From assembly GCA_964487395.1 (NCBI GenBank), contig CAZAQH010000002.1, forward strand, positions 864-64,863: a stretch of 64,000 nt of DNA, written 5' to 3'. Source of the stretch: an uncultured Lachnospiraceae bacterium (GTDB lineage Bacteria > Bacillota > Clostridia > Lachnospirales > Lachnospiraceae). The notes under the pieces were generated by a model. It had not been told where the DNA came from, made no database searches, and worked only from the letters and a program-made list of their open reading frames with translations. Shown piece by piece: positions 1-64,000 of this stretch. Made by a program: the position numbers and the translations under genes. Numbering within the stretch: the first letter of the stretch is position 1; every line of letters starts with the position of its first letter.

Positions 1-829
1 TATATTCACCTTTGTACTGAAGCTGTAAGGCTGCATGTCTTAAAATTGTATTTAATACTTCTTCATTACTTGGGCGCGGTGGTAATTGTCCTGTCTCAAA
101 AAACGTGGTAAGTTCTTTAAAAATAAATGGATTGCCTCTAACGGCTCGTCCAATCATAATTCCATCACATCCGGTTTCTTCCGCAAGTCTTTTTGCACTG
201 CCAGCATCTGTGACATCTCCATTACCAATAACAGGAATCGATAATGCATCCTTTACACGTGCAATGATTTCCCAATCTGCCTTACCGGAGTAATATTGTT
301 CTCTGGTTCTGCCATGAACTGCGACAGCTGCCGCACCACATTCCTGTGCAATTTTTGCTATTTCAACTGCATTGACATGATTCTCATCAAAGCCCTTTCG
401 AATTTTGACCGTGACGGGCTTTTTAATCGCTTCTGACACCTTTGTCACAATTTCTGCTACAAGTTTGGGATTTTTCATAAGGGCACTGCCTTCGCCGTTA
501 TTTACTACCTTGGGAACCGGGCATCCCATATTAATATCTAAAACAGCAAAAGGACGTTCTTCAATTCGCTTTGCCATTTCACTCATAATATCCGGGTCTG
601 AGCCAAAAAGCTGTAGTGATACAGGACACTCATCCGGATGAATCTCCATCAAAGCCTCCGTATTTTGGTTATTAAAATAAATTGCCTTGGCACTGACCAT
701 CTCCATACACAATAGCCCTGCACCCTGTTCTTTACAGAGCAAACGAAAAGGCAGGTCTGTTACACCTGCCATGGGAGCCAGTATCAGATTGTTGGTAAGG
801 GTGACATTGCCAATCGTAAGTGACTGCAT
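1..829 (-). CDS. dusB: tRNA-dihydrouridine synthase (Dus family), partial; the C-terminal end lies beyond the window start
   Basis: Absent from the ORF track because it runs off the window edge. My minus-strand translation from the ATG at 829-827 reads MQSLTIGNVTLTNNLILAPMAGVTDLPFRLLCKEQGAG...LDINMGCPVPKVV...AVHGRTREQYYSGKADW...VIGNGD, a typical Dus FMN TIM-barrel. Plus-strand ORFs 105-875 are its shadows. Confidence 0.85.
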   Translation of the reverse strand, partial: MQSLTIGNVTLTNNLILAPMAGVTDLPFRLLCKEQGAGLLCMEMVSAKAIYFNNQNTEALMEIHPDECPVSLQLFGSDPDIMSEMAKRIEERPFAVLDINMGCPVPKVVNNGEGSALMKNPKLVAEIVTKVSEAIKKPVTVKIRKGFDENHVNAVEIAKIAQECGAAAVAVHGRTREQYYSGKADWEIIARVKDALSIPVIGNGDVTDAGSAKRLAEETGCDGIMIGRAVRGNPFIFKELTTFFETGQLPPRPSNEEVLNTILRHAALQLQYKGEY

Positions 830-853
830 AGAAAAAACTCCATCTCATATTTT

Positions 854-1624
854 TTATTTCTTATTCTTATCGTAAATAAATTTCAAGCCGTCCAAAGTAA
901 GGGAACTGTCGTAAATCTGAATTGCATCTGTCTCATCTGCAATGATTCTGCCAAGTCCTCCTGTTGCAACTACCTTAAGGTTCTCATAACCGGATTCTTT
1001 TTTTACCTGATTAATAATATATTCTGTCTGTCCAATCTGACCATATACAAGACCTGCCTGCATACTGGAAATAGTCTCTTGAGCCAGGATGGAAGATGGT
1101 TTTTTAATTTCAACTTCCGGAAGTCTTGCTGTATCTTCCCAAAGTGCTTTTGCAGAAATACGGATACCCGGAGCTGTAATACCAGCCGTAAAGCAGCCAT
1201 CCTCTGTAAGAAGGTCATAGGTTGTCGCTGTACCAAAATCAAGCACGAGTACCGGGCCGCCATATTTTTCATAAGCCGCAACGGCATCTACAATACGGTC
1301 AGGTCCGATTTCCTTGGGATTTTCTGTTATGATTTTAATGCCTGTCTTAATACCCACTCCTACAATCATAGGTGTAACCTCTAAATAACGGCTGACACCT
1401 CCGACTAAAGAATGCATAACATTAGGAACTACGCTCGCTATAATACAGCCTGATATGCTTTCTTTTTGAATGTTATTAGCACGCATCAGTTCGCAAATTC
1501 TGATTCCATATTCATCTGATGTACAAAGCATTTTGGACATCATGCGAAATGTCGTTATGATTTTATCATTCTCATATACTCCGTATGTGATATTTGTATT
1601 TCCAACGTCGATTACCAGTATCAT
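854..1624 (-). CDS. coaX: type III pantothenate kinase
   Basis: 256 aa. The [11 protein letters not shown] and [14 protein letters not shown]-fold motifs are typical of CoaX. Confidence 0.9.
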
Positions 1625-1633
1625 ACTTTTCTC

Positions 1634-1993
1634 CTACTCTGCATCTTCCTGTTCTAAAAGTTCACTGACATCTTCATGAAGCACTAAAACTTTATAATAA
1701 AGGGACAGGGACTGTAATAATTCCTGTTTGGTATCTCTTATCTTTCTTATCAGCAGTCCGCTGCTTATCTCATCATAAAGATAGTCTTCGTCTGCTGCCG
1801 TTGTCTCAAATTCAAGTGTTCCGTCTTCTTCAAAGCATATGGTAAAAATGCCGCCTACTTCTTCGGTGAATAATACACATATGATATGCAGTTCTTCTTT
1901 TATGGATTCCGGAATCTTATCAAAGTCCTTGTTAAAATAGTATTTCTTTTCATAAGCATTTGCGCCACAAAGAACGACTCTATTATCTGCCAT
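1634..1993 (-). CDS. hypothetical acidic protein (119 aa)
   Basis: Clean ORF that ends 9 nt before the coaX start, which has a GGAGAA RBS, so co-transcription is likely. No family recognised by eye. Confidence 0.5.
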   Translation of the reverse strand: MADNRVVLCGANAYEKKYYFNKDFDKIPESIKEELHIICVLFTEEVGGIFTICFEEDGTLEFETTAADEDYLYDEISSGLLIRKIRDTKQELLQSLSLYYKVLVLHEDVSELLEQEDAE

Positions 1994-2005
1994 TTTTCTA
2001 TCCTC

Positions 2006-2998
2006 TTAAAATGCACCCAATGTTGAAGCCATTACTGCTTTGATGGTATGCATACGGTTTTCTGCTTCATCAAATACGATAGATGCAGGTGATTCAAATA
2101 CTTCATCTGTCACTTCCATCTCTGTAATGCCAAACTGCTTTCCTTTTTCTTTGCCAATCTTTGTATTTAAATCATGGAACGCCGGGAGACAATGCATAAA
2201 TACTGCATCTTTTCCAGCACGATCCATTACTGCTTTATTCACCTGATAAGGTGATAAATCGCGGATACGCTCTGTCCATGCTTCATCCGGTTCACCCATG
2301 GATACCCATACATCGGTATATACAACATCCTGATTGGCAGTGCCCTTCACAACATCATCTGTCAGAGTGATACTTGCATCATTTTCCTGTGCAATCTTCT
2401 CACACACTTTAACAAGTTCTGGGTCTGGGAAGTAATTTTTATTGGAGCAAAGAGTCAAATGCATTCCCATTTTGGCACATGTAACCATCCATGAATTAGC
2501 CATGTTATAGCGGGCATCTCCCATATAAACAAGACGAATGCCTTTTATTCTTCCAAAATGTTCTTTTATTGTCAGTAAATCCGCCAACATCTGTGTCGGA
2601 TGAAATTCATTGGTAAGTCCGTTCCAAACCGGCACTCCTGCATATTTAGCAAGTTCTTCTACAATATCCTGTCCAAAGCCACGATATTCAATTCCTTCAT
2701 ACATTCTGCCAAGAACTCTTGCTGTATCTGCAATGCTTTCTTTTTTACCAATCTGAGAGCCCGCAGGATCTAAATATGTAGTCCCCATTCCAAGATCATG
2801 TGCTGCGACCTCAAATGAGCAACGTGTTCTTGTACTGGTTTTTTCAAATATCAGTGCAACATTTTTTCCTTTTAATACATCTGTTAATGTGCCCTGTTTC
2901 TTTTTTTCTTTTAATTGTGCGGACAAATCAACGAGATAGCCGATTTCTTCCGGTGTATAATCTAATAATTTTAAAAAACTGCGTCCTTTTAAATTCAT
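2006..2998 (-). CDS. argF: ornithine carbamoyltransferase
   Basis: 330 aa with the STRTR ([13 protein letters not shown]), HPTQ ([11 protein letters not shown]) and HCLP (FMHCLPAFH) carbamoyltransferase motifs. Confidence 0.9.
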
Positions 2999-3015
2999 GT
3001 TTTTCCTCCATATAC

Positions 3016-3050
3016 TAAAAAAGCCCTACACCGATTATAAAGTGTAAGGC
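3016..3050 (-). terminator. intrinsic terminator after the SPFH/NfeD operon
   Basis: On the minus strand, GCCUUACAC-loop-GUGUAGGGC is followed by U6. It lies about 35 nt after the stop of the 3085-4008 gene. Confidence 0.7.
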
Positions 3051-3084
3051 TTTTGTTTGCAAGTTCTGCTTTTGAATCACAATA

Positions 3085-4008
3085 CTATTTAGTAAGCACT
3101 TCTTTGATAGAGGTTGCAAGTCCTGCCATTCCCTGAATCTCAGATGGGATGATAATCTTGGTAGCCTGACCGTCAGCTGCTTTTTCAAATGCTTCCAGAC
3201 TCTTAATCTTAAGAACGGCTTCATCTGCTCCAGCTTCTTTAATCATGCGGATACCATCTGCCTTAGCCTGCTGTACTTTAAGAATAGCTAAAGCCTCACC
3301 TTCTGATTCGCGAATCATTTTCTCTTTTTGTGCTTCAGCACGTAAAATTGCTGATTGTTTCTCTGCTTCTGCTTCCAGAATAGCTGCTTCTTTCTTACCT
3401 TCTGCAACTGTTACATTAGCCTTTTTCTCACCTTCTGCACGAGTAACAGCTTCACGTCTTTCACGTTCTGCCTTCATCTGTTTTTCCATTGCATTCTGAA
3501 TCTCTGCAGGAGGAATAATATTCTTTAATTCGACACGGTTGACTTTGATACCCCAAGGATCAGTTGCAACATCAAGAGATGCTCTCATCTTGGTATTGAT
3601 TGTCTCTCTAGAAGTAAGTGTCTGGTCTAATTCCAAATCACCAATGATATTACGAAGTGTAGTTGCTGTTAAGTTCTCAATTGCCATGATTGGATTCTCA
3701 ACACCGTAAGCAAATAACTTGGGATCTGTAATCTGATAGAATACAACGGTATCAATTCTCATGGTAACGTTATCTTTTGTAATAACAGGCTGTGGTGCAA
3801 AATCAACTACCTGCTCTTTTAAAAGAACTCTACGTGCTACTTTATCAATAAAAGGAACCTTAAAATGCAAACCAACTGACCATGTGCTCTGATAAGCTCC
3901 TAATCTTTCTACTACATATGCGTATGCCTGAGGTACAATCTTAATACATGAAAAAATAATCCAAATAATCAGAACTAAAATTATTACTGCTGCTACTGCT
4001 CCACCCAT
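3085..4008 (-). CDS. SPFH/band 7 (stomatin/QmcA-like) membrane protein
   Basis: 307 aa. N-terminal TM segment, then an SPFH core (VVERLGAYQSTWSVGLHFKVPFIDKV...) and a charged Ala/Glu/Lys coiled-coil tail. Confidence 0.85.
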   Translation of the reverse strand: MGGAVAAVIILVLIIWIIFSCIKIVPQAYAYVVERLGAYQSTWSVGLHFKVPFIDKVARRVLLKEQVVDFAPQPVITKDNVTMRIDTVVFYQITDPKLFAYGVENPIMAIENLTATTLRNIIGDLELDQTLTSRETINTKMRASLDVATDPWGIKVNRVELKNIIPPAEIQNAMEKQMKAERERREAVTRAEGEKKANVTVAEGKKEAAILEAEAEKQSAILRAEAQKEKMIRESEGEALAILKVQQAKADGIRMIKEAGADEAVLKIKSLEAFEKAADGQATKIIIPSEIQGMAGLATSIKEVLTK

Positions 4009-4009
4009 T

Positions 4010-4453
4010 TTACTTTTCCTCTTTTCTTTCTTCTACTATTAATTTTACTCCACTAATTGCAACTACTGTTACAATAGCGCCTTGCTCAATCTTAACTCCA
4101 TCTTCTGTTGCTCTGGCACTCCATTCCATTCCACCAACGGTAACCTGACCTGTTGCTGCCACATTATCAATCAGTGCTGTAACAACTGCTTTTTTTCCGA
4201 CAATGCTCTCGGCATTTGTCTTTACTCTGTCCTTATTAAAATATCTAACTGCAATAGGACGGGTAAAAATAAGCATAACCAGTGAAACCACAATAAATGC
4301 TGCAATCTGTACATAACTGGGGGCTCCAAGTGCTGCTAAAATGACAGCCACCAAAGATCCGCCGGCAAACCAGATTGTTGTAAGTCCCATGGTCGCAAAC
4401 TCAATAGCTACACAGAGTACTAATAGAACCAGCCATATAATGACCCAATTCAT
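4010..4453 (-). CDS. NfeD family membrane protein
   Basis: 147 aa. Three TM segments plus a C-terminal OB-like domain (GKKAVVTALIDNVAATGQVTVGGMEWSARA). Only 1 nt separates it from the SPFH gene, the classic NfeD-SPFH pairing. Confidence 0.85.
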   Translation of the reverse strand: MNWVIIWLVLLVLCVAIEFATMGLTTIWFAGGSLVAVILAALGAPSYVQIAAFIVVSLVMLIFTRPIAVRYFNKDRVKTNAESIVGKKAVVTALIDNVAATGQVTVGGMEWSARATEDGVKIEQGAIVTVVAISGVKLIVEERKEEK

Positions 4454-4578
4454 AAATCCACTCCCCTTTCTGTCTGCTTAAGAAGGGTATCTGCTACCTT
4501 TCATCGTGCTATTTTATGGTACTACATTTTTTCCTTTTGCACAACCGCAATCCCATGTAAAATTTCTTAACTTTATCT

Positions 4579-4609
4579 TAAAAAAAGGGACAGACCTAAG
4601 TCTGTCCCT
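4579..4609 (-). terminator. intrinsic terminator after the cell-wall hydrolase gene
   Basis: On the minus strand, AGGGACAGA-loop-UCUGUCCCU is followed by U7. It begins 5 nt after the stop at 4615. Confidence 0.8.
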
Positions 4610-4614
4610 GTATT

Positions 4615-5718
4615 CTACCAAAATACGTGGTCTCCTATTATCGTGCCTTCCTGACTTCCGGCTCTTCTGAAATGAGTTGCCGTTCCGACATTAGTCTGTC
4701 CATTTATCGCTTCTCTTGCTACCTGTAAACAGGATTCTTTTACTCCTCTTTCAAGCTGTGCCTCTACTTTTCCATTACCAGCCGGTGTAAACTGACCGGA
4801 TGCATAGATGACACTTGCAATGGTATTTGGATATGCACCGCTTCGTACACGGTTCATAACTACTGCTGCTACTGCCAGCTGACCTTCATATGGCTGATTA
4901 CCTGCTTCACATTGTACTAATGCTCCAAGTAAGACATCATCTGTTGTGCCAACTGCAACTGCTCCAAGATTAGCAATTAATTTTGCTTTTTCTTCTCTTT
5001 CTTTACGTTCCCGTTCTTCTATCTCTTCAAATGTCTCTCCACTATCTACGGAAAATTCCAAAGAAACAAACTCTGCGGAAATATATCCCATATCGCCTTC
5101 GAACTCAATTGCAACCCACTTATCATTAGTTTCATCCGGGATTGCTTCCAGTTCGTCGTCTTTTTTAACTAAACCATATATACCTGCTTCTTCACTCGGT
5201 TCTTTACGAACTCTCAGTGCATCTGCATTTACTGTTGCCATAGTACGTCCAACACTATGTGCAAGTTCTTCTGCTTCTTCATCAAATAACAGATAGTCAT
5301 TACTTGCCCATCCAACTAAATTACCAGACTTAATTTTCGTCCAATCTCCATTACTATCGAGAATCTCTCCTCCGCAGTCTGCATATAGCAGTCCCACTTT
5401 CTCCGATTCTTCATTTGCTTCTGCGCGAACATTTAATGAGTTCTGTACATCTGCCATAACAAGACCAGACTTTCGCTTATCGGATTCATCCGCTGTATCG
5501 AACGATTCATCCTGTTGCGTTGCTACAGAACCTTCTCCGGCTGCATCTTCTACAATCATATCAAATGCGTCAAATACCTCAGCTGCACCGGCACGTACAT
5601 CAGCCAGTGAGTTTTGTGAGGAAGCCAGAGCAGATGCTCTTCCCATCAGACCAAGTGCCATTACTCCGGCAACGAAACCTGATAAAGCGCGAAGCCTTTT
5701 TTTGCTTCTTGCTTTCAT
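4615..5718 (-). CDS. secreted cell-wall hydrolase, SleB/CwlJ-type (Hydrolase_2) catalytic domain with two SH3b-like repeats
   Basis: 367 aa. Signal peptide, acidic linker, two SH3b-like repeats (LNVRAEANEESEKVG..., LRVRKEPSEEAGIYG...), an EERERKEREEKAK coil, and the C-terminal block CEAGNQPYEGQLAVAAVVMNRVRSGAYPNTIASVIYASGQF. Confidence 0.8.
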   Translation of the reverse strand: MKARSKKRLRALSGFVAGVMALGLMGRASALASSQNSLADVRAGAAEVFDAFDMIVEDAAGEGSVATQQDESFDTADESDKRKSGLVMADVQNSLNVRAEANEESEKVGLLYADCGGEILDSNGDWTKIKSGNLVGWASNDYLLFDEEAEELAHSVGRTMATVNADALRVRKEPSEEAGIYGLVKKDDELEAIPDETNDKWVAIEFEGDMGYISAEFVSLEFSVDSGETFEEIEERERKEREEKAKLIANLGAVAVGTTDDVLLGALVQCEAGNQPYEGQLAVAAVVMNRVRSGAYPNTIASVIYASGQFTPAGNGKVEAQLERGVKESCLQVAREAINGQTNVGTATHFRRAGSQEGTIIGDHVFW

Positions 5719-5901
5719 GAATTACCTCCAAAAAGAATTCATTATAAACTTGACATTCGTATAAAATATGTCAAATTTAATAACTTGTTACAAATTTGTT
5801 AAGTTTTTCAACTCAGTTATCGTATCAAAGTATGCTTTTTTTGTCAAGTAAGTCGATAGCAATCGTATTTATATGTTTATTTTTGTGTATTATTTGCTAT
5901 A

Positions 5902-6693
5902 TTATAATTTTCTGGATTTGTCGATGCAGCTTAATGTGGCATCCATAACTGCTGCCCGCAGGCCTTTTTCCTCCAGCACTTTTACCGCTTCAATCGTCGT
6001 CCCACCAGGTGAGCAGACCATGTCCTTTAATTCTCCCGGATGTTTGCCTGTTTCAAGCATTAATTTCGCGCTTCCCATTACTGCCTGGGCAACAAACTGA
6101 TATGCCTGTTTTCTGGGCATTCCCGCAACTACTGCTGCATCCGCCATTGCCTCCATGAACATAAAAACATAAGCAGGAGAACTTCCGCTTACCCCAACTA
6201 CAATATCCATCTGATTTTCCGGTACTTCGATGGCAAGTCCAAGACTATTAAACATTGACATCGCAAATGCCTTATCGTCATCATTTACCAGCTTGCTTAC
6301 GCAGATACCACTGCATCCTTCTCCAACAAGTGCCGGAGTATTGGGCATACAACGAATGATTTTTAAGTCTTTTCCAAATTCCGTACAGATCCAATCTATG
6401 CTTTTTCCGGCAGCAATAGATATTATCAATGTATCTTCTGTAATGGTCTCCTTAATCTCACCAATTACCTGTGGCAGCATCTGAGGCTTTACTGCAAGCA
6501 CTATAACATCTGCCTTTTTCGCAACCTCTTTATTATCTGTTGTAACCGCAATTCCAAATTTTTCCTTTGCGCTTGACAGTTTATCCATATCTCTTCTGGA
6601 AACAATGATTTCCTCCGGCTTTACAACTTTTTTATCTATAATTCCCTGAACAATTGCTCCTGCCATATTACCAAATCCAATAAATCCTAACAT
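5902..6693 (-). CDS. proC: pyrroline-5-carboxylate reductase
   Basis: 263 aa. N-terminal Rossmann motif GFIGFGNMAGAI and C-terminal VCSPGGTTIEA motif. Confidence 0.9.
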   Translation of the reverse strand: MLGFIGFGNMAGAIVQGIIDKKVVKPEEIIVSRRDMDKLSSAKEKFGIAVTTDNKEVAKKADVIVLAVKPQMLPQVIGEIKETITEDTLIISIAAGKSIDWICTEFGKDLKIIRCMPNTPALVGEGCSGICVSKLVNDDDKAFAMSMFNSLGLAIEVPENQMDIVVGVSGSSPAYVFMFMEAMADAAVVAGMPRKQAYQFVAQAVMGSAKLMLETGKHPGELKDMVCSPGGTTIEAVKVLEEKGLRAAVMDATLSCIDKSRKL

Positions 6694-6718
6694 CCTTTTT
6701 TCTCCCTTTCACAATTCA

Positions 6719-7513
6719 TTATCTGTTTGTAGTATGTATTCTGCGTTGTCTTGATACTTCATACATAAGTATGGATGAAGCAATGGCTGCATTTAAGGAT
6801 TCAACTTTGCCTTCCATAGGAATTTTTATGTAGGTGTCCGCCAATAGGGCTGTTTCTTCCTTTAGTCCATTTCCTTCATTGCCAATTAGAAATGCTGTTC
6901 CATTTGACTCAGCCTCAAAATACGATATCTCATCGTAATATTTTTTTCCCTGTAAATGTGCTGCATATATCTTGATATGCTCTTTTTTTAACTTATTAAT
7001 GGTATTTGCTATCTCATCTGTGTAGAAAAAAGGAATACGGTAAATGGAGCCCATTGTGGATCGAATGGTCTTGGGATTATAGATATCCACACATCCTTTT
7101 GTCATAATGATTCCACTGACTCCAGCACCTTCTCCTGTACGCATAATTGTCCCAAGGTTGCCAGGGTCCTGGATATCTTCCAAAACCATAAGAAGTGGAT
7201 TGTTTGTCTTTATCATATCATTTAGAGTGTATGTTTTCTGTTGCACCACACACAGTATCCCCTGTGGTGAAACCGTATCGGAAATCTTTTTAAAAACATC
7301 ATCACTTACTGTTTCATAACGAAATGTTTTAAACAATTCTTCTGTTCCTTCCTTTTGTAAAAAGGATTCCGACACATAGATTTCGCTAATTCTTTCCTTA
7401 GGCACTTCTGAAAACATTTTAATGCCTTCCACAAGAAATAAACCGCTTTCTTTTCTTGCTTTAGCCTTCTCATTTAATGTAACAAGTTCTTTTATTTTTT
7501 TATTTGTAATCAA
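6719..7513 (-). CDS. TrmH/SpoU-family RNA 2-prime-O-methyltransferase
   Basis: 264 aa with SPOUT motifs LEDIQDPGNLGTIMRTGEGAG, LIGNEGNGL and IPMEGKVESLNAAIASSI. Confidence 0.85.
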   Translation of the reverse strand: MITNKKIKELVTLNEKAKARKESGLFLVEGIKMFSEVPKERISEIYVSESFLQKEGTEELFKTFRYETVSDDVFKKISDTVSPQGILCVVQQKTYTLNDMIKTNNPLLMVLEDIQDPGNLGTIMRTGEGAGVSGIIMTKGCVDIYNPKTIRSTMGSIYRIPFFYTDEIANTINKLKKEHIKIYAAHLQGKKYYDEISYFEAESNGTAFLIGNEGNGLKEETALLADTYIKIPMEGKVESLNAAIASSILMYEVSRQRRIHTTNR

Positions 7514-7523
7514 TCTTTGTCTC

Positions 7524-8177
7524 CTAAAGTTTCTTTAAGATATCTTCAATTACTCTGTCCTGTGCCAGTACCATAAGATGTTCATCTTCATCAATTACAT
7601 AATCTGCCGATGGCATAATCCGACTGGTTCCATCTGCTTTTCGAATTCCCAAAATGGATATTCTGTGGCGTGCTGCAATGTTGGATTCGCGAATGGATTT
7701 ACCAACCCATGCTTTTTGCGGTGGGATCTCATAGATAGCATATCCCTCGGCCAGTTCAATGTAGTCAAACACGTTATTAACGCTATAACGTGATGCACAT
7801 TTTTCAGCGATATCCTTATCCGGATAAATAACTTCATCTGCTCCGTTTCTCAGTAAAAATTTAGCCTGAATATCTCTGGTTGCTTTGCTGATTACTTTTT
7901 TAGCGCCCATTTCTTTGGTCAGGTTTGTAATTTCAAGACTGCTTTGGAAATTCGTCCCAATGCACACAAAGACAATATCAAAATTGCCAATACCAAGGCT
8001 TCGAAGAACTTCTTTGTTCGTACAGTCTCCTATTTTGGTACTTGTTGCATATGGAATCATATCTTCTATTTTCTTTTCATCAATATCAATAATCATGACA
8101 TCAATGCCATGCTCCAAAAAGTTATTTGCAAGGTGATGTCCAAAACGTCCCATTCCTATAATTAATACTGATTTCAT
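7524..8177 (-). CDS. ktrA: potassium uptake regulatory subunit KtrA/TrkA
   Basis: GMGRFG Rossmann (RCK_N) motif. Start moved to the ATG at 8177, preceded by a GGAGG RBS; the track start at 8204 would overlap ktrB. Confidence 0.85.
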   Translation of the reverse strand: MKSVLIIGMGRFGHHLANNFLEHGIDVMIIDIDEKKIEDMIPYATSTKIGDCTNKEVLRSLGIGNFDIVFVCIGTNFQSSLEITNLTKEMGAKKVISKATRDIQAKFLLRNGADEVIYPDKDIAEKCASRYSVNNVFDYIELAEGYAIYEIPPQKAWVGKSIRESNIAARHRISILGIRKADGTSRIMPSADYVIDEDEHLMVLAQDRVIEDILKKL

Positions 8178-8196
8178 AACTGCCTCCATTTTGTGC

Positions 8197-9537
8197 TTAG
8201 CCAACTATTATTTTTTCATGCGGGTATTGCACCGGTGCCTGAATCTTTCGTTGTGCAAATACAAGTGCAAAGGATAAACTTCCAAGTCTTCCGGTAAACA
8301 TGAGTAGAATGATAACTAATTTCGGAATAAAGGTCAGGCTTCTCGTGATACCTGTTGTCATTCCTACTGTACCAATTGCCGAAAAGACCTCAAACATAAC
8401 ATCTAAAAATGGCAATGGCTGTACCGCCACTATAATGATGATTGCTGTAATCGCCAGCACGAGATTAATCATAAATACAGTACTTGCTCTTCTGATTGCA
8501 TCTTCATGTAATTTTCGTCCAAAAATATTTGCCCCATATGACTGATGAATCATGGATGAAGCTACAATAATCATGACAAGAAGTGTGGTTGTCTTAATAC
8601 CACCCGCTGTAGAGCCGGGGCTTCCACCAATAAACATTAAAACTATCGTCAGTACTTTGCTTGCATCTGTCAAAGATGCTGTGTCTACTGTATTAAAGCC
8701 TGCCGTTCTTGCTGTTACGGAACTAAAAAGTGCACCTAATATCTGCTCCCTTGCATTCATTCCGGCAAATAAATTGTTACGTTCAAAAATCAAAAAAAGA
8801 ACAGTACCTCCAAAAATAAGAATTCCTGTTACCAGTAATACTAGTTTTGTGTGTAACAGATATTTTCGGAAATGCCATTTATTTCGCACGATATCATCCC
8901 ATACAATAAATCCGATTCCACCGACTACAATCAATACCATAACGACAAGATTAACAAGGATATCTCCTTCATAAGCGGTCAGTGATGAATACTCCTCCCA
9001 GTTACCCATTAAATCAAATCCTGCATTACAAAAAGCACTGATAGAGTGAAAAATTCCAAAATACAGACCTTTCACAAGTCCGACCCTTGGAATAAACCGA
9101 ATCGATAGCAGTAACCCGCCGACTAATTCCATTATGAAGGTTCCTTCAATAATTTTTTTGGTCAGTCTGACTGTTCCTGCCGTTTCTATGGTACTAACAC
9201 TTTCATGAATGGCTTCTCTGCTCTTTAATCCAATACGTCTTTTAAAGACGACCGCAACATATACGCCAATGGTTATAAAGCCAAGCCCGCCTATCTGAAT
9301 AAGGGAAATAATAACGAGTTGGCCAAATAATGTCCAATTTGTAAAGGTATCTGCAATCACCAGTCCTGTTACACAGGTAGCTGATGTGGCTGTGAACAAA
9401 GCATCAATAAAAGGCATACTTTCTCCACTACGGCTGGCTAAAGGCAGTGACAGTAATATTGCTCCCAAAAGAACAAGTGTTGCAAAGCCTGCTACAATCA
9501 TTTTTGTATATGATACTCTATATTTTAATTTATTCAT
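8197..9537 (-). CDS. ktrB: potassium uptake membrane subunit KtrB/TrkH family
   Basis: 446 aa polytopic protein with four pore-loop glycine motifs (CVTGL, NAGFD, RTAGFN, GTVGMTTG). Confidence 0.85.
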   Translation of the reverse strand: MNKLKYRVSYTKMIVAGFATLVLLGAILLSLPLASRSGESMPFIDALFTATSATCVTGLVIADTFTNWTLFGQLVIISLIQIGGLGFITIGVYVAVVFKRRIGLKSREAIHESVSTIETAGTVRLTKKIIEGTFIMELVGGLLLSIRFIPRVGLVKGLYFGIFHSISAFCNAGFDLMGNWEEYSSLTAYEGDILVNLVVMVLIVVGGIGFIVWDDIVRNKWHFRKYLLHTKLVLLVTGILIFGGTVLFLIFERNNLFAGMNAREQILGALFSSVTARTAGFNTVDTASLTDASKVLTIVLMFIGGSPGSTAGGIKTTTLLVMIIVASSMIHQSYGANIFGRKLHEDAIRRASTVFMINLVLAITAIIIIVAVQPLPFLDVMFEVFSAIGTVGMTTGITRSLTFIPKLVIILLMFTGRLGSLSFALVFAQRKIQAPVQYPHEKIIVG

Positions 9538-9564
9538 AAAAAATCATTTCCTTAAGCGAAGGCT

Positions 9565-10581
9565 TTATACGTAGGCTGATAATAATTTGCTGACCTGCCA
9601 TTGATACTCAGGAATATCCTTTTGCATCTGTAATGCTTCATCAATATCAAAATCAACAAATTCTCCATGCTGATATCCTACTACACGATTGGTCTTGCCT
9701 GCACATAAAATATCTGCTGCATAAGCTCCCATAATCGATGCGTAAAAACGATCTTTACAGGTCGGGCTTCCTCCACGCTGCATATAGCCTAAAATAGTCG
9801 CTCTTGTTTCAATACCGGTTGCTGCTTCTATTCGTCTTGCCATAGATGTGGAATGTCCGATTCCTTCTGCATTAATAATAATATGATGTGTTTTGCCACG
9901 TTTTCTGTTATTAATTATGTTATTAATAATATTCTGTTCATTAAAATCGTATTTTTCAGGTAATAAAATATCTTCTGCGCCATTGGCTACACCACACCAC
10001 AGTGCAATATAACCTGCATTTCTACCCATAACTTCGATAATACTGCAACGTTCATGACTTGAGGAAGTATCACGAACTTTATCAATTGCCTGCATAGCTG
10101 TATTAATTGCCGTATCAAATCCAATTGTATAATCGGTACATGCAATATCAAGATCGATTGTGCCAGGAAGGCCAATAGTATTAATACCCTGTTTGGATAA
10201 GGCCTGAGCACCTCTATAAGAGCCATCTCCACCAATTACAACAAGACCGTCTATACCATGCTTACGGCAAATCTGGGCACCTCTTATCTGTCCCTCTTCT
10301 GTTCTGAATTCTTTGCATCTTGCTGTACCTAATATGGTTCCTCCACGTTGAATGGTATCGGAAACACTGGAAGCCTGCATATCTATTATTTCTTCATTTA
10401 ATAATCCCTGATAGCCTTTTTTGATTCCTTTGACTTTCACACCGTTCGTAATGGCTTTTCTCACTACTGCACGAATTGCAGCATTCATACCGGGAGCATC
10501 TCCTCCACTTGTAAGTACACCAATTGTTTTTATTTCTTTGGTTGCTTTAGCTTCCATTGATGTTTTTTTGTCCATTGACAT
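9565..10581 (-). CDS. pfkA: ATP-dependent 6-phosphofructokinase
   Basis: Motifs GVLTSGGDAPGMNAAIR, VIGGDGS, MGR and GYMQRGG. It follows dnaE, as is common in Firmicutes. Confidence 0.92.
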   Translation of the reverse strand: MSMDKKTSMEAKATKEIKTIGVLTSGGDAPGMNAAIRAVVRKAITNGVKVKGIKKGYQGLLNEEIIDMQASSVSDTIQRGGTILGTARCKEFRTEEGQIRGAQICRKHGIDGLVVIGGDGSYRGAQALSKQGINTIGLPGTIDLDIACTDYTIGFDTAINTAMQAIDKVRDTSSSHERCSIIEVMGRNAGYIALWCGVANGAEDILLPEKYDFNEQNIINNIINNRKRGKTHHIIINAEGIGHSTSMARRIEAATGIETRATILGYMQRGGSPTCKDRFYASIMGAYAADILCAGKTNRVVGYQHGEFVDFDIDEALQMQKDIPEYQWQVSKLLSAYV

Positions 10582-10708
10582 ACTATTTCCTCCTCATCTG
10601 CAGGATTTACTATTCCTGAGACATCTTCTGTTTGCATAACACGCATATTTTAGACTACATTTTAATCCTTTTTGATACTGTTTTCAACTGTATCTTTCTA
10701 TCCTGTAC

Positions 10709-13700
10709 TTAAATTAGTTTAATATTAGCTTCTCCATAACGTCCGTTAAGGTTCGCAATTAGTTGTTGATTGGCCAGCACATTTTTATTGGGTGGAAATC
10801 TTTTTACCATCTTAGGATTCTCAATATATACTACCACACTGTCTCTTCCGTCTGATTCTGCCAATAAATCAAGAAGTGCTGCTTCTTCTTTATCATATGA
10901 TTCTCTGTCGGGGAACTTAATCCACAGTTCTTTGTGAATATCATCAAAGGACTGGATGGATTCACATATAACCTTGCCATCCTTTTCTTCCTCAGCAGAT
11001 ACTCGGCCTTTTATGAATACCTTACTGTCCTCATTCAGGCTGGCACTGCTTTTCTCATATACCTTCGGAAATACGATAACCTCCACACTGCCTGCTAAAT
11101 CTTCCAATGTAAGAAAAGCCATAACCTTGTCATTTTTTGTGTATTTTATTTTCTTTTCCGCAATCAGACCGCCAATCGTGATATTCTGTCCATCCTGCAC
11201 TCTCATTGCACCGGTTTCTTCATCCAGATAAAAATCAGAAGTAATATTGGTGATATTTTTTCTCCAGATTCCTTCATATTCCTCTAACGGATGACCGCTT
11301 ACATAGATTCCAAGCACTTCTTTTTCAAATGCAAGAATCATCTCTTTTGAATATTCCCCAACATCCGGCATTTTAATATCAAAGTTCTCTTTTTCTTCTT
11401 CAGAAGCAATATCGAAAAGTGAAATTTGTCCCGCCATGTTGTTCTTTTTATCATTTTGAATATGGTCCATAATATGAGTATAGACAATCATAAACTGTTT
11501 TCTCGTTCCGCCCAGTCCATCAAATGCTCCTGCCTTAATAAAATTCTCTATTACTCTTTTATTGATATCATGCTCTACATTTAGGGTGATAAAGTCATCA
11601 AGACTTTTATAATCGCCCCTTTCTTCTCTCTCTTTTACAATGCTTTCAATAATGGGGCGTCCCACTCCCTTAACTGCCGTAAGTGCATAGCGAATGGAGT
11701 TATCCGCCACGGAAAAACCTGCTTCACCCTGATTAATATCCGGTGGCAAAATAGATATTCCCATGCTTCTGCAACTCAAAATATACTCGGATACTTTTCC
11801 TGCATTATCTATCACCGAGGTAAGCAATGCTGCCATAAATTCAACCGGATAGTAGTATTTTAACCATGCTGTCTGATAAGAAACAACCGCATAGCAGGCT
11901 GCATGTGATTTATTGAACGCATATTTTGCAAAATCAACCATGGAATCGTATATTTTATTGGCTGCCTGTTCGCTGATACCGTTGGCAACACAGCCTTTTA
12001 TATTTTCTTCTTCGCTTCCGTAAATAAAGCTTTTTCTCTGGGCATCAATAACATACTGTTTTTTCTTGCTCATTGCTCGCCTTATGTTATCTGCCTGCCC
12101 CATCGTATAGCCGGCAAGGTCACGCACAATCTGCATAACCTGTTCCTGATAGACAATACAGCCATAGGTCGGTTTTAAAATATGTTCAAGCTGCGGGCAC
12201 TCATATGTAATAGCCGACTGCTGGTTTTTTCCTGCAATATATTTGGGGATAAAGTCCATCGGACCTGGGCGATATAAAGAAATACCCGCAATAACATCCT
12301 CTAAGCTTTGTGGCTTTAACTCTTTCATGAAGCTTTTCATTCCGGCACTTTCAAGTTGGAAAATACCATCCGTTCTTCCTGTTCCAAGAGAAGCCAATAC
12401 TTTTTCATCCGCAAAGTCAATATGGTCAACATCTATTTGTATGTGCTGTGTTTTTTCAATATTCTTAACTGCATTATTAATTACTGTCAGTGTACGCAGA
12501 CCTAAAAAATCCATTTTAAGAAGTCCAAGTTCTTCAAGTGTGGTCATGGTAAACTGGGTGGTAATAGAGCCGTCAGAGCCTCTGGATAGTGGTACAAATT
12601 CATCTGCTGCCTTTTGACAGATTACGACACCTGCTGCATGCATAGAGGTATGACGTGGCAATCCCTCTAATCGTTTGCACATATCTATTAAAAGATGGAC
12701 CTGATCATCCTGTTCGTATGCATTTCTTAGGTCCGGATTTAATTCAAGTGCCCTTGCGATTGTAATGTTTAATTCATTGGGAATCATTTTGGCAATGCCA
12801 TCCACGTAGGAATAAGGAAGATCCATAACACGTCCAACATCACGGATGACACCTTTTGCTGCCAGTGTTCCAAAGGTTACAATCTGAACAACCTTATCTG
12901 CACCATATTTTCTTCCAACGTAATCTATGACTTCCTGTCTGCGTTCATAACAGAAGTCAATATCTATATCCGGCATGGATACACGTTCCGGATTTAAAAA
13001 ACGTTCAAACAGCAATTGATACTTAATTGGGTCAATATTTGTTATATGAAGGCAGTATGCCGCAATACTTCCTGCTGCTGAACCACGTCCCGGTCCAACC
13101 GGTATTCCCTGGCTTCTTGCATAATTAATAAAATCCCATACGATAAGAAAATAATCTACGTATCCCATTTTTTGAATGGTCGAAAGTTCATAATCTAATC
13201 GTTCTCTTAATGTCCCATCATCTTCCGGATATCGCTCTTTTAAGCCATCTGAGCAAAGTTCATTTAAATATCCCCAGGAATCATAACCCTGCGGTACTTC
13301 AAATCTCGGCAGCTTCGTAACGCCAAATTCTATATCCACATGGCATCTGTCTGCAATTCGCTGTGTATTTTCAACTGCTTCCCAGGCATAGGAAAAAAGA
13401 CCTTTCATGTCCTCTTCACTTTTGACGTAATACTGTCCGCCCTCGTAGCGCATTCTGTCTTCATCATTCAGTTTTTTAGCTGTCTGGATACAAAGTAATA
13501 TGTCGTGTGGCTTAGCATCCTCTGCATATGTATAATGAATATCATTGGTTGCTACCAATGGGATGTTCAATTCTTTGCTAATATTAAGCAATGTTGTATT
13601 AACTGTTTTTTGTTCCGGAATTCCATGATCCTGCATTTCAAGGAAATAATTGCCTTCGCCAAAGCAATCTAAATATTTGAGTGCTGCCTTTTTGGCTTCA

Positions 13701-14158
13701 TCAATTAAGCCTTTAGTAATGTTTCTTGCCACTTCACCAGCAAGACATGCCGAAAGAGCAATAATACCATTATGATACTGTCGCAGTACTTCCATGTCCA
13801 CACGCGGTTTATAATAATAACCCTCTGTAAATCCTTTGCTGACTATTTTCATCAGGTTAGCATAACCTTCATTATTCTCTGCAAGTAAAACAAGATGATA
13901 ATATCTGTCTTCGCCACCTGTCAATTCTTTATCAAATCTGGAATTTGGTGCTACATACACCTCGCAGCCGATAATAGGATTAATTCCGGCTTCCTTTGCT
14001 GCACGATAGAAATCAATCACGCCATACATAACGCCATGATCTGTTATAGCCGCACTGTCCATACCGAGCTCTTTTACTCTTTTTACATATTCTTTTATTT
14101 TGTTGGAGCCGTCTAGCAGACTATATTCTGTATGCGTATGTAAGTGTGCAAATGCCAT
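10709..14158 (-). CDS. dnaE: DNA polymerase III alpha subunit
   Basis: 1149 aa with an N-terminal PHP domain (HLHTHTEYSLLDG), a PolIII alpha core and a C-terminal OB fold. Confidence 0.95.
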   Translation of the reverse strand: MAFAHLHTHTEYSLLDGSNKIKEYVKRVKELGMDSAAITDHGVMYGVIDFYRAAKEAGINPIIGCEVYVAPNSRFDKELTGGEDRYYHLVLLAENNEGYANLMKIVSKGFTEGYYYKPRVDMEVLRQYHNGIIALSACLAGEVARNITKGLIDEAKKAALKYLDCFGEGNYFLEMQDHGIPEQKTVNTTLLNISKELNIPLVATNDIHYTYAEDAKPHDILLCIQTAKKLNDEDRMRYEGGQYYVKSEEDMKGLFSYAWEAVENTQRIADRCHVDIEFGVTKLPRFEVPQGYDSWGYLNELCSDGLKERYPEDDGTLRERLDYELSTIQKMGYVDYFLIVWDFINYARSQGIPVGPGRGSAAGSIAAYCLHITNIDPIKYQLLFERFLNPERVSMPDIDIDFCYERRQEVIDYVGRKYGADKVVQIVTFGTLAAKGVIRDVGRVMDLPYSYVDGIAKMIPNELNITIARALELNPDLRNAYEQDDQVHLLIDMCKRLEGLPRHTSMHAAGVVICQKAADEFVPLSRGSDGSITTQFTMTTLEELGLLKMDFLGLRTLTVINNAVKNIEKTQHIQIDVDHIDFADEKVLASLGTGRTDGIFQLESAGMKSFMKELKPQSLEDVIAGISLYRPGPMDFIPKYIAGKNQQSAITYECPQLEHILKPTYGCIVYQEQVMQIVRDLAGYTMGQADNIRRAMSKKKQYVIDAQRKSFIYGSEEENIKGCVANGISEQAANKIYDSMVDFAKYAFNKSHAACYAVVSYQTAWLKYYYPVEFMAALLTSVIDNAGKVSEYILSCRSMGISILPPDINQGEAGFSVADNSIRYALTAVKGVGRPIIESIVKEREERGDYKSLDDFITLNVEHDINKRVIENFIKAGAFDGLGGTRKQFMIVYTHIMDHIQNDKKNNMAGQISLFDIASEEEKENFDIKMPDVGEYSKEMILAFEKEVLGIYVSGHPLEEYEGIWRKNITNITSDFYLDEETGAMRVQDGQNITIGGLIAEKKIKYTKNDKVMAFLTLEDLAGSVEVIVFPKVYEKSSASLNEDSKVFIKGRVSAEEEKDGKVICESIQSFDDIHKELWIKFPDRESYDKEEAALLDLLAESDGRDSVVVYIENPKMVKRFPPNKNVLANQQLIANLNGRYGEANIKLI

Positions 14159-14243
14159 TTAATATGCCTCCTATCGTTTTTATTCCTGTCCTTTCCATGT
14201 TACCATAGTAACCTTTCATTTTCAATTTAAAGAACTTTTTTTA

Positions 14244-14290
14244 GCAAAACAAAAGAGGTAAATCAGGAAGATTGCTCCCGATTCACCTCT
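14244..14290 (-). terminator. intrinsic terminator after metK
   Basis: On the minus strand, AGAGGUGAAUC-loop-GAUUUACCUCU is followed by UUUUGUUUU, about 17 nt after the metK stop. Confidence 0.7.
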
Positions 14291-14306
14291 TTGTGTTAAA
14301 TACTGT

Positions 14307-15494
14307 TTAGATGTATTTTTTTAAGTCATTTACTTTATCAAGTGCTTCCCAAGGAAGATTTAAATCATTACGTCCAAAATGACCATATGCTGCAGTCTGT
14401 TTGTAAATAGGACGACGAAGATTTAACATTTTGATGATTCCTGCTGGACGAAGATCAAAGTTCTCTCTGATGATATCTACTAATTTATTATCATCTACTT
14501 TGCCTGTTCCAAAGGTATCAACCATAACGGAAGTTGGCTGAGCAACACCAATTGCATAAGAAAGCTGAACCTCACATTTATCTGCAAGTCCTGCTGCAAC
14601 AATGTTCTTTGCAACATAACGAGCTGCATAAGCTGCTGAACGGTCTACCTTTGTGCAATCCTTACCGGAGAAAGCGCCACCGCCGTGACGAGCCATTCCA
14701 CCATAAGTATCTACAATAATCTTACGTCCTGTAAGTCCGGAATCGCCGTTTGGTCCGCCGATTACAAAACGTCCTGTTGGATTAATGAAATATTTTGTTC
14801 TCTCATCAACAAGTTCCTGTGGAATAACAAGATCAATAACGTATTTGCGAACATCTTTATGAATCTGTTCCTGTGAAACTTCTTCTGCATGCTGAGAAGA
14901 AATTACTACGGCATTAATATGAACCGGTTTACCATTTTCATCATATTCTACAGTAACCTGTGATTTTCCATCTGGTCTTAAATAAGCAAGAGTACCGTTT
15001 TTACGAACCTCTGTTAATTTCTTGGTCAATTTATGAGCAAGTGCGATTGGATAAGGCATGTATTCTTCTGTCTCATTGCTTGCATAACCAAACATCATAC
15101 CCTGATCGCCTGCACCAATTGCTTCAATCTGTGAGTCTGACATATTAGCTTCTTTTGCTTCTAATGCTTTATCAACTCCCATTGCGATATCAGCTGACTG
15201 TTTGTCAAGAGCAACCATAACACCACAAGTATTAGCATCAAAACCTTTTGCAGAATCATCATATCCGATTTCTCTGATGGTATCACGTACAATACTTTGT
15301 ACATCAATCTGTGCTTTTGTTGTAATTTCTCCCATTACCAGAACTAATCCGGTTGTAATAGCTGTTTCACATGCTACACGGCTGTTTGGGTCCTGTGCCA
15401 TAATAGCGTCTAAGACTGCATCTGAGATATTATCACAGATTTTGTCAGGATGTCCTTCTGTTACTGATTCCGAGGTAAATAATCTTTTTTCCAT
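14307..15494 (-). CDS. metK: S-adenosylmethionine synthetase
   Basis: Motifs [26 protein letters not shown] and GGGAFSGKD. Start set to the ATG at 15494 (MEKRLF...), preceded by an AAAGGAGAA RBS; the longer track ORF start at 15536 is unlikely. Confidence 0.93.
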
Positions 15495-15561
15495 CTCTTG
15501 TTCTCCTTTAATAAATTGATTTACGGGTAATTTCACAGCATACTCTGCTGTTTTCTAGAAT

Positions 15562-15596
15562 AAAAAAAGTCCTGCTTGCAAAAAACAAGCGGACTC
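15562..15596 (-). terminator. expression-platform terminator of the SAM riboswitch
   Basis: On the minus strand, AGUCCGCUUG-loop-CAAGCAGGACU is followed by U7. It lies between the aptamer and the metK RBS. Confidence 0.8.
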
Positions 15597-15612
15597 GATA
15601 TCGATACTCAAA

Positions 15613-15714
15613 TCCTCTTATTGTTCGACTTTTTCGCTCAGGTTGGCACCTTCCAATTATGGGGTTGCCGTGGCTTCACAGGTCCTATGTACCTCCACCA
15701 CTCTGAATAAGAGA
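15613..15714 (-). promoter_or_regulatory. SAM-I (S-box) riboswitch aptamer in the metK leader
   Basis: The minus strand reads CUCUUAUUCAGAGUGGUGGAGGUACAUAGGACCUGUGAAGCCACGGCAACCCCAUAAUUGGAAGGUGCCAACCUGAGCGAAAAAGUCGAACAAUAAGAG. The P1 pairing (CUCUUAUU / AAUAAGAG) and the conserved GGUGGAGG, GAAGCC.CGGCAACC and GGUGCCAA blocks match the S-box consensus as I recall it. Confidence 0.9.
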
Positions 15715-15766
15715 AAACTCACTGTTTACACAGCGATTACAATATGGAATTTTTATATCTTTTGAT

Positions 15767-15795
15767 AGAATACACCTGTCTAATTATTCTGTCAA
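15767..15795 (-). promoter_or_regulatory. putative sigma-A promoter for the S-box/metK transcript
   Basis: On the minus strand, TTGACA, a 17-nt spacer, then TATTCT, about 50 nt upstream of the aptamer. Confidence 0.5.
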
Positions 15796-15825
15796 TAAAC
15801 ATTTTACTGAAAATAAATATATTAT

Positions 15826-15854
15826 TTGACAAATTTTGTGATAAATTCTATAAT
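15826..15854 (+). promoter_or_regulatory. consensus sigma-A promoter for the HD-GYP gene
   Basis: TTGACA (15826-15831), a 17-nt spacer, then TATAAT (15849-15854). An AGGAGG RBS precedes the ATG at 15878. Confidence 0.7.
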
Positions 15855-15877
15855 TTTATACGTATAGGAGGCTTCTT

Positions 15878-16954
15878 ATGAGTAAAGTTGACACTTCCGA
15901 TCTTGTACCTGGAATGATTTTAGCAAGCGACGTATATAACTACAATGATCAGTTGATTCTTCCTGAAGGTCTTCGTTTAAATGACAAGGCCATTACGAAG
16001 CTTACTTTTTATTCCATTCGTTCAGTTAGTATCAAAGATGAAGTTCATAAATCACGTCCTGAAACAGACAGCACTGAGGGTTCCTATTCTCAACGTCTTA
16101 AAAAAAGTGAAGAATTTGCACAATTTAAACAAGACTTTGAAGAAACCGTTACTCATATGCAATCTGCAATTGTGGATGTTGTTGAAAAGCATGCCAAACT
16201 TGATATGGAGACATTAGTAGCAGATTCCCTTATGTTGCTTCACCCTCCCGGCGGAGATATTAATATATTTGATATGGTGCACAATATGCGCCAGTATGAT
16301 GATTTAACCTATGCTCATAGTTTAAATGTTGGCTTAATATGCAATGTTTTTGCTACATGGCTTGGTAAATCACAGCAAGAATGCAAGCTCGCTCTTGAAT
16401 GTGGTCTTTTACATGATATTGGAAAGTTAAAAATACCAGAGACCATTATTAAAAAGCCACAGCGATTAACAGACAATGAATTCGAAATCATCAAAACACA
16501 TCCGATTGAAGGATACAAGGTTTTGCAGTCATATGATATTGATGAACACATTAAAAATGCTGCACTTATGCATCATGAACGCAGTGATGGTTCCGGTTAT
16601 CCCTTAGGGTTAAAAGATGATCGAATTGATGAATATGCCAAAATTGTCAGTATAGCCGATGTATATGAAGCTATGACATCCGCTCGAATTTATCGTGGTA
16701 GTTTGTGTCCATTCCAGGTTATTGCAGCTTTTGAAAGTGAAGGTCTTCAAAAATATGATACACACATGATTATGACTTTCCTCGAAAACATTGTGAATAC
16801 CTATATGTTGAACCGTGTACGGTTAAGCAATGGAATGGAAGGTGATATTATTTTCATCAATAAACAGTGTCTGTCACGTCCTACCATTAAATGTGGTAAT
16901 GAATATATTGATTTATCGCAAAGACAAGACTTATCAATAGAAGCAATCGTTTAA
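15878..16954 (+). CDS. HD-GYP domain protein (probable c-di-GMP phosphodiesterase)
   Basis: 358 aa. HDIGK and HHERSDGSGYP motifs in the C-terminal half; the N-terminal ~130 aa are unassigned. Confidence 0.85.
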   Translation: MSKVDTSDLVPGMILASDVYNYNDQLILPEGLRLNDKAITKLTFYSIRSVSIKDEVHKSRPETDSTEGSYSQRLKKSEEFAQFKQDFEETVTHMQSAIVDVVEKHAKLDMETLVADSLMLLHPPGGDINIFDMVHNMRQYDDLTYAHSLNVGLICNVFATWLGKSQQECKLALECGLLHDIGKLKIPETIIKKPQRLTDNEFEIIKTHPIEGYKVLQSYDIDEHIKNAALMHHERSDGSGYPLGLKDDRIDEYAKIVSIADVYEAMTSARIYRGSLCPFQVIAAFESEGLQKYDTHMIMTFLENIVNTYMLNRVRLSNGMEGDIIFINKQCLSRPTIKCGNEYIDLSQRQDLSIEAIV

Positions 16955-16961
16955 TAAAATA

Positions 16962-16993
16962 TTAGAGCAATAAAAAAGTGGCTTTTCATAAGC
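16962..16993. terminator. bidirectional intrinsic terminator between the HD-GYP gene and murA
   Basis: A5, AGTGGCTT, a 5-nt loop, AAGCCACT, then T6. It sits between the convergent stops at 16954 and 17008. Confidence 0.8.
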
Positions 16994-17007
16994 CACTTTT
17001 TTATTTA

Positions 17008-18300
17008 TCATCCAACTTTTAATTTAAATTTCTGTAATTCACGCTCCGTGCTGACCTTTTCTATCAAAGCGCCAAGTGAACGAAGCTTTTCATCAAAGTC
17101 TTCATATCCACGTTCGATATAACGGATATCATCTACCGTAGTAATACCTTCTGCCGCAAGTCCTGCTAAAACAAGTGCTGCGCCTGCACGCAAATCCGGT
17201 GCTGTAATGCTTGCACCTGTATATCTTGCAACTCCATCAATAATTGCGGTGTTGCCCTCTACTTTGATATTGGCACCCATTCGAGTCAATTCATCAACGT
17301 ATTTAAAACGGTTTTCAAAAATACTTTCCGTTACAATGCTGGTTCCATCAGAAAGTCCAAGTGTAACTGCTATCTGTGGCTGCATATCTGTCGGAAATCC
17401 CGGATAAGGAAGTGTTTTAACATGTGTATGTCCAAGAGGCTTGGATGCTACTACTCTTACCGCATCATCTGATTCTTCTATCTCGCATCCGATTTCCATA
17501 AGCTTTGCACTAATAGACTCTAAATGCTTTGGAATAACATTTTTAACTGTTACATCACCTTTGGTAGCAGCAGCGGCGAACATAAATGTTCCGGCCTCTA
17601 TCTGATCCGGTATAATTGCATATTCAGTGCCCTTTAAAAAAGAAACACCTTTAATACGAATTACATCTGTTCCAGCACCCTTTATATTTGCACCCATGCT
17701 ATTTAAGAAATTCGCAACATCAACTACATGAGGCTCTTTTGCTGCATTTTCCATAATGGTAAGACCATCTGCCATCACAGAAGCTAACATAACATTAATA
17801 GTTGCACCAACCGAAACAACATCAAGGTAAATGTGATTACCCTTTAACTGCTCAGCTTGTGCTATAATTAAGCCATGTTCAATGGACACTTTAGCGCCCA
17901 AAGCTCGAAAGCCTTTGAGATGCTGATCAATTGGTCTTGAACCAATATTACATCCTCCTGGAAGGGATACTTCTGCTTTTTTGTATTTCCCAAGTAATGC
18001 ACCAATCAAATAATAAGAAGCACGAATCTTCTTAATAAAATCGTCTTCTATAATATGTCCATGTACATTTCTTGCATTTATTTTTATTGTATGTCTATCC
18101 TGTCTGTCTACCAGAACACCAATGCTCTCCATTGCCTGAAGCATAACATTTGTATCCCGGACATCAGGTACATTTTCAATCACTACGGTTTCGTCCGTCA
18201 TAATAGTTGCTGCGAGAATTGCAAGTGCGGCGTTTTTCGCGCCACCAATTTCAACCTCACCCACGAGCGGACTCCCACCTTTGATCACATATTGTTCCAT
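17008..18300 (-). CDS. murA: UDP-N-acetylglucosamine 1-carboxyvinyltransferase
   Basis: GGAKNA motif and the active-site Cys loop LPGGCNIGSRPID. Start set to MEQYVIKGG (18300) rather than the track start at 18333. Confidence 0.92.
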   Translation of the reverse strand: MEQYVIKGGSPLVGEVEIGGAKNAALAILAATIMTDETVVIENVPDVRDTNVMLQAMESIGVLVDRQDRHTIKINARNVHGHIIEDDFIKKIRASYYLIGALLGKYKKAEVSLPGGCNIGSRPIDQHLKGFRALGAKVSIEHGLIIAQAEQLKGNHIYLDVVSVGATINVMLASVMADGLTIMENAAKEPHVVDVANFLNSMGANIKGAGTDVIRIKGVSFLKGTEYAIIPDQIEAGTFMFAAAATKGDVTVKNVIPKHLESISAKLMEIGCEIEESDDAVRVVASKPLGHTHVKTLPYPGFPTDMQPQIAVTLGLSDGTSIVTESIFENRFKYVDELTRMGANIKVEGNTAIIDGVARYTGASITAPDLRAGAALVLAGLAAEGITTVDDIRYIERGYEDFDEKLRSLGALIEKVSTERELQKFKLKVG

Positions 18301-18485
18301 TTTCACACCCGTCCTGCACAAATTCTCAATCAAGTATATTGTTCACATGACTGTCGCGGTATTCGCCAGATGCAATCCTTTCTTGTCGAATTGTAATTGC
18401 ATCACCACCCTAGTATAACATATTCTCATTTTTTGTAAACACGAGAACATTTGTACTAAAAAATGGTAAAATTTACATATTTACA

Positions 18486-20072
18486 CTAATCTAAATATTT
18501 TAATGGATTAACAGCCGTTCCATTCACTCTTATTTCAAAATGAAGATGTGGTCCCGTACTTCTACCGGTATTACCACTTAACGCAATCTTCTGCCCCTGT
18601 TTTACAGACTGACCTGCTGATACTAAAACTTTGCTCAAATGTCCATAGCGTGTCTCTCTTCCGTCTGGATGCTTGATATAAACTACATAGCCATATCCGC
18701 TTCCCCATCCTGCTTTGGTGACAGTTCCACCTGAGGATGCCACAACGGTTGTTCCCTTTGGCACTGCCCAGTCAACACCCTTATGATACGTAGATGCACC
18801 TCTTGTAGGAGCACTTCTGCGACCAAAGTTAGAAGACAGTCTGCCTCCTGATATTGGTTTAATATAGGTAGGTGGAATCTTTGTTCCTTTTTCCACAATC
18901 TTAGGAACTGCTTCCATCGTAACTTCCTGTTTGACAATTTCTCTACCAATTTCTTTTTCATTTCTATAGGAAATCATTGCTGCAACCTTACGATGTCCAG
19001 CTGATGGTTCCTGCAGTGTTACTTCCTGCGTTGTATACCATTCATCATTGTCAATATAAATAATATCCGCATCGTAATCTTCTTCGTAGTACATTTGCTC
19101 ACTGCGTTCAACTGAAAGCGGTGGTTCCGGCTGTGTGACGATAATTTCCTGTCCTGCTCTGATGGTAGAGTTTTCATCTTCTATAGAATCATTAAGTGAA
19201 ATAATCTTCTCCATCGGAATATTGGTTGTTTCTGCAATCTGGGATAATGTATCGCCCGGTTGCACTTCATAAATGGCATTTTTATCCTGAACGGTTGTCA
19301 CTTCACTGATCGCCTGTTCTAATGATGTAATCTGATACGGCATTAAATAGGAATCAATAATTTCTATATTGTCCCCAAAATCCAAACTCATCAAACCATA
19401 CTCATAATCCTCAAATTCCATTGTCTCTGAAACAGGTACAATTTCTTCAAATATATCATCAAAATAAGAATCCATCCCTGCCTTTGCAAAAACCGGTTCT
19501 TCTTCGTCTTTTATTTCAGCATTATTTACAACATGCGCTGTCAGTGCATTCAATTCCCTTGTCGGATTCATAACAAGCTTAGCCGTATAACGGTTATTAT
19601 TCTCATATTGGTCAAGTGCTGCCTGTAAAACTTGTCTTACTTCATCACTGCTTGACACATTAACAGTATACTCTTTTACTTTTACAGTATACGCATGCTG
19701 CAAAGTCTCTTTGACATGTCCCTTTAATGAGTTAAGAAGATTCTGTTTGATTTCCTCTTCCGAGTTAATCTCTGCGAACAAAACTTCCTGTCCTTCCATA
19801 ACTAAATCTGAATCTGCATATATTAAATCTTCCGATGCTCCTGCTAACTCTAAACGTGCTTCTCTCATCAGGGCATCAACATCTGTCTCTTTACCAACAT
19901 AACCGATGTCATCTCCATTCAAATACAGATGAAATAGATTGTCTCCATCTTTTTCGAATTTAGTATATTGCGGAATCATAAATAAATTCAATATTATCAC
20001 CAGCAATGCTGTGCGAATAAAACTTATACGTAAACGTTTATAATATCTGGTTATTTTCATTATTGCCTTCAC
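18486..20072 (-). CDS. M23 family metalloendopeptidase with LysM domain
   Basis: 528 aa. N-terminal TM segment, a LysM domain (YEVQPGDTLSQIAETTNIPMEKIISLN) and a C-terminal M23 domain (HKGVDW..., GPHLHFEI). Confidence 0.85.
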   Translation of the reverse strand: MKAIMKITRYYKRLRISFIRTALLVIILNLFMIPQYTKFEKDGDNLFHLYLNGDDIGYVGKETDVDALMREARLELAGASEDLIYADSDLVMEGQEVLFAEINSEEEIKQNLLNSLKGHVKETLQHAYTVKVKEYTVNVSSSDEVRQVLQAALDQYENNNRYTAKLVMNPTRELNALTAHVVNNAEIKDEEEPVFAKAGMDSYFDDIFEEIVPVSETMEFEDYEYGLMSLDFGDNIEIIDSYLMPYQITSLEQAISEVTTVQDKNAIYEVQPGDTLSQIAETTNIPMEKIISLNDSIEDENSTIRAGQEIIVTQPEPPLSVERSEQMYYEEDYDADIIYIDNDEWYTTQEVTLQEPSAGHRKVAAMISYRNEKEIGREIVKQEVTMEAVPKIVEKGTKIPPTYIKPISGGRLSSNFGRRSAPTRGASTYHKGVDWAVPKGTTVVASSGGTVTKAGWGSGYGYVVYIKHPDGRETRYGHLSKVLVSAGQSVKQGQKIALSGNTGRSTGPHLHFEIRVNGTAVNPLKYLD

Positions 20073-20178
20073 TCTTCATGTAACATTTTTGTAACAAATC
20101 AATTCTAACAGCAAAATTAAATCTTGTAAAGATACTCTCTATAATAAAACAAAGAAAAAGGAAAGACTATGTCTTCCC

Positions 20179-20742
20179 CTATTTTTTCTTTACACTATAT
20201 CCAAATTTTCCTAATTCTTTTCCTATTGAGAAATAGGTTCCATGCGAATATACAATGGGATGAGCCTGTTCTAAATGGAAACGTTCTTCCAAATCCATAT
20301 ATTGATCATCCACATGAACGGCTGTCACATCAGCCATAAATAAATCATGCGAACCCAGTTTTGTAATACTTCTTAATTTACATTCAATATTAACCGGGCT
20401 TTCTTTTATATATGGAACTTTAACTGTTTGTCCGGGAACTTTGGTCAATTTCATTTTTTCCCATTTGTCAACTTTTCTTCCGCTGACAACGCCACAATAG
20501 TCTGTTGCATATGTTAAATCCTCTGTGGTCAGATTAATAACAAATTCCTTTGTTTTTTCAATCAGTTCATAGGAATACCGTTCCGGCCGTACGGATATGG
20601 ATACCATCGGCGGATTCGTACATATTGTACCTGCCCAAGCTACCGTAAAAATATTGTCGTGTCCCTCACCGTCAGTCGTACTTACCAGTACCGCCGGCAA
20701 AGGATACAGCATATTTCCCGGCTTAAAATCAATTTTTGACAT
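20179..20742 (-). CDS. flavin reductase-like FMN-binding protein
   Basis: Start set to MSKIDFKPGNMLYPLPAVLVST at 20742 (AGAGGTG RBS); the track start at 20826 would overlap the upstream gene. Flavin_Reduct-like blocks are present (NIFTVAWAG, VINLT). Confidence 0.75.
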   Translation of the reverse strand: MSKIDFKPGNMLYPLPAVLVSTTDGEGHDNIFTVAWAGTICTNPPMVSISVRPERYSYELIEKTKEFVINLTTEDLTYATDYCGVVSGRKVDKWEKMKLTKVPGQTVKVPYIKESPVNIECKLRSITKLGSHDLFMADVTAVHVDDQYMDLEERFHLEQAHPIVYSHGTYFSIGKELGKFGYSVKKK

Positions 20743-20753
20743 TTTAACACCTC

Positions 20754-21266
20754 TTAGAGAATACCAAATATACGTAATACCTGTAATGCAATATCTGCTA
20801 AAACTGCAACCAGTATTATGATACACATTGTATTTGGAAATATGTTCTGCTTCTTTATTTTCTTAATCTGTGCCTGATTATCTTCGTCTATTTTTGCTTT
20901 TAGAGCATCTGTCTGTTCATTAATAACTGCCTGAACATTACGATAAACCTTCACATTTTCTTTATGAAGAGAATCATCTAACTGTGTAAACAAATCTTCA
21001 ACATATTTTTTGTCTTCTACTGAATCAGTCTGTACATTTTCCATTGCATTCTTAATGTTATCGCAGCCTTCCTGTATAAGTCTGCTAACATTTTCTGCCG
21101 ATTCCATGTTTTTCAGATTTAACTGTTTCATTTGCTGAAGTAAGTCTTCATATGCTTCTACCTGTTCTCTTAATTTTCTGTTCTCCTTTGCCTCAGCAGC
21201 TGAATTGGCTCTGATAATTTCCTGTGCTGTAAATTTTTGTGCAAGTTTGTCAATAAAAGTATCCAT
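20754..21266 (-). CDS. hypothetical coiled-coil protein with a C-terminal TM anchor (170 aa)
   Basis: Long charged heptad-like region, then NTMCIIILVAVLADIALQVLRIFGIL at the C-terminus. No family recognised. Confidence 0.5.
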   Translation of the reverse strand: MDTFIDKLAQKFTAQEIIRANSAAEAKENRKLREQVEAYEDLLQQMKQLNLKNMESAENVSRLIQEGCDNIKNAMENVQTDSVEDKKYVEDLFTQLDDSLHKENVKVYRNVQAVINEQTDALKAKIDEDNQAQIKKIKKQNIFPNTMCIIILVAVLADIALQVLRIFGIL

Positions 21267-21538
21267 TGTCCCCTCCGTTCACCTTACTTTTCTTTTGTTT
21301 GTTTGTTTTTCGCACTTTTTTGCGTATTTTACTTTGTGCACTATGCACAATTATTTTTATTTTCTTCTTTTTCTTTTGTGTGTATTAACCATATGTTTAC
21401 ATCTTGTTCATATTTTATTCACATTTCATTGTTATACTTTAAATATCGAAACGGAAAAAAATTTTTGATAAATTTTTTCATAATAGCCCAGGCGCTGCGA
21501 AGTGTCTGGGCACTCCTCATTTTATGGGCTAATTATTT

Positions 21539-22192
21539 CTAAAGTATATCCTCTTCACGTCCTGCAAGCTTCTGAATTTCTTCATTTAGTGAAAGCATTC
21601 TAGCATCTAAATCTGATACCATTCGTGCACACTCTACTAATTCAGTTTTAATATGTTCTGGAGCATTTCCCTCAAATTTATAATGAATTTTATGTTCCAA
21701 GCTTGCCCAAAAGTCCATCGCTACTGTTCGTATTTGAATCTCAACTTTTGCACTTGCTGTTCGATCTGACAAAAAAATAGGAACTGAAACCAGCATATGA
21801 TAACTTTTGTATCCACTTGGCTTTGGGTTCTTAATATAGTCCTTAATGGATATAATCTTAATATCGCTCTGGTTGCTAATCATTTCTGCTATTCTGTAGA
21901 TATCAGAAGTAAAAGAACAAATAACACGAATACCCGCAATATCGTTCACATATTTGACCATATTTTCAATGGTAGACTCATAACCGTTCTTTTTTAATTT
22001 TTTGACAATACTCTCTGATGTTTTGATACGTGATTTAATATGTTCAATCGGATTGTATCTATGTACATGTTGAAATTCGTCATTGAGTATCTCCAGCTTT
22101 GTCCCTATTTCCTTTAAAGCTGAATTATAAATTAAAATTACTTCTTTCCAACTGTCCACTTGATTATTTCCAGTATATTCTGTACTATCCAT
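21539..22192 (-). CDS. relQ: small alarmone synthetase (GTP pyrophosphokinase, RelQ/YjbM type)
   Basis: 217 aa with RelA_SpoT synthetase blocks GIRVICSF, SGYKSYHM and EIQIRTVAMDFWASLEH. Confidence 0.85.
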   Translation of the reverse strand: MDSTEYTGNNQVDSWKEVILIYNSALKEIGTKLEILNDEFQHVHRYNPIEHIKSRIKTSESIVKKLKKNGYESTIENMVKYVNDIAGIRVICSFTSDIYRIAEMISNQSDIKIISIKDYIKNPKPSGYKSYHMLVSVPIFLSDRTASAKVEIQIRTVAMDFWASLEHKIHYKFEGNAPEHIKTELVECARMVSDLDARMLSLNEEIQKLAGREEDIL

Positions 22193-22401
22193 TTCTCATC
22201 CTGCCTTACTTAAAATATAATCATTATTACAGAGACAGTATACCATATTATTCTTGTTTTTTGTGCATTTTACGTTATTTTAATTTTTCCAATTATTTTT
22301 TCATCATTTTTATTTTGAAATGCTTGTTATACTTTTTTTGTCTGTTATAATATTAGCAAATCAAATCATAAAAAGCAGTATTAGCGGAGGCCATCTACAG
22401 C

Positions 22402-22665
22402 ATGAGAATCTGGGCAAAAGAATTTAAGGATAACCATCTTTTAAAAGATACAGTTATTGAAAATAATAAACAGGACACTCGAACGCATAAAGTTTTTCAG
22501 GCACTTGAGGATACATGCCGGGAATTTGATTTGTGCAAACCACTTTGGTTGGATAAGAACATTTCCGAATTTCAAAATCATGCCAAAACACGATTTCATC
22601 AGGATAATTTCATAGAACCGATTCCATTTGATTATTTGGAATTTCATGTTATAGAAGAGGATTAA
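22402..22665 (+). CDS. hypothetical protein (87 aa)
   Basis: Clean ORF with a GCGGAGG RBS region and a TGTTATAAT extended -10 about 50 nt upstream. No family recognised. Confidence 0.45.
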   Translation: MRIWAKEFKDNHLLKDTVIENNKQDTRTHKVFQALEDTCREFDLCKPLWLDKNISEFQNHAKTRFHQDNFIEPIPFDYLEFHVIEED

Positions 22666-22695
22666 TTCTTCTTCTATTTTTTTGTTTAAAATTTA

Positions 22696-22724
22696 TTGAC
22701 ACTGGAAATAATGTGTTGTAGTAT
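22696..22724 (+). promoter_or_regulatory. putative sigma-A promoter for the hemolysin-III family gene
   Basis: TTGACA (22696-22701), a 17-nt spacer, then TAGTAT (22719-22724). Confidence 0.5.
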
Positions 22725-22801
22725 TGCAATATGGTTTATGTAGTTATTATTACTACTTGTTGTGATTTGATAGGTTAAATATGTGAAATGAGGTGAATTA
22801 T

Positions 22802-23452
22802 ATGCAGATTACAATTAGAGAACCCGGAAGTGCCATTACACATTTTGTTGCCATGATGATGGCATTACTTGCTTCTGTACCTTTATTAGTGAAGGCGGAA
22901 CTGGCATCCGGACGATTATGTTTTTTTGCTATGTGCATTTTTATGTGTAGCATGGTGATGTTATATGGTGCCAGTGCAACTTATCATTCATTGACTGTTT
23001 CGGGTAAAGTTCTAAAGGTATTTCGAAAGCTTGATCATATGATGATTTTTGTATTGATAGCCGGTTCGTATACGCCTATCTGTCTTATTGTATTAGGTGG
23101 GAAAAGTGGATACGTTCTATTAGCAATTATTTGGTCAATAGCGATATTTGGAATGACCATCAAGGCTTTATGGATTACGTGTCCAAAGTGGTTTTCATCT
23201 ATTCTATATATTGCAATGGGCTGGGTATGTGTCGGTGTCTTTGGGCAGCTTGTATCTTCGCTTCCGGTCGCCGCCTTTATCTGGCTATTAGCCGGAGGTA
23301 TCATTTACACAATCGGTGGCATCATTTACGCCCTGAAGCTTCCCATCTTCAACAGTAAGCATCATGGCTTTGGCTCTCACGAAATTTTCCATTTATTTGT
23401 CATGGCCGGCAGTATCTGTCACTTCATCTTTATGTATTGTTATGTTGCCTAG
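22802..23452 (+). CDS. hemolysin III / PAQR family membrane protein
   Basis: Seven TM segments with the conserved His motifs (ASATYHS, LDHMMIF, SHEIFHLFV). Start set to the ATG at 22802, which follows a GAGGTGA RBS. Confidence 0.85.
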   Translation: MQITIREPGSAITHFVAMMMALLASVPLLVKAELASGRLCFFAMCIFMCSMVMLYGASATYHSLTVSGKVLKVFRKLDHMMIFVLIAGSYTPICLIVLGGKSGYVLLAIIWSIAIFGMTIKALWITCPKWFSSILYIAMGWVCVGVFGQLVSSLPVAAFIWLLAGGIIYTIGGIIYALKLPIFNSKHHGFGSHEIFHLFVMAGSICHFIFMYCYVA

Positions 23453-23463
23453 TGCCCCAGTGT

Positions 23464-23601
23464 CCCAGCGGGTTTTGTATTTGTACTTCGGGTACGCTCT
23501 CGCTTAATTTCACACGTAGCAGCACATAAGGCTGCATAGAACGCAGCCTAAGTGCTGACGTGTTCACAAAACCCTCAGTACAAATAGGAAAACCGCTGGG
23601 G
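23464..23601 (+). repeat. structured hairpin repeat, copy A (about 138 nt), 12 nt after the hlyIII-family stop
   Basis: The long imperfect palindrome CCCAGCGGGTTTTGTATTTGTAC...GTACAAATAGGAAAACCGCTGGGG encloses a conserved core. The reverse complement of this core aligns with copy B. Confidence 0.8.
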
Positions 23602-23701
23602 ATAACGAGAAAAAAACAAAGGATAGTGACTAAGAAAGATAGGCTGGGGATGAGAGAAAGAAAGAAAAAGAAAAAACAATGTTTTTCAAATATTTTTCCA
23701 C

Positions 23702-23735
23702 AAAAAAAGAATCAGTTGCACTGATTCTTTTTTTG
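23702..23735. terminator. bidirectional intrinsic terminator between the convergent hlyIII-family and galE genes
   Basis: A7, AAGAATCAG, the loop TTGCA, CTGATTCTT, then T7. Confidence 0.8.
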
Positions 23736-23771
23736 TCTATATGAGGCTTTCTTTTAGTGTGTGAGGGGCTG

Positions 23772-23895
23772 GGGTGCTGTAATGGTACTGAGGGTTGTAT
23801 GAATGCGTCAGTACTTAGACTGCGTCTTTTGCAGTCTTATGTACTGCTACGCATGAATCCAAGCGAAAGCGTACCCGAATACCATTACAGCACCC
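23772..23895 (-). repeat. structured hairpin repeat, copy B (about 124 nt), inverted relative to A, 13 nt after the galE stop
   Basis: A perfect 16-bp outer stem (GGGTGCTGTAATGGTA / TACCATTACAGCACCC) encloses the same core as copy A, with compensated substitutions. Confidence 0.8.
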
Positions 23896-23907
23896 ACCCC
23901 CGCCCGA

Positions 23908-24921
23908 CTAGTTAAAGCCGTTAGGGTTGTTTTTCTGCCAGCGCCAGGAATCTTCACACATTTCTTTGATTCCATATTTTGCTTCCCAGCCAAGTTCGCG
24001 TTTGGCTTTGGAGGCATCGGAATAGCAGGTGGCGATGTCACCCGCACGTCTTTCCTTAATTACATAAGGAATCTTAACACCAGTTGCTTCTTCAAAGTTT
24101 TTCACAATATCAAGAACACTGTAGCCGTGGCCGGTTCCTAAGTTGTATATACTGAGTCCTGTTTTTTCTTCCAGCTTTTTAACAGCCTTTACATGTCCTG
24201 CTGCCAAATCGACTACATGAATATAATCGCGTACTCCGGTTCCATCCGGTGTGTCATAGTCATTGCCAAATACGCCAAGTTCTTTTAACTTTCCTACTGC
24301 AACCTGTGTCACATAAGGCATAAGGTTATTCGGAATTCCGTTTGGATTTTCGCCAATGGTGCCACTCTTATGTGCTCCGATTGGATTAAAATAGCGAAGT
24401 AAAACAACATTCCACTCCGGGTCTGCTGTATGCAAATCCGTTAAAATCTGCTCTAACATGGATTTCGTCCAGCCATAAGGATTGGTACATGTTCCTTTTG
24501 GACATTCTTCTGTAATCGGAATCATAGCCGGATCGCCATAAACGGTTGCAGAAGAAGAAAAAATAATGCTTTTACAGTTGTAGTTTCTCATTACTTCTAA
24601 TAAATTCAAAGTCCCCGAAATATTATTTTCATAATATTCCAACGGTTTTTTCACAGATTCACCTACTGCTTTTAAGCCGGCAAAATGAATACATCCGTCT
24701 ATTTTTTCATTGGTAAAAATCTCTTCCAATGCTTTTTTATCTCGAATATCGGCTTCGTAAAATGGAACTTTTTTTCCTGTAATCTTTTCGACTCTTATCA
24801 GCGCTTCTTTGCTTGAATTACATAAGTTGTCCATTACTACTACATCATAACCAGCATTCTGCAATTCAATTACAGTATGTGTTCCGATAAATCCTGCTCC
24901 GCCTGTTACTAAAATAGCCAT
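23908..24921 (-). CDS. galE: UDP-glucose 4-epimerase
   Basis: 337 aa with VTGGAGFIG and the YxxxK motif (PYGWTKSM); colinear with GalE throughout. Confidence 0.92.
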   Translation of the reverse strand: MAILVTGGAGFIGTHTVIELQNAGYDVVVMDNLCNSSKEALIRVEKITGKKVPFYEADIRDKKALEEIFTNEKIDGCIHFAGLKAVGESVKKPLEYYENNISGTLNLLEVMRNYNCKSIIFSSSATVYGDPAMIPITEECPKGTCTNPYGWTKSMLEQILTDLHTADPEWNVVLLRYFNPIGAHKSGTIGENPNGIPNNLMPYVTQVAVGKLKELGVFGNDYDTPDGTGVRDYIHVVDLAAGHVKAVKKLEEKTGLSIYNLGTGHGYSVLDIVKNFEEATGVKIPYVIKERRAGDIATCYSDASKAKRELGWEAKYGIKEMCEDSWRWQKNNPNGFN

Positions 24922-24933
24922 GTTTTCACCTTC

Positions 24934-25848
24934 TTACCAAAGTTTCTCCGGATATTCTCCAGCATCTTTTAATTTTTGTATGGATTCTACTACATAAGGC
25001 TTATCTTCTTTATAAGTAACTCCAAACCATTGGTCTGTAGAGGTTAATACCTTAACCGTTGCTTTTTTGCTTTTTAATAAAACATCAACCTCAGTTGGAA
25101 TCAGACATTCTGCCTTCATAGGGTTCAATGCTACTTTTTTGTCAAAGAATAAATCCAGTGCTTTTCCAAATTCAGAAATAATGCTTTTTCCAAATCCCCA
25201 CATATTCATGGAAACTGGTGAAGTAACCTCGATTGGGTGGAATGTCTCTCCATCATCTTCGGAATAAGCTGCTCCATTTTCTGTTTTCACAAGCATCTTC
25301 TGTTCTACGATATCCTGTAAAAATCCATTGTCATCTGTTTTGCAGCAACCCCTTGTAACAGAGCCTTTTTCAGTCAATGTTTTGCCCAGTTCATAAGAGA
25401 CCATTGCATAATTACCAGTATCTTCTTTCTGGGAAGATAAGAACTGATACATTAACTGATATCCGCTTTTTCCATAATAATCATCAGAATTGATAACCAT
25501 AAATGGACCATCAATCACATCTTTACAGCAATACAGCGCATGTGTGGTTCCCCATGGCTTTACTCTGCCTTCCGGAATCGTAAAGGTTTCCGGAACATTT
25601 GAAAGTTCCTGAAAAACATATTCTACTTCCATATGCTTACTGATTGGATTGCCGACACATTCTCTGAAATCCTGTTCCATTTCTTTTTTTATAATAAAAA
25701 TTACTTTTTCAAATCCTGCCTGTTTTGCATCATAGATAGAAAAATCTATAATCTTATGACCCTGATTGTCCACTGGGTCCATCTGTTTAAGTCCACCGTA
25801 GCGGCTTCCCATTCCTGCTGCCAAAATAACCAAAACTGGTTTTGCCAT
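24934..25848 (-). CDS. sugar-phosphate nucleotidyltransferase (specificity unknown)
   Basis: 304 aa with an N-terminal LAAGMGSRYGG nucleotide-binding loop. It lies 12 nt upstream of galE, suggesting a sugar-nucleotide operon. Confidence 0.7.
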   Translation of the reverse strand: MAKPVLVILAAGMGSRYGGLKQMDPVDNQGHKIIDFSIYDAKQAGFEKVIFIIKKEMEQDFRECVGNPISKHMEVEYVFQELSNVPETFTIPEGRVKPWGTTHALYCCKDVIDGPFMVINSDDYYGKSGYQLMYQFLSSQKEDTGNYAMVSYELGKTLTEKGSVTRGCCKTDDNGFLQDIVEQKMLVKTENGAAYSEDDGETFHPIEVTSPVSMNMWGFGKSIISEFGKALDLFFDKKVALNPMKAECLIPTEVDVLLKSKKATVKVLTSTDQWFGVTYKEDKPYVVESIQKLKDAGEYPEKLW

Positions 25849-25996
25849 TTATACTCCTCCTGTTTTCCACAAATTACATGTATCCCAAGCTAGTCAGATG
25901 TATTATACCCTTTTTTGGCAAGAATGAAAAGTCTTAACATTTTCTTCGCAACTTTTCGTCATTTTTGTTGTGCCTTACGTTCTTTTATTTTTTCAT

Positions 25997-26389
25997 TCAT
26001 AGTAGTGGCAGTTTTTTATCTGCATTGAATACACTAAGCCATACTAATACATAAACGCCACAAATCAGTAAAAAGAAAAAGCATCCTTGAATCAATGTAT
26101 GATAAAGGCCTAATATATAAGCCATGATTAGAATTTCTGTTGATAATATCAAAAAATGCACCAAGAGACGAATTCTCATTTTTTTCTCACTCAATTCCTC
26201 TTTTGCGTAAAAAACAAGAACAGGCACAGCAGCCAAAAAACTAAATAACAACATCTGAGCAAAATAATCTAGCGTAAATACGGAATCCGGATCAAATATA
26301 ATGCAATAAATTAAAGTACCCATCATACTTCCCATATAGATAACAGGAAGCTGTTGAAAAATCTTTTTTACAATTTCTTTTAAACTCAT
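25997..26389 (-). CDS. DUF3021-like four-TM membrane protein (partner of the LytTR regulator)
   Basis: 130 aa with four hydrophobic helices. It starts 11 nt after the LytTR reading frame ends. Confidence 0.65.
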   Translation of the reverse strand: MSLKEIVKKIFQQLPVIYMGSMMGTLIYCIIFDPDSVFTLDYFAQMLLFSFLAAVPVLVFYAKEELSEKKMRIRLLVHFLILSTEILIMAYILGLYHTLIQGCFFFLLICGVYVLVWLSVFNADKKLPLL

Positions 26390-26400
26390 ATCTTTTTCCT

Positions 26401-26837
26401 CTACACTCCCAATATTTTCTTTAATTCCGGTACAAATTGTCTTGAAACCATTACTTTTTCACCATTTTCTAAAGTGGCTTCAAATCTTCCACTGATAGCA
26501 GGTCTAATATAATCAATTCGATCCGCATTCAAGACAACTGATTTAGATGCCCTGAAAAAATGAGTTCCTCTTGTCACATTTTCAAATTCATATAATTTCA
26601 GTTTGGTTTCGTATACTTGATTGTTGCAATAGAAAAATGACTTATTGTCTACCGTTTCAAAGTAAAAAATATCGCCAAGTTCTAATTTATGTAATTTTTT
26701 CCATCCATTCCAGTAATGGTATTCTGTGGATTTTTCATTTTGTGAACGATCTGCAAAATTTCATCCGTAACCATCCGACAACGAATCACTATCTCGTCCA
26801 TCGTTAATTCGTCTGTTTCCTGTATTGAAATCTTCAT
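26401..26837 (-). pseudogene. LytTR-family DNA-binding regulator with a 1-nt frameshift
   Basis: The minus strand reads MKISIQETDELTMDEIVIRCRMVTDEILQIVHKMKNPQNTITGMDGK, and the frame breaks in an A6 run (plus-strand T6 at 26695-26700). The next frame continues KLHKLELGDIFYFETVDNKSFFYCNNQVYETKLKLYEFENVTRGTHFFRASKSVVLNADRIDYIRPAISGRFEATLENGEKVMVSRQFVPELKKILGV. Total length is 437 nt, one short of a multiple of three. Confidence 0.8.
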
Positions 26838-26895
26838 GTTTGTGCCTCTTGAATCTTTTTTCCTTTATTCTTTTATAATATCACAGAAATTTAAT

Positions 26896-26924
26896 TTGAC
26901 AAATTTCTTCCTATTCTTTATATT
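26896..26924 (+). promoter_or_regulatory. putative sigma-A promoter for degV
   Basis: TTGACA (26896-26901), a 17-nt spacer, then TATATT (26919-26924). Confidence 0.55.
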
Positions 26925-26966
26925 CGCATTGTATACAATAAACACTAAAAAAGAAAAGGAAAACAT

Positions 26967-27821
26967 ATGAGTATTCGAATTATTATTGATTCTGCATCTG
27001 ATATTACAAAAGAAAAAGCACTTGCACTGGGACTTTATTTCATGCCTTTAAAAACAATATTTGGCAACGAAGAATATTTAGACGGTATCACCATGAGTCA
27101 TCAACAGTTTTATGAACGACTGATTGAAACTGAAGAAATACCAACTACCAGTCAAATACCTCCATATGAATACGAAAAAGTCTTCTCATCCATCGTAGAA
27201 AACGGGGATACTGCTATCTGCATTACATTGTCTTCTAAACTCTCAGGAAGCTATCAAAGTGCCAATATAGCAGTGGCTGATTACGAGGATAAAATTCATA
27301 TTGTAGACAGTGAGAATGTATGTATTGGAGAACAGATCCTTATCTTATACGCATTGAAACTGCGGGAAGAAGGTAAATCTGTAGAAGAAATCATTGATTC
27401 ATTGAATAAGCGAAAAAAAGATATACGTCTGATTGCACTTTTAGATACACTTGAATATTTGAAAAAAGGTGGGAGAATTTCTCCAACTGCTGCTTTTGCT
27501 GGCTCTCTTTTATCAATTAAACCGGTCATTGCAATTGAAAATGGAGAAGTTGCCATTTTAGGAAAAGCCAGAGGCTCTAAAAATGGAAATAATATGCTAA
27601 TGGAACTAACCGGCAAAAATGGAGGCATTGATTTTTCTATGCCTTTTACTCTTGGCTATACAGGGCTCTCTGATTCCCTGCTGTTAAAATATATCGCAGA
27701 CAGTGAAGTATTATATAAAGGGAAAGTGGATAAACTTCCTATCAGTACAATTGGAAGCACCATCGGAACGCATGCCGGACCGGGTGCAATTGCACTTGCT
27801 TTTTTTCCACAACATAAATAA
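26967..27821 (+). CDS. DegV family fatty-acid-binding protein
   Basis: 284 aa. Begins IIIDSASDI, and DegV-typical blocks (TSQIPP, SSKLSGSYQSA, GTHAGPGA) run throughout. Confidence 0.88.
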   Translation: MSIRIIIDSASDITKEKALALGLYFMPLKTIFGNEEYLDGITMSHQQFYERLIETEEIPTTSQIPPYEYEKVFSSIVENGDTAICITLSSKLSGSYQSANIAVADYEDKIHIVDSENVCIGEQILILYALKLREEGKSVEEIIDSLNKRKKDIRLIALLDTLEYLKKGGRISPTAAFAGSLLSIKPVIAIENGEVAILGKARGSKNGNNMLMELTGKNGGIDFSMPFTLGYTGLSDSLLLKYIADSEVLYKGKVDKLPISTIGSTIGTHAGPGAIALAFFPQHK

Positions 27822-27901
27822 TACTTTTACCATTTTTCTATTATACTTATTGTCTTTTTGTGTTATCATATTCATAGTGAAATGCTAGGAAAGGATTTGT
27901 T

Positions 27902-30130
27902 ATGAAAAAAGAATACCACGTTACCGGTATGACATGTGCATCATGCAGTGCCAGAATTGAAAAGGTTGTCGGAAAAATGAATGGCGTCAATCAGGCATCC
28001 GTAAATCTAGCAACCGAACGAATGACCGTTGACTTTCAAGATATTACTTCGGATGATATTATGGCTCGTGTGGATAAGCTTGGTTATCACGCCGACGAAA
28101 TAATAGAAGAAAAAAAAGATGCTGATAAAGATACTTTCGAAAAAGAAAAAGCAATCCGCATATTATGGATTAAATTTATCATATGTGCCTGCTTTTCTAT
28201 TCCGCTTTTTTATATTGCAATGGGACCTATGATTGGGCTTCCCGTTCCGGCTTTTCTTTCTCCCGATAAACAGCCATTTGCCTATGGACTCATTCAGTTA
28301 TGCTTGACCGTTCCTGTTATGTTAACCGGATATCGTTTTTATACCGTTGGATTTAAAGCAATTTTTATGCGCAGTCCTAATATGGACAGTCTGGTTGCCA
28401 TGGGAACCACGTCTGCATTTTTGTATAGTTTTTATTCTCTTATTCAAATTAAAAACGGGCATATACACAGTGTTCATGGACTTTATTTTGAATCTGTTGG
28501 CATTATTATTACTTTGATTCTGCTTGGTAAGACATTAGAATCTGTTTCAAAAGGCAAAACTTCCCAGGCAATAAAAAAATTAATGGGACTTGCACCCAAA
28601 ACCGCCATTGTAAGAAAAGACGGTAAAGATATTGAAATCCCCATTAAAGACGTCTTGATCGGCGATATTTTGCTTGTAAAACCAGGAAGTAAAATTCCGG
28701 TAGACGGTATTGTAACAGATGGTACAACAACTATTGATGAATCTATGCTGACCGGCGAAAGTATTCCTGTCACCAAGGAAACAGGTGATTCAGTATTTGC
28801 AGCAACCATAAACGGAAATGGTTCTATTTGCATGGAGGCAACTAAAATTGGAAGTGAAACTGTTATCTCACAGATTATTCGTCTGGTTGAAGATGCTCAG
28901 GGACGCAAAGCACCAATTGCAAAAATTGCAGATACTGTCTCTGGATATTTTGTTCCCATTGTGTTTGTTATTGCTTTTATAGCCGCCCTTTTATGGTTTA
29001 TTAGTGGTGAAAGCTTCGCATTTGCCCTGACAATTTTTGTTTCTGTTCTTGTTATTGCCTGTCCATGTGCACTGGGTCTTGCTACTCCAACCGCTATTAT
29101 GGTAGCAACCGGAAAAGGTGCCGAAAACGGAATTTTAATTAAAAGTGGTGAAGCCTTGGAAACTGCACATAAAATTAATGCAATTGTTTTGGATAAAACA
29201 GGAACTATCACAATCGGAAAACCACAGGTAACCGACATTCTCTCCTGTGATGGCATCGAAAAGAATTATTTCCTGCAAATTGCTGCTTCACTTGAATATG
29301 TATCAGAACATCCTTTGGCAGAATCAATTGTTGCGTATGCCGATACGCAAGGAATAAAACGATTGGAATCTTCAGAATTTTACTCTGTTTCCGGACGTGG
29401 TATTCAGGCTGTCGTAGATGGGCACGTATGTCTTGCCGGTAATGAAAAATATATGGAAGAATCTGATATTGATATATCCGGCTTACAGTCTCAAGCCCAA
29501 AATTTTGCCCTGGAAGGAAAAACACCGATGTTTTTTGCTATGGGCAAAAAACCTGTTGGTATTATCGCTGTCGCCGATACGTTAAAAGAAGACAGTAAGG
29601 AAGCTGTCGCAAAATTACGGGAAATGGGAATTGAAGTTATTATGATAACCGGTGATCACAAACAAACTTCAGAGGCAATTGCGAAAATGGCAGGAATTGA
29701 CCATGTTATCTCAGAAGTACTTCCTCAAGACAAAGCTTCCGAAGTATCCAAGCTTCAAAAAGAAGGAAATGTTGTGGCTATGGTTGGAGACGGCATTAAT
29801 GATGCTCCTGCTCTTGCACAGGCAGACATTGGTATTGCAATTGGTTCCGGCACGGATGTTGCAATAGAATCTGCTGATATTGTACTGATTCACTCTGGCT
29901 TAACGGACGTAGTAACAGCAATCAAACTATCCAAAAAAACCATTAAAAACATAAAAGAAAATCTCTTTTGGGCATTTGGATACAACACTGCCGGCATTCC
30001 TATTGCTGCAGGATTGCTTCACCTATTTGGAGGACCGCTTTTAAATCCCATGATTGCAGCCGCTGCCATGTCTCTTTCATCTGTTTCCGTTTTATCAAAT
30101 GCGTTACGCCTAAAACGCTTTAAAGCATAA
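27902..30130 (+). CDS. copA: copper-translocating P1B-type ATPase
   Basis: 742 aa with an N-terminal HMA domain (GMTCASCSARIEKVV), a CPC motif in the TM region (ACPCALGLATP), DKTGT and GDGINDAP. Confidence 0.92.
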   Translation: MKKEYHVTGMTCASCSARIEKVVGKMNGVNQASVNLATERMTVDFQDITSDDIMARVDKLGYHADEIIEEKKDADKDTFEKEKAIRILWIKFIICACFSIPLFYIAMGPMIGLPVPAFLSPDKQPFAYGLIQLCLTVPVMLTGYRFYTVGFKAIFMRSPNMDSLVAMGTTSAFLYSFYSLIQIKNGHIHSVHGLYFESVGIIITLILLGKTLESVSKGKTSQAIKKLMGLAPKTAIVRKDGKDIEIPIKDVLIGDILLVKPGSKIPVDGIVTDGTTTIDESMLTGESIPVTKETGDSVFAATINGNGSICMEATKIGSETVISQIIRLVEDAQGRKAPIAKIADTVSGYFVPIVFVIAFIAALLWFISGESFAFALTIFVSVLVIACPCALGLATPTAIMVATGKGAENGILIKSGEALETAHKINAIVLDKTGTITIGKPQVTDILSCDGIEKNYFLQIAASLEYVSEHPLAESIVAYADTQGIKRLESSEFYSVSGRGIQAVVDGHVCLAGNEKYMEESDIDISGLQSQAQNFALEGKTPMFFAMGKKPVGIIAVADTLKEDSKEAVAKLREMGIEVIMITGDHKQTSEAIAKMAGIDHVISEVLPQDKASEVSKLQKEGNVVAMVGDGINDAPALAQADIGIAIGSGTDVAIESADIVLIHSGLTDVVTAIKLSKKTIKNIKENLFWAFGYNTAGIPIAAGLLHLFGGPLLNPMIAAAAMSLSSVSVLSNALRLKRFKA

Positions 30131-30157
30131 AAATATAATACAAGGAGGATTTGAATT

Positions 30158-30358
30158 ATGAACCATATTTTTAATGTACCATCCATGTCTTGTCAACACT
30201 GCGTAAAATCTATTGATGCTGCACTTAATGCTGTTACGGGTGTTAAGAGTGTTGACATTAACCTCGATACAAAAAAAGTTACAGTTGAAGCAGATGATTC
30301 CATCAATGAAAAAACTCTAATTGCAGCAATTGAAGATGAGGGATTTGACGTGGAATAA
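30158..30358 (+). CDS. copZ: copper chaperone (HMA domain)
   Basis: 66 aa with the MSCQHC metal-binding loop, directly downstream of copA. Confidence 0.85.
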   Translation: MNHIFNVPSMSCQHCVKSIDAALNAVTGVKSVDINLDTKKVTVEADDSINEKTLIAAIEDEGFDVE

Positions 30359-30373
30359 TGAATATCTACATGC

Positions 30374-30408
30374 AAAAAGGGAAATCGTTTTTACGATTTC
30401 CCTTTTTT
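30374..30408. terminator. bidirectional intrinsic terminator after copZ
   Basis: A5, GGGAAATCG, a 6-nt loop, CGATTTCCC, then T6. Confidence 0.8.
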
Positions 30409-30423
30409 AATTCTATAAAAACA

Positions 30424-31011
30424 CTATTCCTGTTTGAGATAGATATCACATGCCTCTTTGATTTTAAATGCTTCAATATAAGCATTTTCTTTTGGAATCC
30501 ACTCTGTTTTAAAGCGATCGACCATATCTACACCATTACGTTTAGCAATCATTTCTAATTGTCTTTCAGAATCAATATCCATAAAAATCCGTAGAGAATA
30601 TGGATTCTTAAAATAAGGATGCATACTATAAGCACCTTCTATAATCGTAAGTGGCTTATACGGTATTGTTTCTGATTCTGCAATCGTCTGCTTATAACAA
30701 AGGTATCGTCTGTACATAACCCTTTCTTTTTTCAAAACCGTACTTAACACTTCCTGTTCAAATCGTTCGTAATCTACATTACCGCCGATTTGGGCTAAGC
30801 GCTTTTCTGTTCTCTGAGAAGGCTGTAAGAAGAAATCATCCATGTGAAAAACATTGCAGTCATAATACTCTAAAAGCGATTCTGCCAATGTTGTTTTCCC
30901 ACTTGCACTTCTGCCATCAATGGCAATGAAAAGTGTACCATCAACATTTTTCTTTATTAATTTGTCTATTTCATTTTTTACCTGTATAACGCTTTGCTCT
31001 TTCATACTCAC
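30424..31011 (-). CDS. uridine kinase / P-loop NTPase family protein
   Basis: 195 aa with the Walker A motif GRSASGKTT; overall layout resembles the uridine kinase/PRK family. Confidence 0.65.
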   Translation of the reverse strand: MSMKEQSVIQVKNEIDKLIKKNVDGTLFIAIDGRSASGKTTLAESLLEYYDCNVFHMDDFFLQPSQRTEKRLAQIGGNVDYERFEQEVLSTVLKKERVMYRRYLCYKQTIAESETIPYKPLTIIEGAYSMHPYFKNPYSLRIFMDIDSERQLEMIAKRNGVDMVDRFKTEWIPKENAYIEAFKIKEACDIYLKQE

Positions 31012-31034
31012 CAGTGCATTCTCTCTTCACTTTA

Positions 31035-32765
31035 CTAATACTGATATTGACTGATACTTCCCGAAAGTTCCTCTGCATTATGACGGTTATCTTCTGCTGC
31101 CACATTTAAAGCATGCATGCTTTCTGCAACCGCATCTGAGGAAATATTTAATTCGCTTAATCGTTTTGTACTGTCTAATACTGTTTTGCTCATTTCCTCT
31201 ATGCTATCAGAAATTTGAAAAATGGTATCTTTAATACGCTCCGTCTCTTCTGTCAAATCACACATCTTACTGTTAATTTCGCTGGCACTTCCGCCATACT
31301 GTTCTCCAATATTAACAAAAGAATCATAATCATGCAGTACGTCTGTTTTGATAAATGTACTTAATTCATTACTGCTTGTGAGCAATTCTTCTACTGCCGA
31401 AATAACCGATGCATTAATACTGTTGATACTTTCAATAGACGTCGCAATGTCCTGACTTAATTCACCAATATTACCTGCTACTACAGCAAAACCTTGTCCC
31501 GATTCTCCGGCTCTTGCCGCTTCAATTCTGGCATTCAGGCTTAAGATACTTGTCTGTCCGGCAATACCTTTAATCTGGTTGGCCATTTCATTAACCTTAT
31601 CAATCTGTTGTGCTCTTTCCATAACTTCCTGCATTTTTTCATATATAGCATCAATTTTTTCCATGGCACCGGCACGATTGTTCTTTGCTTCTTCGATAGC
31701 CTCATTAGCCTGTTTTTTCATGGTCTGTGTATATTCTTTTATGTCTTCCGTTCTCTCAGCAAGCGAACCAACCTCTTTAGCAGTACCCGCTAAATGATTA
31801 CTAATCGTCTCACTGGATGCGCTGCATTCTTCCATGTTGGCACTTAAGTTGGTAACGGTTTCGTTAATACCACCCATTTCATTTTTGTTGGTTGCAACCG
31901 TTGCAAGCATATTGGAACCACTTTCAAAAACAGAATCCGATATAGCTGACACTCTTTTTAACAAATCACGAATCTGTTCCAAAAACTGATTCATATTATC
32001 AGCAATAACTTCAAGTTCGTCTCCGCTTTTCATTTCAATCTCTTTTGTAAAATCTCCATCACCATCTTTTAAATCCACTACTTTTTTATTAAGTTTCTTT
32101 AAATTACGGCTGAGCCTCTGACTGATTAAAGTTGCACAGATAACACCAAGCAGCACAACAATAATCCCAATAAAGATAAAGGTCTGTGAGACCTTTGCAA
32201 GCTGACTGTTAATCCAGTCAACACTAATATCAACACCCACAATACCTACTACACTACCAGTACTGTCATAGATTGGACTGTATGCGCTAAAATAACTGCC
32301 CCATTCATCCGTTGTAATTTCACTGTCAGCAGTCGTTGCACCGTTAAATGCTGCTTCCATTTCTTCCAGCATTTCATAAGGTTCATAGAGGTCTGCCGGT
32401 TCTTCTGTATCTGCATCTACTACAAAAACAACACTTCCATCCTCTAACTGCTTCATTGTATAAATATATTCAATATTACTATTGTCTCTAAAAACAGCAA
32501 GCTTATCTAATACTGTGGCATACTCCTCACTCTCTTCCATTCCTTCTGCGATTTGTCCAAATACATCGCCATCAATATCTGCTGCTGCACAGGCGGCTAT
32601 GTCTTTTCCATTGCTCTTTGCCTGCTCAATCATATCATTGCTGACTCTTCCATACGTTGCTAATGCCAAGATAGCTGTAGAACCAATACAGATAACTGAA
32701 ATAAGCATCGTCAGTTTACCTGCAATGCTTATTTTACGAACCTTCATACTTTTTTTCTTTTGCAT
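31035..32765 (-). CDS. methyl-accepting chemotaxis protein with a Cache-like sensor
   Basis: 576 aa. TM segment, periplasmic sensor, second TM segment, HAMP domain, and the conserved hairpin tip SILSLNARIEAARAGESGQGFAVVAGNIGELS. Confidence 0.88.
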   Translation of the reverse strand: MQKKKSMKVRKISIAGKLTMLISVICIGSTAILALATYGRVSNDMIEQAKSNGKDIAACAAADIDGDVFGQIAEGMEESEEYATVLDKLAVFRDNSNIEYIYTMKQLEDGSVVFVVDADTEEPADLYEPYEMLEEMEAAFNGATTADSEITTDEWGSYFSAYSPIYDSTGSVVGIVGVDISVDWINSQLAKVSQTFIFIGIIVVLLGVICATLISQRLSRNLKKLNKKVVDLKDGDGDFTKEIEMKSGDELEVIADNMNQFLEQIRDLLKRVSAISDSVFESGSNMLATVATNKNEMGGINETVTNLSANMEECSASSETISNHLAGTAKEVGSLAERTEDIKEYTQTMKKQANEAIEEAKNNRAGAMEKIDAIYEKMQEVMERAQQIDKVNEMANQIKGIAGQTSILSLNARIEAARAGESGQGFAVVAGNIGELSQDIATSIESINSINASVISAVEELLTSSNELSTFIKTDVLHDYDSFVNIGEQYGGSASEINSKMCDLTEETERIKDTIFQISDSIEEMSKTVLDSTKRLSELNISSDAVAESMHALNVAAEDNRHNAEELSGSISQYQY

Positions 32766-32796
32766 AGACTTCTCCCCCGCCAGTTTAGATTTCCGA

Positions 32797-33399
32797 CTAT
32801 TTCAAGTTGTTATCTTTGCTCACTTTCTTGGATATAATATACAAAACTATAGCCAGTACAAGAGCAATAATAATAAACACCGGATTTTCAAGTGCCTGTA
32901 CCAGGCTCTGTCCGAATAAAGATAATAATAAAATCATAATTGCTTTTGCTGTAACCATAATACACAGATATTTCTTTTCATCAAAATCCGAAATACCAAA
33001 AGCAAAGTTAAGGAATGAGGATGGTGTAAATGGTACGATAGCAATTAAAAATAATGCCTTTGGATTTACTCCGTTCACCCAGTCTCTTGCTTTTCTTACT
33101 TTATTATACCTTTTAACAAGCTTTAGGAAAAGTTTTTTTGCTATTTTTCTAAAAAAAAGAAACACTAACGTGCTACCAATACAGGCACCAACCCAGCTAT
33201 ACAAAAAACCAAGTATAATTCCATGTGCTGCTACGTTTAATGTCACAATGGCAATTAACGGCAAAGCGGGTATAAGGGATTCCGTTGCTGCCAATAAAAT
33301 AGGTGCCAGCGGTCCTAAAATACGGAATGAATGGAACACTGACTCCCAAAATTCCACTGTAGATATTAATTTAATATATTCCATCATTTTTGTACTCAT
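32797..33399 (-). CDS. TVP38/TMEM64 (DedA-related) membrane protein
   Basis: 200 aa, polytopic, with a SNARE_assoc-like core (FLYSWVGACIGSTLVFLFFR...FTPSSFLNFAFG). Confidence 0.75.
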   Translation of the reverse strand: MSTKMMEYIKLISTVEFWESVFHSFRILGPLAPILLAATESLIPALPLIAIVTLNVAAHGIILGFLYSWVGACIGSTLVFLFFRKIAKKLFLKLVKRYNKVRKARDWVNGVNPKALFLIAIVPFTPSSFLNFAFGISDFDEKKYLCIMVTAKAIMILLLSLFGQSLVQALENPVFIIIALVLAIVLYIISKKVSKDNNLK

Positions 33400-33593
33400 A
33401 TTGCTCCTAATTTATAAACTAACGCTCAACAAAAGTCAAACGCGTTCGTAAGATATATTTACTAATATTCTAAATATATAACGAAGATTAACTTAATTTT
33501 TTTCCAAATTCAATCCATTTTAGAATAAATTAAGCATTTCTTAACATTTACACATATGATATACTATCCATATTAAAAAAAAGAGGTATTTAT

Positions 33594-34376
33594 ATGAACA
33601 CTACATTAATTTTGGGACTACTGCTTCCCTTTGCGGGAACTACGTTAGGTGCCGCCTGCGTTTTCTTTCTTCGAAAGGATTTACCCGTTAAGTTGCAGAA
33701 AACACTACTGGGATTTGCATCCGGCGTAATGATTGCCGCTTCCGTCTGGTCACTTCTTATCCCATCAATTGATATGGCTTCCGGAATGGGGAAATTTTCT
33801 TTCATTCCCGCTGCTGTCGGTTTTTTACTTGGTATTTTATTCTTGTTTTTAATGGATGCACTGATTCCACATCTTCACTTAAATACAAATGAACCGGAAG
33901 GACCGCACTCATCCCTGAAAAAAACGACTATGCTTGTGCTTGCCGTTACTCTCCATAATATTCCGGAAGGAATGGCCGTTGGTGTTGTATTTGCCGGTAT
34001 GTTATCCGGAGATGGCAGTGTCACTGCCGCCGGAGCTTTTGCTCTTGCAATTGGCATTGCAATCCAGAACTTTCCGGAGGGAGCCATCATTTCATTACCA
34101 CTAAAAGGTGAAGGCTCCACTAAGCTAAAAGCATTTACAAACGGTATGTTATCCGGTATCGTAGAGCCAATTGCCGCAGTTATTACCATATTAATATCCG
34201 GAATTATTACTCCTATACTTCCATACCTCCTGGCATTTGCTGCCGGAGCCATGCTTTATGTTGTAGTAGAAGAATTAATTCCCGAAGCCTCCGAAGAACC
34301 TCACAGTAATGTAACTGTCTGGGGCTTTTCAATCGGCTTTGTCCTTATGATGGTACTTGATGTAGCATTAGGTTAA
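33594..34376 (+). CDS. ZIP family divalent metal (zinc) transporter
   Basis: 260 aa with the HNIPEGMAVG and QNFPEGA metal-binding TM motifs. Confidence 0.85.
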   Translation: MNTTLILGLLLPFAGTTLGAACVFFLRKDLPVKLQKTLLGFASGVMIAASVWSLLIPSIDMASGMGKFSFIPAAVGFLLGILFLFLMDALIPHLHLNTNEPEGPHSSLKKTTMLVLAVTLHNIPEGMAVGVVFAGMLSGDGSVTAAGAFALAIGIAIQNFPEGAIISLPLKGEGSTKLKAFTNGMLSGIVEPIAAVITILISGIITPILPYLLAFAAGAMLYVVVEELIPEASEEPHSNVTVWGFSIGFVLMMVLDVALG

Positions 34377-34383
34377 TATTTAA

Positions 34384-37300
34384 TTACAAAGATGAATGAA
34401 GAAGTCTGCTGATTTCCTGTAAATCGTTAATGCAGACTTTTTCTTTTTTTCTGTCGTAAGTAAGCAAACCGTTTATCTCATCTTCAACGTCGCTTAACTG
34501 CGTATAAACGCAACCGCATAATCCCTTAGGGATAGCCGGAATAATCATTTCCTTGTACATACTTATCATTTTCTTAGTCACATCTTTTTCACTTTCACAA
34601 TTTCCATAACCATAATGAGTGTATTTACTGTAAAAATGGCCAGGTATTGCAAAGGAATATCCGCCGCATTCAGACACAAGGGTTGGTTTGTGATGTGATA
34701 CCGGAACCTTCTTGTTATTATAATAAATATGGAGACTTTTTACTTCTGTCTTTTTTCCAAAAAACCATCCTGATGTTGTGTCAATAATTCTGGTGGTGTC
34801 TTTGGATTTTATGGTCTCATACATTGCATCACTGTCAAACTGTCCCCAGCCTTCATTAAAAATTGTGTAGTAAACAATACATGGGTGGTTATAAAGTGTT
34901 TCAACTGTTGCAATGCTGTGTTTTACAAAAATTCTTTTTCTTTTCTTATTACCGTTAAAGCGATGGTCGTTACGATGAAATTTACCAAGGTAAGGCATTG
35001 CGGTGTCTCTAAAAAAGGAATAATGCCCATTATTGACCATATCCTGCATTACAAGCATTCCCAGTCTGTCACATGCATAGTAGAATGCCTCCGGTTCAAT
35101 TTTAATATGCTTCCTGAGTGTATTAAATCCCATTTTCTTCATTGCAAGAATATCTTCTTCATACGACTTCTCACATGCCGGTGTATAGATTCCATCACTG
35201 AAATAACCCTGATCCAAAACTCCATGAAGAAAAATTGGTTCACCATTTAAGCAGATACGTTGTTGTCCTTTTATATCTTTAATCTCAATTGTACGTAATG
35301 CGAAGTAGGAATTGACCTTATCCTCTCCTGCTGATATCTGAATCGAATACAAATGTGGGGAATCCGGCGTCCACAATTCAGGCTTGTATTCTTTACCAAG
35401 CTTTTTCATTTCCTCTACCAAATCAATGCGGAATTCTTCATCATAACTCATTGCTGTTATGGTATCGCCCTCTATCGGAATTGTCACATAAACAGGAACT
35501 GGAGATGTCCTATTAACTTTGAGTGTAATCCCTGTTTTATATGGTGTTATTTTAATATTCTTAATATAATCTTCCGGCACACTTTCAAGCCACACCGACT
35601 GCCAGATACCGCTTATCGGTGTGTACCACATTCCACCGCGTTTCCTGCATTGTTTTCCGTATGGATAATTCTCTGAAAGTAAATCAATAACCTTAACTTC
35701 CAGAATGTTTTCCATATTGTCATTTTTTAAATAATCAGTTATGTCAACTTCGAAAGGGAGATAGCCACCTTCATGTTTTGTTAATAATGTATCATTCAAA
35801 AAAATCTCGGCAATCTGATCCACTGCTCCAAAATGAAGCAACACTCTGCCTTTTATAAAATCCTCTGGAATGGTAAAACTCTTTATGTAATGCAGATGGA
35901 AGCCTGTAAATTTATGATATCCCGATAAAATAGACTGTGGTGCAAACGGAACTCTTATTGTATTCCGGTTCAACTGCCATTCACCATTTAATGATATGTA
36001 GGAATTACGCTTCATCTGCGGTCTCGGATAAGCCTTCCACGGCTGCTCACCGTTATTCCATTTATCGAGACATTTTTCTCCAAGGTCTGTCATTAAATCA
36101 TGATGTCCATGTCGAATCATTTCAAAAATTCCACCAAGGACAAATAAAAGGACAATGGCTGCCACAAATGCAGCTGCATATATATTATGATTAGGAATAA
36201 AGGATGTGGTTCCGTCACTATTTTGAATCGTCTTTGCATTTTTTAGAACTGCTGCCCCAATTGCCGGTCCGACAATACCCGGAATAAATACCTGTCCAAA
36301 TATACGAAGGCCCTGAAAAAGCCCAGCTTTTTCCCTTGGAATGTTGTCACGAATCATTGCTCCAAAAATAGCCATGCCTGTTAAATAACCTGTCATCATA
36401 AAAAGGGAACCAGCAAAAACCGAAATGGTATTGGTAAAAAAGAATAAAAAGAAATATCCGACCATCAACATGATTATCGTCAGAAGCACTGACATTCGAA
36501 ATCCCACCATGTCATATAATTTCCCGTAAAAAGCGGTAATCACAGATGCCAGAATAATAGCAGGTGCCATAATAAGTACATAATTGTTAAGTCCTAAGCT
36601 CACCTCATAATAAAGAATCAGATATGGCATAAAAATCTGAATCGAAATTCCAAATACTGCAAAGGCAAGCACGACCATATAAAGCAGTTTATGATTTTTA
36701 AAGACGCTTGGACGAAAACTGTAAATAAGATTCTTAAAGTAGCTTTTATTTTCATCCGATGCCACTGCATGATCTTCCATTAGAAAAATACATAGAATAC
36801 CGATTAAAATTACTGAAATACCTATAATCAGAAAAATGGTGATCCAGCTTTTCTGTAACTCCAGATTAAAAGCCATAAAACCACCAAAGACAACTAATAT
36901 AGCAACTAAAGGCATCATGGAATTGATGCCTTCTATTTTTCCTCTGTTCGTGTCATCTCCACTATCCGTAAGCCATGCATTGAAGCAGGCATCATTAGCG
37001 GATGACCCAAAGAAAGTCATGACACAGTCTAACAGTATAACAAGTGAAATACCTAAAGATGCAGCCTCAATTACGGAGCCTGTCAATTTTTCAAGTATAT
37101 CCATTCGAATCAATGCAAAGGACAGAATCGAGATACCCCAGACGATATATCCCCCGCAAACAAATATTTTTCTTTTTCCAATTTTATCAGAAAGCGCTCC
37201 TATAAGCAGAGTAGTAAGGGTAGCCGCTACTGCACTTGCTCCAACCATAAGTGATATATCTGCTGCACTTGCATGAAACATTTTATAGAGAAAAACATTA

Positions 37301-37392
37301 AAATACATATTCTCCACTACCCATGCAATCTGTCCAATCAAGCTTAAAATCACCATGGTAATCCAGAATTTCTTTCCCAATTTTGTCTGCAT
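34384..37392 (-). CDS. fusion protein: 12-TM MFS/GPH-like transporter (N-terminal, about nt 36076-37392) plus glycoside hydrolase family 2 enzyme (C-terminal, about nt 34387-36075)
   Basis: Single 1002-aa ORF. I count 12 hydrophobic helices in aa 1-435. Then come a GH2 sugar-binding domain (LNGEWQL...FGAVDQIAEIFLNDTLLTKHEGGYLPFEVDITDYL) and a TIM barrel with candidate acid/base (IFNEGWG) and nucleophile (LVSECGGYS) glutamates. Confidence 0.8.
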   Translation of the reverse strand: MQTKLGKKFWITMVILSLIGQIAWVVENMYFNVFLYKMFHASAADISLMVGASAVAATLTTLLIGALSDKIGKRKIFVCGGYIVWGISILSFALIRMDILEKLTGSVIEAASLGISLVILLDCVMTFFGSSANDACFNAWLTDSGDDTNRGKIEGINSMMPLVAILVVFGGFMAFNLELQKSWITIFLIIGISVILIGILCIFLMEDHAVASDENKSYFKNLIYSFRPSVFKNHKLLYMVVLAFAVFGISIQIFMPYLILYYEVSLGLNNYVLIMAPAIILASVITAFYGKLYDMVGFRMSVLLTIIMLMVGYFFLFFFTNTISVFAGSLFMMTGYLTGMAIFGAMIRDNIPREKAGLFQGLRIFGQVFIPGIVGPAIGAAVLKNAKTIQNSDGTTSFIPNHNIYAAAFVAAIVLLFVLGGIFEMIRHGHHDLMTDLGEKCLDKWNNGEQPWKAYPRPQMKRNSYISLNGEWQLNRNTIRVPFAPQSILSGYHKFTGFHLHYIKSFTIPEDFIKGRVLLHFGAVDQIAEIFLNDTLLTKHEGGYLPFEVDITDYLKNDNMENILEVKVIDLLSENYPYGKQCRKRGGMWYTPISGIWQSVWLESVPEDYIKNIKITPYKTGITLKVNRTSPVPVYVTIPIEGDTITAMSYDEEFRIDLVEEMKKLGKEYKPELWTPDSPHLYSIQISAGEDKVNSYFALRTIEIKDIKGQQRICLNGEPIFLHGVLDQGYFSDGIYTPACEKSYEEDILAMKKMGFNTLRKHIKIEPEAFYYACDRLGMLVMQDMVNNGHYSFFRDTAMPYLGKFHRNDHRFNGNKKRKRIFVKHSIATVETLYNHPCIVYYTIFNEGWGQFDSDAMYETIKSKDTTRIIDTTSGWFFGKKTEVKSLHIYYNNKKVPVSHHKPTLVSECGGYSFAIPGHFYSKYTHYGYGNCESEKDVTKKMISMYKEMIIPAIPKGLCGCVYTQLSDVEDEINGLLTYDRKKEKVCINDLQEISRLLHSSL

Positions 37393-37469
37393 ATAAAGCC
37401 TCCTGATTATATTTTCATAACACTTTTATTATACTACATAGAAGGTATACAGCAAAAGTAATTTTCAGA

Positions 37470-38435
37470 TTAAAGTGCAAATTGGAAGAAGCAAAAGCCT
37501 GCATACACAAGTAATAATAAAATACCCTGTACTCTGGATAACTTCTCACGTATCAATGCAGGTACCGTCAGTAAAAGCATAACACCAAACATAACCGGAA
37601 TATCCACTACAAGTGAAGCATTCATACCAGCAATAACTTTGCTCTGAGGTATGGCAAACGGAGCCAGCACGGTAGATACACCACTAACCAACACAAGATT
37701 AAATAAGTTAGCACCAATGATATTACCCAGTGACAGTGCACCATGTCCTTTTATAAGAGAGGTAATTGCCGTAACAAGTTCCGGCAAAGAAGTACCAAGT
37801 GCTACAAATGTCAATGCAATAACGGATTCCGGAACACCGACTGCCTGTGCTATTAATGTACCATTATTAACTAAAAGATTCGCTCCAACTGCTATTAATG
37901 CCGCACCAACAATAAGTAATATAAGATCTTTACCCATGGAATACTTTTCATCTTCTGCATTAGTCTCCTGACTGGTTTGTGGATTTTTCTTAGCCTGTAT
38001 AACTGTAACTGTCATATAAATCAAGAACATAGCAAGCAGAATAAATCCTGTTAATCTGCTGAAATTCTGAAATTTATAAGCAATAAATGAGTAAAAAACT
38101 GCTGCCACAAAAAAGAATATAACCGGTATACGCAGTGATTTACGGTCTACCTTGGATGGCTTGATTGCAACAGTCAATGCTGCAATTAAAGATGTATTGC
38201 AAATAATGGAACCAATCGCATTACCATATGCAATTTCACCATGTCCACTGACAGCAGACGTAGCCGATACCATTACCTCAGGCAATGTCGTACCAATAGA
38301 TACTACCGTAGCACCAATAAGTAATTCCGGAATATGAAAATGATGTGCAATTCCACTTGCCCCATCTACAAACCAGTCTCCTCCTTTAATCAATAAAACA
38401 AGTCCAACTAAAAATAATAATACGGGTACTAACAT
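37470..38435 (-). CDS. Ca2+/Na+ (CaCA family, YrbG-like) antiporter
   Basis: 321 aa with two alpha-repeats (GNAIGSIICN and GNIIGANLFN). Confidence 0.85.
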   Translation of the reverse strand: MLVPVLLFLVGLVLLIKGGDWFVDGASGIAHHFHIPELLIGATVVSIGTTLPEVMVSATSAVSGHGEIAYGNAIGSIICNTSLIAALTVAIKPSKVDRKSLRIPVIFFFVAAVFYSFIAYKFQNFSRLTGFILLAMFLIYMTVTVIQAKKNPQTSQETNAEDEKYSMGKDLILLIVGAALIAVGANLLVNNGTLIAQAVGVPESVIALTFVALGTSLPELVTAITSLIKGHGALSLGNIIGANLFNLVLVSGVSTVLAPFAIPQSKVIAGMNASLVVDIPVMFGVMLLLTVPALIREKLSRVQGILLLLVYAGFCFFQFAL

Positions 38436-38476
38436 TTCTTTTTCCTCCTCTTGTACTGTCCACTTAAAAGTTTTAT

Positions 38477-39058
38477 CTATATGTTGCTAATAAATATTTC
38501 CAAACCAATTATAATCAGTATTACCCCACCCAGAATGGCTGCCTTATTTGATAATTCTGTTCCAAGTTTTTTACCAATTGCCAAGCCCGCCATACAGATG
38601 ATAAATGTAATAATTGCAATAATGAATGCACAAATAAGTGCCATACCACAATTATAATTAGCTATTGTAAAACCAACCGAAAGTGCATCAATAGAAGTTG
38701 CAACTCCTTGTACCAGCAATGCCGATAATGTCACTTCACATATATCTTTTTTTTCATCCTTGTGTCGAATTCCCTCAAGTAGCATTTTACCACCAATGTA
38801 ACATAACAGAATAAGTGCAATCCAGGGAACTAATTTTTCAAAGGATTCAAAGACACGCATAATTGTATGTACGCATATCCACCCAATCATTGGCATAAGT
38901 GCCTGAAATCCCGCAAAAACACCGGCAATTCCACACATTCTTTTTCTCTTCATCTCTGGTTCATTCAAGCCATTTGCAAGTGAAACAGAAAATGCATCCA
39001 TTGCAAGACCAATCCCAAGTAATACGCTGTTAAAAAAGAACAATAAATTCCACTCCAT
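38477..39058 (-). CDS. mntP: manganese efflux pump MntP
   Basis: GLAMDAFSVS and SIDALSVG motifs. Start set to MEWNLLFFF at 39058 (AGAGG RBS); the track start at 39130 would overlap the upstream gene. Confidence 0.8.
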   Translation of the reverse strand: MEWNLLFFFNSVLLGIGLAMDAFSVSLANGLNEPEMKRKRMCGIAGVFAGFQALMPMIGWICVHTIMRVFESFEKLVPWIALILLCYIGGKMLLEGIRHKDEKKDICEVTLSALLVQGVATSIDALSVGFTIANYNCGMALICAFIIAIITFIICMAGLAIGKKLGTELSNKAAILGGVILIIIGLEIFISNI

Positions 39059-39126
39059 ACACTGACCTCTATAATATTTATTATATAAAATATGAAATAT
39101 GATGATACCTAATAATAACTTTTTTG

Positions 39127-41742
39127 TCAATATAGGAACCGCTCTCTGAATTCCTCCAACGTTTTTCTGATTTCTACTTCAAGTTCTCTTGATGATATCA
39201 ATTGGCAGCCCTGTCCGCGGATGATAATCTGTTCCAGTCCATCTGATGTTGCCACTGTAATATCATAATTTTTTGCATTTTCATGTGTAAAACGCTCAAT
39301 GTACTGGTCTGCTGTTTCTGCCTCTTTTGTATAAACAACATGAATATTCTGGTATGTTAATATTTCTGTTTTATGTCCTTGTATACGGTATGCATCAAAT
39401 ACTAAAATCAAATTACAACCTTTAATCGATTGGTAATTACTCAGTATGTCCATAAGTTGTCCGCGGGCACCATCAATATTAATGTCTGCCAATTCCTTTA
39501 ATTCTTTCCATGCAAATATAACATTATAGCCATCTACCAGCAGGTACTTATCCTTTTTGGGGCTTGGCTGGTAAACGCGTGTTGTAGAATCCGCTGTTCT
39601 GTTTTTTTCCGCTGCCGTTACTTTTCTTTTTGCTGAAATTCCTTTATGGGAAATAGGCTGACTTTTCTTATTGGCATAAAACGTTCTCTGTAAAATACTA
39701 TCTATTTCCTCTAAATCAATTGTCTGCTGTAAAGACGACATATCACGCATGCGTTCTCTTTTTTGTTTTTCCCTTATTGCCTGCTCCTCTAATGTCAGTT
39801 CTGAAGACTCATCATTTTCACTGCTGTTTTCTATTATACATGGCAAATGAGCATAATCCATTACCTGATCCCAGGGTACAATAACGCCTGCACCATGCGT
39901 ACAGAACACAGAGCCTGTCGGATTATCCAAATCCGCTTCCGGATCATAAGTAACACCTTCTAAAATTTCCTCTTCATTATGACAAGGTTCATAGCCTGCC
40001 ATAGAACAAGATAATTTTCCATGTCCCTTTGAATAGGATAGCACTTCTGTAATATATCCACGCATCGTAACAACCGGTGCTTTTCCTGTTAATGTCGTAA
40101 ACCCATCCGTGACGGATTCGATTGCAGAAGTCCCATACATTTTATCAATGTCATTCATGGCTCTTCCCACCATATTATCTGGTATCTCCAGGCGATATGC
40201 ATAAACCGGCTCTAATAATCTGACATATGCCTGCATTAGGCCCTGTCTGATTGCACGGTAAGTAGCCTGTCTAAAATCTCCGCCTTCTGTATGCTTCGTA
40301 TGTGCACGCCCGTTTATAAGAGTAATACGCATATCCGTAATCGGACTGCCTGTCAGTACTCCCATATGTTCTTTTTCTTTTAAATGTGTAAGAATCAGTC
40401 TCTGCCAATTTCTATCCAAAACATCCTCACTGCACTGTGTATCAAACTGCAACCCACTTCCAGGTTCACCCGGTTCCATTTTTAAATGTACCTCAGCATA
40501 ATGGCGAAGCGGTTCAAAATGTCCTACTCCCTCTACTGTATTACATATCGTTTCTTTATATAGAATATTACCCTCTGCAAAAGATATTTTTACACCAAAA
40601 CGTTCTAGAACCATGCGTTTGATGATTTCCGTCTGTACCTCACCCATAAGTTTAATATGAATTTCTTTTTCTGATTCTTTGTATGCAATCTGTAATTCCG
40701 GTATTTCCTCTTCTAATTGACGAAGCTTCGGTAAAAGCATCAAAACATCCATATCGTCTAAAATTTCAATCTTATAAGACAGGACGGGTTCTAAAATCGG
40801 ATTACCTGACTCCGGTTCCATGCCAAGTCCCTGTCCCGGATGTGTTTTTATCAGTCCTGTCAGTGCACAGACCATTCCTGCCATAACTTCCTGTACAATT
40901 TCAAATTTTTCTCCAGAGTATACACGTATCTGATTGACTTTTTCTTCGCCAATAATATCCTTTACTTTAAGCTTCCCACCAGTTATTTTTAAATAGGTCA
41001 GGCGGTTTCCCTGTTCATCCCTTGCAATTTTAAATACTTTGGCACCAAACTCATCAGAATACCGGATTACCTTACTATATCTGTCTATTCCCGTCAAAAA
41101 TTTCTCAACACCCGATACCTTTAAAGCAGATCCAAAATAACAAGGGAACAATTTACGTTTCCAAATCAATTCTTGTATCTCTTCGTCCGAAATCTTTCCA
41201 CTTTTCAAGAAATGGTCTAACACTTGTTCGTCACACATAGCAATATTTTCAAAAAGTACCGTTTCTTCCTGTTCCGTAAAATCTATACAGGAGCCCGCTA
41301 ACTGCTGATTGATTTTTTTTAATATTAATGTCTTATCTGTATCCGGCTGATCCATTTTATTAATAAAAAGAAATACCGGAATACGATATTTCTTTAATAA
41401 ATCCCATAAAGTTCTGGTATGACTCTGCACGCCATCCGTGGCACTTATTACCAAAATAGCAGCATCAAGCACCTGCAGAGTTCGTTCCATCTCCGCTGAA
41501 AAGTCAATATGACCCGGTGTATCTAATAATGTAATCCGTGTATTTGAGAAATTGAACATAGCCTGCTTGGAAAAAATGGTAATCCCACGTTCTCTTTCCA
41601 TTTCATTGTGGTCTAAAAAAGCATCTTTTGCATCAACTCTGCCCAATTTGCGAATTTCACCGCTGACATACAGCATTGCTTCTGATAATGTAGTTTTTCC
41701 GGCATCCACGCTTGCAAGTATACCTGCCACTAATTGATTCAT
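39127..41742 (-). CDS. fusion protein: Tet(M)/EF-G-like translational GTPase (aa 1 to about 640) plus YacP/Rae1-like NYN ribonuclease domain (aa 732-871, nt 39130-39549)
   Basis: Single 871-aa ORF. G1 is ASVDAGKTT, G3 is DTPGH and G4 is NKMD, and the protein is colinear with Tet(M) through domains II-V. After a charged linker, the C-terminus reads KYLLVDGYNVIFAW...LVFDAY...KEAETADQYIE...VATSDGLEQ, matching B. subtilis YacP as I recall it. Confidence 0.8.
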   Translation of the reverse strand: MNQLVAGILASVDAGKTTLSEAMLYVSGEIRKLGRVDAKDAFLDHNEMERERGITIFSKQAMFNFSNTRITLLDTPGHIDFSAEMERTLQVLDAAILVISATDGVQSHTRTLWDLLKKYRIPVFLFINKMDQPDTDKTLILKKINQQLAGSCIDFTEQEETVLFENIAMCDEQVLDHFLKSGKISDEEIQELIWKRKLFPCYFGSALKVSGVEKFLTGIDRYSKVIRYSDEFGAKVFKIARDEQGNRLTYLKITGGKLKVKDIIGEEKVNQIRVYSGEKFEIVQEVMAGMVCALTGLIKTHPGQGLGMEPESGNPILEPVLSYKIEILDDMDVLMLLPKLRQLEEEIPELQIAYKESEKEIHIKLMGEVQTEIIKRMVLERFGVKISFAEGNILYKETICNTVEGVGHFEPLRHYAEVHLKMEPGEPGSGLQFDTQCSEDVLDRNWQRLILTHLKEKEHMGVLTGSPITDMRITLINGRAHTKHTEGGDFRQATYRAIRQGLMQAYVRLLEPVYAYRLEIPDNMVGRAMNDIDKMYGTSAIESVTDGFTTLTGKAPVVTMRGYITEVLSYSKGHGKLSCSMAGYEPCHNEEEILEGVTYDPEADLDNPTGSVFCTHGAGVIVPWDQVMDYAHLPCIIENSSENDESSELTLEEQAIREKQKRERMRDMSSLQQTIDLEEIDSILQRTFYANKKSQPISHKGISAKRKVTAAEKNRTADSTTRVYQPSPKKDKYLLVDGYNVIFAWKELKELADINIDGARGQLMDILSNYQSIKGCNLILVFDAYRIQGHKTEILTYQNIHVVYTKEAETADQYIERFTHENAKNYDITVATSDGLEQIIIRGQGCQLISSRELEVEIRKTLEEFRERFLY

Positions 41743-41868
41743 AGTCTTCTCTTTCTATATCTTAATCTTATCCTAGTGTATCATACTTTATTTTTATATA
41801 GTAAATATTTTATTACATTTTACATATAACTATTTTCGTATTAAAATGCCAATGGAGGGAGTATAAAC

Positions 41869-42456
41869 ATGAATACAAAAAAAGATAAAAAAATATTATG
41901 GACTTTATTCCGTTCTATGTTTATATTAAGTGCCTGCACCTTTGGCGGAGGTTTTGTAATTGTTTCTTTAATGAAGAAAAGATTTGTGGAAGAATTAAAC
42001 TGGATGGACGAAGATGAGATGTTAGATATTACAGCTATTACACAATCCTCCCCCGGACCGCTTCCAGTAAATGCCTCTGTTATTATTGGATATCGTATGT
42101 ATGGCGTAGTGGGTTCTTTGGTTGCAATTTTAGGAACCATTCTTCCACCTATGATTATTATTTCAATTATTTTCGTTTTCTATAATGAGTTTCGCACTAA
42201 CCGTTATATTGCCATTGCCCTGCAGGTTATGCGTGCCGGTGTTGCGGCTGTTATTTTTGATGTGACCATTAATCTTGCAAAAAATGTATGTAAAACACGG
42301 CGTGTTTTATACATTGCCATGATGGTTATATCCTTTGTTTGTGTCGTATTCTTTTCGGTCAGTGCAATGTATATCATTTTAAGTTGTCTGCTTATCGGCA
42401 TTATTGATCTTCTCTTTAGTCTTAGAAAAGAGAAAGGAGGTAACTCCTCATGTTGA
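41869..42456 (+). CDS. chrA: chromate transporter family protein (short-chain CHR, first half)
   Basis: 195 aa with the CTFGGGFV motif; paired with and overlapping the next gene. Confidence 0.8.
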   Translation: MNTKKDKKILWTLFRSMFILSACTFGGGFVIVSLMKKRFVEELNWMDEDEMLDITAITQSSPGPLPVNASVIIGYRMYGVVGSLVAILGTILPPMIIISIIFVFYNEFRTNRYIAIALQVMRAGVAAVIFDVTINLAKNVCKTRRVLYIAMMVISFVCVVFFSVSAMYIILSCLLIGIIDLLFSLRKEKGGNSSC

Positions 42457-43013
42457 TTCTTCAATTATTTTTAAGTTTTATACAGGTCGGTTTATTCAGC
42501 ATTGGTGGTGGATATGCCGCCATTCCTCTTATACAGGATCAGATAGTAAATAAGCATGAGTTGCTTACTCTTGCAGAGTTTAGTGACTTAATTACGATAG
42601 CTGAAATGACACCAGGACCCATTTCCATTAACTCCTCTACCTTTGTTGGTATGCGTCTATCCGGTCCATTTGGTGCCGTCATATGTACATTAGGCTGTAT
42701 TATTCCGTCCTTTATTATATGCCTGACGCTCGCTCATTTTTATTATAAATACCGCAATTTTGCCGGAGTACAGAAGTTACTTGCCTCTCTGCGTCCTGCC
42801 GTTGTTGCGTTAATCGGTTCTGCCGGACTCTCCATTTTATTATTAGGATTATTTCAATCTGATTTATGGCACGTAAAATTAGACAATTTTCATGTGATTG
42901 AAGGTATTTTATTTGCCGGATGCTTATTTATATTACGGAAATGGAAAGCAAACGCCATTTCCATTATCTTAGGAAGTGGCGTTGTCGGTACTGTTCTTTA
43001 TTTGATTTTTTAG
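42450..43013 (+). CDS. chrA: chromate transporter family protein (short-chain CHR, second half)
   Basis: 187 aa with the SIGGGYAAIP motif. It overlaps the previous gene by 7 nt, the typical split-CHR pair. Confidence 0.8.
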   Translation: MLILQLFLSFIQVGLFSIGGGYAAIPLIQDQIVNKHELLTLAEFSDLITIAEMTPGPISINSSTFVGMRLSGPFGAVICTLGCIIPSFIICLTLAHFYYKYRNFAGVQKLLASLRPAVVALIGSAGLSILLLGLFQSDLWHVKLDNFHVIEGILFAGCLFILRKWKANAISIILGSGVVGTVLYLIF

Positions 43014-43684
43014 AATCTTACTTCTTCATCATGCGATAATAGAGATAATTGTTGGATGTAGGACTTCGCTGATAGTTGCTCTAATAATTCCTGCTCCTGT
43101 TTGGTATGTATTTCTAAAATAATATCGCAACCTGTCTTTTTTCTATTTCTTGACATTATTTTAAAATGCTTGGAATACGTTTTGATATTCTGTATAATCT
43201 CATCTTCATTTATATTTGTATCACAGTTTAAAACAAGCAAATATGGTTTTTTCGTTTCCGGTAAATATTCTAAAACAAATATTCCAATTGTCACCATCAA
43301 TGCGACTATAAGAGCAATTTCAAATAATCCGGCTCCACAGATTATTCCTGTTCCGATTGACCAAAATAAAAACAGTAAATCCATAGGGTCTTTTATTGCT
43401 GTTCTAAAACGTACAATAGAAAGTGCACCAACCATACCAAGTGATATTACAATGCTTGATTGCATTGCGACAATAATACCTGCTGTAATTACTGCAATAA
43501 TCGCCATTGATACATGAAAGCTTTTATTATAAAAAGCACTTCTTGTAACAAGTTTGTAGATGAAATAAATATACAACGCAATTAAAAATGTAACTCCAAG
43601 TGTTAAAATAATCTGAATTGTTGAAATATCTGTGTTTGAAAATCCCTCTAAAACTGATTTTTTTATCGTATCTGTAATTGACAT
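43010..43684 (-). CDS. DUF4956 family membrane protein
   Basis: 224 aa with about four TM helices, the family-typical block LSIVRFRTAIKDPMDLLFLFWSIG, and a C-terminal soluble domain of about 80 aa. Confidence 0.75.
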   Translation of the reverse strand: MSITDTIKKSVLEGFSNTDISTIQIILTLGVTFLIALYIYFIYKLVTRSAFYNKSFHVSMAIIAVITAGIIVAMQSSIVISLGMVGALSIVRFRTAIKDPMDLLFLFWSIGTGIICGAGLFEIALIVALMVTIGIFVLEYLPETKKPYLLVLNCDTNINEDEIIQNIKTYSKHFKIMSRNRKKTGCDIILEIHTKQEQELLEQLSAKSYIQQLSLLSHDEEVRF

Positions 43685-43696
43685 ATAAGTGACTCC

Positions 43697-44380
43697 CTAT
43701 TCTATATTTTGATTAACTCTTGCATAATAATATTTTGAATATGATGTTCTCTGTAAGGTTCCTGTATTTAAGATTTTTCTGATATAATCCGGCAGAAATT
43801 CATCATATTTTACCTCAAGTATATGCTGACCGGAAGGTAAAACCGGAATACCAGGAAGTACCTCGTCCCAAAAAGTCTCTGCCTCACAGGTTCCGCTTAT
43901 ATTCTTATCAAATGTAATTCGTACATTGCCCATTGGTTCTACAAAAGCAGTTCTCTCATATTCCACAATACACTTTGGCGATAACATACGCGTAGATGCC
44001 TGAACATACAATTTCTTTTTTAAAAATCCATCTTCCTTATTCATATCCGGAATTTCTCCACGAATATATTTCATACAGTCATCTAATGAAATTCTCTCGG
44101 ATCTTTTACTTGTGTATCCACGTGTTTTGCTTTTCTGTTCAAGTTGAATCAGCGACTTATCATTATTATAAGTTCGTATTCGAAACTTTTCACGTTCATC
44201 AGTACCTATTTCATTATCACAAAGACACGAATCGCACATGTCATCAAAGTAAACACTTCGAATTAAATAGGCATCTTCTTCTATATGTGAATCGTGTTTC
44301 ATGTAACTTTGCAGTTCTGATTGCAAACACACTATCTGTGCATCTGTCACTATGTATTTATCTTCTACACGATATTCCAT
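43697..44380 (-). CDS. VTC-domain (polyphosphate polymerase / triphosphate-tunnel) protein
   Basis: 227 aa with no TM or signal segment. N-terminal tunnel-type motif (YRVEDKY) and alternating basic/acidic beta-strand motifs (FRIRTY, ILEVKY) as in the VTC/CYTH fold. Confidence 0.7.
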   Translation of the reverse strand: MEYRVEDKYIVTDAQIVCLQSELQSYMKHDSHIEEDAYLIRSVYFDDMCDSCLCDNEIGTDEREKFRIRTYNNDKSLIQLEQKSKTRGYTSKRSERISLDDCMKYIRGEIPDMNKEDGFLKKKLYVQASTRMLSPKCIVEYERTAFVEPMGNVRITFDKNISGTCEAETFWDEVLPGIPVLPSGQHILEVKYDEFLPDYIRKILNTGTLQRTSYSKYYYARVNQNIE

Positions 44381-44409
44381 GCATTTCTCCTATATTTATT
44401 TTCTGATAA

Positions 44410-46257
44410 CTACGGCTGCTTGTAAACAAATACTGTTTCTTCTTTTATCAGTAAATTCTCCGTTGTCTGTTGTCCCGTAATTTCCTCACACCATATACTA
44501 TCAGAGACATCCTGCACAACAGGTAACTCACCTATGGCTTTTCCATCTTCTATGTAACGCACCTCATATACAAAATCATCTTTCATGAACTTAACAATAT
44601 GATGTTCCTGGTCGTCTATCCACACTGAATCAAGAAATTGCTTTCTTTTTTCTATGAAATCCGTAAGTTCTTTAAAACTTGTCTCTCTGTCTGTAAAATA
44701 AGGATTGCTCTCATACTCTTCCTGCCATCTGATATAATCCATATCGGCAGATTTATTTAGCATCTCTTTATAATAATTAATTTCCTCTGTCGACTGCTTC
44801 ATAAGATATGGAGCCACTCTATCCTCGTAATAGTCTATGATTAAATCATAAAATTCTTCTTTTTCGTATAATGCATCAAACCAGTTCGTAGAAAAATCAT
44901 GTACGGATAATTTACTGATGCCTTCCGGATCAGAGGAAAAATATTCCATCCATTCAAGATAATTGCCAAAAGTCATATCAAAGTCCCAGCCGGGGCCTGC
45001 AAATATATGTCCGTTTATTGTATCCGAATCCTTGTAAAAAAAAGAACTCGAAACACCTGCATCATAATTTTTACTTACTTCTTCAGTTAGATATTTTTTA
45101 ACAAAAGATTCTATATCTATGTATTCTGTATATTTTTTCCCTGTAGCAGAATTAATTCCGTCTTCTGCTAATATGGCTTCTTCCACTTCATTACAATATC
45201 CTGAAATATAATCAATCTGTTCCACGGAACAAAATCCCGGCGATTTTACAATGAAATGTTCACTATGATTTGTCACAAAACTACTTGGAGTTTCTTCATA
45301 TTCCAGATGATAACGATCTCCAAATTCACGCTCTATTAAATAGCCACCGGTAATATCACTTGGCAAAACATCCAGAACTTTAGCTTTTTTATTACCTGTT
45401 TTATAAGTTGCAAATGAATTGTAATCATATTTATTATAGATTTGGTTCATCTGCTCTTCTAAGTTAGTAATCGCAATCCGCTGTGGTCCAATCTCAATTT
45501 GGTCACAGAGATAATAATTACCCTGATATTCACCATTTATATACAAATCTACAAATTGCCCTCTGCCTGTATGTAAAACACCTAACTCTTCTTCCATTCC
45601 TTTTACAATATCATTACGAATCAAGGTTGGGTCCGATGCATTAGCTACCAGAACATAATCTTTTCCTACCGGCAGTCCAAGCAGGGAATGCTCTGTTTTG
45701 ATAGAAATAGTGAAGGGTTTTTTCTCATAATTATTCCAGGAATAATTGCCTCTACCCTTAATAAAATCAAGTCCTGTATTATAGTCAGTCTCACCTTCAG
45801 CGGTCTTTACACTAATCTTTCCATTTTCTTTATTATTCTTGTCGGCAAGAATATTCGTAAGGCCACCGGAATCCGTTGTAATAAACACAGATGGTAGATT
45901 TTCGGACTTCATAATATATAAAACAAAGGATGTTCCATCTTTTTTAAATGTACAATTTATCTCTTTATTTATTGGCAGATTAGCAAGCGACGTTTTATGT
46001 TTAATTAATTCACCACGATCCGTTATCGTAAATTTGTCCGAATAATTGGTTAAATGCATATCTGCTAACTCTGCATATGAAGGCAAAAATAAATAATATG
46101 TACCGTCTTTTTCCCATGTATCTATTGTCTCGTCCTTAATTGAGAAATAAAGAGTCTTTTGACCGGAGGCCAGACTATCACGATTATCGACCATTATTAT
46201 TACAATAAGCCCGATAACGGATAGAAGAATTAAAAAACCTTTAAAAATATTTCGCAT
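44410..46257 (-). CDS. CotH kinase family protein with an N-terminal signal anchor
   Basis: 615 aa. N-terminus MRNIFKGFLILLSVIGLIVIIMV, then a CotH-like core (KGRGNYSWNNYEKKPFTISI, LRNDIV, YINGEYQGNYYLCDQIE, WDFDMTFGN). Confidence 0.75.
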   Translation of the reverse strand: MRNIFKGFLILLSVIGLIVIIMVDNRDSLASGQKTLYFSIKDETIDTWEKDGTYYLFLPSYAELADMHLTNYSDKFTITDRGELIKHKTSLANLPINKEINCTFKKDGTSFVLYIMKSENLPSVFITTDSGGLTNILADKNNKENGKISVKTAEGETDYNTGLDFIKGRGNYSWNNYEKKPFTISIKTEHSLLGLPVGKDYVLVANASDPTLIRNDIVKGMEEELGVLHTGRGQFVDLYINGEYQGNYYLCDQIEIGPQRIAITNLEEQMNQIYNKYDYNSFATYKTGNKKAKVLDVLPSDITGGYLIEREFGDRYHLEYEETPSSFVTNHSEHFIVKSPGFCSVEQIDYISGYCNEVEEAILAEDGINSATGKKYTEYIDIESFVKKYLTEEVSKNYDAGVSSSFFYKDSDTINGHIFAGPGWDFDMTFGNYLEWMEYFSSDPEGISKLSVHDFSTNWFDALYEKEEFYDLIIDYYEDRVAPYLMKQSTEEINYYKEMLNKSADMDYIRWQEEYESNPYFTDRETSFKELTDFIEKRKQFLDSVWIDDQEHHIVKFMKDDFVYEVRYIEDGKAIGELPVVQDVSDSIWCEEITGQQTTENLLIKEETVFVYKQP

Positions 46258-46275
46258 TCGTATCCTTATCTTTCG

Positions 46276-46578
46276 TTAGTTTTCGTAATCCATACACATT
46301 CTGGTAGCCATATTGGGTCTCACAACGGTAGTTGCCACTTCAACATGCAGCGGATTTACTGTATAAGCATTAAGCGAAGCTTCATCTGTAAATGTAGAAT
46401 CTAACATCAGGTCAGCATTAGATGTTGGCAGCATTTCAATTTGTACATGAATTTTCTGCAGTCCGTCAATTTTTCCCATAAGACCTTCTAATCCCTGTTT
46501 TACATTCTGTTTGATTATCTTTTTTTCTTCTTCTGTCTTATCTTCTTTAATTTTCCATAGAATAATATGATGTACCAT
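46276..46578 (-). CDS. Dabb (stress-responsive alpha/beta barrel) family protein
   Basis: 100 aa. Begins MVHHIILWKIKED, with a HVEV motif near the C-terminus, as in Dabb domains. Confidence 0.7.
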   Translation of the reverse strand: MVHHIILWKIKEDKTEEEKKIIKQNVKQGLEGLMGKIDGLQKIHVQIEMLPTSNADLMLDSTFTDEASLNAYTVNPLHVEVATTVVRPNMATRMCMDYEN

Positions 46579-46589
46579 TTATGTCTCCT

Positions 46590-47507
46590 TTATTTTAAAA
46601 ATCCATTTACAATTTGTTCTTCTGCTTCTGCTTCTGTCAAACCAAGTGTCATAAGTTTAATCAACTGTTCGCCTGCAATTTTGCCAATTGCAGCTTCATG
46701 AATCAGACTGGCATCCACATTATTGGCTGTAAGTTCCGGAATTGCCGTTACACTTGCACTATCCATTATAATGGCATCACATTCCGTATGTCCATTACAT
46801 TCATTATTTCCATTTATGACTGATAAAAATTTCTGATGTGAATTGTTCTTGGCAACGGATCTTGAAACAACATTGGCACTGCATCCCTCTCCATCCATAT
46901 CAACCGTAAAATCAGTTTCTGCATACTGATTGCCATGTGTCATTATTTTTTCATGGATAATCAAAGTGGCATGATCTCCTAACTGTCCTTTTGTAATACG
47001 CTTAGTGGAATCGATACCCTTAATCTGAGCCGTCTCCATTTCCATGTAAGCGCCTTCTTTTAAATTGACAATAGTAGTAGGATTCATAAGATTTTGTCCA
47101 TTACCATCGCCTTCTCCATAATGCTTTTCGATATATTTTACCTTGGCATTTTTTTCAAGAAAAAAACTGTGAATTCCATCATGCCCCGAATCCTGGTCAC
47201 CACAATTGTGAATGCCACATCCTGCTACAATCGTAACATCCGCATTTTCTCCAATGTAAAAATCGTTGTATACCAAATCATTTAATCCCGTCTCGCTGAT
47301 AATAACCGGAATATGAACGCTTTCATTTTTAGTACCCGGTGCGATAATAATATCAATACCCGGTTTATCTTCCTTGGTTACAATATTTATATTAGCTGTC
47401 GTATTACGACTGTTCAATTTTCCATTTTCACGAATATTATATGCTCCGGTCGGCACTCCATGGATATCCGCTATTTCTTCTAATAGATTTTTCTGTATTG
47501 CATCCAT
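46590..47507 (-). CDS. short SufB/SufD-family Fe-S assembly scaffold protein
   Basis: 305 aa. Beta-helix core and the C-terminal block LIHEAAIGKIAGEQLIKLMTLGLTEAEAEEQIVNGF, typical of SufB/SufD. Confidence 0.8.
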   Translation of the reverse strand: MDAIQKNLLEEIADIHGVPTGAYNIRENGKLNSRNTTANINIVTKEDKPGIDIIIAPGTKNESVHIPVIISETGLNDLVYNDFYIGENADVTIVAGCGIHNCGDQDSGHDGIHSFFLEKNAKVKYIEKHYGEGDGNGQNLMNPTTIVNLKEGAYMEMETAQIKGIDSTKRITKGQLGDHATLIIHEKIMTHGNQYAETDFTVDMDGEGCSANVVSRSVAKNNSHQKFLSVINGNNECNGHTECDAIIMDSASVTAIPELTANNVDASLIHEAAIGKIAGEQLIKLMTLGLTEAEAEEQIVNGFLK

Positions 47508-47524
47508 AGTTATTCCTCTTTCTA

Positions 47525-48268
47525 TTAATTGTTCTTATCTAACAATACGTCACAAGTACTGCCACCTGCTGTTGCCAGCAATTTGGGGAGAATTTCTTCT
47601 TTTGTTCCTATCCCATCAACTTTACCATCTGCAATAATGATGACTTTATCTGCTATATTTAATATTCTTTCCTGATGAGAAATAATAAGAATAGAGCCAT
47701 TTATTTTATCATGCATTTTTTCAAACACATTAATCAGGCTGTTAAAGCTCCATAAATCAATTCCTGCCTCAGGCTCGTCAAAAATAGAAAATTTAGTCCC
47801 TCTTGCTATAATCATAGCAATCTCTATTCTCTTTAATTCGCCACCCGAAAGACTTGCGTTCACTTCTCGATTAATATAATCCCTTGCACAAAGTCCGACT
47901 TCTGACAAAATATTGCAGGCTTCTTTTACACTGGTACTCTTGCCAGCTGCCAAAGTGAGTAAATCCTTAACTGTCAGTCCTTTAAAACGAACCGGCTGCT
48001 GAAATGCATAACTGATTCCCTTCTGTGCACGTTGCGTAATGGATAAATCCGTAATGTCTTCTCCATCCAGTAAAATTGTTCCTGAAGTCGGTTTGATAAT
48101 ACCTGCCACAATCTTGGCAAGTGTTGATTTACCGCCGCCATTAGGACCTGTTATTGCGACAAAACGTTCATCTATTTTCAGATTAACATCTTTTAGTATT
48201 CCTTTATTTTCCAGAACACTTTTTGTTTCATCCTGTACTTCGTACCAAATATTTTGTAACTCCAGCAT
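47525..48268 (-). CDS. sufC: Fe-S cluster assembly ATPase SufC
   Basis: 247 aa with Walker A GPNGGGKST, signature LSGGELKR and Walker B IFDEPEAGID. Confidence 0.85.
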   Translation of the reverse strand: MLELQNIWYEVQDETKSVLENKGILKDVNLKIDERFVAITGPNGGGKSTLAKIVAGIIKPTSGTILLDGEDITDLSITQRAQKGISYAFQQPVRFKGLTVKDLLTLAAGKSTSVKEACNILSEVGLCARDYINREVNASLSGGELKRIEIAMIIARGTKFSIFDEPEAGIDLWSFNSLINVFEKMHDKINGSILIISHQERILNIADKVIIIADGKVDGIGTKEEILPKLLATAGGSTCDVLLDKNN

Positions 48269-48285
48269 TATTCTGCCTCCATTTC

Positions 48286-48855
48286 CTACTGCACTTTATC
48301 TTTTTTCTTAATTAAAAATCCAAAAGCACAACCGCAAAGTCCACCTATTATATGAGTAAAATGAGAAACATTATCTTCTGTAAACACTCCAGCATAGATT
48401 TCTTGTCCCAAATACAATACAAGAACCAGAATTAATGTAAGTGGAATTCTTCCATCTGAAAAGCCCACCATGGAAGATAGTACAATTAATAAAAACACAA
48501 GACCACTTGCTCCTAACAATGCCGTATTGGGAAAAATCAGCATATTAATAAGTCCTGTTACAAAAGCTGTGATAGCCATCATAATTACAAGCAGGATACT
48601 TCCATATCGTTCTTCAACCATTGGACCTAATAACAATATCATCATCATATTGCCTACATAATGTTCCAAATTAGCATGACCAAGAACATGACCAAATAAA
48701 CGAATATATGTAAAAAGATCACTAAAAGGTGCCCTATAAACACTAAATAATAAAGCATTGGTATATCCTCTGGTCACCCAGTTTAGAAACAATGTCAGCA
48801 AAGAAATAATTGCAAATGTTAAAATGACCGGTGAATTATATTGTATCTTTTTCAT
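48286..48855 (-). CDS. rhomboid family intramembrane serine protease
   Basis: 189 aa with six TM segments, HANLEH, catalytic GASGLVF and the His in HIIGGLCG. Confidence 0.8.
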   Translation of the reverse strand: MKKIQYNSPVILTFAIISLLTLFLNWVTRGYTNALLFSVYRAPFSDLFTYIRLFGHVLGHANLEHYVGNMMMILLLGPMVEERYGSILLVIMMAITAFVTGLINMLIFPNTALLGASGLVFLLIVLSSMVGFSDGRIPLTLILVLVLYLGQEIYAGVFTEDNVSHFTHIIGGLCGCAFGFLIKKKDKVQ

Positions 48856-48985
48856 TCTTTTTCCTCATTTTATTATAAAATTATACTTGTTTATTCTATC
48901 ACACCATCCTACTTTTTCCAATTATAATCCCAGTTTATTTATCCATAATATAAAAAAACAGGACTTGCATCCTTTTTTTTGTAGA

Positions 48986-50290
48986 TTATACAATTCTTCT
49001 GATACCTAATATTGTTCTGTAATCGGCGTTAGATGTTTTGATTCCTTCTTTTTTATTGCTTGCATGTACTACTTTTCCATTGCCCGTATATATCGCAATA
49101 TGTCCGGAATACCAAACCAGGTCTCCTGCTCTGGCATTATCCAATCCATCAACACTTTTTCCTGATTTACCCTGTTCACCAGAGGTTCTTGGAAGCGAAA
49201 TTCCAAAATGAGCATATACACTCATAACAAATCCTAAACAATCCGTCCCGTTCGTCAGACTTGTACCACCATATACATATGGATTGCCAATAAACTGCAT
49301 ACCGTAACTTGCTATCTGCTGTCCTAAGTCTGCATCACTGCTTGTGGATTCCGTCTGCGTTGTCGTCTGTGAGGATGAACTATTCTGTGACGAAGTGTTT
49401 TGCGATGCCGTATCTTTTTTGGGTGTAGAAGATGCCTGCGCCTTTTTATCTGCTTCTTTTTTTGCTGCTTCTTTTTTTGCTGCTTCTTTTTCCTGTATGG
49501 CTTTTCTGGCTGCTTCCTCTGCCTTTTTACGTTCTGCTTCTTTTTCCAAACGTATCCGTTCTTCTTCAGCAGATTCTGCTTTTACATTTTCTGTATATAC
49601 ATTTAAGTAATCTGTCGAAACGTAACCGTCGCCTTCTTCTATAGAAACCTTTACCCAGCCATCTACTTCTTCCTGTACCGATAGAATATCTCCACCCGGA
49701 ACCAGTCCTAATACGATAGATTCTGTGGTCGCTTCTTCTCTGACTTTAAGAGTTGTAGTAGTAACCTCGGCCAGACGCGTTCCTACTTCATCTGCTCTTA
49801 TGCGTGCCGCTTCACCCGTTAATACATATTCCGCTTTTACGTATCCCTGTACACTTCCGTATTCAATATAAAGCCAGTCCTGCGGCTCTTCAAGAAGTGT
49901 TCCTACGGAATTGTCATATAACTTGCCAAGTATTTCCCCATCTTCTCCTGGGATACTTCTTATGTTTACATAATTATTGACATCCGCAATAATCAATGTG
50001 CCTATCAGGCTTTCTTGTTGTTCTTCTTCGACTGTTTGTATTTCTGTTTCAGCCACTTCTTCCGTTTCCGGTTCCATAGTCTGTTCTGTTTCCGGATTTT
50101 CTGTAACGCTTCTGGCTTTTTCAATCTCCGGTATATCCGGTACTTCATCCAGTATAAATGCTGCACCGCTTCTTACATCCGTATTTCCACTGGCAGCTTC
50201 TATTTGCGGATAAAATTCAAACCCGGCAAATGTTGAAAACATTGTAACGATACTCATTACACATATCAGCTTCCATTTTCTCTTTTTCAT
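48986..50290 (-). CDS. secreted NlpC/P60 (C40) peptidoglycan endopeptidase with two SH3b-like repeats
   Basis: 434 aa. Signal peptide, acidic linker, two SH3b-like repeats, a Lys/Glu/Ala coil, a Ser/Thr/Gln linker, and the C-terminal C40 domain (GTDCLGFVMSVY...GHIAIYTGNGKVVHA). Confidence 0.85.
   Translation of the reverse strand: MKKRKWKLICVMSIVTMFSTFAGFEFYPQIEAASGNTDVRSGAAFILDEVPDIPEIEKARSVTENPETEQTMEPETEEVAETEIQTVEEEQQESLIGTLIIADVNNYVNIRSIPGEDGEILGKLYDNSVGTLLEEPQDWLYIEYGSVQGYVKAEYVLTGEAARIRADEVGTRLAEVTTTTLKVREEATTESIVLGLVPGGDILSVQEEVDGWVKVSIEEGDGYVSTDYLNVYTENVKAESAEEERIRLEKEAERKKAEEAARKAIQEKEAAKKEAAKKEADKKAQASSTPKKDTASQNTSSQNSSSSQTTTQTESTSSDADLGQQIASYGMQFIGNPYVYGGTSLTNGTDCLGFVMSVYAHFGISLPRTSGEQGKSGKSVDGLDNARAGDLVWYSGHIAIYTGNGKVVHASNKKEGIKTSNADYRTILGIRRIV
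49451..49491. repeat. 15-nt in-frame tandem repeat (about 2.7 copies) inside the NlpC/P60 gene
   Basis: TGCTTCTTTTTTTGC occurs at 49451-49465 and 49466-49480, with a partial third copy. It encodes the KEAAK repeats of the coil region. Confidence 0.7.
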
Positions 50291-50395
50291 ATTCTCTCCT
50301 CCAATAAATGTTACGTAATTGTTACAAATATTACATTATTTTATCGGATTTAGAAATAGAAAAAGGGCTGGTAATTACTGGTATTTAGTTAGAAT

Positions 50396-51145
50396 CTATT
50401 CTACTGCATAATTCAAACGGACAGTAATACTAGCAGTTTTCGCACGTGAGTATGTATTAAAGGTTCCACCATAGCTGTATTCTTCATCTGAAGAATTCTG
50501 TGCTGTAATCTGGAATACTCCAAGACTTGCATCTAAAAGTTTACCTGGAGTTTCACCGGTTCCATCTGCCATAATATTAATACGTTCTTTTGCATTTGCT
50601 GTTGCTTCTTCAATTAACTGTAATTTCAGTTCATCTAATTTTGTATAGTAATATTCCGGTGAAAAAGAAGAAAATTCAACGCCGGATTCAATTAACTCTG
50701 TAATATCCCTGGATATTTTTTCTACTTTATCAACATCATTTGATGTAACGGAAACTTCCTGATATAAATCATATCCATCCGGATAATCTCCCATTATTTC
50801 ACCTTCATCATTATATCTAGTGGAATATCTCTGGCTAATATTAACAGAACTGAATACAACCTCATCTTCAGCCACTCCATTTTTTACCAAATATTCCTTA
50901 ATCATTTTTGAATCGTTTTTAATCACATCATATGCTTCTTTTGTCGTCATTCCATATGCTGAAAAACTGCCTCTCCACACAATCAAATCTGCCTCAAAAT
51001 CGCAATTAGCTGAACCGGTCGCTGTAATACCACCACTTCCCGATGTCTTTTTGTAAGAAACAACACCTCCAACAAAAATCGTAACACATGCTATTGCACA
51101 GATACCTGCGATTAACGCGATAATAACGCCTTTCCATTCTTTCAT
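50396..51145 (-). CDS. SIMPL (DUF541) domain protein with an N-terminal TM anchor
   Basis: 249 aa. A TM segment, then a two-lobed SIMPL-like sequence ending ITVRLNYAVE. Confidence 0.7.
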   Translation of the reverse strand: MKEWKGVIIALIAGICAIACVTIFVGGVVSYKKTSGSGGITATGSANCDFEADLIVWRGSFSAYGMTTKEAYDVIKNDSKMIKEYLVKNGVAEDEVVFSSVNISQRYSTRYNDEGEIMGDYPDGYDLYQEVSVTSNDVDKVEKISRDITELIESGVEFSSFSPEYYYTKLDELKLQLIEEATANAKERINIMADGTGETPGKLLDASLGVFQITAQNSSDEEYSYGGTFNTYSRAKTASITVRLNYAVE

Positions 51146-51160
51146 TTCATAATCCCCCTT

Positions 51161-52314
51161 TTATTTATTAATATCTTCTATTTTACGCTGTTGCTTTATC
51201 AGATAAAGTTCTTTATCTGCCTGAGCAATCAGTTGTCTTGCTGATACCATGTCTTCGTTAAATTCACTATATCCTATGCTGATTGACAGGTTATATTTTC
51301 TGTTTGTAGCTTCATTGTCTTCCTGCATTGCTTTTAAAATATTCTCTTTAAGATCGATAACATCCTTTTCTTTCATACATTCAAAAAGAACCACAAATTC
51401 ATCGCCACCATACCGTGCTAAGAAACAATTGCGTAATCCGCAGACCCTTTTTAAAATATCTGCCACTGTCTTTAATGCATCATCACCCTCGACATGACCA
51501 TATGTATCATTAATCTTTTTGAAAAATCAATATCAATCATCAATAGTAACAACTTATTTTTACGGCTTTGTGAACTTATACGCGATGTTAAATGTCTGGT
51601 CAGCTGATGACGGTTATTTAACTCTGTCAGCGGGTCCATCGATATCTGATGTTCCTGCAAGGAAATAAATACAAACAAGAATGATAAACTGATTCCTGCA
51701 TTTAATAACGGAATTCCCATAAAAGCGACCTGAAATGTTCCACATATAAATGGCAGGATAATAAAAGATGCCAGTGTCAATTCTTCTGTTTTTTTAACAT
51801 AAGTTTTTTCTTTCAGTCCATATATAAATGCCTTAACCGCAGAATATATAAGATAGGCATAGGAAACTAAAACCTGCAATGGATACAACCATTCCCGATG
51901 ATAAACATTGTATTCATCAACAGAAAACATCCATCCTGTCCATATAGACGAAAAAGATGAAACAAACAAAACAAGTAACGGCAGAGTTGCAATGATATGT
52001 CTTGTTAACTGTTTTCTATTAGAGCAATTTAATACACTATTATTAAATAAATACCAAGAATACCCAAGATGACCTGCCTGGAATAAATAAACAGCATTAA
52101 CAAGCAAATTTAATTCATGAGAAAACGCATAATTCGTCCCATCCAGTAAGCCCCATACAAGGTCAAGCGCAAATAGCACTATTGCATTTACCAGCGTATA
52201 AACAAACAAGGTTCTCTTTCCTAAAATACTTCCCATGAACCACATTTTAAAGAGAATAATGCCCAATATGATAATACAAATCGCATTTATTTCTACATAT
52301 AATGCAGCAACCAT
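51161..52314 (-). pseudogene. membrane-anchored GGDEF diguanylate cyclase with a 1-nt frameshift
   Basis: Track ORFs 51472-52314 and 51161-51466 are two pieces of one gene. The reading LLLLMIDIDF breaks in a T5 run (plus-strand A5 at 51522-51526). One extra base would restore [33 protein letters not shown]...ARYGGDEFVVLF. Total length is 1154 nt, one short of a multiple of three. Confidence 0.8.
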
Positions 52315-52449
52315 ATATTATCTCCTCCGTAATATTGTAATTATAGCATAAAATAAAACTTTAGCACTATATAAATAATACTTCTTGATTATTTCCATTT
52401 TTGGTATTATAATCATTTTTGAAACTGATGGCTGAAAATAAGAGGATAA

Positions 52450-52971
52450 ATGATGACACCTGAAAAAGTTTTATTAAATCCGGAACGCCTGCGTATTATA
52501 CAGCATCTGACTTTACACAGCGAATCCAGTGCTAATGACATTATTACAGCCAATAACGATATTTCACGAACCACACTGTATCGTCATTTAAATCTGTTAG
52601 AAAAATCCGGATTTATCCAAGTTGTAAAAGAAACCCACATTCGCGGAACAATTGAAAAAAGATATTCACTAAATAAGGAAAATCCACCTTCTACGAATGC
52701 AAAAGAGATTATCACCCAGATGATGCTTGGTTTAATCAGTGATTTCAATCTCTATCTAAACCATCACAAGGAAGAGGATCTTGCAACAGATATGCTTTTA
52801 TGTCAGACATCATCTATATTTATGTCAGATGAGGAATACCGGAATTTTTTAAAAAGTCTGTCCGAGCTTTTAGCCTCTGTGATTTATAATGAGGAAAATG
52901 AAGAGCGCAAGCTAAGACGACTTACCTTTGTATCATCACCAACTCAGTTGCAAAAAGAAACAAAAAAATAA
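52450..52971 (+). CDS. winged-helix (ArsR-like) transcriptional regulator
   Basis: 173 aa. The N-terminal sequence PERLRIIQHL...ISRTTLYRHLNLLEKSGFIQ is a wHTH motif. Confidence 0.7.
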   Translation: MMTPEKVLLNPERLRIIQHLTLHSESSANDIITANNDISRTTLYRHLNLLEKSGFIQVVKETHIRGTIEKRYSLNKENPPSTNAKEIITQMMLGLISDFNLYLNHHKEEDLATDMLLCQTSSIFMSDEEYRNFLKSLSELLASVIYNEENEERKLRRLTFVSSPTQLQKETKK

Positions 52972-53008
52972 AATTAATCGCACATATTTGTACAGAAATG
53001 AGGTTATT

Positions 53009-53851
53009 ATGGCTCAACAAGTACCAACAAGTTCTCTTATCTGGTTAGTTATAACAGCAGTATTACTGTTAGCTGTTCCAGTTATTTATTGTATTATCTG
53101 GAGAAAAAAGACAAAATTTTCTCCCAAGGTTCTGATTGCCGGAATGCTTGGATTCATGGTTTCTGCAAGAATACTTGAAATGATTCCTCATATGTTTTGC
53201 ATTGTGTTAGACAATCCCGTTTCCAGATTTATTAATGGAAATATCGTTGCATATGTACTTTATGGCATACTGATGGCAGGTATCTTTGAGGAATGCGGAC
53301 GCTACGTTATTTTCCGTTTTATTTTAAAGAAAGATAAATCCCATGAAACTTCTATTACATATGGTATCGGACATGGTGGCTTTGAAGTTTTAATTATCAG
53401 TTTTGCTGCCATTTCGAATTCCCTTACAATGGGATTTTTAATTAACTCCATGGGACTTGATGCTGCCCTTCCGTCTATGGGCGTTACAGAAGCCACCAAA
53501 GAAGCTGCTATGTTAAGCATTACTCCTATTTACAATTTTGGGGCTGCCGCTGCCATTCTTACAGTATTTGAACGAATCGTGGTAATGGGTATTCATATTG
53601 CACTGTCAGTCATTGTATTTTATGGAGTTCGTGTTAAAAAGATTGCTTATCTCTTTCTAGCGATTGCAGCTCATGCCATCTTAGATGTTGCAGCTGCTCT
53701 TAGTCAAAAAGGTGTTGTGTCTATTCTTGTCTGTGAAGTATGGCTTGTAATCTGTATGGTTGTTCTGTGGCTGTATACAAAGAAGTTATACTCAAAGATG
53801 AAAGAAGAAGATACTGAAGTAAAAGAGATTGCAGAAGCTGTCAACGAATAA
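53009..53851 (+). CDS. YhfC-family intramembrane protease-like protein
   Basis: Polytopic, with the FEECGRY and GIGHGGFE motifs. Start set to the ATG at 53009 (MAQQVP, GAGG RBS) rather than the overlapping track start at 52928. Confidence 0.65.
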   Translation: MAQQVPTSSLIWLVITAVLLLAVPVIYCIIWRKKTKFSPKVLIAGMLGFMVSARILEMIPHMFCIVLDNPVSRFINGNIVAYVLYGILMAGIFEECGRYVIFRFILKKDKSHETSITYGIGHGGFEVLIISFAAISNSLTMGFLINSMGLDAALPSMGVTEATKEAAMLSITPIYNFGAAAAILTVFERIVVMGIHIALSVIVFYGVRVKKIAYLFLAIAAHAILDVAAALSQKGVVSILVCEVWLVICMVVLWLYTKKLYSKMKEEDTEVKEIAEAVNE

Positions 53852-53868
53852 AATTTACTGCTATATTG

Positions 53869-53903
53869 AAGGAACCGACCATCTTTTGGCCGGTTCCTTT
53901 TTT
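53869..53903 (+). terminator. intrinsic terminator after the YhfC-family gene
   Basis: AGGAACCG...CGGTTCCT hairpin followed by T6. Confidence 0.7.
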
Positions 53904-55038
53904 ATGAATTCTTTAATTTTGAATAGCTTTTTACATAAAATAAACGTTCTTTAAATGCATCCCATCTATTAACCGGTTTTGCATTTTTATCATATTGAGA
54001 GAGCAAGGCTGCCTGTGCACCCTTTTCCAATACCATACCGACTGCTTCTGCATCTTCAAGCGTTCCCCCTGTGCATATGGCACCATTGTTTTTTAATAGA
54101 ACCGCATTTCTGCTTTTTAATGCTTTTACGGTTTTATCCACTATCCCCAGATTATCATGTACGCATTTTACACTCACTCCTGCAATTTGAGCCTGATCAT
54201 CCAGATAAGGCCGAATGGTTTTTCCTTTTTCACTGATGGCAAATATATATGGTGTTTGCACATGTATAATGCTGTTAATTGTTTTATCTTGATAAATAGC
54301 AGCATGGATACGTGCTTCCGGAGGTAAATCAGCTGTTAAAGCCTGCAGATTAAAGGTTGTATTTCGATCACCACAGCAAAACGTTATCTCGTTTCCTTTT
54401 CTTGTGCTGTTGCCATATTTAGAATTTTGTTCTTTTTCCTTATATTCAAAATGACAGATATCCTGATAATATTTTCCGCAAACCTCTTCAAGTGCTGCTG
54501 AAACTGCAAATGCATTATCAAAATCATATCCCATACAAAGTGCCCCATGGTGTTTCATCAGTATTGCACTGCAGTCGGAATGTTTTTGTACTTGACTGGC
54601 TACTGCTTTTTTTAATTTTTCGGTAGAAGAAAGCCCATACTCTGCACAGGGAATCATCTTTCCCAGCACTTGCTCATAGCAATCCCCATATCGATTTAAA
54701 TCTGTAATGTCTTTGCCCAGAATACTGACCGCTGAGGCATTAATCTGGTGCGTATGAATTACAAAATTTACATTTTCACGCAAGCGATATGCATCTGCAT
54801 GAACACCTTTTTCACTGGAAGGTTTTACATTTCCCTCATATGTACAATCCGCAATATTCACCACCACAATGTCATCCGGCAAAAGTGTCTCATAGCCTTT
54901 TCCACTTGGTGTAATCACGAACTGTGTATCCGAAATTCTTGCACTGATATTGCCCCATGTACGGGCAATCAGTCCTGACTCTAATAATTTCTTTCCGGCT
55001 AAAATTACAAGTTCTTTTGCTTCTTGTTCTGTGTACAT
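53902..55038 (-). CDS. class II aldolase/adducin-family protein with two tandem aldolase-II-like halves
   Basis: 378 aa. The N-terminal half reads TWGNISARI...ITPSG...HADAY...VIHTHQ. The second half reads RIHAAIYQ...IIHVQTPY...LLKNNGAICTG. Confidence 0.7.
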   Translation of the reverse strand: MYTEQEAKELVILAGKKLLESGLIARTWGNISARISDTQFVITPSGKGYETLLPDDIVVVNIADCTYEGNVKPSSEKGVHADAYRLRENVNFVIHTHQINASAVSILGKDITDLNRYGDCYEQVLGKMIPCAEYGLSSTEKLKKAVASQVQKHSDCSAILMKHHGALCMGYDFDNAFAVSAALEEVCGKYYQDICHFEYKEKEQNSKYGNSTRKGNEITFCCGDRNTTFNLQALTADLPPEARIHAAIYQDKTINSIIHVQTPYIFAISEKGKTIRPYLDDQAQIAGVSVKCVHDNLGIVDKTVKALKSRNAVLLKNNGAICTGGTLEDAEAVGMVLEKGAQAALLSQYDKNAKPVNRWDAFKERLFYVKSYSKLKNS

Positions 55039-55047
55039 ATTCTCCTC

Positions 55048-56178
55048 CTAACATACTAATGAAAAATAGTTCCAGGTCCAGATTAGGGATTGAAAACTGC
55101 TTTCTAAATAGTCGTAGATATCTTCCTGGTCGTAGCCGGTCATACGGGAAAGGACTACGATATAGGTTTGGATGGTTTCGTAGGTTAATGACTGTTTATC
55201 ATTATTGAACCAATATAAAAATAGAGCCTGCTGTATTGTGGCGTATTCAATTGTCATCCACTGAAACATAACAAGCATGCTTTCAAAATCGGAATCAGGA
55301 ATCAACATATTGGTAAATAGTTCTGCGGCCAGAAAATTACGAAATAGTGATTCGTATTTTTTTAGTTCTTTTTCAAAGGCATTAATTATGGCCTCATCTA
55401 TCTTACTGTAATCGTCTTCGAGTTTTTCAGCTAATGATGCGAGTGGTTCTAATTGCTGTACGTAGATTTCTTCTTTGCGGTAGTTATCAGCTAAATCCAA
55501 GAAAAGTTCATTACGCTCCTGAAAAGTATCAAACGGATAATCCTGCAGTTTTGCCAAGGTATTGCGAAGTTTTTCAATAAATTTTCCCTCTTGATACTGT
55601 TTTAAGACTTCATCTGAAATGTCTTTTTGCTCATATAAATCTATAAGAATATAAAAAGATATTCTCCAGGCTTCCTTCAGCGAATAGTGTTGGTTTTGTA
55701 TAATATCTGTTAGTAAAGAGCGAAGTATAAATAATGGATTGGTTTCCTTTTGTTCCATATTTTTTACAAAGGTAACTTTATCCAGCTGATTCCAGATATC
55801 AATGACATCCGGGCAACAGGATACCAGGGAATATTCCGTTCTGTCTGCAAATTCATGAATCTGCCTTGGAAAGGTATGACAGGTATCAGATAAAATCTGC
55901 TCACCGTGTTGCAAGACTAGTTTACATAATCCATTTTCTTTTAAATATGGGCAGTTCTTCTGTTCATTCAGTGCAATAACGCGTTCTTCATCTTTATAAG
56001 TGACGCAGTCTTTCAGGCATTGTCCCTTTTCATCTTTTACTTTTTTCCATTTTTTATATGTATTATCATCTACTGCAATTTTCCACTGTTTACAGCAGGT
56101 AAACGTACATTTATCAGCTGAACATACAAAGGAATCATAGTAATCCGGTTTTATTTCATATTTCATATTATTTTCCAA
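55048..56178 (-). CDS. FliB/YkgJ-like Cys-rich protein (family annotated as flagellin lysine-N-methylase)
   Basis: 376 aa. N-terminal FVCSADKCTFTCCKQWKIAVD, then CPYLKENGLCKL and SDTCHTFPR, the Cys pattern I associate with FliB/YkgJ proteins. Confidence 0.55.
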   Translation of the reverse strand: MENNMKYEIKPDYYDSFVCSADKCTFTCCKQWKIAVDDNTYKKWKKVKDEKGQCLKDCVTYKDEERVIALNEQKNCPYLKENGLCKLVLQHGEQILSDTCHTFPRQIHEFADRTEYSLVSCCPDVIDIWNQLDKVTFVKNMEQKETNPLFILRSLLTDIIQNQHYSLKEAWRISFYILIDLYEQKDISDEVLKQYQEGKFIEKLRNTLAKLQDYPFDTFQERNELFLDLADNYRKEEIYVQQLEPLASLAEKLEDDYSKIDEAIINAFEKELKKYESLFRNFLAAELFTNMLIPDSDFESMLVMFQWMTIEYATIQQALFLYWFNNDKQSLTYETIQTYIVVLSRMTGYDQEDIYDYLESSFQSLIWTWNYFSLVC

Positions 56179-56530
56179 TCATTGGGGTAAAATCTTCGGT
56201 ATCTGCGCAAAAGAAACCACCCAGAACCGAAATAATCTTATTCATCATCTCACTCATTTTCTCATAATGCTCTATATCAATTGTGACAAAAAACAGAGAT
56301 TTCGTATCGTTATCTTGCAGGAACTGATTGCTGTAATCATCACCTAAGTTTAGTTTTGTCACCTCAAATTCCATTGTGCCCGTATTAGGTGGTGCTAATT
56401 CCAAAACTCCTGCTTCATCCCATATTTCATTTGAGATTGTCTTATCCTCGTCAAACACTTCTTTTATACTTCTAACCGTTATTTCGTTGGAATTAAAATA
56501 CAGCCACTCGGCTGGTGCATTGTTTTTCAT
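56168..56530 (-). CDS. hypothetical protein (120 aa)
   Basis: Clean ORF that overlaps the downstream FliB-like gene by 11 nt and starts 4 nt after the MFS gene. No family recognised. Confidence 0.5.
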   Translation of the reverse strand: MKNNAPAEWLYFNSNEITVRSIKEVFDEDKTISNEIWDEAGVLELAPPNTGTMEFEVTKLNLGDDYSNQFLQDNDTKSLFFVTIDIEHYEKMSEMMNKIISVLGGFFCADTEDFTPMIGK

Positions 56531-56534
56531 AAAG

Positions 56535-57728
56535 TTACGCCTCCGTTTTCTTTTCCATTTTAAGCATGGATAAACCTATAAAAATTAAAATCGGAAATAT
56601 CATGGCTACTCCCAAACCAACTTTTAAATTGTCATTTGCTGCCTTTGCCACAAATCCTACAAGTGTCGGACCTGATGAACAGCCAATATCACCTGCAAGT
56701 GCCATTAACGCATACATTGCCGTACCGCCACCCGGCAGTTTCATTGCCGCAATACTAAAGGTGCCCGGCCAAAAGAGGGCAATGGTAAATCCGCAAAAGG
56801 CACATCCAATCAGACCTATTAACACATTCTGCGAAAATGCTACCGCGATATAACACCCCACACATAAGACTGCACATATCATCATCGCCTTTTTTAAGGA
56901 TATCTTTTCACTGTTTTTCGCATAAAAGGTTCTGGCTAGACCCATAACAATACCAAAAGCACAAGGCCCCGCTAAATCGCCGACTGTTTTTGATACCTTT
57001 AACGCTGATTCTGCAAATGTAGATGCCCACTGGCTCATTGCGAGTTCTGATGCTCCTGCACAAATCATGATGACTATCAAAAGCCAGAAGGTTCTCTGAC
57101 TTAATAATTTTTTCAAATCCATCTTTTCATGTTCTGCAACAATTGGAAACAGTGGAACAAGCATAAAATAGAAAATATTTAAAAACGGAATAATCGCCCA
57201 AATACATGCGAGTATTCTCCAATTTTCTATTCCAACAAAATGGAAAAATAAGGTAGAACCAAGTACCACCGATACCTGTCCCCAACAGTAAAAGGAATGT
57301 AACAGACTCATGGCTGCTTCTTTTTTCTTAGTCGGGCAGGCTTCTACAATGGGGCTGATGATAACTTCAATAATCCCTCCGCCAATTGCATAGAGCACTA
57401 CGGAAATAATAATTCCCACATAGGAATTCCCAATTAATTCCGGTAAAAATGCTAGACTTACCAGTCCAGCGGACGCAAATATATGTGCTGCAACGACAGC
57501 AATCCGGTATCCAATTTTATCCATTACTTTTGTGGATAGTAAGTCAACGCCTAACTGTACGAGAAAATTGATTGTGGTAATCAGTGTTATTTTATCAAGT
57601 GTCAAATCATACGCAGATGCAAAGGTCAAAAACAAAAGCGGTGCCAGATTATTTACAATTGCCTGCGTAAAATATCCCACGTAACTGGCATAAATCGTGT
57701 GTTCATAGTTATTTCTTATCTTTAGCAT
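56535..57728 (-). CDS. MFS transporter
   Basis: 397 aa, about 12 TM segments, typical MFS layout. Confidence 0.8.
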   Translation of the reverse strand: MLKIRNNYEHTIYASYVGYFTQAIVNNLAPLLFLTFASAYDLTLDKITLITTINFLVQLGVDLLSTKVMDKIGYRIAVVAAHIFASAGLVSLAFLPELIGNSYVGIIISVVLYAIGGGIIEVIISPIVEACPTKKKEAAMSLLHSFYCWGQVSVVLGSTLFFHFVGIENWRILACIWAIIPFLNIFYFMLVPLFPIVAEHEKMDLKKLLSQRTFWLLIVIMICAGASELAMSQWASTFAESALKVSKTVGDLAGPCAFGIVMGLARTFYAKNSEKISLKKAMMICAVLCVGCYIAVAFSQNVLIGLIGCAFCGFTIALFWPGTFSIAAMKLPGGGTAMYALMALAGDIGCSSGPTLVGFVAKAANDNLKVGLGVAMIFPILIFIGLSMLKMEKKTEA

Positions 57729-57762
57729 GAAAATATATACTCCTTAATTCCGTATTCTTTCT

Positions 57763-58713
57763 TTAGTCTCTGCTCTTCCATGTCTCAGACGGTGCACAGT
57801 TAAAGGTAATCTCTGTACCATTAGAAGTTGCAATAATGGAACCCTGTTCATCGGTTCTAAATACCTTTACTCCCATACTTCTAAGATTATTAAGCGCCTC
57901 CGCATGCGGATGTCCATACTTATTATCTGCTCCACAGCTTATTACGGCATATTCCGGTGTGGCTGCATTTAACAAATCCATCGTGGAAGCAGTCCTGCTG
58001 CCATGGTGCCCTGCCTGATAAACATCTGCATCAATGTTAATCCCATTTGCAGCAATATCCCGTTCTGCCTCTTCTTCTGCATCTCCGGTAAATAAAAAGG
58101 TATTCTCTCCATGCGCCAGTAAAATACCAATCGAATAATTGTTACATTCATCTCCATAGGAATAGTTATTAGGTGCAACAATCGTAAAAAAAGCATCTCC
58201 AAGTTCATACACATCTCCTACAATAGGCAGTGTGTTTTTATAACTTTTGTTCTTCATTGCCTGAGTGACATCATCATATGTTCTGGTGTCTTTTTGATAA
58301 TCCGGCATCATAACCGTCTTACAGTCAAATTTTGTAAGGATAACATCCATACTACCAATGTGATCGGAATCCGGATGCGTTCCTATCATATAATCAAGGG
58401 AAGTCACACCCTGTTTTTCCAAATATAACTGAACCGTCGTACCTTTATCATTTTCACCGGCATCCATCAACATTGCATGTTCTCCACACATAATCAGTGT
58501 CGAATCGCCCTGTCCGATATCAATAAAATGCACCTGTAGTTCATCAAGTTCTCCCACCGGTTTGCTTTCAAACTTTGCCTGTGCTGTCTCCATCGCCGGT
58601 GTATTTTCATTGTTCACATAGGCATAAATACTACTCCCAACTGCAATTAGTACACCTATCATAAAAATAACACTGCGAATCCTGCGGACTGCAGTGCGTA
58701 TTTCTTTTTTCAT
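57763..58713 (-). CDS. membrane-anchored MBL-fold hydrolase (ComEC C-terminal-domain-like)
   Basis: 316 aa. N-terminal TM segment, HFIDIGQGDS, and the metal motif GTHPDSDHIG...GHHGS. Confidence 0.75.
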   Translation of the reverse strand: MKKEIRTAVRRIRSVIFMIGVLIAVGSSIYAYVNNENTPAMETAQAKFESKPVGELDELQVHFIDIGQGDSTLIMCGEHAMLMDAGENDKGTTVQLYLEKQGVTSLDYMIGTHPDSDHIGSMDVILTKFDCKTVMMPDYQKDTRTYDDVTQAMKNKSYKNTLPIVGDVYELGDAFFTIVAPNNYSYGDECNNYSIGILLAHGENTFLFTGDAEEEAERDIAANGINIDADVYQAGHHGSRTASTMDLLNAATPEYAVISCGADNKYGHPHAEALNNLRSMGVKVFRTDEQGSIIATSNGTEITFNCAPSETWKSRD

Positions 58714-58783
58714 ATTAGCTTACTCTTTTCTGTATCTTTTTTACTATCATACACTAATCAGCTTACCCCTGCCACAGAGATTG

Positions 58784-59425
58784 TCAAAAGTTCATAATTT
58801 CATCCGGATTAGAAACAATAATATTTGCGCCATTTTCTATTAGAAGCTCCTCATCTCGGAATCCCCAGTTAACCGCAATACATGGAAGCTTGGCATTCCT
58901 TGCTGTCGCTAAATCGACTTCAGAATCTCCAATATAAACTGCACGGCTTTTATCCACTTGCAGTTCCTGTAAAATAAGATTAACAGCATCCGGTGCCGGC
59001 TTTTTATTTAATTCTTTTTTTTCGCCAATTGCATAGTCAAACAGTTCATCAAAATATTGTTTACATAACTCCTGTACTGCAAAATCTGCCTTATTTGACA
59101 CCACTGCTGTTTTACATCCATTTTCATGTAAGGTCTGTAACAGTTCTAAAATTCCATCGTATGGTTTTGTTTTATCCGCACAGTGAATGGTATAAAATTC
59201 ACGAAAATCCTTATACACCGCTTCAATCTGTTCTGGTGTAGCGCCATTAGGAACTGCACGCTCAATTAATTTTTTGATTCCATTTCCCACAAAACGGCGT
59301 ACGTTTTCAATTGAATGAACCGGGAATCCTGCCCTTTTCAGTGCATAATTCACACTGTCTGTTAAGTCCTCTAACGTATTTAAAATCGTTCCATCCATGT
59401 CAAAAATATATAAGTCATACTTCAT
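58784..59425 (-). CDS. HAD-superfamily hydrolase (phosphoglycolate phosphatase-like)
   Basis: 213 aa with FDMDGT (DxDGT), VSNK and GDSEVD motifs. Confidence 0.8.
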   Translation of the reverse strand: MKYDLYIFDMDGTILNTLEDLTDSVNYALKRAGFPVHSIENVRRFVGNGIKKLIERAVPNGATPEQIEAVYKDFREFYTIHCADKTKPYDGILELLQTLHENGCKTAVVSNKADFAVQELCKQYFDELFDYAIGEKKELNKKPAPDAVNLILQELQVDKSRAVYIGDSEVDLATARNAKLPCIAVNWGFRDEELLIENGANIIVSNPDEIMNF

Positions 59426-59503
59426 TATTTTATCTCCGTTACTAAGTCTTTCTATCTTGCCGGCACAAATGTTTCTTTTCCCGAAACCTACGAATCGTAG
59501 ACC

Positions 59504-60046
59504 TTATTTAATTGAAAGCAGTGTTTCAACATCTTTTCTCTTTGGTGCATCCGGTTTTTCAGCCGGGCGTCCAATTGCAATCAATACGGATACGGACTGG
59601 TCCTTAGAAAGTTCAATCGCTTTGGCAACCTTCTCTTCATCAAAAATACCCATCATAACCGTACCAAAGCCAAGTTCATGTGCTGCAAGGCAGAAGGTCT
59701 GTGCTGCAATTCCTGCATCAAATGACTGCCAATGTGTCCTTTTTGAAGTTGTAAAAGAGCCATCTCTTTCATAACCGGAACGACCATTCACGGTCGTAAC
59801 CACTACTAATGCTGAGGCATTCACGGCAGTTGTCTGGTTGCCTGCAAAACCAAGCATGCAATGATCTGCAATTTCTTTTTTCTTATCTTCATCCATTACT
59901 GCAATATATCGCGTTGTCTGCGTATTTTTCCAGCTTGGTGCATAGGCAGCAAGTTCTACAATCTGTTCAAATTCCTCTTTTGTCATTTTCTCTTCTGTAA
60001 AGCTACGAATACTTCTTCTTGTTTTAATACATTCTTTTACGTCCAT
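59504..60046 (-). CDS. nitroreductase family protein
   Basis: 180 aa. TRRSIRSF near the N-terminus, with a nitroreductase-like fold pattern. Confidence 0.8.
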   Translation of the reverse strand: MDVKECIKTRRSIRSFTEEKMTKEEFEQIVELAAYAPSWKNTQTTRYIAVMDEDKKKEIADHCMLGFAGNQTTAVNASALVVVTTVNGRSGYERDGSFTTSKRTHWQSFDAGIAAQTFCLAAHELGFGTVMMGIFDEEKVAKAIELSKDQSVSVLIAIGRPAEKPDAPKRKDVETLLSIK

Positions 60047-60145
60047 TTCATTTCCTCCTTGGATTCATATACAGGGTTACCATGTTCTTTTCTATATTAA
60101 ATATAAAATTCTTGAAATACCAAATGCCAGTTGTCTCTGTCCTTC

Positions 60146-60352
60146 TCATCCTTCTTTTTTCCACTTTGGAAGAATGCTCTGAAGCGGGTAGGCGAGCACC
60201 GGAACAATTCCTAACAGTGCTATCAGCCACAAAAGATACCAGTTCTTATCAAAAAGGTCATGTCGTAAATAGTAAAGAATAATTAGTAAAAGTGTAATTA
60301 ATAATGGTGGTACCGTAATAACACGAAGTGCCTTTGCAATTTTGTTTTTCAT
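60146..60352 (-). CDS. small two-TM membrane protein (68 aa), possibly a truncated gene remnant
   Basis: ORF with two hydrophobic helices. It ends at an in-frame TGA, after which the same frame stays open for 17 more codons (EGQRQLAFGISRILYLI) before a TAG. Confidence 0.4.
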   Translation of the reverse strand: MKNKIAKALRVITVPPLLITLLLIILYYLRHDLFDKNWYLLWLIALLGIVPVLAYPLQSILPKWKKEG

Positions 60353-60377
60353 TTCTTTTCCCCTTATTTTTCATTCT

Positions 60378-61451
60378 CTATAACGTCGCTTTCATCCGTG
60401 CTTTCATTTTATACATTTCTTCATCCGCCCTGTTACAAATAGTGTCAATATCATCCCCATTCTGAAAAATAACAATCCCATATGCAGAGGAATAAGCAGT
60501 CTCATTCATTTTATCTTCAATGTTCTTCATCATTTTTTTAATTTCATCTACTTGTCCAGTAGAACAGAGAAAAAGAAATTCATCTCCACCCATTCGATAA
60601 AGTGTACAGTCACTACGTGAATTCATATGTATCGTCTGGGCCAACGTAACAAGTGCTTTATCTCCTGCTGCATGCCCTTTTTTATCATTAAGTGTTTTTA
60701 AATCATTTAAGTCCATTGCGACAATCACAGTATCTTTGCGCTTCCTCTTTTGCATATCAATATAAAAAATCCTTCTGTTGTAGGACTGAGTCAATTGATC
60801 CATAGAATAAGTACTTACATGAAGATACAAATAGTAAAACACTGTTGCTATTGTGCAGGATGCATTCATAATTCCCTGCATTTTAAATGCAGTATCCATC
60901 AAAGTTCCGGCTATACAAAGAAATGCCGACATAAATATGACCAGCGTTTCTCCTTTTCTACGTACTTTGATTTGCAAGACTGTCATTGCAAGCATAAAAA
61001 GAACATATGCCGCCCCTGTTATAAATGGTACATATCCAAATATACCTCTTGAAAATGTGCCATCCTTTGAAAATACGAAGACACATCCGTTCCATATACT
61101 TAAAAAAGAGAGAAAACCATTCAAAATAAGGGGCAGAAGAAACGTATGTAAATGTCTGTTTTTCCAGCTTACCATTTTACGGTACATAATCAATGTAATC
61201 ATAACCGCTATGGTAGGCCTAAGTGTATATGCAATTGCGGCATACAGTCTTCGTAAAAAGGTTGGTGCTTCCTTTTGTGCCTCAATTAGCCCAAGATTAT
61301 CCACCAGTACTAAACAAAGAATCGTGCTGATCGTATATATAAATAATCGTTCTGTCTGTTGATTAAACGACTTTTCCGTTAATATAAAAACAAGAAAAAG
61401 CATACACAAAATAAGGCATGCATAATTGTTTTGAAGAAAATCTAAGAACAT
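60378..61451 (-). CDS. membrane-anchored GGDEF diguanylate cyclase
   Basis: 357 aa. About six N-terminal TM helices, then a GGDEF domain (YRMGGDEFLFL). Same architecture as the frameshifted gene at 51161-52314. Confidence 0.85.
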   Translation of the reverse strand: MFLDFLQNNYACLILCMLFLVFILTEKSFNQQTERLFIYTISTILCLVLVDNLGLIEAQKEAPTFLRRLYAAIAYTLRPTIAVMITLIMYRKMVSWKNRHLHTFLLPLILNGFLSFLSIWNGCVFVFSKDGTFSRGIFGYVPFITGAAYVLFMLAMTVLQIKVRRKGETLVIFMSAFLCIAGTLMDTAFKMQGIMNASCTIATVFYYLYLHVSTYSMDQLTQSYNRRIFYIDMQKRKRKDTVIVAMDLNDLKTLNDKKGHAAGDKALVTLAQTIHMNSRSDCTLYRMGGDEFLFLCSTGQVDEIKKMMKNIEDKMNETAYSSAYGIVIFQNGDDIDTICNRADEEMYKMKARMKATL

Positions 61452-61631
61452 TTCGCTCCTCCTAATGATGTTGTTCTTATTTTACAATAGATATTAAAAA
61501 AAGGACAGTTTTTTTACTTATTAGTAAGAAGAGAAATTGTACTTTTCAGGCAACAATTCTAAATTGGATTTTAAAATAAAAATGAATAAGGTATAATTAA
61601 CTCGAAATACATAGATAATGAGGATAATGTT

Positions 61632-62321
61632 ATGAGTTCTAATTTGATAAAAAGAGCCGGAAGTGGTTTGTATACACAGTTTATTAAGACCATGACAATG
61701 CGCCGTTTGATTGCTGTTGTACTTGGAAATATTGTTTTGGGAATAGGTGCAGCGGGACTTCGTTTTTCATTACTTGGAAATGAGCCATATACTGCCATGA
61801 ATATGGCTATCAGTGATGGGTTACATATGAGTCTTGGAACGTATCAGCTGATACTTAATCTCTTCTTGCTGATTATACAGCTTATCTGGGGCAGAGCTTA
61901 CATAGGCTTTGGTTCCATTATTAATCTTTGTTTCTTAGGATATATTATAGAAGCTGCCGGATATGTAATGAGTCTTATTTTACCAAGTGCACAGGGCTAT
62001 ACCTTCTTACAGAAGATTTTATTTATGATTGTGTCGCTGCTTATTCTTACCTTTGGAATATCCATGTACCAGACAGCTAATTTAGGTGTAGCACCTTATG
62101 ACTATCTGGCACTTGGCATGACCGACCACCTTCCAACACCTTACTTTTTAAACCGTGTCATCACAGATGCAATCAGTGTTCTTACCATTGTCGCTGTTGT
62201 ACTTGGCGGACTGATTACCTGGAATGAAAGTCACTTAGGCATCGGAACTGTTGTCGGTGCATTTTTCTTAGGACCTTTAATTAATTTCTACTCAAAGTTT
62301 AATGAAAAATGGATTCGTTAA
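61632..62321 (+). CDS. YczE/YitT-like integral membrane protein
   Basis: 229 aa, polytopic. The start may be at an internal Met (MTMRRL, near 61695). Confidence 0.5.
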   Translation: MSSNLIKRAGSGLYTQFIKTMTMRRLIAVVLGNIVLGIGAAGLRFSLLGNEPYTAMNMAISDGLHMSLGTYQLILNLFLLIIQLIWGRAYIGFGSIINLCFLGYIIEAAGYVMSLILPSAQGYTFLQKILFMIVSLLILTFGISMYQTANLGVAPYDYLALGMTDHLPTPYFLNRVITDAISVLTIVAVVLGGLITWNESHLGIGTVVGAFFLGPLINFYSKFNEKWIR

Positions 62322-62322
62322 A

Positions 62323-62508
62323 TTATGCTTCTTCAATTGCATCAACCGGACAGCTGTCCATTGCCTGAACGGCTTCCGGTTCTAAAGATGCATCCACGTC
62401 TGCTTCTGCTGCATGAGCCAGTCCATCATCTGAAAATTCAAACACCTCCGGACAAATATCGGTACACATCCCACATGCTATACAATTCTCATTCACAATA
62501 AATTTCAT
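62323..62508 (-). CDS. small 4Fe-4S ferredoxin
   Basis: 61 aa with CIACGMCTDICP plus a distal CP motif (DSCPVDAI). Confidence 0.85.
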   Translation of the reverse strand: MKFIVNENCIACGMCTDICPEVFEFSDDGLAHAAEADVDASLEPEAVQAMDSCPVDAIEEA

Positions 62509-62630
62509 ATTCTACTTTCCTTCTCCTGTTTCAATCACTTTATTGATACTACACATGAATCATTTATTCACCAATATTATATTCACCAGATATTATTTTA
62601 TTATTTTTAAGGTGAATTTTTTTAATATGA

Positions 62631-62677
62631 TTGACTTTTTATTTTTATAGAGGTATAACAAGTTTAACAAGTTATAC
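62631..62677 (+). promoter_or_regulatory. putative sigma-A promoter with an overlapping palindromic operator upstream of the AbrB-like/ABC operon
   Basis: TTGACT (62631-62636), a 17-nt spacer, then TATAAC (62654-62659). The inverted repeat GTATAAC (62653-62659) / GTTATAC (62671-62677) encloses a direct AACAAGTT duplication. Confidence 0.5.
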
Positions 62678-62717
62678 TTTTCATACTTCTCTCACATTAA
62701 ATATAAGGAGGTAACAC

Positions 62718-62948
62718 ATGGGTAAATCACACGAAGGAAAATACGCATGGACCGTTAAAATAGGGGAAAAAGGACAATTTGTCATTCCCAAGGAAGCCCG
62801 GGATATTTTTGGTATTCACCCTGGCGATACTATTTTAGTATTAGCTGATAAAAAAAGAGGAATCGCTATTCCACCACCAAATGCGTTTTCAAAATTGGCA
62901 GAAAATCTTTTTAACAGTGCACAAGCAGAAAGCGAGGATGAAGAATGA
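62718..62948 (+). CDS. AbrB/MazE/SpoVT-family DNA-binding protein
   Basis: 76 aa. The swapped-hairpin motif GQFVIPKEARDIFGIHPGDTILV and an acidic tail. Confidence 0.75.
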   Translation: MGKSHEGKYAWTVKIGEKGQFVIPKEARDIFGIHPGDTILVLADKKRGIAIPPPNAFSKLAENLFNSAQAESEDEE

Positions 62949-63793
62949 ACGTACTTGAAGTGAAAAACTTAAATAAAACATATCCTGCATTTTCCTTGAA
63001 AAATGTTTCTTTTTCGCTGGAAAAAGGGAAAATTACCGGTTTCATCGGAAGAAACGGTGCAGGTAAATCCACCACATTAAAATCACTTTTTCATTATGTT
63101 CATCCCGATGCAGGTGATATTTCGTTTTTTGGAATGAACATTGAAGGCAACGAACTTGCCATTAAACAGAATGTTGGATTTGTTTCAAGTGGAGTCAATT
63201 ATTATCCCAAGAAAAAAATCAAACAAATTACTGCCATCACCAAAATGTTTTTTGAAAAATGGGATGATGAAGCCTATCAAAAATACTTAAATCTTTTTGC
63301 ACTGGATGAAAACAAGACACCGGAACAGCTATCAGCCGGTATGAAAGTAAAATATGCACTTGCCCTTTCGCTTTCACACAATGCAGAACTTTTGATTTTA
63401 GATGAGCCTACCAGTGGTCTGGATCCGGTGTCACGCGATGATTTATTAGACGTATTCATGAATCTGTGTGACGAAGGCAAGACGATTCTTTTCTCCACAC
63501 ATATTACATCAGACCTTGATAAATGCGCCGATAACATCATTTACATCAAAAACGGATCCATATTAGCGGAAGAAAAAATTGATGCTTTCGTAGACAGTTA
63601 TAAAGTGGTGGAATATGAAAAAGATGCTTTAAAAGAAACAGACGAGAAATTGTTGATTGGTTGTAAACGTGCCAAAAAAGGATTTAGTGCATTAGTAAAA
63701 GCTTCTGATGCTACGTCACTGTCCATGCAAGCATCTGATGCTGATTTAGAGTCTATTATGATTCATTTGGAAAAGGAGGAGGAAACATGTTAA
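62945..63793 (+). CDS. ABC transporter ATP-binding protein
   Basis: 282 aa with Walker A GRNGAGKST, signature LSAGMKVK and Walker B LILDEPTSGLD. An ATGA overlap links it to the AbrB-like gene. Confidence 0.88.
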   Translation: MNVLEVKNLNKTYPAFSLKNVSFSLEKGKITGFIGRNGAGKSTTLKSLFHYVHPDAGDISFFGMNIEGNELAIKQNVGFVSSGVNYYPKKKIKQITAITKMFFEKWDDEAYQKYLNLFALDENKTPEQLSAGMKVKYALALSLSHNAELLILDEPTSGLDPVSRDDLLDVFMNLCDEGKTILFSTHITSDLDKCADNIIYIKNGSILAEEKIDAFVDSYKVVEYEKDALKETDEKLLIGCKRAKKGFSALVKASDATSLSMQASDADLESIMIHLEKEEETC

Positions 63794-64000
63794 AACTACT
63801 GAAAAAGGAAATTGTACTTTCCGCTCACCCAACTACTATCATCATGCTCCTGCTCTCTCCTATGGTCATGATTCCGAATTATCCATATTCGGTTGTATTC
63901 TTTTATATTACGCTTTCTTTGTTTTTCACCTGCATTCAGGGTCGTGAAAATAACGACATTATTTACTCGCTGAACCTGCCTATTGCAAAAAAAGATATCG
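63787..64000 (+). CDS. ABC-2-type transporter permease, partial (continues beyond the window end)
   Basis: My translation from the ATG at 63787 reads MLKLLKKEIVLSAHPTTIIMLLLSPMVMIPNYPYSVVFFYITLSLFFTCIQGRENNDIIYSLNLPIAKKDI. It is hydrophobic and overlaps the ATPase gene by 7 nt. Confidence 0.65.
   Translation, partial: MLKLLKKEIVLSAHPTTIIMLLLSPMVMIPNYPYSVVFFYITLSLFFTCIQGRENNDIIYSLNLPIAKKDI

Follow-up and report, generated by a model that had tools for sequence, protein, structure and literature searches.

Correia elements of Neisseria, the enterobacterial ERIC and RU sequences, and bcr1 of the Bacillus cereus group are non-coding, multi-copy, intergenic repeats of 100-250 nt that are largely palindromic: these characters are shared by the family described here, as is a frequent position at gene 3' ends, where the elements are co-transcribed. 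Once transcribed, structured MITEs form long RNA hairpins, with effects on the processing or stability of the mRNA (PMC10969869). REPs are shorter sequences (20-40 nt) with a conserved GTAG head, hundreds of copies and a RAYT gene alongside. PATEs, derived from IS200/IS605, are defined by subterminal hairpins in direct orientation, with neither terminal inverted repeats nor target duplication. Integron attC sites carry R''/L''-L'/R' boxes (consensus RYYYAAC...GTTRRRY at the ends) and form a cassette array next to intI; each site directly follows a stop codon, and it is the bottom strand, antisense to the gene, that folds. Conserved extrahelical or mismatched bases are found both in attC sites and in IS608 hairpins. 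The ssoA of rolling-circle plasmids is defined by RSB (TTATGCCGAGAAAATTT) together with CS-6 (TAGCGT) (PMC5703833, PMC4598088), and a GCGNNAGC 'mini-hairpin DNA' motif lies at the primase start site of the ssDNA phage G4 and also close to ssiA (PMC13037366).

Two hairpins, A and B, from a Lachnospiraceae genome are compared here with these systems. They probably represent two modules of a mobile repeat, MITE- or REPIN-like, whose family is undescribed, non-coding, structured and palindromic and is found in Lachnospiraceae and other low-GC anaerobes.

Organization of the composite block

The locus lies within a 64,000-nt stretch of DNA from an uncultured Lachnospiraceae bacterium (the window), between two convergent genes. 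On the left is a gene for an hlyIII-family membrane protein (22802-23452, + strand; an ORF with homologues and a Pfam HlyIII domain), which ends in the stop codon TAG at 23450-23452 and whose C-terminus is identical to that in relatives. On the right is galE, a called gene of the UDP-glucose 4-epimerase family (23908-24921, - strand), with its stop codon at 23908-23910. The comparison of filled and empty alleles (below) defines a composite block between them (23464-23905, no strand assigned; about 439-440 nt) that consists of hairpin A, a spacer, a terminator and hairpin B, with a CCC triplet at each junction (23464-66 and 23903-05).

The original prediction held that A and B are inverted copies of one element, and a repeat search bears this out: positions 23487-23586 and 23780-23879 are complementary over 100 nt (81%). 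Module A, a full hairpin made of copy-specific arms and a core, spans 23464-23601 (- strand, the strand with the GNRA loop) and matches covariance model R1 with 104 bits; of all its parts, only the core (23489-23578, -) recurs in a paralogue, C, located elsewhere in the genome, from which it differs by 11 mismatches and 1 gap. Module B spans 23772-23895 (+ strand; R1 match of 113.5 bits) and has a perfect 16-bp outer arm, beyond which a weaker stem extension pairs 23766-76 with 23895-905. The core of B (23790-23878, +) is shared, with 11 mismatches, by a second paralogue, D, and again nothing else of the module is. Folding and alignment place a long helix, P2, at 23512-23563 in A (ACACGUCAGCAC...GUGCUG-CU-ACGUGU, - strand), where the apical stem is variable and a U·U mismatch and a YU bulge interrupt the pairing, and at 23803-23854 in B (AUGCGUCAGUAC...GUACUG-CU-ACGCAU, + strand). 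A short helix, P3, is the mini-hairpin GC-GAGA-GC in A (23496-23503, -) and GC-GAAA-GC in B (23863-23870, +), identified by folding and by a check against the published motif (PMC13037366). This revises one detail of the prediction: the AAGCGARAGCGT segment, described as conserved and bulged, is indeed conserved, but it forms a GC-GNRA-GC mini-hairpin, and the core is therefore a three-way junction.

The spacer (23602-23699, + strand) is purine-rich, as had been described, and contains at 23644-52 a second GCTGGGGAT that repeats 23595-603; the GCTGGGG motifs described around the two hairpins are likewise confirmed. It is followed by a bidirectional intrinsic terminator (23700-23736, no strand), a perfect 17-bp inverted repeat in which the stem GAATCAGT/ACTGATTC is flanked by an A-run and a T-run. 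This is the sole terminator between the two convergent genes. Each hairpin lies, as stated in the prediction, between a stop codon and this shared terminator; neither A nor B is followed by a T-run on either strand, and only 23700-23736 qualifies as an intrinsic terminator. The GC-GNRA-GC motif and a tandem G·A occur solely on the strand antisense to each adjacent gene.

Folding of both copies on both strands gave -61 to -69 kcal/mol (z = -7.5 to -9.0), values matched by 0 of 200 shuffles. The joint structure of A and B contains 45 pairs: 31 are identical, 8 have changed on both sides, and none has changed on one side only or is broken. The four covariations that had been listed for the inner helices (CG>TA, AT>GC, CG>TA and GC>AT) are confirmed without exception. 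The outer arms, each self-complementary (30 nt at 83% in A; the perfect 16 bp in B), are unrelated to one another. An origin of A and B by large inverted duplication was ruled out: their flanks have nothing but the terminator in common. Several searches of the window returned no further copies.

The repeat family and its conserved core

A metagenome scan together with covariance model R1 yielded about 20 further distinct copies, in which the helices remain paired. Modules measure 125-260 nt and are found alone or as inverted pairs; in 4/4 pairs the geometry is (-)(+), irrespective of the orientation of flanking genes. Each module combines a conserved core of about 80 nt (about 90 nt among A-D) with copy-specific palindromic arms of 16-45 bp that are almost perfectly paired. 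When single-stranded, the core folds into a three-way junction, in which a long hairpin (CGUCAGUACUUAG / CUUAGUACUG-YU-ACG), interrupted by the U·U mismatch and the YU bulge, is joined by the GC-GNRA-GC mini-hairpin.

Selection on secondary structure, first proposed from A and B, receives support from the family: among 15 members, aligned with MAFFT blind to structure, 25 of 38 pairs are compensated. Paired cells make up 90.8% of this alignment vs. 68.6% in shuffles and 30-42% in slid controls, while the covariation score is 0.587 vs. 0.174 and was reached by 0 of 500 shuffles. Copies that fall outside selection by the search pattern retain the GNRA loop (GGGA, GAGA, GGGA, GAAA, GGAA) and show extra compensations, for example CGUCAG/CUG to CGUUGG/CCA. 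The mini-hairpin reads GC-G[A/C/G][A/G]A-GC in all 17 of 17 modules, pattern-independent copies included, and the modules contain the GCGNNAGC / C-GNRA-G mini-hairpin motif. Conservation of the core, covariation included, extends to hosts with orthologous proteins that are only 46% identical. One point against the mobile-repeat reading is that compensated changes in long DNA palindromes may also arise by template-switch correction, without selection. Template-switch correction would not retain the asymmetric features of the core.

The two strands are not equivalent. In 16 of 18 copies the GNRA strand gives the more stable fold (mean -4.8 kcal/mol, p = 0.0013); it carries 50 G·U pairs, compared to 31 on the other. 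The arms behave differently from the core: where core identity is ≤ 0.83, arm identity lies at background (0.55 ± 0.06). Within the genome of the window A-D share the ~90-nt core only, despite the near-identity of their apical stems. The combination of variable arms and a conserved core had been judged foreign to the pattern of a classical MITE, and for this genome the judgement holds.

The family is absent from Rfam 15: with cmscan, 23300-24050 gave sub-threshold matches only at E ≤ 10, all of them on the terminator, and at gathering scores the whole window contains a SAM riboswitch alone. A hammerhead or other ribozyme was rejected, since CUGA leads directly into a stem, with no CUGANGA...GAAA core and no Rfam match; so was a K-turn, the internal loop being a symmetric tandem G·A that has no 3-nt bulge and is not conserved in all lineages. 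Nor do the arms appear to be former terminator stems (the window has no coreless long palindromes besides ordinary terminators) or pre-existing palindromic shells into which a core landed: no shell-only L040-type copies occur among the loci examined, and the empty sites of relatives contain no palindrome. Plasmid and phage sequences gave no family match with blastn. A two-block pattern matched genome contigs 7 times, in each case by its seed only and in unrelated high-GC taxa, which we attribute to chance; two viral scans gave 11 chance matches and then none.

Evidence for mobility and the probable history of the block

The elements are mobile or unstable DNA: multiple copies occupy loci that are unrelated, and terminal inverted repeats together with target duplications of 8 bp are present in one lineage. 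The unit that L040, L033 and L041 of this lineage have in common, at different loci, is 215 nt long; its terminal inverted repeats measure 13 bp (GTTACWATTCRGC...GCYRAATWGTAAC in L040/L031/L033), and the direct repeats are perfect over 8 bp. An L040-type copy separates operon genes that overlap in L039. The genome of the window holds at least four copies – A, B and the paralogues C and D, both solo – and C and D follow the depth of the host contig in 4 runs. Contigs end at family copies. A fold-back artefact was seen in one contig.

Further observations count against the mobile-repeat reading. Target duplications are limited to the L040 lineage (perfect over 8 bp at L040 and L041) and a 7/8 match at copy C: the block of the window has only CCC at its junctions, and most other copies have no duplication. 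The termini are not conserved across lineages, nor are terminal inverted repeats shared by A-D, and a classical transposase that recognizes such repeats cannot therefore account for most copies. Finally, no transposase or other recurrent protein was found in the window or near 20 loci; this includes Y1 (IS200/IS605, RAYT) transposases, whose co-occurrence had been raised as a possibility and which are lacking among called genes and scanned ORFs of the window and near the same 20 loci. Short direct repeats surround A (TAGTG) and B (TAGTG/TAGTT); these were judged not significant because the boundaries are not independently defined.

The block is strain-variable: some strains of the Lachnospiraceae bacterium carry it, and close relatives lack it. 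The filled site measures 455 nt (alleles L019-L028 and L062-L064), while empty alleles have 18 nt (L061) or 8 nt (L065-L067) between the two stops, so that hairpin A, the spacer, the terminator and hairpin B are all missing; they gave no covariance-model match. The left junction falls at 23464-66 and similarity to the window restarts at 23903-05; the ends of the block are the outer bases of the two hairpins. A and B had been regarded as independent, gene-associated 3'-UTR elements: this does not stand, A and B being opposite ends of one ~439-nt block that close relatives either carry in full or lack altogether.

The step of the proposed mechanism that we hold with the highest confidence is that the block would have been gained as one unit, the alternative being that it was excised twice. 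The direction of the indel is tentative: the identities between copies (A-C 87%, B-D 88%, A-B 81%) are also compatible with two separate insertions on either side of an ancestral terminator and subsequent deletions mediated by structure. According to this second history, which we consider possible but appreciably less probable, A and B are separate solo insertions flanking an ancestral bidirectional terminator, and the empty alleles arose later, when the inverted-repeat structure was lost in its entirety, either by slipped mispairing over a giant hairpin or by excision from the outer ends. It would account for the closer similarity of A to C and of B to D than of A to B, for the solo occurrence of C and D, for the 3-nt CCC microhomology at the deletion junctions and for the differing footprints (8 vs. 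18 nt) in the empty alleles. Moreover, the more distant relatives L056, L058 and L059 have an intergenic terminator, and both empty alleles have none: a terminator was thus lost at some point. Against it, two insertions call for at least 4 events vs. 2-3 for gain as a unit, and for two independent deletions with the same right-hand end (23903-05). The inverted geometry common to all four pairs also speaks for gain of the block as a unit, as does the 98-nt purine-rich spacer, which is missing from every relative.

Possible functions and comparison with known systems

Metatranscriptome contigs (unstranded and of low depth) cover 23436-23647 and 23747-24000, and therefore both hairpins, in agreement with the expectation that the elements are transcribed; the L040-type element is present in about 20 metatranscriptomes. 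Gain of the block would, as the third-ranked step of the proposal, affect the host by supplying the only terminator of the locus and very stable hairpins in both 3' UTRs. These hairpins probably hold up exonucleases or serve as substrates of RNase III, and the accumulation of RNA fragments over them would be explained in this way.

The hairpins could be cis-acting RNA elements of the hlyIII and galE 3' UTRs – stabilizers, processing or protein-binding sites folded in the mRNA – with mobility incidental and selection acting in the host. In its favor is the position between stop codon and terminator, already given in the original prediction. One RNA contig joins the coding end of galE to B, element A is the organism's only full-length contig within 20 kb in X26, RNA abundance drops across an L040 copy, most copies lie 0-90 nt past a stop codon, and ERIC and Correia elements provide precedents (PMC10969869). 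The order 'stop, element, terminator' was shown for A, B and L041b only and is not generalized, two terminator detectors having been too strict or unreliable. What weakens the idea of a stabilizer selected in mRNA is the strand: the GNRA loop, the tandem G·A and the excess of G·U pairs are antisense to the adjacent genes and hence complementary to the host mRNAs, which argues against simple selection for 3'-UTR function. In addition, close relatives lack the elements, some copies elsewhere are found on the 5' side of genes or separate the genes of an operon, and pair geometry is independent of gene orientation. On balance we regard host selection as unlikely. Among copies with informative orientation, about 12 are antisense to the nearest stop codon vs. 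3-4 exceptions, a bias that is suggestive only. A rule by which the 3' end of the element faces the convergent gene was dropped as uninformative within convergent intergenic regions.

Since the strand-specific motifs sit on the strand absent from host mRNAs, the second-ranked step of the proposal is that the core would owe its conservation to a trans-acting machinery that recognizes it when single-stranded and folded, whether as ssDNA or as a transcript of the element itself. A bolder reading would make the family a new kind of bacterial mobile element, for which recognition and movement depend on the three-way junction that the conserved ~80 nt form in one DNA or RNA strand, in place of conserved termini, with the GCGNRAGC mini-hairpin as a potential priming or recognition signal. 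New copies would make their own paired arms, acquired or re-created at insertion by, for example, fold-back synthesis or template switching, and inverted pairs would mobilize the DNA between them: here a bidirectional terminator, delivered between abutting convergent genes. To our knowledge no transposition mechanism predicts that a conserved asymmetric core spreads with unrelated palindromic arms, and we put this proposal forward as speculative and rather improbable.

Two further explanations appear less probable still. Each module may be a small RNA on the GNRA strand, transcribed outward from the block center and antisense to the 3' ends of hlyIII and galE. The strand asymmetry is as expected, the inner ends of the RNA contigs (23647 and 23747) flank the block center with neither reaching the terminator, a weak TTGCAC-16-TATATG can be read upstream of B (23716-23743), and both modules of the L037 pair are sense within a divergent promoter region; yet a promoter scan of the spacer found nothing, no copy is followed by a terminator on the GNRA strand, spacers of other pairs are unrelated (one is just 33 nt), and the RNA contigs are, as stated, unstranded and shallow. 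Similarly doubtful is a core that acts as a single-stranded-DNA signal, either a site of priming or of recombination, in the manner of plasmid sso, ssi or integron attC, or a hairpin for an HUH (Y1) enzyme. P3 is an exact GCGNNAGC motif (PMC13037366). Bases that are extrahelical or mismatched have been conserved, the strand that folds lies antisense to the neighboring gene, like the attC bottom strand, and the function of such a signal would depend on orientation. The family, however, lacks RSB, CS-6 and R'/R'' boxes and matches neither plasmids nor phages, and no integrase, Y1 or RAYT gene was found; 8-bp target duplications are unexpected for HUH transposition, and only purines occur at the third loop position, a restriction tighter than GCGNNAGC that corresponds to the GNRA rule of RNA.

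If the mobile-repeat reading is true, Clostridia of gut, digester and wastewater carry an unrecognized family of structured repeats that generates strain-level differences at gene 3' ends: in this instance the only terminator between two convergent housekeeping genes would have been inserted, plus very stable hairpins in both 3' UTRs. Metagenome assembly would be affected, with contigs breaking at copies, and there would be a mechanistic question as to how a conserved asymmetric core spreads with flanking palindromic arms that are unrelated between copies. Rfam does not contain the three-way-junction motif of this family, for which 25 covarying pairs give good support.

Among the systems described at the outset, attC sites resemble the family in that structure is kept more than sequence, extrahelical bases are conserved, the site follows a stop codon and the folded strand is antisense. 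In attC, however, the ends (R''/R') are conserved and the center is variable, the reverse of what is seen here, and the family has neither cassette array nor IntI, its neighbors being housekeeping genes. With ssoA, ssi and mini-hairpin DNA it shares an imperfect hairpin of ~130-160 nt that would work on one strand only, and a GCGNNAGC plus ...AGCGT motif; unlike ssoA, the modules contain no RSB within 5 mismatches and no CS-6 (except one chance TAGCG), and the copies are chromosomal, multi-copy and dissimilar to plasmids. The inverted pairs, and the terminal inverted repeats and 8-bp duplication of the L040 lineage, separate the family from IS200/IS605-derived PATEs.

Non-coding, multi-copy and composed of modules of 125-260 nt (in a block of ~439 nt), the family has the size and copy number of classical MITEs, while no autonomous IS with the same ends was found and no transposase lies beside any of the 20 loci or in the window; we know of no parent IS. 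With Correia, ERIC, RU and bcr1 elements it has in common that one lineage bears terminal inverted repeats and an 8-bp target duplication. It differs from them in that the conserved part is an asymmetric central three-way junction, the termini and arms varying between lineages, and in a core that covaries across hosts as divergent as those above. The mobile repeat of PMC10969869 brings a terminator-like structure into intergenic regions, as the block of the window brings the only terminator there, but the latter is a separate central hairpin: A and B have no U-tract, and the spacers of other pairs carry no terminator. Compared to REPs and REPINs the modules are larger than 20-40 nt and few in number, without a GTAG head, and no cognate Y1 gene was found in the window or at the 20 loci. 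Like REPs, they are imperfect palindromes that fold as a single strand in extragenic 3' regions, and the inverted doublet that forms the replicative unit of a REPIN finds its parallel in the (-)(+) arrangement of all four pairs.

Fold and core of the two hairpin copies

A repeat search confirmed the two inverted copies of a hairpin element that the original prediction had placed at 23454-23905. Arms of 100 nt (23487-23586 and 23780-23879) are 81% complementary and belong to hairpins A (23464-23601) and B (23772-23895), each 11-12 nt from the stop codon of a convergent gene (hlyIII-family and galE, respectively). In the same search the outer arms proved self-complementary and copy-specific (30 nt at 83% in A; a perfect 16 bp in B), and the terminator between the copies proved to be a perfect 17 bp inverted repeat (23700-23736) flanked by an A-run and a T-run. 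The folding energy of each copy, on either strand, is -61 to -69 kcal/mol (z -7.5 to -9.0). In the joint structure of A and B (45 pairs), 31 pairs are identical and eight are changed on both sides, with none changed on one side and none broken; the four inner-helix compensations described previously are exactly right.

Other repeats surround these hairpins. A perfect 9-bp direct repeat, GCTGGGGAT, is found at the end of hairpin A (23595-23603) and 49 nt deeper into the purine-rich spacer (23644-23652), and GCTGGGG is also the start of B's extended stem (23768-74). A weak outward extension of the B palindrome is apparent, in which GGCTTTCTTTTAGT (23746-23759) pairs with ACTAGTTAAAGCC (23907-23919), the latter reaching into galE, whose stop and last three codons it includes. 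Host sequence may have been copied in inverted form to B's far side, or the pairing may be chance. Perfect bidirectional terminators of the same A-run/stem/T-run type lie at 4581-4614, 16969-17005 and 30374-30407; they are this genome's normal separator of convergent or tandem genes.

The segment AAGCGARAGCGT, described in the original prediction as bulged, is present but is not a bulge: it forms a GC-GNRA-GC mini-hairpin, and the core is therefore a three-way junction. P1, the outer stem, is often interrupted by an internal loop of tandem G·A. In P2, a long hairpin, the strands CGUCAGUACUUAG and CUUAGUACUG-YU-ACG are conserved; it also has a U·U mismatch and a YU bulge, and its apical stem varies. 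The GCGNRAGC mini-hairpin makes up P3. In one module variant (L033 276-421 and L041 6699-6844, both metagenome loci) an extra hairpin of ~22 nt, GGGGTCTGTCTTTTAGACCC, sits at the P2 apex; the apical region thus tolerates insertions. The GNRA loop and tandem G·A are confined to one strand, B(+) and A(-), which is antisense to the adjacent gene both times. In 16 of 18 copies this is the strand with the more stable fold (mean -4.8 kcal/mol; Wilcoxon p = 0.0013), and it carries 50 G·U pairs, compared with 31 on its complement.

P3 reads GC-G[A/C/G][A/G]A-GC in all 17 modules examined. It also matches the 'mini-hairpin DNA' motif GCGNNAGC, known from the primase start site of the ssDNA phage G4 (PMC13037366), and the fold could therefore be active in either form, ssDNA or RNA. 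Loop base 3 is a purine without exception, in line with the RNA-type GNRA rule, which is narrower than GCGNNAGC. The core may be a signal for priming or recombination on ssDNA; neither the RSB and CS-6 motifs of ssoA nor attC boxes are found in the modules.

Family members, covariation and arms

Placing metagenome contigs on the region revealed two further copies, C and D, whose similarity to the window is limited to cores of ~90 nt (23489-23578 and 23790-23878). Their depth follows that of the host contig in four independent runs, and this genome thus holds at least four copies. Both are flanked by new self-complementary arms, and G·T wobbles in D's arm are workable on the GNRA strand only. 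A pattern joining the P3 motif to the 3' strand of P2 gave 27 loci when scanned against metagenomes. True relatives number ~20; they lie on low-GC contigs of digester, wastewater, gut and compost origin, none of them from the window's species. A covariance model recovered copies missed by the pattern, with GNRA loops kept (GGGA, GAGA, GGGA) and new compensations within the supposedly 'invariant' helix.

From a structure-blind MAFFT alignment of 15 copies, RNAalifold predicted 38 pairs, 25 with double-sided compensation. Paired cells amount to 90.8%, compared to 68.6% in shuffles and 30-42% when partners were slid, and the covariation score of 0.587 (vs. 0.174) was reached by none of 500 shuffles. 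Selection on secondary structure, as originally proposed, is supported across the family, and the further copies keep the helices through compensatory change.

The arms behave differently from the core. Their identity is at background (0.55 ± 0.06) in every copy pair with core identity ≤0.83, and only very recent copies have arms in common. Among A-D the apical stems are nearly identical (B's apical state, GACUGC/GCAGUC, is also found in C and differs by one wobble in D) while the arms are wholly unrelated: arms did not therefore diverge gradually and appear to be acquired or re-created anew in each copy. Many copies are built in two tiers: outside, an inverted repeat of 9-17 bp; then unpaired spacers of ~15-20 nt; and, next to the core, an inner stem of 20-27 bp. 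Tier sequences are unrelated from lineage to lineage. No coreless arm shell was found in the window (ordinary terminators aside) or when metagenome loci were checked for the L040 shell. An asymmetric core that is conserved while its arms are perfectly paired yet unrelated is, as far as we know, without precedent.

Strain variation and mobility

Loci 99.5-100% identical to the window (L019-L028, L062-L064) have the full 455 nt between stops. Empty alleles have 8 nt (L065-L067; identity 83-90% on the hlyIII side, 98-100% on the galE side) or 18 nt (L061; nucleotide identity 96% on the hlyIII side, 99% on the galE side). A, spacer, terminator and B are all absent together, with zero covariance model matches, and the variable unit is therefore the composite. 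The missing block begins at the opening base of hairpin A (23464-66) and stops where B's extended stem ends (23902-05); each of the two junctions has CCC. In all four cases of paired modules (window, L037, L052, L029/L039) the geometry is (-)(+) (chance expectation ~(1/4)^4), whether the flanking genes are convergent, divergent or tandem.

Because two separate lineages are empty, parsimony favors a single gain of the block in the window's lineage. The block may instead have been lost from the empty lineages by excision or structure-mediated deletion. Against a single gain, empty alleles are without any terminator, whereas more distant orthologous loci (hlyIII 82-88% identical; 47-60 nt between stops, no element) have one bidirectional terminator, and the copy nearest to A is C while that nearest to B is D. 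A and B may also be separate insertions, followed by deletion. Compared to 21300-25300, L065-L067 show mosaic relatedness. The identity switch coincides exactly with the intergenic junction, suggesting that the galE side was recently recombined or transferred from one lineage to another.

Elsewhere, a ~215-nt unit with 13-bp terminal inverted repeats is common to L031, L033, L040, L041 and L055 amid unrelated flanks, and is bounded by perfect 8-bp direct repeats (TGAATCAT in L040; CTTTAATT in L041). One copy sits between operon genes that overlap in L039. Contig ends fall at element copies; among neighbors at 20 loci there is no recurrent transposase or other protein. In L031 (1-196 / 360-560) the element's left flank is the exact reverse complement of the right flank up to the contig end, most likely a fold-back assembly artefact from the palindrome. 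A relative (L057 27-1442; hlyIII 86% identical) has a DDE_Tnp_1/DUF772 transposase upstream of hlyIII; galE is no longer beside hlyIII in this rearranged locus, which holds no element copy.

The window itself consists of ordinary housekeeping DNA. A SAM riboswitch (RF00162; 15615-15713 (-); 75.3 bits) lies in ordinary arrangement upstream of an S-adenosylmethionine synthetase gene (14307-15536). An 871-aa ORF (39127-41742 (-)) has an unusual combination of domains: an EF-G/Tet(M)-like translational GTPase (GTP_EFTU, EFG_IV, EFG_C) followed by a YacP-like NYN nuclease domain at the C terminus. In a 1002-aa ORF (34384-37392 (-)), an N-terminal MFS transporter domain precedes glycosyl hydrolase family 2 domains, either as a genuine fusion or because a stop or frameshift was missed.

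Transcription, function and known systems

Both hairpins are covered by metatranscriptome contigs (23436-23647 for A; 23747-24000 for B and the galE end), and in one run the A contig is this organism's sole full-length contig within 20 kb. The L040-type element was detected in ~20 metatranscriptomes. The transcription predicted for A and B thus stands. All RNA contigs over A, B and the L040-type element are unstranded and so do not tell which strand is transcribed; the modules may be small RNAs from the GNRA strand. In run X31 the upstream gene is covered at a depth of 48-66 and the L040-type element at 155-230, the latter summed over multiple copies; immediately beyond the hairpin, depth is 9-23. 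A 48-nt stretch of L040 (9061-9108) has very high depth (100-150) in four metatranscriptomes; its contigs stem from other organisms, diverging on both sides, and the stretch probably belongs to an RNA that is both abundant and conserved.

The block gives the locus its only terminator between the otherwise abutting hlyIII and galE, and puts very stable hairpins into both 3' UTRs, which probably accounts for the RNA accumulating over them. The element may be host-selected in the 3' UTR, but such a function, as first proposed, is disfavored: host mRNAs lack the strand that bears the strand-specific motifs, and further copies are found in 5' regions or between genes of an operon. From these two observations we infer that conservation of the core serves the propagation of the element itself, via folded single-strand recognition. 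On the best-supported reading, A and B are the inverted end modules of a strain-variable block of ~439 bp, and their family consists of mobile repeats that are palindromic, structured and non-coding.

The comparison with Rfam models suggested in the original prediction matched the element to no known family. Defining features of each family tested, MITEs and REPINs included, are lacking: termini are not conserved from lineage to lineage, and neither a parent IS nor a RAYT gene was found in the window or beside the 20 loci. In their working, the closest likeness is to structured co-transcribed MITEs (Correia, ERIC, bcr1) and to REPIN doublets.

Follow-up and report, generated by a model that had tools for sequence, protein, structure and literature searches.

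A translational GTPase of the EF-G/Tet type is fused to a Rae1/YacP-type NYN endoribonuclease in the window, the whole 64-kb stretch of DNA that was analysed. The fusion is encoded by a single uninterrupted ORF of 871 aa with an ATG start (39127..41742, reverse strand, stop codon included). The protein is an additional member of an already recorded, uncharacterised fusion family, and the architecture itself is not new. Its domain-IV tip, its linker and its conserved nuclease residues are described below. A GTPase that would tether a ribosome-dependent nuclease remains the best hypothesis for what the protein does.

Domain organisation and locus

An earlier note on this DNA had read the ORF as a full-length EF-G/Tet-type GTPase joined to a YacP NYN domain, and Pfam bears this out, with five GTPase domains followed by an NYN_YacP match at residues 734-867. 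The G domain (residues 6-222; 41077..41727, reverse strand, as are all features given here) matches GTP_EFTU with an E-value of 1.4e-50. It contains the G1 (ASVDAGKTT; D13-G15-K16-T17), G2 (T55), G3 (DTPGH; D74-T75-P76-G77-H78) and G4 (NKMD; N128-K129-x-D131) motifs, so that G1, G3 and G4 are all present as first read. The G1-G4 motif residues and the catalytic His, H78, are invariant in family alignments of 32 to 150 members. Domain II (residues 232-297; 40852..41049; EF-G_D2) forms a β-barrel in the AF2 model with a pLDDT of ~90. Domain III (residues 318-388; 40579..40791) scores 26.2 bits against EFG_III, slightly below the cutoff of 27, and its fold is backed by AF2 and Foldseek. Domain IV (residues 392-505; 40228..40569) and domain V (residues 508-590; 39973..40221) match EFG_IV (1.8e-19) and EFG_C (4.5e-16), respectively. 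The AF2 model was built on a 150-sequence alignment and has a mean pLDDT of 81, compared with 57 for the poor model obtained from 13 sequences; it matches EF-G-family structures with a Foldseek E-value of about 1e-49.

Domain V is followed by a C-terminal mini-domain (residues 591-635; 39838..39972), which was delimited by AF2 and conservation. It is modelled as a helix, a β-hairpin (residues 611-622) and a short helix (residues 627-630), with block-mean pLDDT values of 67-84 over residues 591-640 that are lowest at 611-620 and 631-640. The conserved motif reads CHN...YD...D..NPTGSVFCxHGAG..VxW..V..YMH, and no significant PDB sequence match to the mini-domain was found. Tetracycline protection proteins of the Tet(M)/Tet(O) type depend for their activity on a short helix in a C-terminal extension. 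The short helix of the mini-domain (WDQVMDYAH) is similar by eye to the Tet(M) ending ...IDKVRYMF, without a significant sequence match. A zinc site in the mini-domain was considered and rejected: the two cysteines, C587 and C614, are conserved, but R. albus, E. eligens and Neobacillus show variation at the His positions.

The same mini-domain is found in unfused sister GTPases from Neobacillus (648 aa) and Clostridiales (655 aa), both of which end there. The Neobacillus cucumis protein (locus L018, 5144-7090), an unfused 'translation factor GTPase family protein' of ~650 aa, is 42% identical to the fusion over 642 aa, has the domain-IV motifs and the mini-domain in common with it, and likewise falls below the cutoffs for ribosomal protection proteins (RPPs). 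These sisters stop directly after the mini-domain, with neither an NYN domain nor an adjoining NYN gene. Because they retain the domain-IV motifs while lacking a nuclease gene nearby, the GTPase module is likely to have a function of its own.

The gene is chromosomal and its context is not conserved, which agrees with the non-mobile setting read earlier from the transporter-type neighbours. An AT-rich spacer of 126 nt (41743..41868, reverse strand) lies upstream, divergent from chromate-transporter genes; it holds a purine-rich RBS, and its sigma-70-like matches are only weak. The spacer contains neither a leader peptide nor an attenuator, and Rfam gives no match near the gene. An upstream attenuator of the tet(M) style was ruled out, as the spacer is just 126 nt long and has no terminator-like element. 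The neighbours encode MntP, a Na/Ca exchanger, an MFS-GH2 fusion, a ZIP protein and two chromate-transporter proteins, and no mobile-element genes were found among the genes flanking the fusion ORF. Across the fusion loci compared, the neighbours vary between genomes and have housekeeping or transport functions. The GC content of the fusion gene is in line with that of the host.

Distribution and prior record of the fusion family

The spread of the fusion, a question raised with the first reading, proved wide: the architecture, common in gut Clostridia, extends over at least 145 clusters when proteins are grouped at 50% identity and over more than 240 when they are grouped at 90%. Of the 150 best representatives at the 50% level, 145 combine a G domain with an NYN domain. 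Named hosts cover several Clostridia families, and the largest single 90%-identity clusters hold up to 4351 sequences. The pattern used to scan the genome collection ([LI]DTPGHxDF) matches EF-G generally, and about 17 of the 80 loci are fusions. A crude NJ tree fits a single origin. On sequence grounds, the family is large and old, and the gene looks vertically inherited.

An identical 871-aa protein is encoded on an independent ENA contig. Together with the 145 of 150 representatives that carry both domains, this argues against an assembly or gene-calling artefact that merges two genes, as do the finished genomes of E. rectale ATCC 33656, C. thermocellum ATCC 27405 and D. hafniense Y51, all of which carry the fusion. 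Complete genomes of Anaerostipes rhamnosivorans and Kineothrix alysoides have it too. A handful of representatives measure just 616-651 aa or end in an unusual way, as P0245 does with Aminotran_4, and such artefacts or secondary losses do occur in databases. For the window protein, the homologue evidence refutes the artefact reading, to which we attach next to no probability.

The architecture had been taken as undescribed. This holds for experiments, since no experimental work on any family member was found in the literature searched, but not for the architecture, which was already recorded twice. Atkinson 2015 (BMC Genomics 16:78; PMC4342817) reported a 'Tet-NYN_YacP' fusion in ten clostridial genomes and suggested an RNase test, and Matelska et al. 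2017 (NAR 45:6995; PMC5499597) recorded a clostridial TetM-like protein fused to NYN_YacP. Both studies are in silico only, and the domain-IV loops, the linker and the mini-domain were not analysed there. The members in Atkinson's Additional file 8 include Ruminococcus albus, E. rectale, E. eligens, Butyrivibrio proteoclasticus and C. cellulolyticum, and further C. lentocellum, L. phytofermentans, C. thermocellum and D. hafniense (PMC4342817). They carry the GHFEPLRHYAEVHL, KHTEGGDFRQATYRA and LLVDGYN motifs as the window protein does, and the latter has GTP_EFTU, EFG_IV and EFG_C followed by NYN_YacP, with GHFEPLRHYAEVHL and KHTEGGDFRQATYRA in place. It differs from these recorded fusions in belonging to a sub-clade of 64-75% identity (P0002-P0009) without the ~30-aa YacP tail.

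Domain IV and the relation to tetracycline ribosomal protection

The GTPase had been described as Tet(M)-like. The colinearity stands: residues 6-586 of the fusion protein align with Tet(M) (3j9y; E 1.4e-71). Otherwise the likeness is approximate: the protein lies under every curated RPP cutoff, and the domain-IV loop that displaces tetracycline is replaced. The tet_protect model (NF012153) gives 413.6 bits against a curated cutoff of 775. The subtype models also stay below their cutoffs, with 275.7 versus 1100 bits for M/W, 241.8 versus 1420 for Tet(M) and 293.9 versus 900 for Otr(A). The EF-G equivalog TIGR00484 is not reached either (272.9 versus 659.4 bits).

The two tip loops of domain IV are family-specific, GVGHFEPLRHYAEVHL at about residues 404-420 and GRAHTKHTEGGDFRQ at residues 478-492, and G405, H408, E410, P411, L412, H414, H484 and D489 are invariant in the family alignments. 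As judged from the alignments, the tip motifs are invariant in the fusion family and unlike those of both Tet(M) and EF-G. Loop III of Tet(M) has been described as its functionally most important element (PMC4750697). The corresponding motif (L505-Y-Y-S508-P509-V510) is absent: YGLYYSPVSTPADFR of Tet(M) aligns to NGRAHTKHTEGGDFR, and GLYYSPVST is replaced by GRAHTKHTEGG. The EF-G loop motifs SGGRGQYG and GSYHDVDSS are not matched; loop I of the fusion is GHFEPLRHYAEV, and in loop III, besides the flanking Gly, His H481 alone is in common with EF-G.

These data bear on the suggestion of Atkinson 2015 (PMC4342817) that the fusion is an RPP for tetracycline or another A-site antibiotic, with the nuclease as an accessory to resistance. 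The best full-length NCBIfam and PDB matches are indeed of the Tet type (tet_protect and 3j9y), and several NCBI records label members as TetM/TetW/TetO/TetS family. However, the scores are far below the curated RPP cutoffs, the key loop III of Tet(M) is replaced, and domains IV-V by themselves match EF-G at least equally well. The gene has neither a mobile context nor a leader attenuator, and its wide distribution in Clostridia with apparently vertical inheritance also speaks against a resistance determinant. We consider this reading improbable; the sequence comparisons indicate that the fusion is not a bona fide tetracycline ribosomal-protection protein. The Tet labels that many members bear in public records, despite failing the curated thresholds, can inflate resistome counts.

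Linker and nuclease domain

The charged linker seen at first inspection is present at about residues 636-731 (~96 aa). Across the family the linker measures about 67-133 aa and consists of an acidic segment, a conserved helix and a basic segment; no significant PDB sequence match to it was found. Part 1 (residues 636-671; 39730..39837) is variable, acidic and predicted to be disordered. It comprises 24-78 aa with a median net charge of -3 (alignment residues 633-676, 150 members), and its block-mean pLDDT is 46-64. The conserved helix (residues 672-691; 39670..39729), defined by column counts over 150 sequences, has the consensus E-(W/F)-I-(G/D)-x-E-E-I-D-x-I-(L/I)-x-x-T-(F/Y)-(Y/H)-A-N, in which E679 is invariant and I683, T687 and N691 reach at least 94% conservation. 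In the AF2 model the helix spans residues 677-688 with low confidence, and packing against another domain was not seen. Part 2 (residues 692-731; 39550..39669) is basic and lies immediately N-terminal of the nuclease; it spans 27-42 aa and is net positive in all 150 members (median +6.5). The model from 150 sequences gives no confident placement of the linker helix or the NYN domain.

The C-terminal 140 aa (residues 732-871; 39130..39549) had been assigned to the YacP/Rae1 NYN nucleases, and the profile search confirms the assignment: NYN_YacP (PF05991) scores 159.1 bits against a cutoff of 24.6 (E 1.3e-46), and the region aligns to the B. subtilis YacP/Rae1 crystal structures 5mq8/5mq9 (E 2.3e-22). 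The acidic active-site residues are kept as claimed. D7, D53, D81 and D104 of Rae1 correspond to D737, D783, D812 and D834, which are invariant in two family alignments and conserved in 144-145 of 145 representatives; the Rae1 D7N D81N double mutant is catalytically dead (PMC10351889). Block-mean pLDDT is 69-92 over most of the domain and ~39 at the last few residues. Sequence identity of the domain amounts to 41-47% with the experimentally characterised Rae1 of B. subtilis and to 52% with a stand-alone YacP from a metagenome; those close relatives of this YacP that bear a name belong to the Lachnospiraceae. The fused domain covers positions 1-136 of the 166 in the NYN_YacP model and then ends, without the ~30-aa C-terminal tail that is typical of most relatives and of stand-alone YacP. 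A tail of more than 20 aa, which resembles that of stand-alone YacP, is present in 119 of 150 relatives.

Neither the 64-kb window nor the fusion loci examined contain a stand-alone Rae1. Stand-alone yacP genes were recovered from metagenomes with a start-codon-anchored DNA pattern. The canonical operon surrounds stand-alone YacP in loci L206 and L195, and an abundant stand-alone cluster (assembly GCA_949414755.1) is located in it. Close relatives occur in the Lachnospiraceae genera Lacrimispora, Mobilisporobacter, Anaeromicropila and Anaerolentibacter. No species name is common to the stand-alone YacP hosts and the nameable fusion-bearing species.

Proposed function and comparison with known systems

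Rae1 cleaves solely during translation, at stalled or collided ribosomes, and its binding to the ribosome is described as transient (PMC12407103, PMC13622287). This translation dependence and transient association provide a rationale for a covalent ribosome-binding module. We propose, at about even confidence, that the nuclease is brought to stalled ribosomes by its own GTPase and feeds ribosome rescue. The first reading had Rae1 acting in the A site. That view has been revised by Deves et al., and Tetreault et al. 2026 (PMC13622287) link Rae1 to collided ribosomes and trans-translation, so that delivery to the A site is not the natural model any more. Instead, the EF-G/Tet-type module would dock at the factor site once a ribosome has entered a particular stalled state, and domain IV would read the decoding centre. 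The flexible linker would tether a complete Rae1/YacP nuclease to the GTPase module, and docking would raise the local nuclease concentration or license the nuclease. The mRNA would then be cut on or beside the stalled ribosome, by analogy with Rae1 at its trailing edge or in the stretch that separates collided ribosomes. The shortened transcript would pass into rescue of the tmRNA type and into mRNA decay, and the factor would leave through hydrolysis of GTP at the sarcin-ricin loop. The protein would thus amount to a Rae1 with a built-in ribosome-state sensor.

A stronger form of the proposal is more tentative, and we give it somewhat less than an even chance. The fusion could be the first bacterial translational GTPase that directly licenses an mRNA endonuclease, in which the unique domain-IV tip would recognise a specific stalled or collided state, the tethered Rae1 would be positioned on mRNA between ribosomes or on the exit side, and the moment of cleavage and release would be set by GTP hydrolysis.

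A different substrate is conceivable. The GTPase might place the NYN domain on 16S or 23S rRNA, so that the fusion would act in ribosome maturation, quality control or decay and not on mRNA. The ribosomal factor site, where EF-G and Tet proteins bind, adjoins functionally critical rRNA. An analogy among eukaryotes is the PIN nuclease Nob1, which works together with the GTPase eIF5B inside 80S-like particles. Binding to rRNA could fall to the basic linker segment. YacP was first predicted to process rRNA or tRNA, given its operon with mini-RNase III and RlmB (PMC5499597), and this operon was confirmed in L206. However, the fused domain is close to Rae1/YacP (41-52% identity), and direct evidence of rRNA cleavage is absent for every YacP protein. 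An rRNA target is therefore rated as unlikely.

Still less probable, and in our estimate also less so than a resistance function, is a stress-induced or anti-phage toxin that shuts off translation by non-specific RNA cleavage on ribosomes. Ribosome-dependent nucleases do exist among RelE-type toxins and defence nucleases, and Tetreault et al. speculate that collision nucleases could hit phage mRNA (PMC13622287). Against this, the PADLOC defence models give no match, and the neighbourhood contains no antitoxin-like gene or defence island, only housekeeping and transport genes that differ between genomes. Wide conservation in Clostridia and a host-like GC content point the same way.

If the stronger form of the proposal holds, a GTPase-licensed Rae1 would be a one-polypeptide bacterial counterpart of eukaryotic no-go decay and could expose how stand-alone Rae1 recognises the ribosome. 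Structures of Rae1 on the ribosome are lacking owing to transient binding, according to a 2026 preprint (PMC13622287); a natural fusion to a factor-site GTPase could perhaps be trapped with GDPNP as a stable complex for cryo-EM and would test the position of the nuclease directly. Clostridia of the human gut and the rumen carry the family in abundance, with 90%-identity clusters of the size given above, so that it may be a major route of ribosome quality control in the microbiome.

Among known systems, Tet(M) and Tet(O) have the five-domain EF-G-like GTPase in common with the fusion, which differs from them in loop I and loop III, in the added mini-domain, linker and nuclease, and in its chromosomal, non-mobile setting. 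Rae1 (YacP) of B. subtilis (PDB 5MQ8/5MQ9) has the same four acidic residues. It is a stand-alone protein of ~170 aa encoded in the cysS-mrnC-rlmB-yacP-sigH operon, whereas the fused NYN domain forms the C-terminal end of an 871-aa GTPase whose gene lies among transporter genes; this domain follows a conserved helix and a basic tether and lacks the C-terminal tail. To our knowledge, no bacterial nuclease covalently joined to a translational GTPase has a demonstrated function. In the GTPase-delivered rescue pair Hbs1-Dom34, a translational GTPase takes a rescue module to the ribosome, and the likeness is one of functional analogy only. The same applies to the collision-sensing nucleases SmrB of E. 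coli and Cue2/NONU-1 of eukaryotes, which act in cleavage of mRNA or in rescue where ribosomes have stalled or collided; SmrB and Cue2 are discussed as collision nucleases (PMC13622287), and their nuclease fold, SMR, is unrelated to the NYN fold of the fusion.

A GTPase-nuclease fusion family of Clostridia

The gene at 39127-41742 on the minus strand is one ORF of 871 aa with an ATG start. Pfam places GTP_EFTU at residues 6-222 (1.4e-50), followed by EF-G_D2 and EFG_III, EFG_IV (392-505), EFG_C (508-590) and NYN_YacP (734-867; 1.3e-46), which confirms the single frame described in the earlier note. The GTPase motifs listed there (ASVDAGKTT, DTPGH, NKMD, KVFKIARDEQGNRLTYLKITGG and LLEPVYAYRLEIP) and the nuclease motifs (LLVDGYN...VFDAY...ETAD...ATSDG) are all present. 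Both proposed colinearities also hold: Tet(M) (3j9y) matches over residues 6-586 (E 1.4e-71), and B. subtilis YacP/Rae1 (5mq8) matches with an E value of 2.3e-22. The setting is chromosomal and non-mobile, as had been proposed. The gene has the GC content of the rest of the window, and its neighbours encode MntP, a Na/Ca exchanger, an MFS-GH2 protein, ZIP, two divergent chromate-transporter half-genes (41869-43013) and an adjoining DUF4956, VTC domain and CotH kinase-like trio (43010-46257, minus strand), with no mobile-element genes among them. The MFS-GH2 neighbour (34384-37392, minus strand) is an unusual transporter-glycosidase fusion of 1002 aa, with MFS_1 at residues 29-376 and GH2 glycosidase domains at residues 461-890; it is called likewise on an independent ENA contig (L001 7442-10450).

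That the fused ORF is an artefact is practically inconceivable. The identical 871-aa protein occurs with the same neighbours on an independent ENA contig, and two word-indexed searches gave full-length fusions with PF05991 for every one of their best 120 matches. The best 150 matches from an exhaustive search against 1.84 billion 50%-identity representatives reach down to 42% identity, and 145 of them have a G domain as well as an NYN domain. The family is larger than these 145 fusions, because the last of the best 150 matches still scores 671 bits. Named hosts include Kineothrix, Anaerostipes, Herbinix, Anaerosporobacter, Clostridium magnum, [Clostridium] cellulosi and Alkalicella; MAGs of Blautia, Acetatifactor, Pseudobutyrivibrio and Oscillospiraceae also carry the fusion. 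Some clusters at 90% identity comprise hundreds to thousands of sequences from metagenomes, and the gene neighbourhoods vary from genome to genome. The fusion is thus neither an artefact nor a rarity. A full-length fusion (48% identity) also lies on a contig titled Barnesiella intestinihominis, a Bacteroidota bin (L022), which is probably mis-binned because every other host belongs to Clostridia. Two close GTPase relatives without the NYN domain carry other C-termini, an Aminotran_4 domain in P0245 (873 aa) and approximately 260 residues without a Pfam match in P0176 (914 aa); both may reflect faulty gene calls or alternative fusions.

The claim that the architecture was new fails. Matelska et al. 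2017 (PMC5499597) recorded a TetM-like-NYN_YacP fusion in some Clostridia and left its role open, and Atkinson 2015 (PMC4342817) listed ten genomes with a Tet-NYN_YacP fusion, which count among the named hosts and include E. rectale, C. thermocellum, R. albus and D. hafniense. The window protein therefore joins an existing clostridial family, for which the literature search found no experimental study.

The mini-domain, linker and nuclease

Domain V is followed by a conserved mini-domain of approximately 45 aa (residues 591-635), modelled by AF2 as a helix, a β-hairpin and a short helix (block-mean pLDDT 67-84) and without a sequence match in the PDB. Unfused GTPases of approximately 650 aa share the domain IV motifs of the fusion and end exactly past this mini-domain. 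One, from Neobacillus cucumis, is 42% identical to the window protein over 642 aa, and a second comes from a Clostridiales MAG; neither has an NYN gene beside it. In a crude NJ tree both branch outside the fused clade, so the added module comprises the linker and the nuclease. Three short representatives nested within that clade are probably truncations or secondary losses.

The linker (67-133 aa) has a conserved layout across 150 members. It contains a variable acidic segment, a helix with the consensus E-(W/F)-I-(G/D)-x-E-E-I-D-x-I-(L/I)-x-x-T-(F/Y)-(Y/H)-A-N, in which E679 is invariant, and a basic stretch, 27-42 aa long, with a net positive charge in 150/150 members. AF2 confidence is low along the whole linker, and no packing of the helix on another domain was seen in the model. 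A conserved helix without confident intramolecular placement suggests a partner-binding motif, for which the ribosome would be the obvious candidate.

The fused NYN domain shares 41-47% identity with B. subtilis Rae1 and, with the tail motif counted, 52% with a stand-alone YacP from metagenomes, the named close relatives of which belong to Lachnospiraceae. Rae1 residues D7, D53, D81 and D104 align with D737, D783, D812 and D834; the four are kept in 144-145 of 145 fusion representatives, and D7N D81N is the published catalytic-dead Rae1 mutant (PMC10351889). Stand-alone YacP and most fusions have a C-terminal tail of approximately 30 aa, which is missing from the window protein and the members nearest to it (15/150 members). 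This absence is a clade feature and not a truncation, because the homologues P0002, P0005 and P0007 stop at the same position. No stand-alone Rae1 gene was found within the 64-kb window or the fetched fusion loci. Stand-alone genes occur in the Lachnospiraceae Lacrimispora spp., Mobilisporobacter, Anaeromicropila and Anaerolentibacter, and no species named for the stand-alone gene is also named for the fusion. In an abundant stand-alone cluster (GCA_949414755.1), yacP lies in the canonical cysE-cysS-mrnC-rlmB-yacP-sigH operon (L206 1-8525). A MutS2 gene (MutS_V and Smr) lies 1.8 kb downstream, which places the genes of two proposed collision responders close together in this genome.

A candidate mechanism on stalled ribosomes

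The earlier note suggested that the GTPase could deliver or tether the nuclease to the A site. Its premise that Rae1 acts there was the 2017 docking model, which is now outdated (Deves et al.; Tetreault et al. 2026); Rae1 makes tmRNA substrates on collided ribosomes, and there is no ribosome-bound Rae1 structure, its association being transient (Tetreault et al. 2026, PMC13622287). With the premise outdated and the novelty claim untenable, that interpretation is only partly supported.

We propose that the GTPase module would dock on a ribosome that has stalled, or on the trailing ribosome of a collision, at the factor site, and that domain IV would read the decoding centre. The linker would bring the Rae1 domain to mRNA at the exit side, the entry side or between two ribosomes; the cut would yield a truncated mRNA feeding trans-translation, and GTP hydrolysis would free the factor. 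By general ribosome geometry, a trailing ribosome has its factor site close to its mRNA entry and hence close to the exit of the leading ribosome, which makes a collision model attractive. The whole scheme seems to us about evenly poised between right and wrong. Action on rRNA instead is unlikely, and a toxin or defence role, for which PADLOC returned no match, is very improbable. With Rae1 and collision rescue now attracting interest, the fusion is a good experimental lead.

Comparison with Tet(M) and EF-G

The G1-G4 residues and catalytic His78 are invariant in 150 family members. An AF2 model from the 150-sequence alignment (mean pLDDT 81) adopts the five-domain EF-G fold and matches EF-G-family structures in Foldseek (E about 1e-49). 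The generic tet_protect profile scores the window protein at 413.6 bits (cutoff 775) and the M/W subtype profile at 275.7 bits (cutoff 1100); every tetracycline ribosomal protection protein (RPP) subtype model falls far under threshold, and the Neobacillus cucumis and Clostridiales MAG GTPases are likewise under the cutoffs. Seven fusion records (P0038, P0080, P0311, P0326, P0331, P0362 and P0379) bear the NCBI name 'TetM/TetW/TetO/TetS family tetracycline resistance ribosomal protection protein'. This naming is probably over-annotation, judged from the window protein as the one fusion member scored with the curated models, and it bears on resistome surveys.

The 126-nt spacer upstream of the fusion gene is AT-rich with weak promoter-like matches only. 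It lacks a leader ORF, an attenuator and any Rfam element, and in this it differs from the upstream regions of inducible tet(M) or ABC-F resistance genes. The sole Rfam match within the window is a SAM (S-box) riboswitch (15615-15713, minus strand; 75.3 bits). Downstream, mntP starts approximately 68 nt past the fusion gene's stop (39058-39130, minus strand). A near-consensus sigma-70-like site, TTGACA-17-TATCAT (11/12), begins just inside the last codon/stop of the fusion ORF and extends into the spacer before mntP; the Rfam scan detected no yybP-ykoY Mn riboswitch upstream of mntP.

Domain IV differs from both relatives at its tip. Loop I reads GVGHFEPLRHYAEVHL in the window protein, YTIHIEVPPNPFWASIGL in Tet(M) and GKFSRQSGGRGQYGDVHI in EF-G; loop III reads NGRAHTKHTEGGDFRQ, YGLYYSPVSTPADFRM and DGSYHDVDSSEMAFKI, respectively. 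The family-specific residues G405, H408, E410, P411, L412, H414, H484 and D489 are all invariant, and this conservation argues for specific, conserved contacts at the decoding centre. On sequence grounds, the window protein is not a bona fide RPP, and true ribosomal protection by the fusion appears quite improbable. Loop III is described as functionally the most important Tet(M) element for displacing tetracycline (PMC4750697), and the Tet(M) loop III is missing from domain IV of the window protein.

Follow-up and report, generated by a model that had tools for sequence, protein, structure and literature searches.

Do three neighbouring genes, encoding a CotH-family kinase-like protein, a VTC-type triphosphate-tunnel protein and a DUF4956 membrane protein, work as one system, and could that system make polyphosphate (polyP) and move it out of the cell? 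The question is raised by a locus in a Lachnospiraceae-like genome, lying within a stretch of 64 kb (hereafter, the window), for which the original prediction had proposed a minimal bacterial analogue of the yeast VTC complex. The ORF list returns exactly the three adjacent minus-strand genes, positions and spacers that had been described, and in HMM searches all three products score above the Pfam cut-offs of the families to which they had been assigned; the observation is confirmed, and its interpretation is partly supported. The features referred to below, all on the minus strand, are as follows.

44410..46257, minus strand: CotH-family kinase-like protein, 615 aa (ORF list and Pfam)
46189..46248, minus strand: CotH N-terminal signal anchor or signal peptide, about aa 4-23, FKGFLILLSVIGLIVIIMV (Kyte-Doolittle)
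44623..45762, minus strand: CotH kinase-like catalytic region, about aa 166-545 (alignment with 5jd9)
43697..44380, minus strand: VTC/triphosphate-tunnel protein, stand-alone, 227 aa (ORF list and Pfam)
43010..43684, minus strand: DUF4956 membrane protein, 224 aa (ORF list and Pfam)
43268..43621, minus strand: DUF4956 membrane domain, aa 22-139, five predicted helices, distantly MgtC-like (AF2 model and Pfam MgtC)
43376..43444, minus strand: family-defining DUF4956 motif SLGMVGALSIVRFRTAIKDPMDL, aa 81-103, end of TM3 and TM3-TM4 loop (alignment)
43016..43243, minus strand: predicted C-terminal ACT/ferredoxin-like domain of DUF4956, aa 148-223 (AF2 topology and Foldseek)

The gaps are of 29 nt between CotH and VTC and of 12 nt between VTC and DUF4956, and Shine-Dalgarno-like motifs (AAGGA, GGAG, GGGAG) stand ahead of the three start codons. 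The trio is here a stand-alone copy amid housekeeping genes; upstream of it in the window lie SufC-SufBD-Dabb, from which it is probably transcribed by read-through.

That the trio has no experimentally defined function, as the original prediction held, is true, yet the module had already been described: in Whitfield 2020, cotH, a 'poly-phosphate polymerase' gene and DUF4956 are accessory genes of Gram-positive pel operons (PMC7112168), contiguous and co-directional as they are in the window, and the pel-operon accessory set of S. intermedius is SIR_1592-1594 (bioRxiv 10.1101/2024.04.20.589940).

Linkage and genomic contexts

Anchored on VTC, DUF4956 is the adjoining gene at 77/77 genome loci; anchored on DUF4956, VTC adjoins it at each of the 25 metagenome loci with full flanks. 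CotH lies within a few genes of VTC at 49 of the 55 genome loci with full flanks and is present at 22/25 DUF4956-anchored metagenome loci with full flanks, that is, at 88-89% of loci. The invariant unit is VTC plus DUF4956, CotH being a frequent but non-obligate partner, so that the predicted three-gene cassette holds for the pair and not for CotH as a fixed member. Since about 11% of VTC-DUF4956 pairs have no CotH nearby, the pair can function without it. The co-occurrence is very strong and, therefore, none of the computational outcomes that had been named in advance as contradicting the prediction was obtained.

The three genes stay together while their surroundings change completely, from Suf/Dabb genes in the window and at two related loci (L001, L003) to radA-thrS at others (L004-L009); at L001, the DUF4956 homologue (P0123) is 80% identical to that of the window and the VTC homologue (P0002) 70%. 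Two trio gene orders occur. A stereotyped arrangement, [GtrA or purple acid phosphatase]-CotH-VTC-DUF4956-GT2-GT2-Bac_transf-LCP, is found at 15/55 loci, and outside the window the trio often adjoins GT2/Bac_transf/LCP wall-polymer genes; the Pfam-annotated recurrent neighbour clusters at 80 genome loci are GT2, Bac_transf, LCP, GtrA, YdjC, purple acid phosphatase and a transport ATPase. The adjacency of CotH, VTC and DUF4956 is not due to chance, because the same set recurs across families in differing genomic contexts. The trio is widespread in gut Firmicutes.

The VTC-domain protein

The 227-aa protein matches Pfam VTC PF09359 with 142.4 bits (E 2.1e-41; cut-off 23), its residues 4-218 covering profile positions 2-228 of 235; the tunnel domain stands alone, with no SPX domain and no other Pfam family matched. 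No hydrophobic segment appears in a Kyte-Doolittle scan, in agreement with the soluble protein that had been expected. The family profile matches the Vtc4 structure 3g3q (E 1.4e-4), and hhalign against eukaryotic Vtc4 gives a probability of 91% (E 9e-7). The AF2 model (pLDDT 90.2, pTM 0.87) has a closed beta-barrel tunnel fold, nearest to Vtc4 among tunnel enzymes: the top PDB matches in Foldseek are Vtc4 entries (3g3r/3g3q/8i6v; TM 0.71-0.74, E 1e-14), the next class of tunnel enzymes (ygiF, CYTH) reaching a TM of 0.55 or less.

The tunnel residues anticipated in the original prediction are there, the Vtc4 equivalents being invariant in 24 homologues (R4, K8, R67, R69, K83, Y141, R143, R154, E189, K191, S215 and K216). 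HMM and profile-profile alignments equate R4 with Vtc4 R196, K8 with K200, R67 with R264, R69 with R266, K83 with K281, Y141 with Y359, R143 with R361 and R154 with R373. The remaining equivalents (E189=E426, K191=K428, S215=S457, K216=K458) come from the ILEVK and SK[YF] motifs, ILEVK (E189, K191) being aligned to VLEVK and SKY (S215, K216) to SKF of eukaryotic Vtc4; this C-terminal mapping is pairwise and motif-based, the profile tools having given no extension past the eukaryotic insertion in Vtc4, and the short pairwise alignment is of modest significance, its score being reached by 24/500 shuffles. In yeast, polyP synthesis needs Vtc4 K200, R264, R266, K281, Y359, R361, S457 and K458, E426 is an Mn2+ chelator, and K458 is replaced by I/L in the inactive Vtc2/3 (bioRxiv 10.1101/2023.01.27.525886). 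Judged by alignment and model, the protein is nearest to the yeast polyphosphate polymerase Vtc4 and has its full set of triphosphate- and metal-binding residues; it may be regarded as a putative polyphosphate polymerase, soluble and cytoplasmic, with predicted activity.

The CotH kinase-like protein

CotH matches Pfam CotH PF08757 with 114.8 bits (E 7.8e-33; cut-off 23.8), and a profile of 52 module-linked homologues matches the structure of B. cereus CotH, 5jd9 (E 3.2e-26), the alignment spanning chain residues 43-356. As had been proposed, the only hydrophobic segment is N-terminal (aa 4-22, Kyte-Doolittle maximum 2.77), with R2 and K6 ahead of it. Such a segment is present in 52/52 module-associated homologues, an additional one in only 3; these features agree with the placement of the CotH domain outside the cytoplasm, and the protein is predicted to be extracytoplasmic, either anchored via its N-terminus or exported. 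A homologue is reported from the secretome of S. gordonii (bioRxiv 10.1101/2024.04.20.589940).

The catalytic region contains K180, D399 (NYD), and D425 and D427 (WDFD), which are kept in 49, 43, 44 and 46 of the 52 homologues, respectively, and W424 in 51. D399 lies 26 residues from D425, and the aligned Asp pair in the B. cereus chain is spaced by 23, as are the catalytic residues D228 and D251 of B. subtilis CotH (PMC7821199). From spacing and motif, D399 and D425 would correspond to the B. subtilis catalytic D228 and metal-binding D251.

The DUF4956 membrane protein

The match to Pfam DUF4956 PF16316 is of 41.5 bits (E 1.5e-10; cut-off 30.6). In an AF2 model of moderate confidence (pLDDT 71), an N-terminal amphipathic helix is followed by five membrane-length helices (22-46, 54-74, 77-95, 100-117, 121-139) and a C-terminal beta-alpha-beta-beta-alpha-beta domain; the original prediction had rightly noted the LSIVRFRTAIKDPMDL block, which occupies aa 88-103, but its count of about four TM helices falls short of the five modelled. 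Across 57 members of 27-52% identity, G83, G86, A87, R92 and R94 are invariant, and S81, L82, L88, S89, I90, F93, A96, K98 and D102 are kept at 90% or more. The charge placement around the modelled helices puts the basic RFR..K loop probably on the cytoplasmic side. The C-terminal domain has Foldseek matches to the NikR C-terminal domain, the ACT domain of phosphoglycerate dehydrogenase and PII-like proteins (E 3e-3 to 3e-2), and an ACT domain has also been assigned to the S. intermedius homologue (bioRxiv 10.1101/2024.04.20.589940). The same source prints the name of that homologue as SIR_1952 in one place and SIR_1592 elsewhere.

Against Pfam MgtC PF02308 the window protein stays below threshold (E 0.07, aa 60-141, 13.9 bits; gathering score 31.4), and 20 of the 57 diverse family members match it at E<=0.01, the best at 2.9e-6. 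In sequence terms, DUF4956 is a distant relative of MgtC, not a member of that family. MgtC proteins are regulators and are not known as channels. A three-helix channel of the Vtc1/DUF202 type was considered and rejected for DUF4956: its sequence matches no VTC subunit in the PDB, and Foldseek finds no VTC membrane chain for the model, the only matches being the ACT-like ones of the C-terminal domain; the protein is MgtC-like instead. The Vtc1-like export channel of the original prediction is not borne out.

A proposed mechanism and its alternatives

The best explanation for the locus is a single functional module, encoded by the trio, that spans the cytoplasmic membrane, and sequence and model agree on a three-compartment layout, with a VTC protein devoid of hydrophobic segments, a polytopic DUF4956 and an N-terminally anchored CotH. 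On the cytoplasmic side of the membrane, the VTC protein would build polyP from ATP; DUF4956, probably oligomeric, would dock it via the basic RFR..K loop and/or the ACT domain and convey either the chain or phosphoryl groups taken from it to the outer side; CotH, cut off from cytoplasmic ATP, would draw on that supply to add phosphate or polyP to a polymer of the cell surface, most likely a glycopolymer associated with the wall or matrix. In other genomes, GT2/Bac_transf/LCP loci or pel operons (PMC7112168) house the module. Counting against the proposal are the dissimilarity of DUF4956 to the Vtc1/DUF202 channel, its nearest relatives appearing to be MgtC proteins, and the single deletions of the trio genes in S. 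intermedius, which left aggregation and Pel production unchanged (bioRxiv 10.1101/2024.04.20.589940). With a DUF4956 that lacks Vtc1/DUF202 likeness and is distantly MgtC-related, the outward threading of polyP therefore stays purely inferential. We know of no kinase-fold enzyme that uses polyP as donor. A supply of exported polyP to a CotH outside the cell is plausible, though unproven, and the proposal as a whole, from synthesis through transfer to surface phosphorylation, is put forward tentatively, its chance being somewhat short of even.

The polymer may instead never leave the cell, with DUF4956 serving as an MgtC-like membrane tether or regulator, sensing through its ACT domain either a metabolite or the status of phosphate or Mg2+, and with CotH linked by co-regulation only, for example within an envelope-stress or biofilm programme, and drawing its phosphoryl donor from another source. 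The MgtC-like signal in 20/57 DUF4956 members and the shared architecture of five helices plus ACT domain point that way, as do the absence of similarity to the Vtc1 channel and the roughly 11% of pairs devoid of a nearby CotH; the S. intermedius authors, too, suggest that polyP remains cytoplasmic (bioRxiv 10.1101/2024.04.20.589940). However, it is left unexplained why 88-89% of loci, across many contexts and both gene orders, encode an exported CotH beside the pair, and why genes for building exported polymers are so often nearby, and the extracytoplasmic kinase would still be in want of a donor; this reading is rather unlikely. It is quite improbable that the VTC protein is some other tunnel metalloenzyme (for instance a triphosphatase, a nucleotide cyclase or a polyP/PPPi-binding sensor) that serves, together with DUF4956, in signalling or in ion and phosphate homeostasis. 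The triphosphate-tunnel superfamily does include triphosphatases and cyclases, ygiF, CYTH proteins and ThTPase are among the structural matches, and Vtc2/3 have the same fold yet are inactive (bioRxiv 10.1101/2023.01.27.525886); still, VTC-type domains are far ahead (TM 0.72-0.74 versus 0.55 or less; 142 bits for Pfam VTC), and every Vtc4 residue needed for polyP synthesis is kept, including K216, the equivalent of the K458 lost in Vtc2/3.

A further reading would make the trio an accessory set for the Pel polysaccharide specifically, the window copy being a remnant detached from a pel operon. It accords with the position of the trio downstream of pelDEA(DA)FG in streptococci, clostridia and bifidobacteria, and with the report of the authors concerned that they did not find it outside pel operons (PMC7112168; bioRxiv 10.1101/2024.04.20.589940). 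Contrary to that statement, stand-alone and GT2/Bac_transf/LCP-linked trios are common. The scan of the 64-kb window, which took in 49 ORFs, all but a few small or overlapping ones, shows no Pel-family or GT4 gene; nor is there a pel gene in nine independent contexts from relatives, or a Pel family among the annotated recurrent neighbours at the 80 genome loci. All three proteins are strongly conserved, so the window trio is not a decaying remnant. Unless a pel operon requiring the trio lies elsewhere in the genome, the data already argue against Pel exclusivity, and this reading is very improbable.

Comparison with known systems

The membrane-spanning module proposed here can be set beside four known systems. 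With Bacillus CotH (5JD9) it shares a homologous kinase-like domain (profile E 3e-26) in which the Asp residues D399 and D425 are kept; Bacillus CotH, however, has no signal sequence and phosphorylates coat proteins in the mother cell with ATP, whereas the window CotH is N-terminally anchored, is longer by about 140 N-terminal and 70 C-terminal residues, and has VTC and DUF4956 as its genomic partners in place of cotB/cotG, no cotB- or cotG-like neighbour having been found beside it. Like MgtC/SapB proteins, DUF4956 is modelled with about five helices in a hydrophobic N-terminal domain and with a C-terminal ACT-like domain, and its conserved core has a weak, recurrent similarity to Pfam MgtC; unlike them, it has a distinct signature motif (GALSIVRFRTAIKDP), and its genomic partner is VTC instead of Mg2+ transporters.

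The pel-operon accessory genes encode the same families in the same order, CotH, VTC, DUF4956, with the same predicted locations (CotH secreted, VTC in the cytoplasm, and a membrane protein that has several helices and an ACT domain); the window trio differs in lying in a housekeeping region, adjoining neither a pel gene nor a DUF4832 glycosidase, and in a CotH with no FN3 domain detected. The yeast VTC complex (Vtc4/Vtc3 or Vtc2/Vtc1) is a coupled polyphosphate polymerase and translocase. Common to both are the catalytic tunnel domain, as judged by Pfam, nearest predicted fold and the triphosphate/Mn-binding residues of Vtc4 including K458, and the encoding of the enzyme beside a dedicated membrane partner, in which the basic residues, probably at the cytoplasmic face, may parallel the K24/R31 rings of Vtc1. 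The window module differs in having neither SPX nor a DUF202-type three-helix membrane domain, in a polymerase, of predicted activity only, that is a separate soluble protein of 227 aa and not a fusion, and in a membrane partner that is unrelated to Vtc1, being MgtC-like with five helices plus ACT; and where the yeast complex serves the vacuole, the compartment reached by the window module would be the cell exterior.

Organization of the locus

The three genes lie consecutively on the minus strand with gaps of 29 and 12 nt, exactly as the original prediction had it (ORF list). Their assignment to the CotH, VTC and DUF4956 families is likewise borne out by Pfam, with scores above the curated cut-offs for all three proteins; NCBIfam has a model for none of them. 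Each of the three starts is preceded 5' by a Shine-Dalgarno-like motif. The trio forms the end of a tight co-directional gene string.

Genes of the string ending in the trio
48286..48855, minus strand, rhomboid
47525..48268, minus strand, SufC-like ATPase
46590..47507, minus strand, SufBD-like protein (305 aa)
46276..46578, minus strand, Dabb stress barrel
44410..46257, minus strand, CotH (615 aa; Pfam CotH, E 7.8e-33)
43697..44380, minus strand, VTC (227 aa; Pfam VTC, E 2.1e-41, nearly full length)
43010..43684, minus strand, DUF4956 (224 aa; Pfam DUF4956, E 1.5e-10)

From rhomboid to CotH the genes are packed head-to-tail, with gaps of 11-18 nt (18 nt between Dabb and CotH), and for this reason the trio is probably read through from the upstream rhomboid, Suf and Dabb genes. 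Promoter and terminator scans gave no convincing terminator or promoter in the Dabb-CotH interval, promoter-like sites occurring at chance level (30 found, 31 expected). Downstream of DUF4956 lies a convergent chromate-transporter gene pair; one gene (42450-43013, plus strand) overlaps the DUF4956 stop region by 4 nt (43010-43013), which leaves no terminator space between the converging transcription units. The upstream genes were rejected as members of the module, for they accompany the trio only in its closest relatives, the loci L001 (where Dabb is lacking) and L003, and are absent from the more distant loci L004-L009 and from the survey loci. The SufC-like and SufBD-like genes by themselves make up a minimal two-gene SUF-type Fe-S pair.

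The remaining window holds housekeeping and transport genes (dnaE, pfk, metK, Trk, P-type ATPase, ZIP, MntP, MCP and GGDEF genes), and neither a Pel-family gene nor an exopolysaccharide cluster was found in it. Base composition is even over its whole length, hence there is no sign of the cassette being an island. Rfam places no riboswitch near the cassette; its sole match in the window is a SAM-I riboswitch (15615-15713, minus strand, 75 bits) upstream of the S-adenosylmethionine synthetase gene metK (14307-15536).

Three other genes of the window deserve a mention. At 51161-52314 (minus strand) lies the gene of a membrane-anchored GGDEF diguanylate cyclase, broken into two ORFs where one base shifts the frame in the T5/A5 run of GATTTTTCAAAAAG; frame 1 ends in ...MIDIDFSKRLMIH and a stop, and frame 0 goes on with FFKKINDTYGHVEGDD...GGDEF. 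The orthologue in L001, a 70%-related locus, is likewise called as a pair of GGDEF pieces (287 and 68 aa); the split could reflect a pseudogene, homopolymer phase variation or a shared assembly error. In an 871-aa protein (39127-41742, minus strand) a translational GTPase resembling EF-G/Tet(M) (GTP_EFTU, EFG_III/IV/C) is followed by a C-terminal NYN nuclease domain of the YacP type, and a 1002-aa protein (34384-37392, minus strand) has an MFS transporter at aa 29-376 and a family-2 glycoside hydrolase at aa 461-890, an unusual union of transporter and glycosidase in a single protein. Both fusions recur in L001 and L003.

Conservation of the module

L001 and L003 (VTC identity 61-70%) are syntenic with the window, and in L004-L009 (about 55%) the trio is flanked by radA and thrS and the Suf genes are missing. 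A survey anchored on VTC drew on species-representative genomes and used the 80 best of at least 596 sites there, mostly from Lachnospiraceae and Oscillospiraceae, along with Treponema and Bulleidia in some cases. DUF4956 adjoins VTC in all 77 loci with enough downstream sequence and in all 55 with full flanks, and CotH, counted by clustering and Pfam, lies within a few genes of VTC in 49 of these 55. The reciprocal survey, anchored on DUF4956 in 80 metagenome loci (32-63% identity), found VTC adjoining in 39 of 42 loci, or 25 of 25 with full flanks, and CotH adjacent in 22 of those 25. Co-occurrence of the three families is very strong in both surveys. Given these linkage figures, VTC and DUF4956 are the invariant core, and CotH is a very frequent third member; since the samples are best matches, the figures hold for this subfamily and not for all DUF4956 proteins (e.g. 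those of Bacteroides).

Among the more distant metagenome loci a second order, VTC-DUF4956-CotH, is common (L123, L126, L128, L131, L133, L138, L150-L152, L154, L159, L165 and L166); in those loci CotH has diverged much further (E 1e-11 to 1e-26 with the CotH profile). In many related loci a single VTC-DUF4956 pair is accompanied by CotH paralogues in tandem, three (L011, L074) or two (L043, L046, L048, L056), and in two genomes (L010, L015) two complete modules lie within 8 kb.

A library-wide search for fusions (Rosetta-stone approach) among 5724 DUF4956 clusters, of which the best 150 were inspected for length, returned no genuine DUF4956-VTC or DUF4956-CotH fusion. The only long match among these 150 (P0506, 386 aa) combines DUF4956 with a citrate-synthase fragment and is in all likelihood an artefact of assembly or gene calling.

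In 15 of the 55 complete loci the order is a GtrA or purple-acid-phosphatase-like gene, then CotH-VTC-DUF4956-GT2-GT2-Bac_transf-LCP-GT2, the latter set being the equipment to make a lipid-linked glycopolymer and attach it to the wall. In published work the same trio is found downstream of pel operons (PMC7112168) and, in Clostridium perfringens NELoc-2, beside a chitin-synthase-like glycosyltransferase (PMC2879425); exported glycopolymers are the theme common to all three contexts. In NELoc-2 (CP4_0460-0465) each VTC-domain gene is followed by a 'tubulin/FtsZ, GTPase' gene of 222-226 aa assigned to the cytoplasmic membrane (PMC2879425), very probably a mis-named DUF4956. By this reading NELoc-2 holds a VTC-DUF4956 pair on either side of a resolvase, and CotH and the glycosyltransferase come next (PMC2879425). 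In six loci (L028, L029, L031, L033, L045, L064) a protein resembling purple acid phosphatase or another calcineurin-type phosphoesterase is encoded divergently next to CotH (position -2, opposite strand) with an N-terminal signal or lipoprotein-like sequence; an exported phosphoesterase would fit extracellular phosphate chemistry.

The VTC protein

The VTC family comprises 1885 homologues at E <= 1e-5, and the few to which NCBI gives a name are 'polyphosphate polymerase domain-containing protein' of Lachnospiraceae. Single-sequence PDB searches with the three proteins gave nothing useful, so that profiles were needed. A 24-sequence VTC profile matches the catalytic domain of yeast Vtc4 in the PDB (E 1.4e-4), and profile-profile comparison with eukaryotic Vtc4 fragments yields 91% probability (E 9e-7). 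The alignment maps R4, K8, R67 and R69 to R196, K200, R264 and R266 of Vtc4, and K83, Y141, R143 and R154 to K281, Y359, R361 and R373. Profile tools stop short of the C-terminus because a eukaryotic insertion precedes the last strands: a profile of the C-terminus alone did not recover Vtc4, and hhalign on C-terminal pieces misaligned them in global mode and matched ILEVK only in local mode. Pairwise alignment, on its own only modestly significant, pairs ILEVK with eukaryotic VLEVK (E426, K428) and SK[YF] with FSKF (S457, K458).

All mapped residues are invariant in the bacterial family. In yeast, K200, R264, R266, K281, Y359, R361, S457 and K458 are required for polyphosphate (polyP) synthesis, E426 chelates Mn2+, and K458 is the single residue differing in the inactive Vtc2/3 (bioRxiv 10.1101/2023.01.27.525886); by the pairwise C-terminal alignment, the bacterial proteins carry Lys at the K458 position. 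The AlphaFold model is confident (pLDDT 90.2) and its top PDB matches are Vtc4 structures (TM 0.72-0.74, E 1e-14), other tunnel enzymes being far behind. By every computational test, then, the protein appears as a Vtc4-type catalytic domain with putative activity. It has no hydrophobic segment, in agreement with its description as soluble, and unlike yeast Vtc4 it lacks both the SPX and the membrane domain.

The DUF4956 membrane protein

DUF4956 is the most conserved member of the trio, with 80% identity to its L001 homologue (P0123) against 70% for VTC (P0002), and its length is constant at 224 aa. The model (pLDDT 71) has an N-terminal amphipathic helix, five helices and a C-terminal domain.

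Modelled features of DUF4956
aa 22-46, 54-74, 77-95, 100-117 and 121-139, helices
aa 148-223, beta-alpha-beta-beta-alpha-beta domain

The block quoted earlier, LSIVRFRTAIKDPMDL, is present at aa 88-103, but the estimate of about four TM helices has to be raised to five of membrane length. Foldseek matches are limited to the C-terminal domain (ACT, NikR and PII-like folds), with no VTC membrane chain among them. Pfam MgtC matches the window protein below threshold and reaches E <= 0.01 in 20 of 57 diverse relatives (best 2.9e-6), a weak similarity that agrees with the CDD-based MgtC assignment of the Streptococcus intermedius homologue (bioRxiv 10.1101/2024.04.20.589940). Across 57 members (27-52% identity) Y43, G83, G86, A87, R92, R94 and G113 are invariant and K98, D102 and W108 nearly so; the conserved positions form the motif GALSIVRFRTAIKDP, which covers the end of helix 3 and the loop after it. 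The distribution of charge around the modelled helices points to an N-out, C-in topology in which both this basic loop and the ACT domain would lie on the cytoplasmic side, where a polymerase would be expected to dock. The loop recalls the rings of basic residues at the yeast VTC channel mouth, a likeness that falls short of demonstrating a pore.

The CotH protein

CotH proteins linked to the module share 13-65% identity, a strong divergence that is to be expected of surface proteins. Their profile matches the Bacillus cereus CotH structure (E 3.2e-26), and D399 (NYD) and D425 (WDFD) of the window protein align with two Asp of the B. cereus chain 23 residues apart. Mutation of D228 and D251 of B. 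subtilis CotH, which have the same 23-residue spacing, inactivates the kinase (PMC7821199). The two positions are conserved in 43 and 44 of 52 homologues, respectively; the replacement of the metal-binding Asp (D425) by Arg in 7 of 52 suggests that some module CotH proteins are pseudokinases. The only hydrophobic segment lies at aa 4-22; such an N-terminal segment occurs in 52 of 52 homologues, a second one in three only, and a streptococcal homologue is reported from a secretome (bioRxiv 10.1101/2024.04.20.589940). There is thus good support for the proposed extracytoplasmic location of the kinase-like domain. The CotH of a Zetaproteobacteria stalk paper turned out to be only an unrelated SH3-CotH protein.

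Possible mechanisms and their meaning

PPK1 and PPK2 are the accepted route of bacterial polyP synthesis and VTC is regarded as an invention of eukaryotes, to which a 2023 review confined its mapping of the domain. Here, a large bacterial family with an apparently intact Vtc4-type active site is tied to one membrane partner and usually also to a surface-exposed kinase-fold protein. This raises the questions of a third bacterial polyP route, of polyP delivery to the cell surface and of the fuel of extracytoplasmic CotH kinases.

The best-supported reading, whose full chain I hold tentatively and at somewhat less than an even chance, is a relay through three compartments. A cytoplasmic polymerase would work with a dedicated membrane partner, DUF4956, and polyP or its phosphoryl groups would be handed outward to CotH, an exported kinase-fold enzyme without access to ATP, so that CotH could modify a surface polymer. 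Outward transfer agrees with the geometry, with the near-obligate linkage and with the glycopolymer neighbourhoods. The weak points are that conduction by DUF4956 is only putative and that the only genetic data are negative; in addition, no kinase-fold enzyme is known to use polyP. MgtC proteins are regulators, and the weak MgtC similarity suits a scheme in which polyP stays cytoplasmic and DUF4956 regulates at the membrane, as does the suggestion of the S. intermedius authors that polyP remains cytoplasmic (bioRxiv 10.1101/2024.04.20.589940); with an exported CotH so regularly linked, I regard this scheme as rather unlikely, and if true it would be a plain refinement of annotation.

Other readings are less probable. 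A tunnel enzyme other than a polymerase is quite improbable in view of the invariant Vtc4-type residues and the structural matches. That the cassette is a Pel-specific remnant would accord with its published place beside pel operons; considering the stand-alone loci of the surveys, this seems very improbable. The relay also has a bolder form, itself unlikely, in which VTC and DUF4956 would be a bacterial polyP synthase-exporter that arose independently of the channel of eukaryotic VTC. An unrelated, MgtC-derived membrane conduit would serve the shared catalytic tunnel, and exported polyP would be the phosphoryl donor with which extracytoplasmic CotH kinases modify glycopolymers of the wall or matrix. 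If true, it would explain how substrates beyond the Gram-positive membrane are phosphorylated in the absence of ATP. Gut Lachnospiraceae and Oscillospiraceae commonly carry the module, which is also present in pathogen loci (C. perfringens NELoc-2, streptococcal pel operons); should it act on surface polymers or in host interaction, this would hence have practical reach.

Comparison with known systems

Whitfield et al. 2020 described an accessory group in Gram-positive pel operons, made up of cotH, a 'poly-phosphate polymerase', DUF4956 and DUF4832, and suggested that CotH may regulate Pel via protein phosphorylation (PMC7112168). In S. intermedius, systematic deletion of the additional genes left aggregation and Pel production unchanged, and the authors stated that the combination is not found outside pel operons (bioRxiv 10.1101/2024.04.20.589940), an exclusivity that the present surveys contradict. 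Full-text literature searches found no functional study of the trio, so the original remark that it has no experimentally defined function holds, and the cassette is a new stand-alone copy of a module already described but functionally uncharacterised. Of the proposed bacterial VTC-like system, the Vtc4-type catalytic domain stands, but DUF4956 does not match the VTC membrane chains. The S. intermedius preprint presents CotH as secreted and equipped with catalytic residues, the second protein as a tunnel enzyme like VTC, and the third as MgtC-like, with several helices and an ACT domain (bioRxiv 10.1101/2024.04.20.589940), a picture of the three proteins much like the one drawn here.
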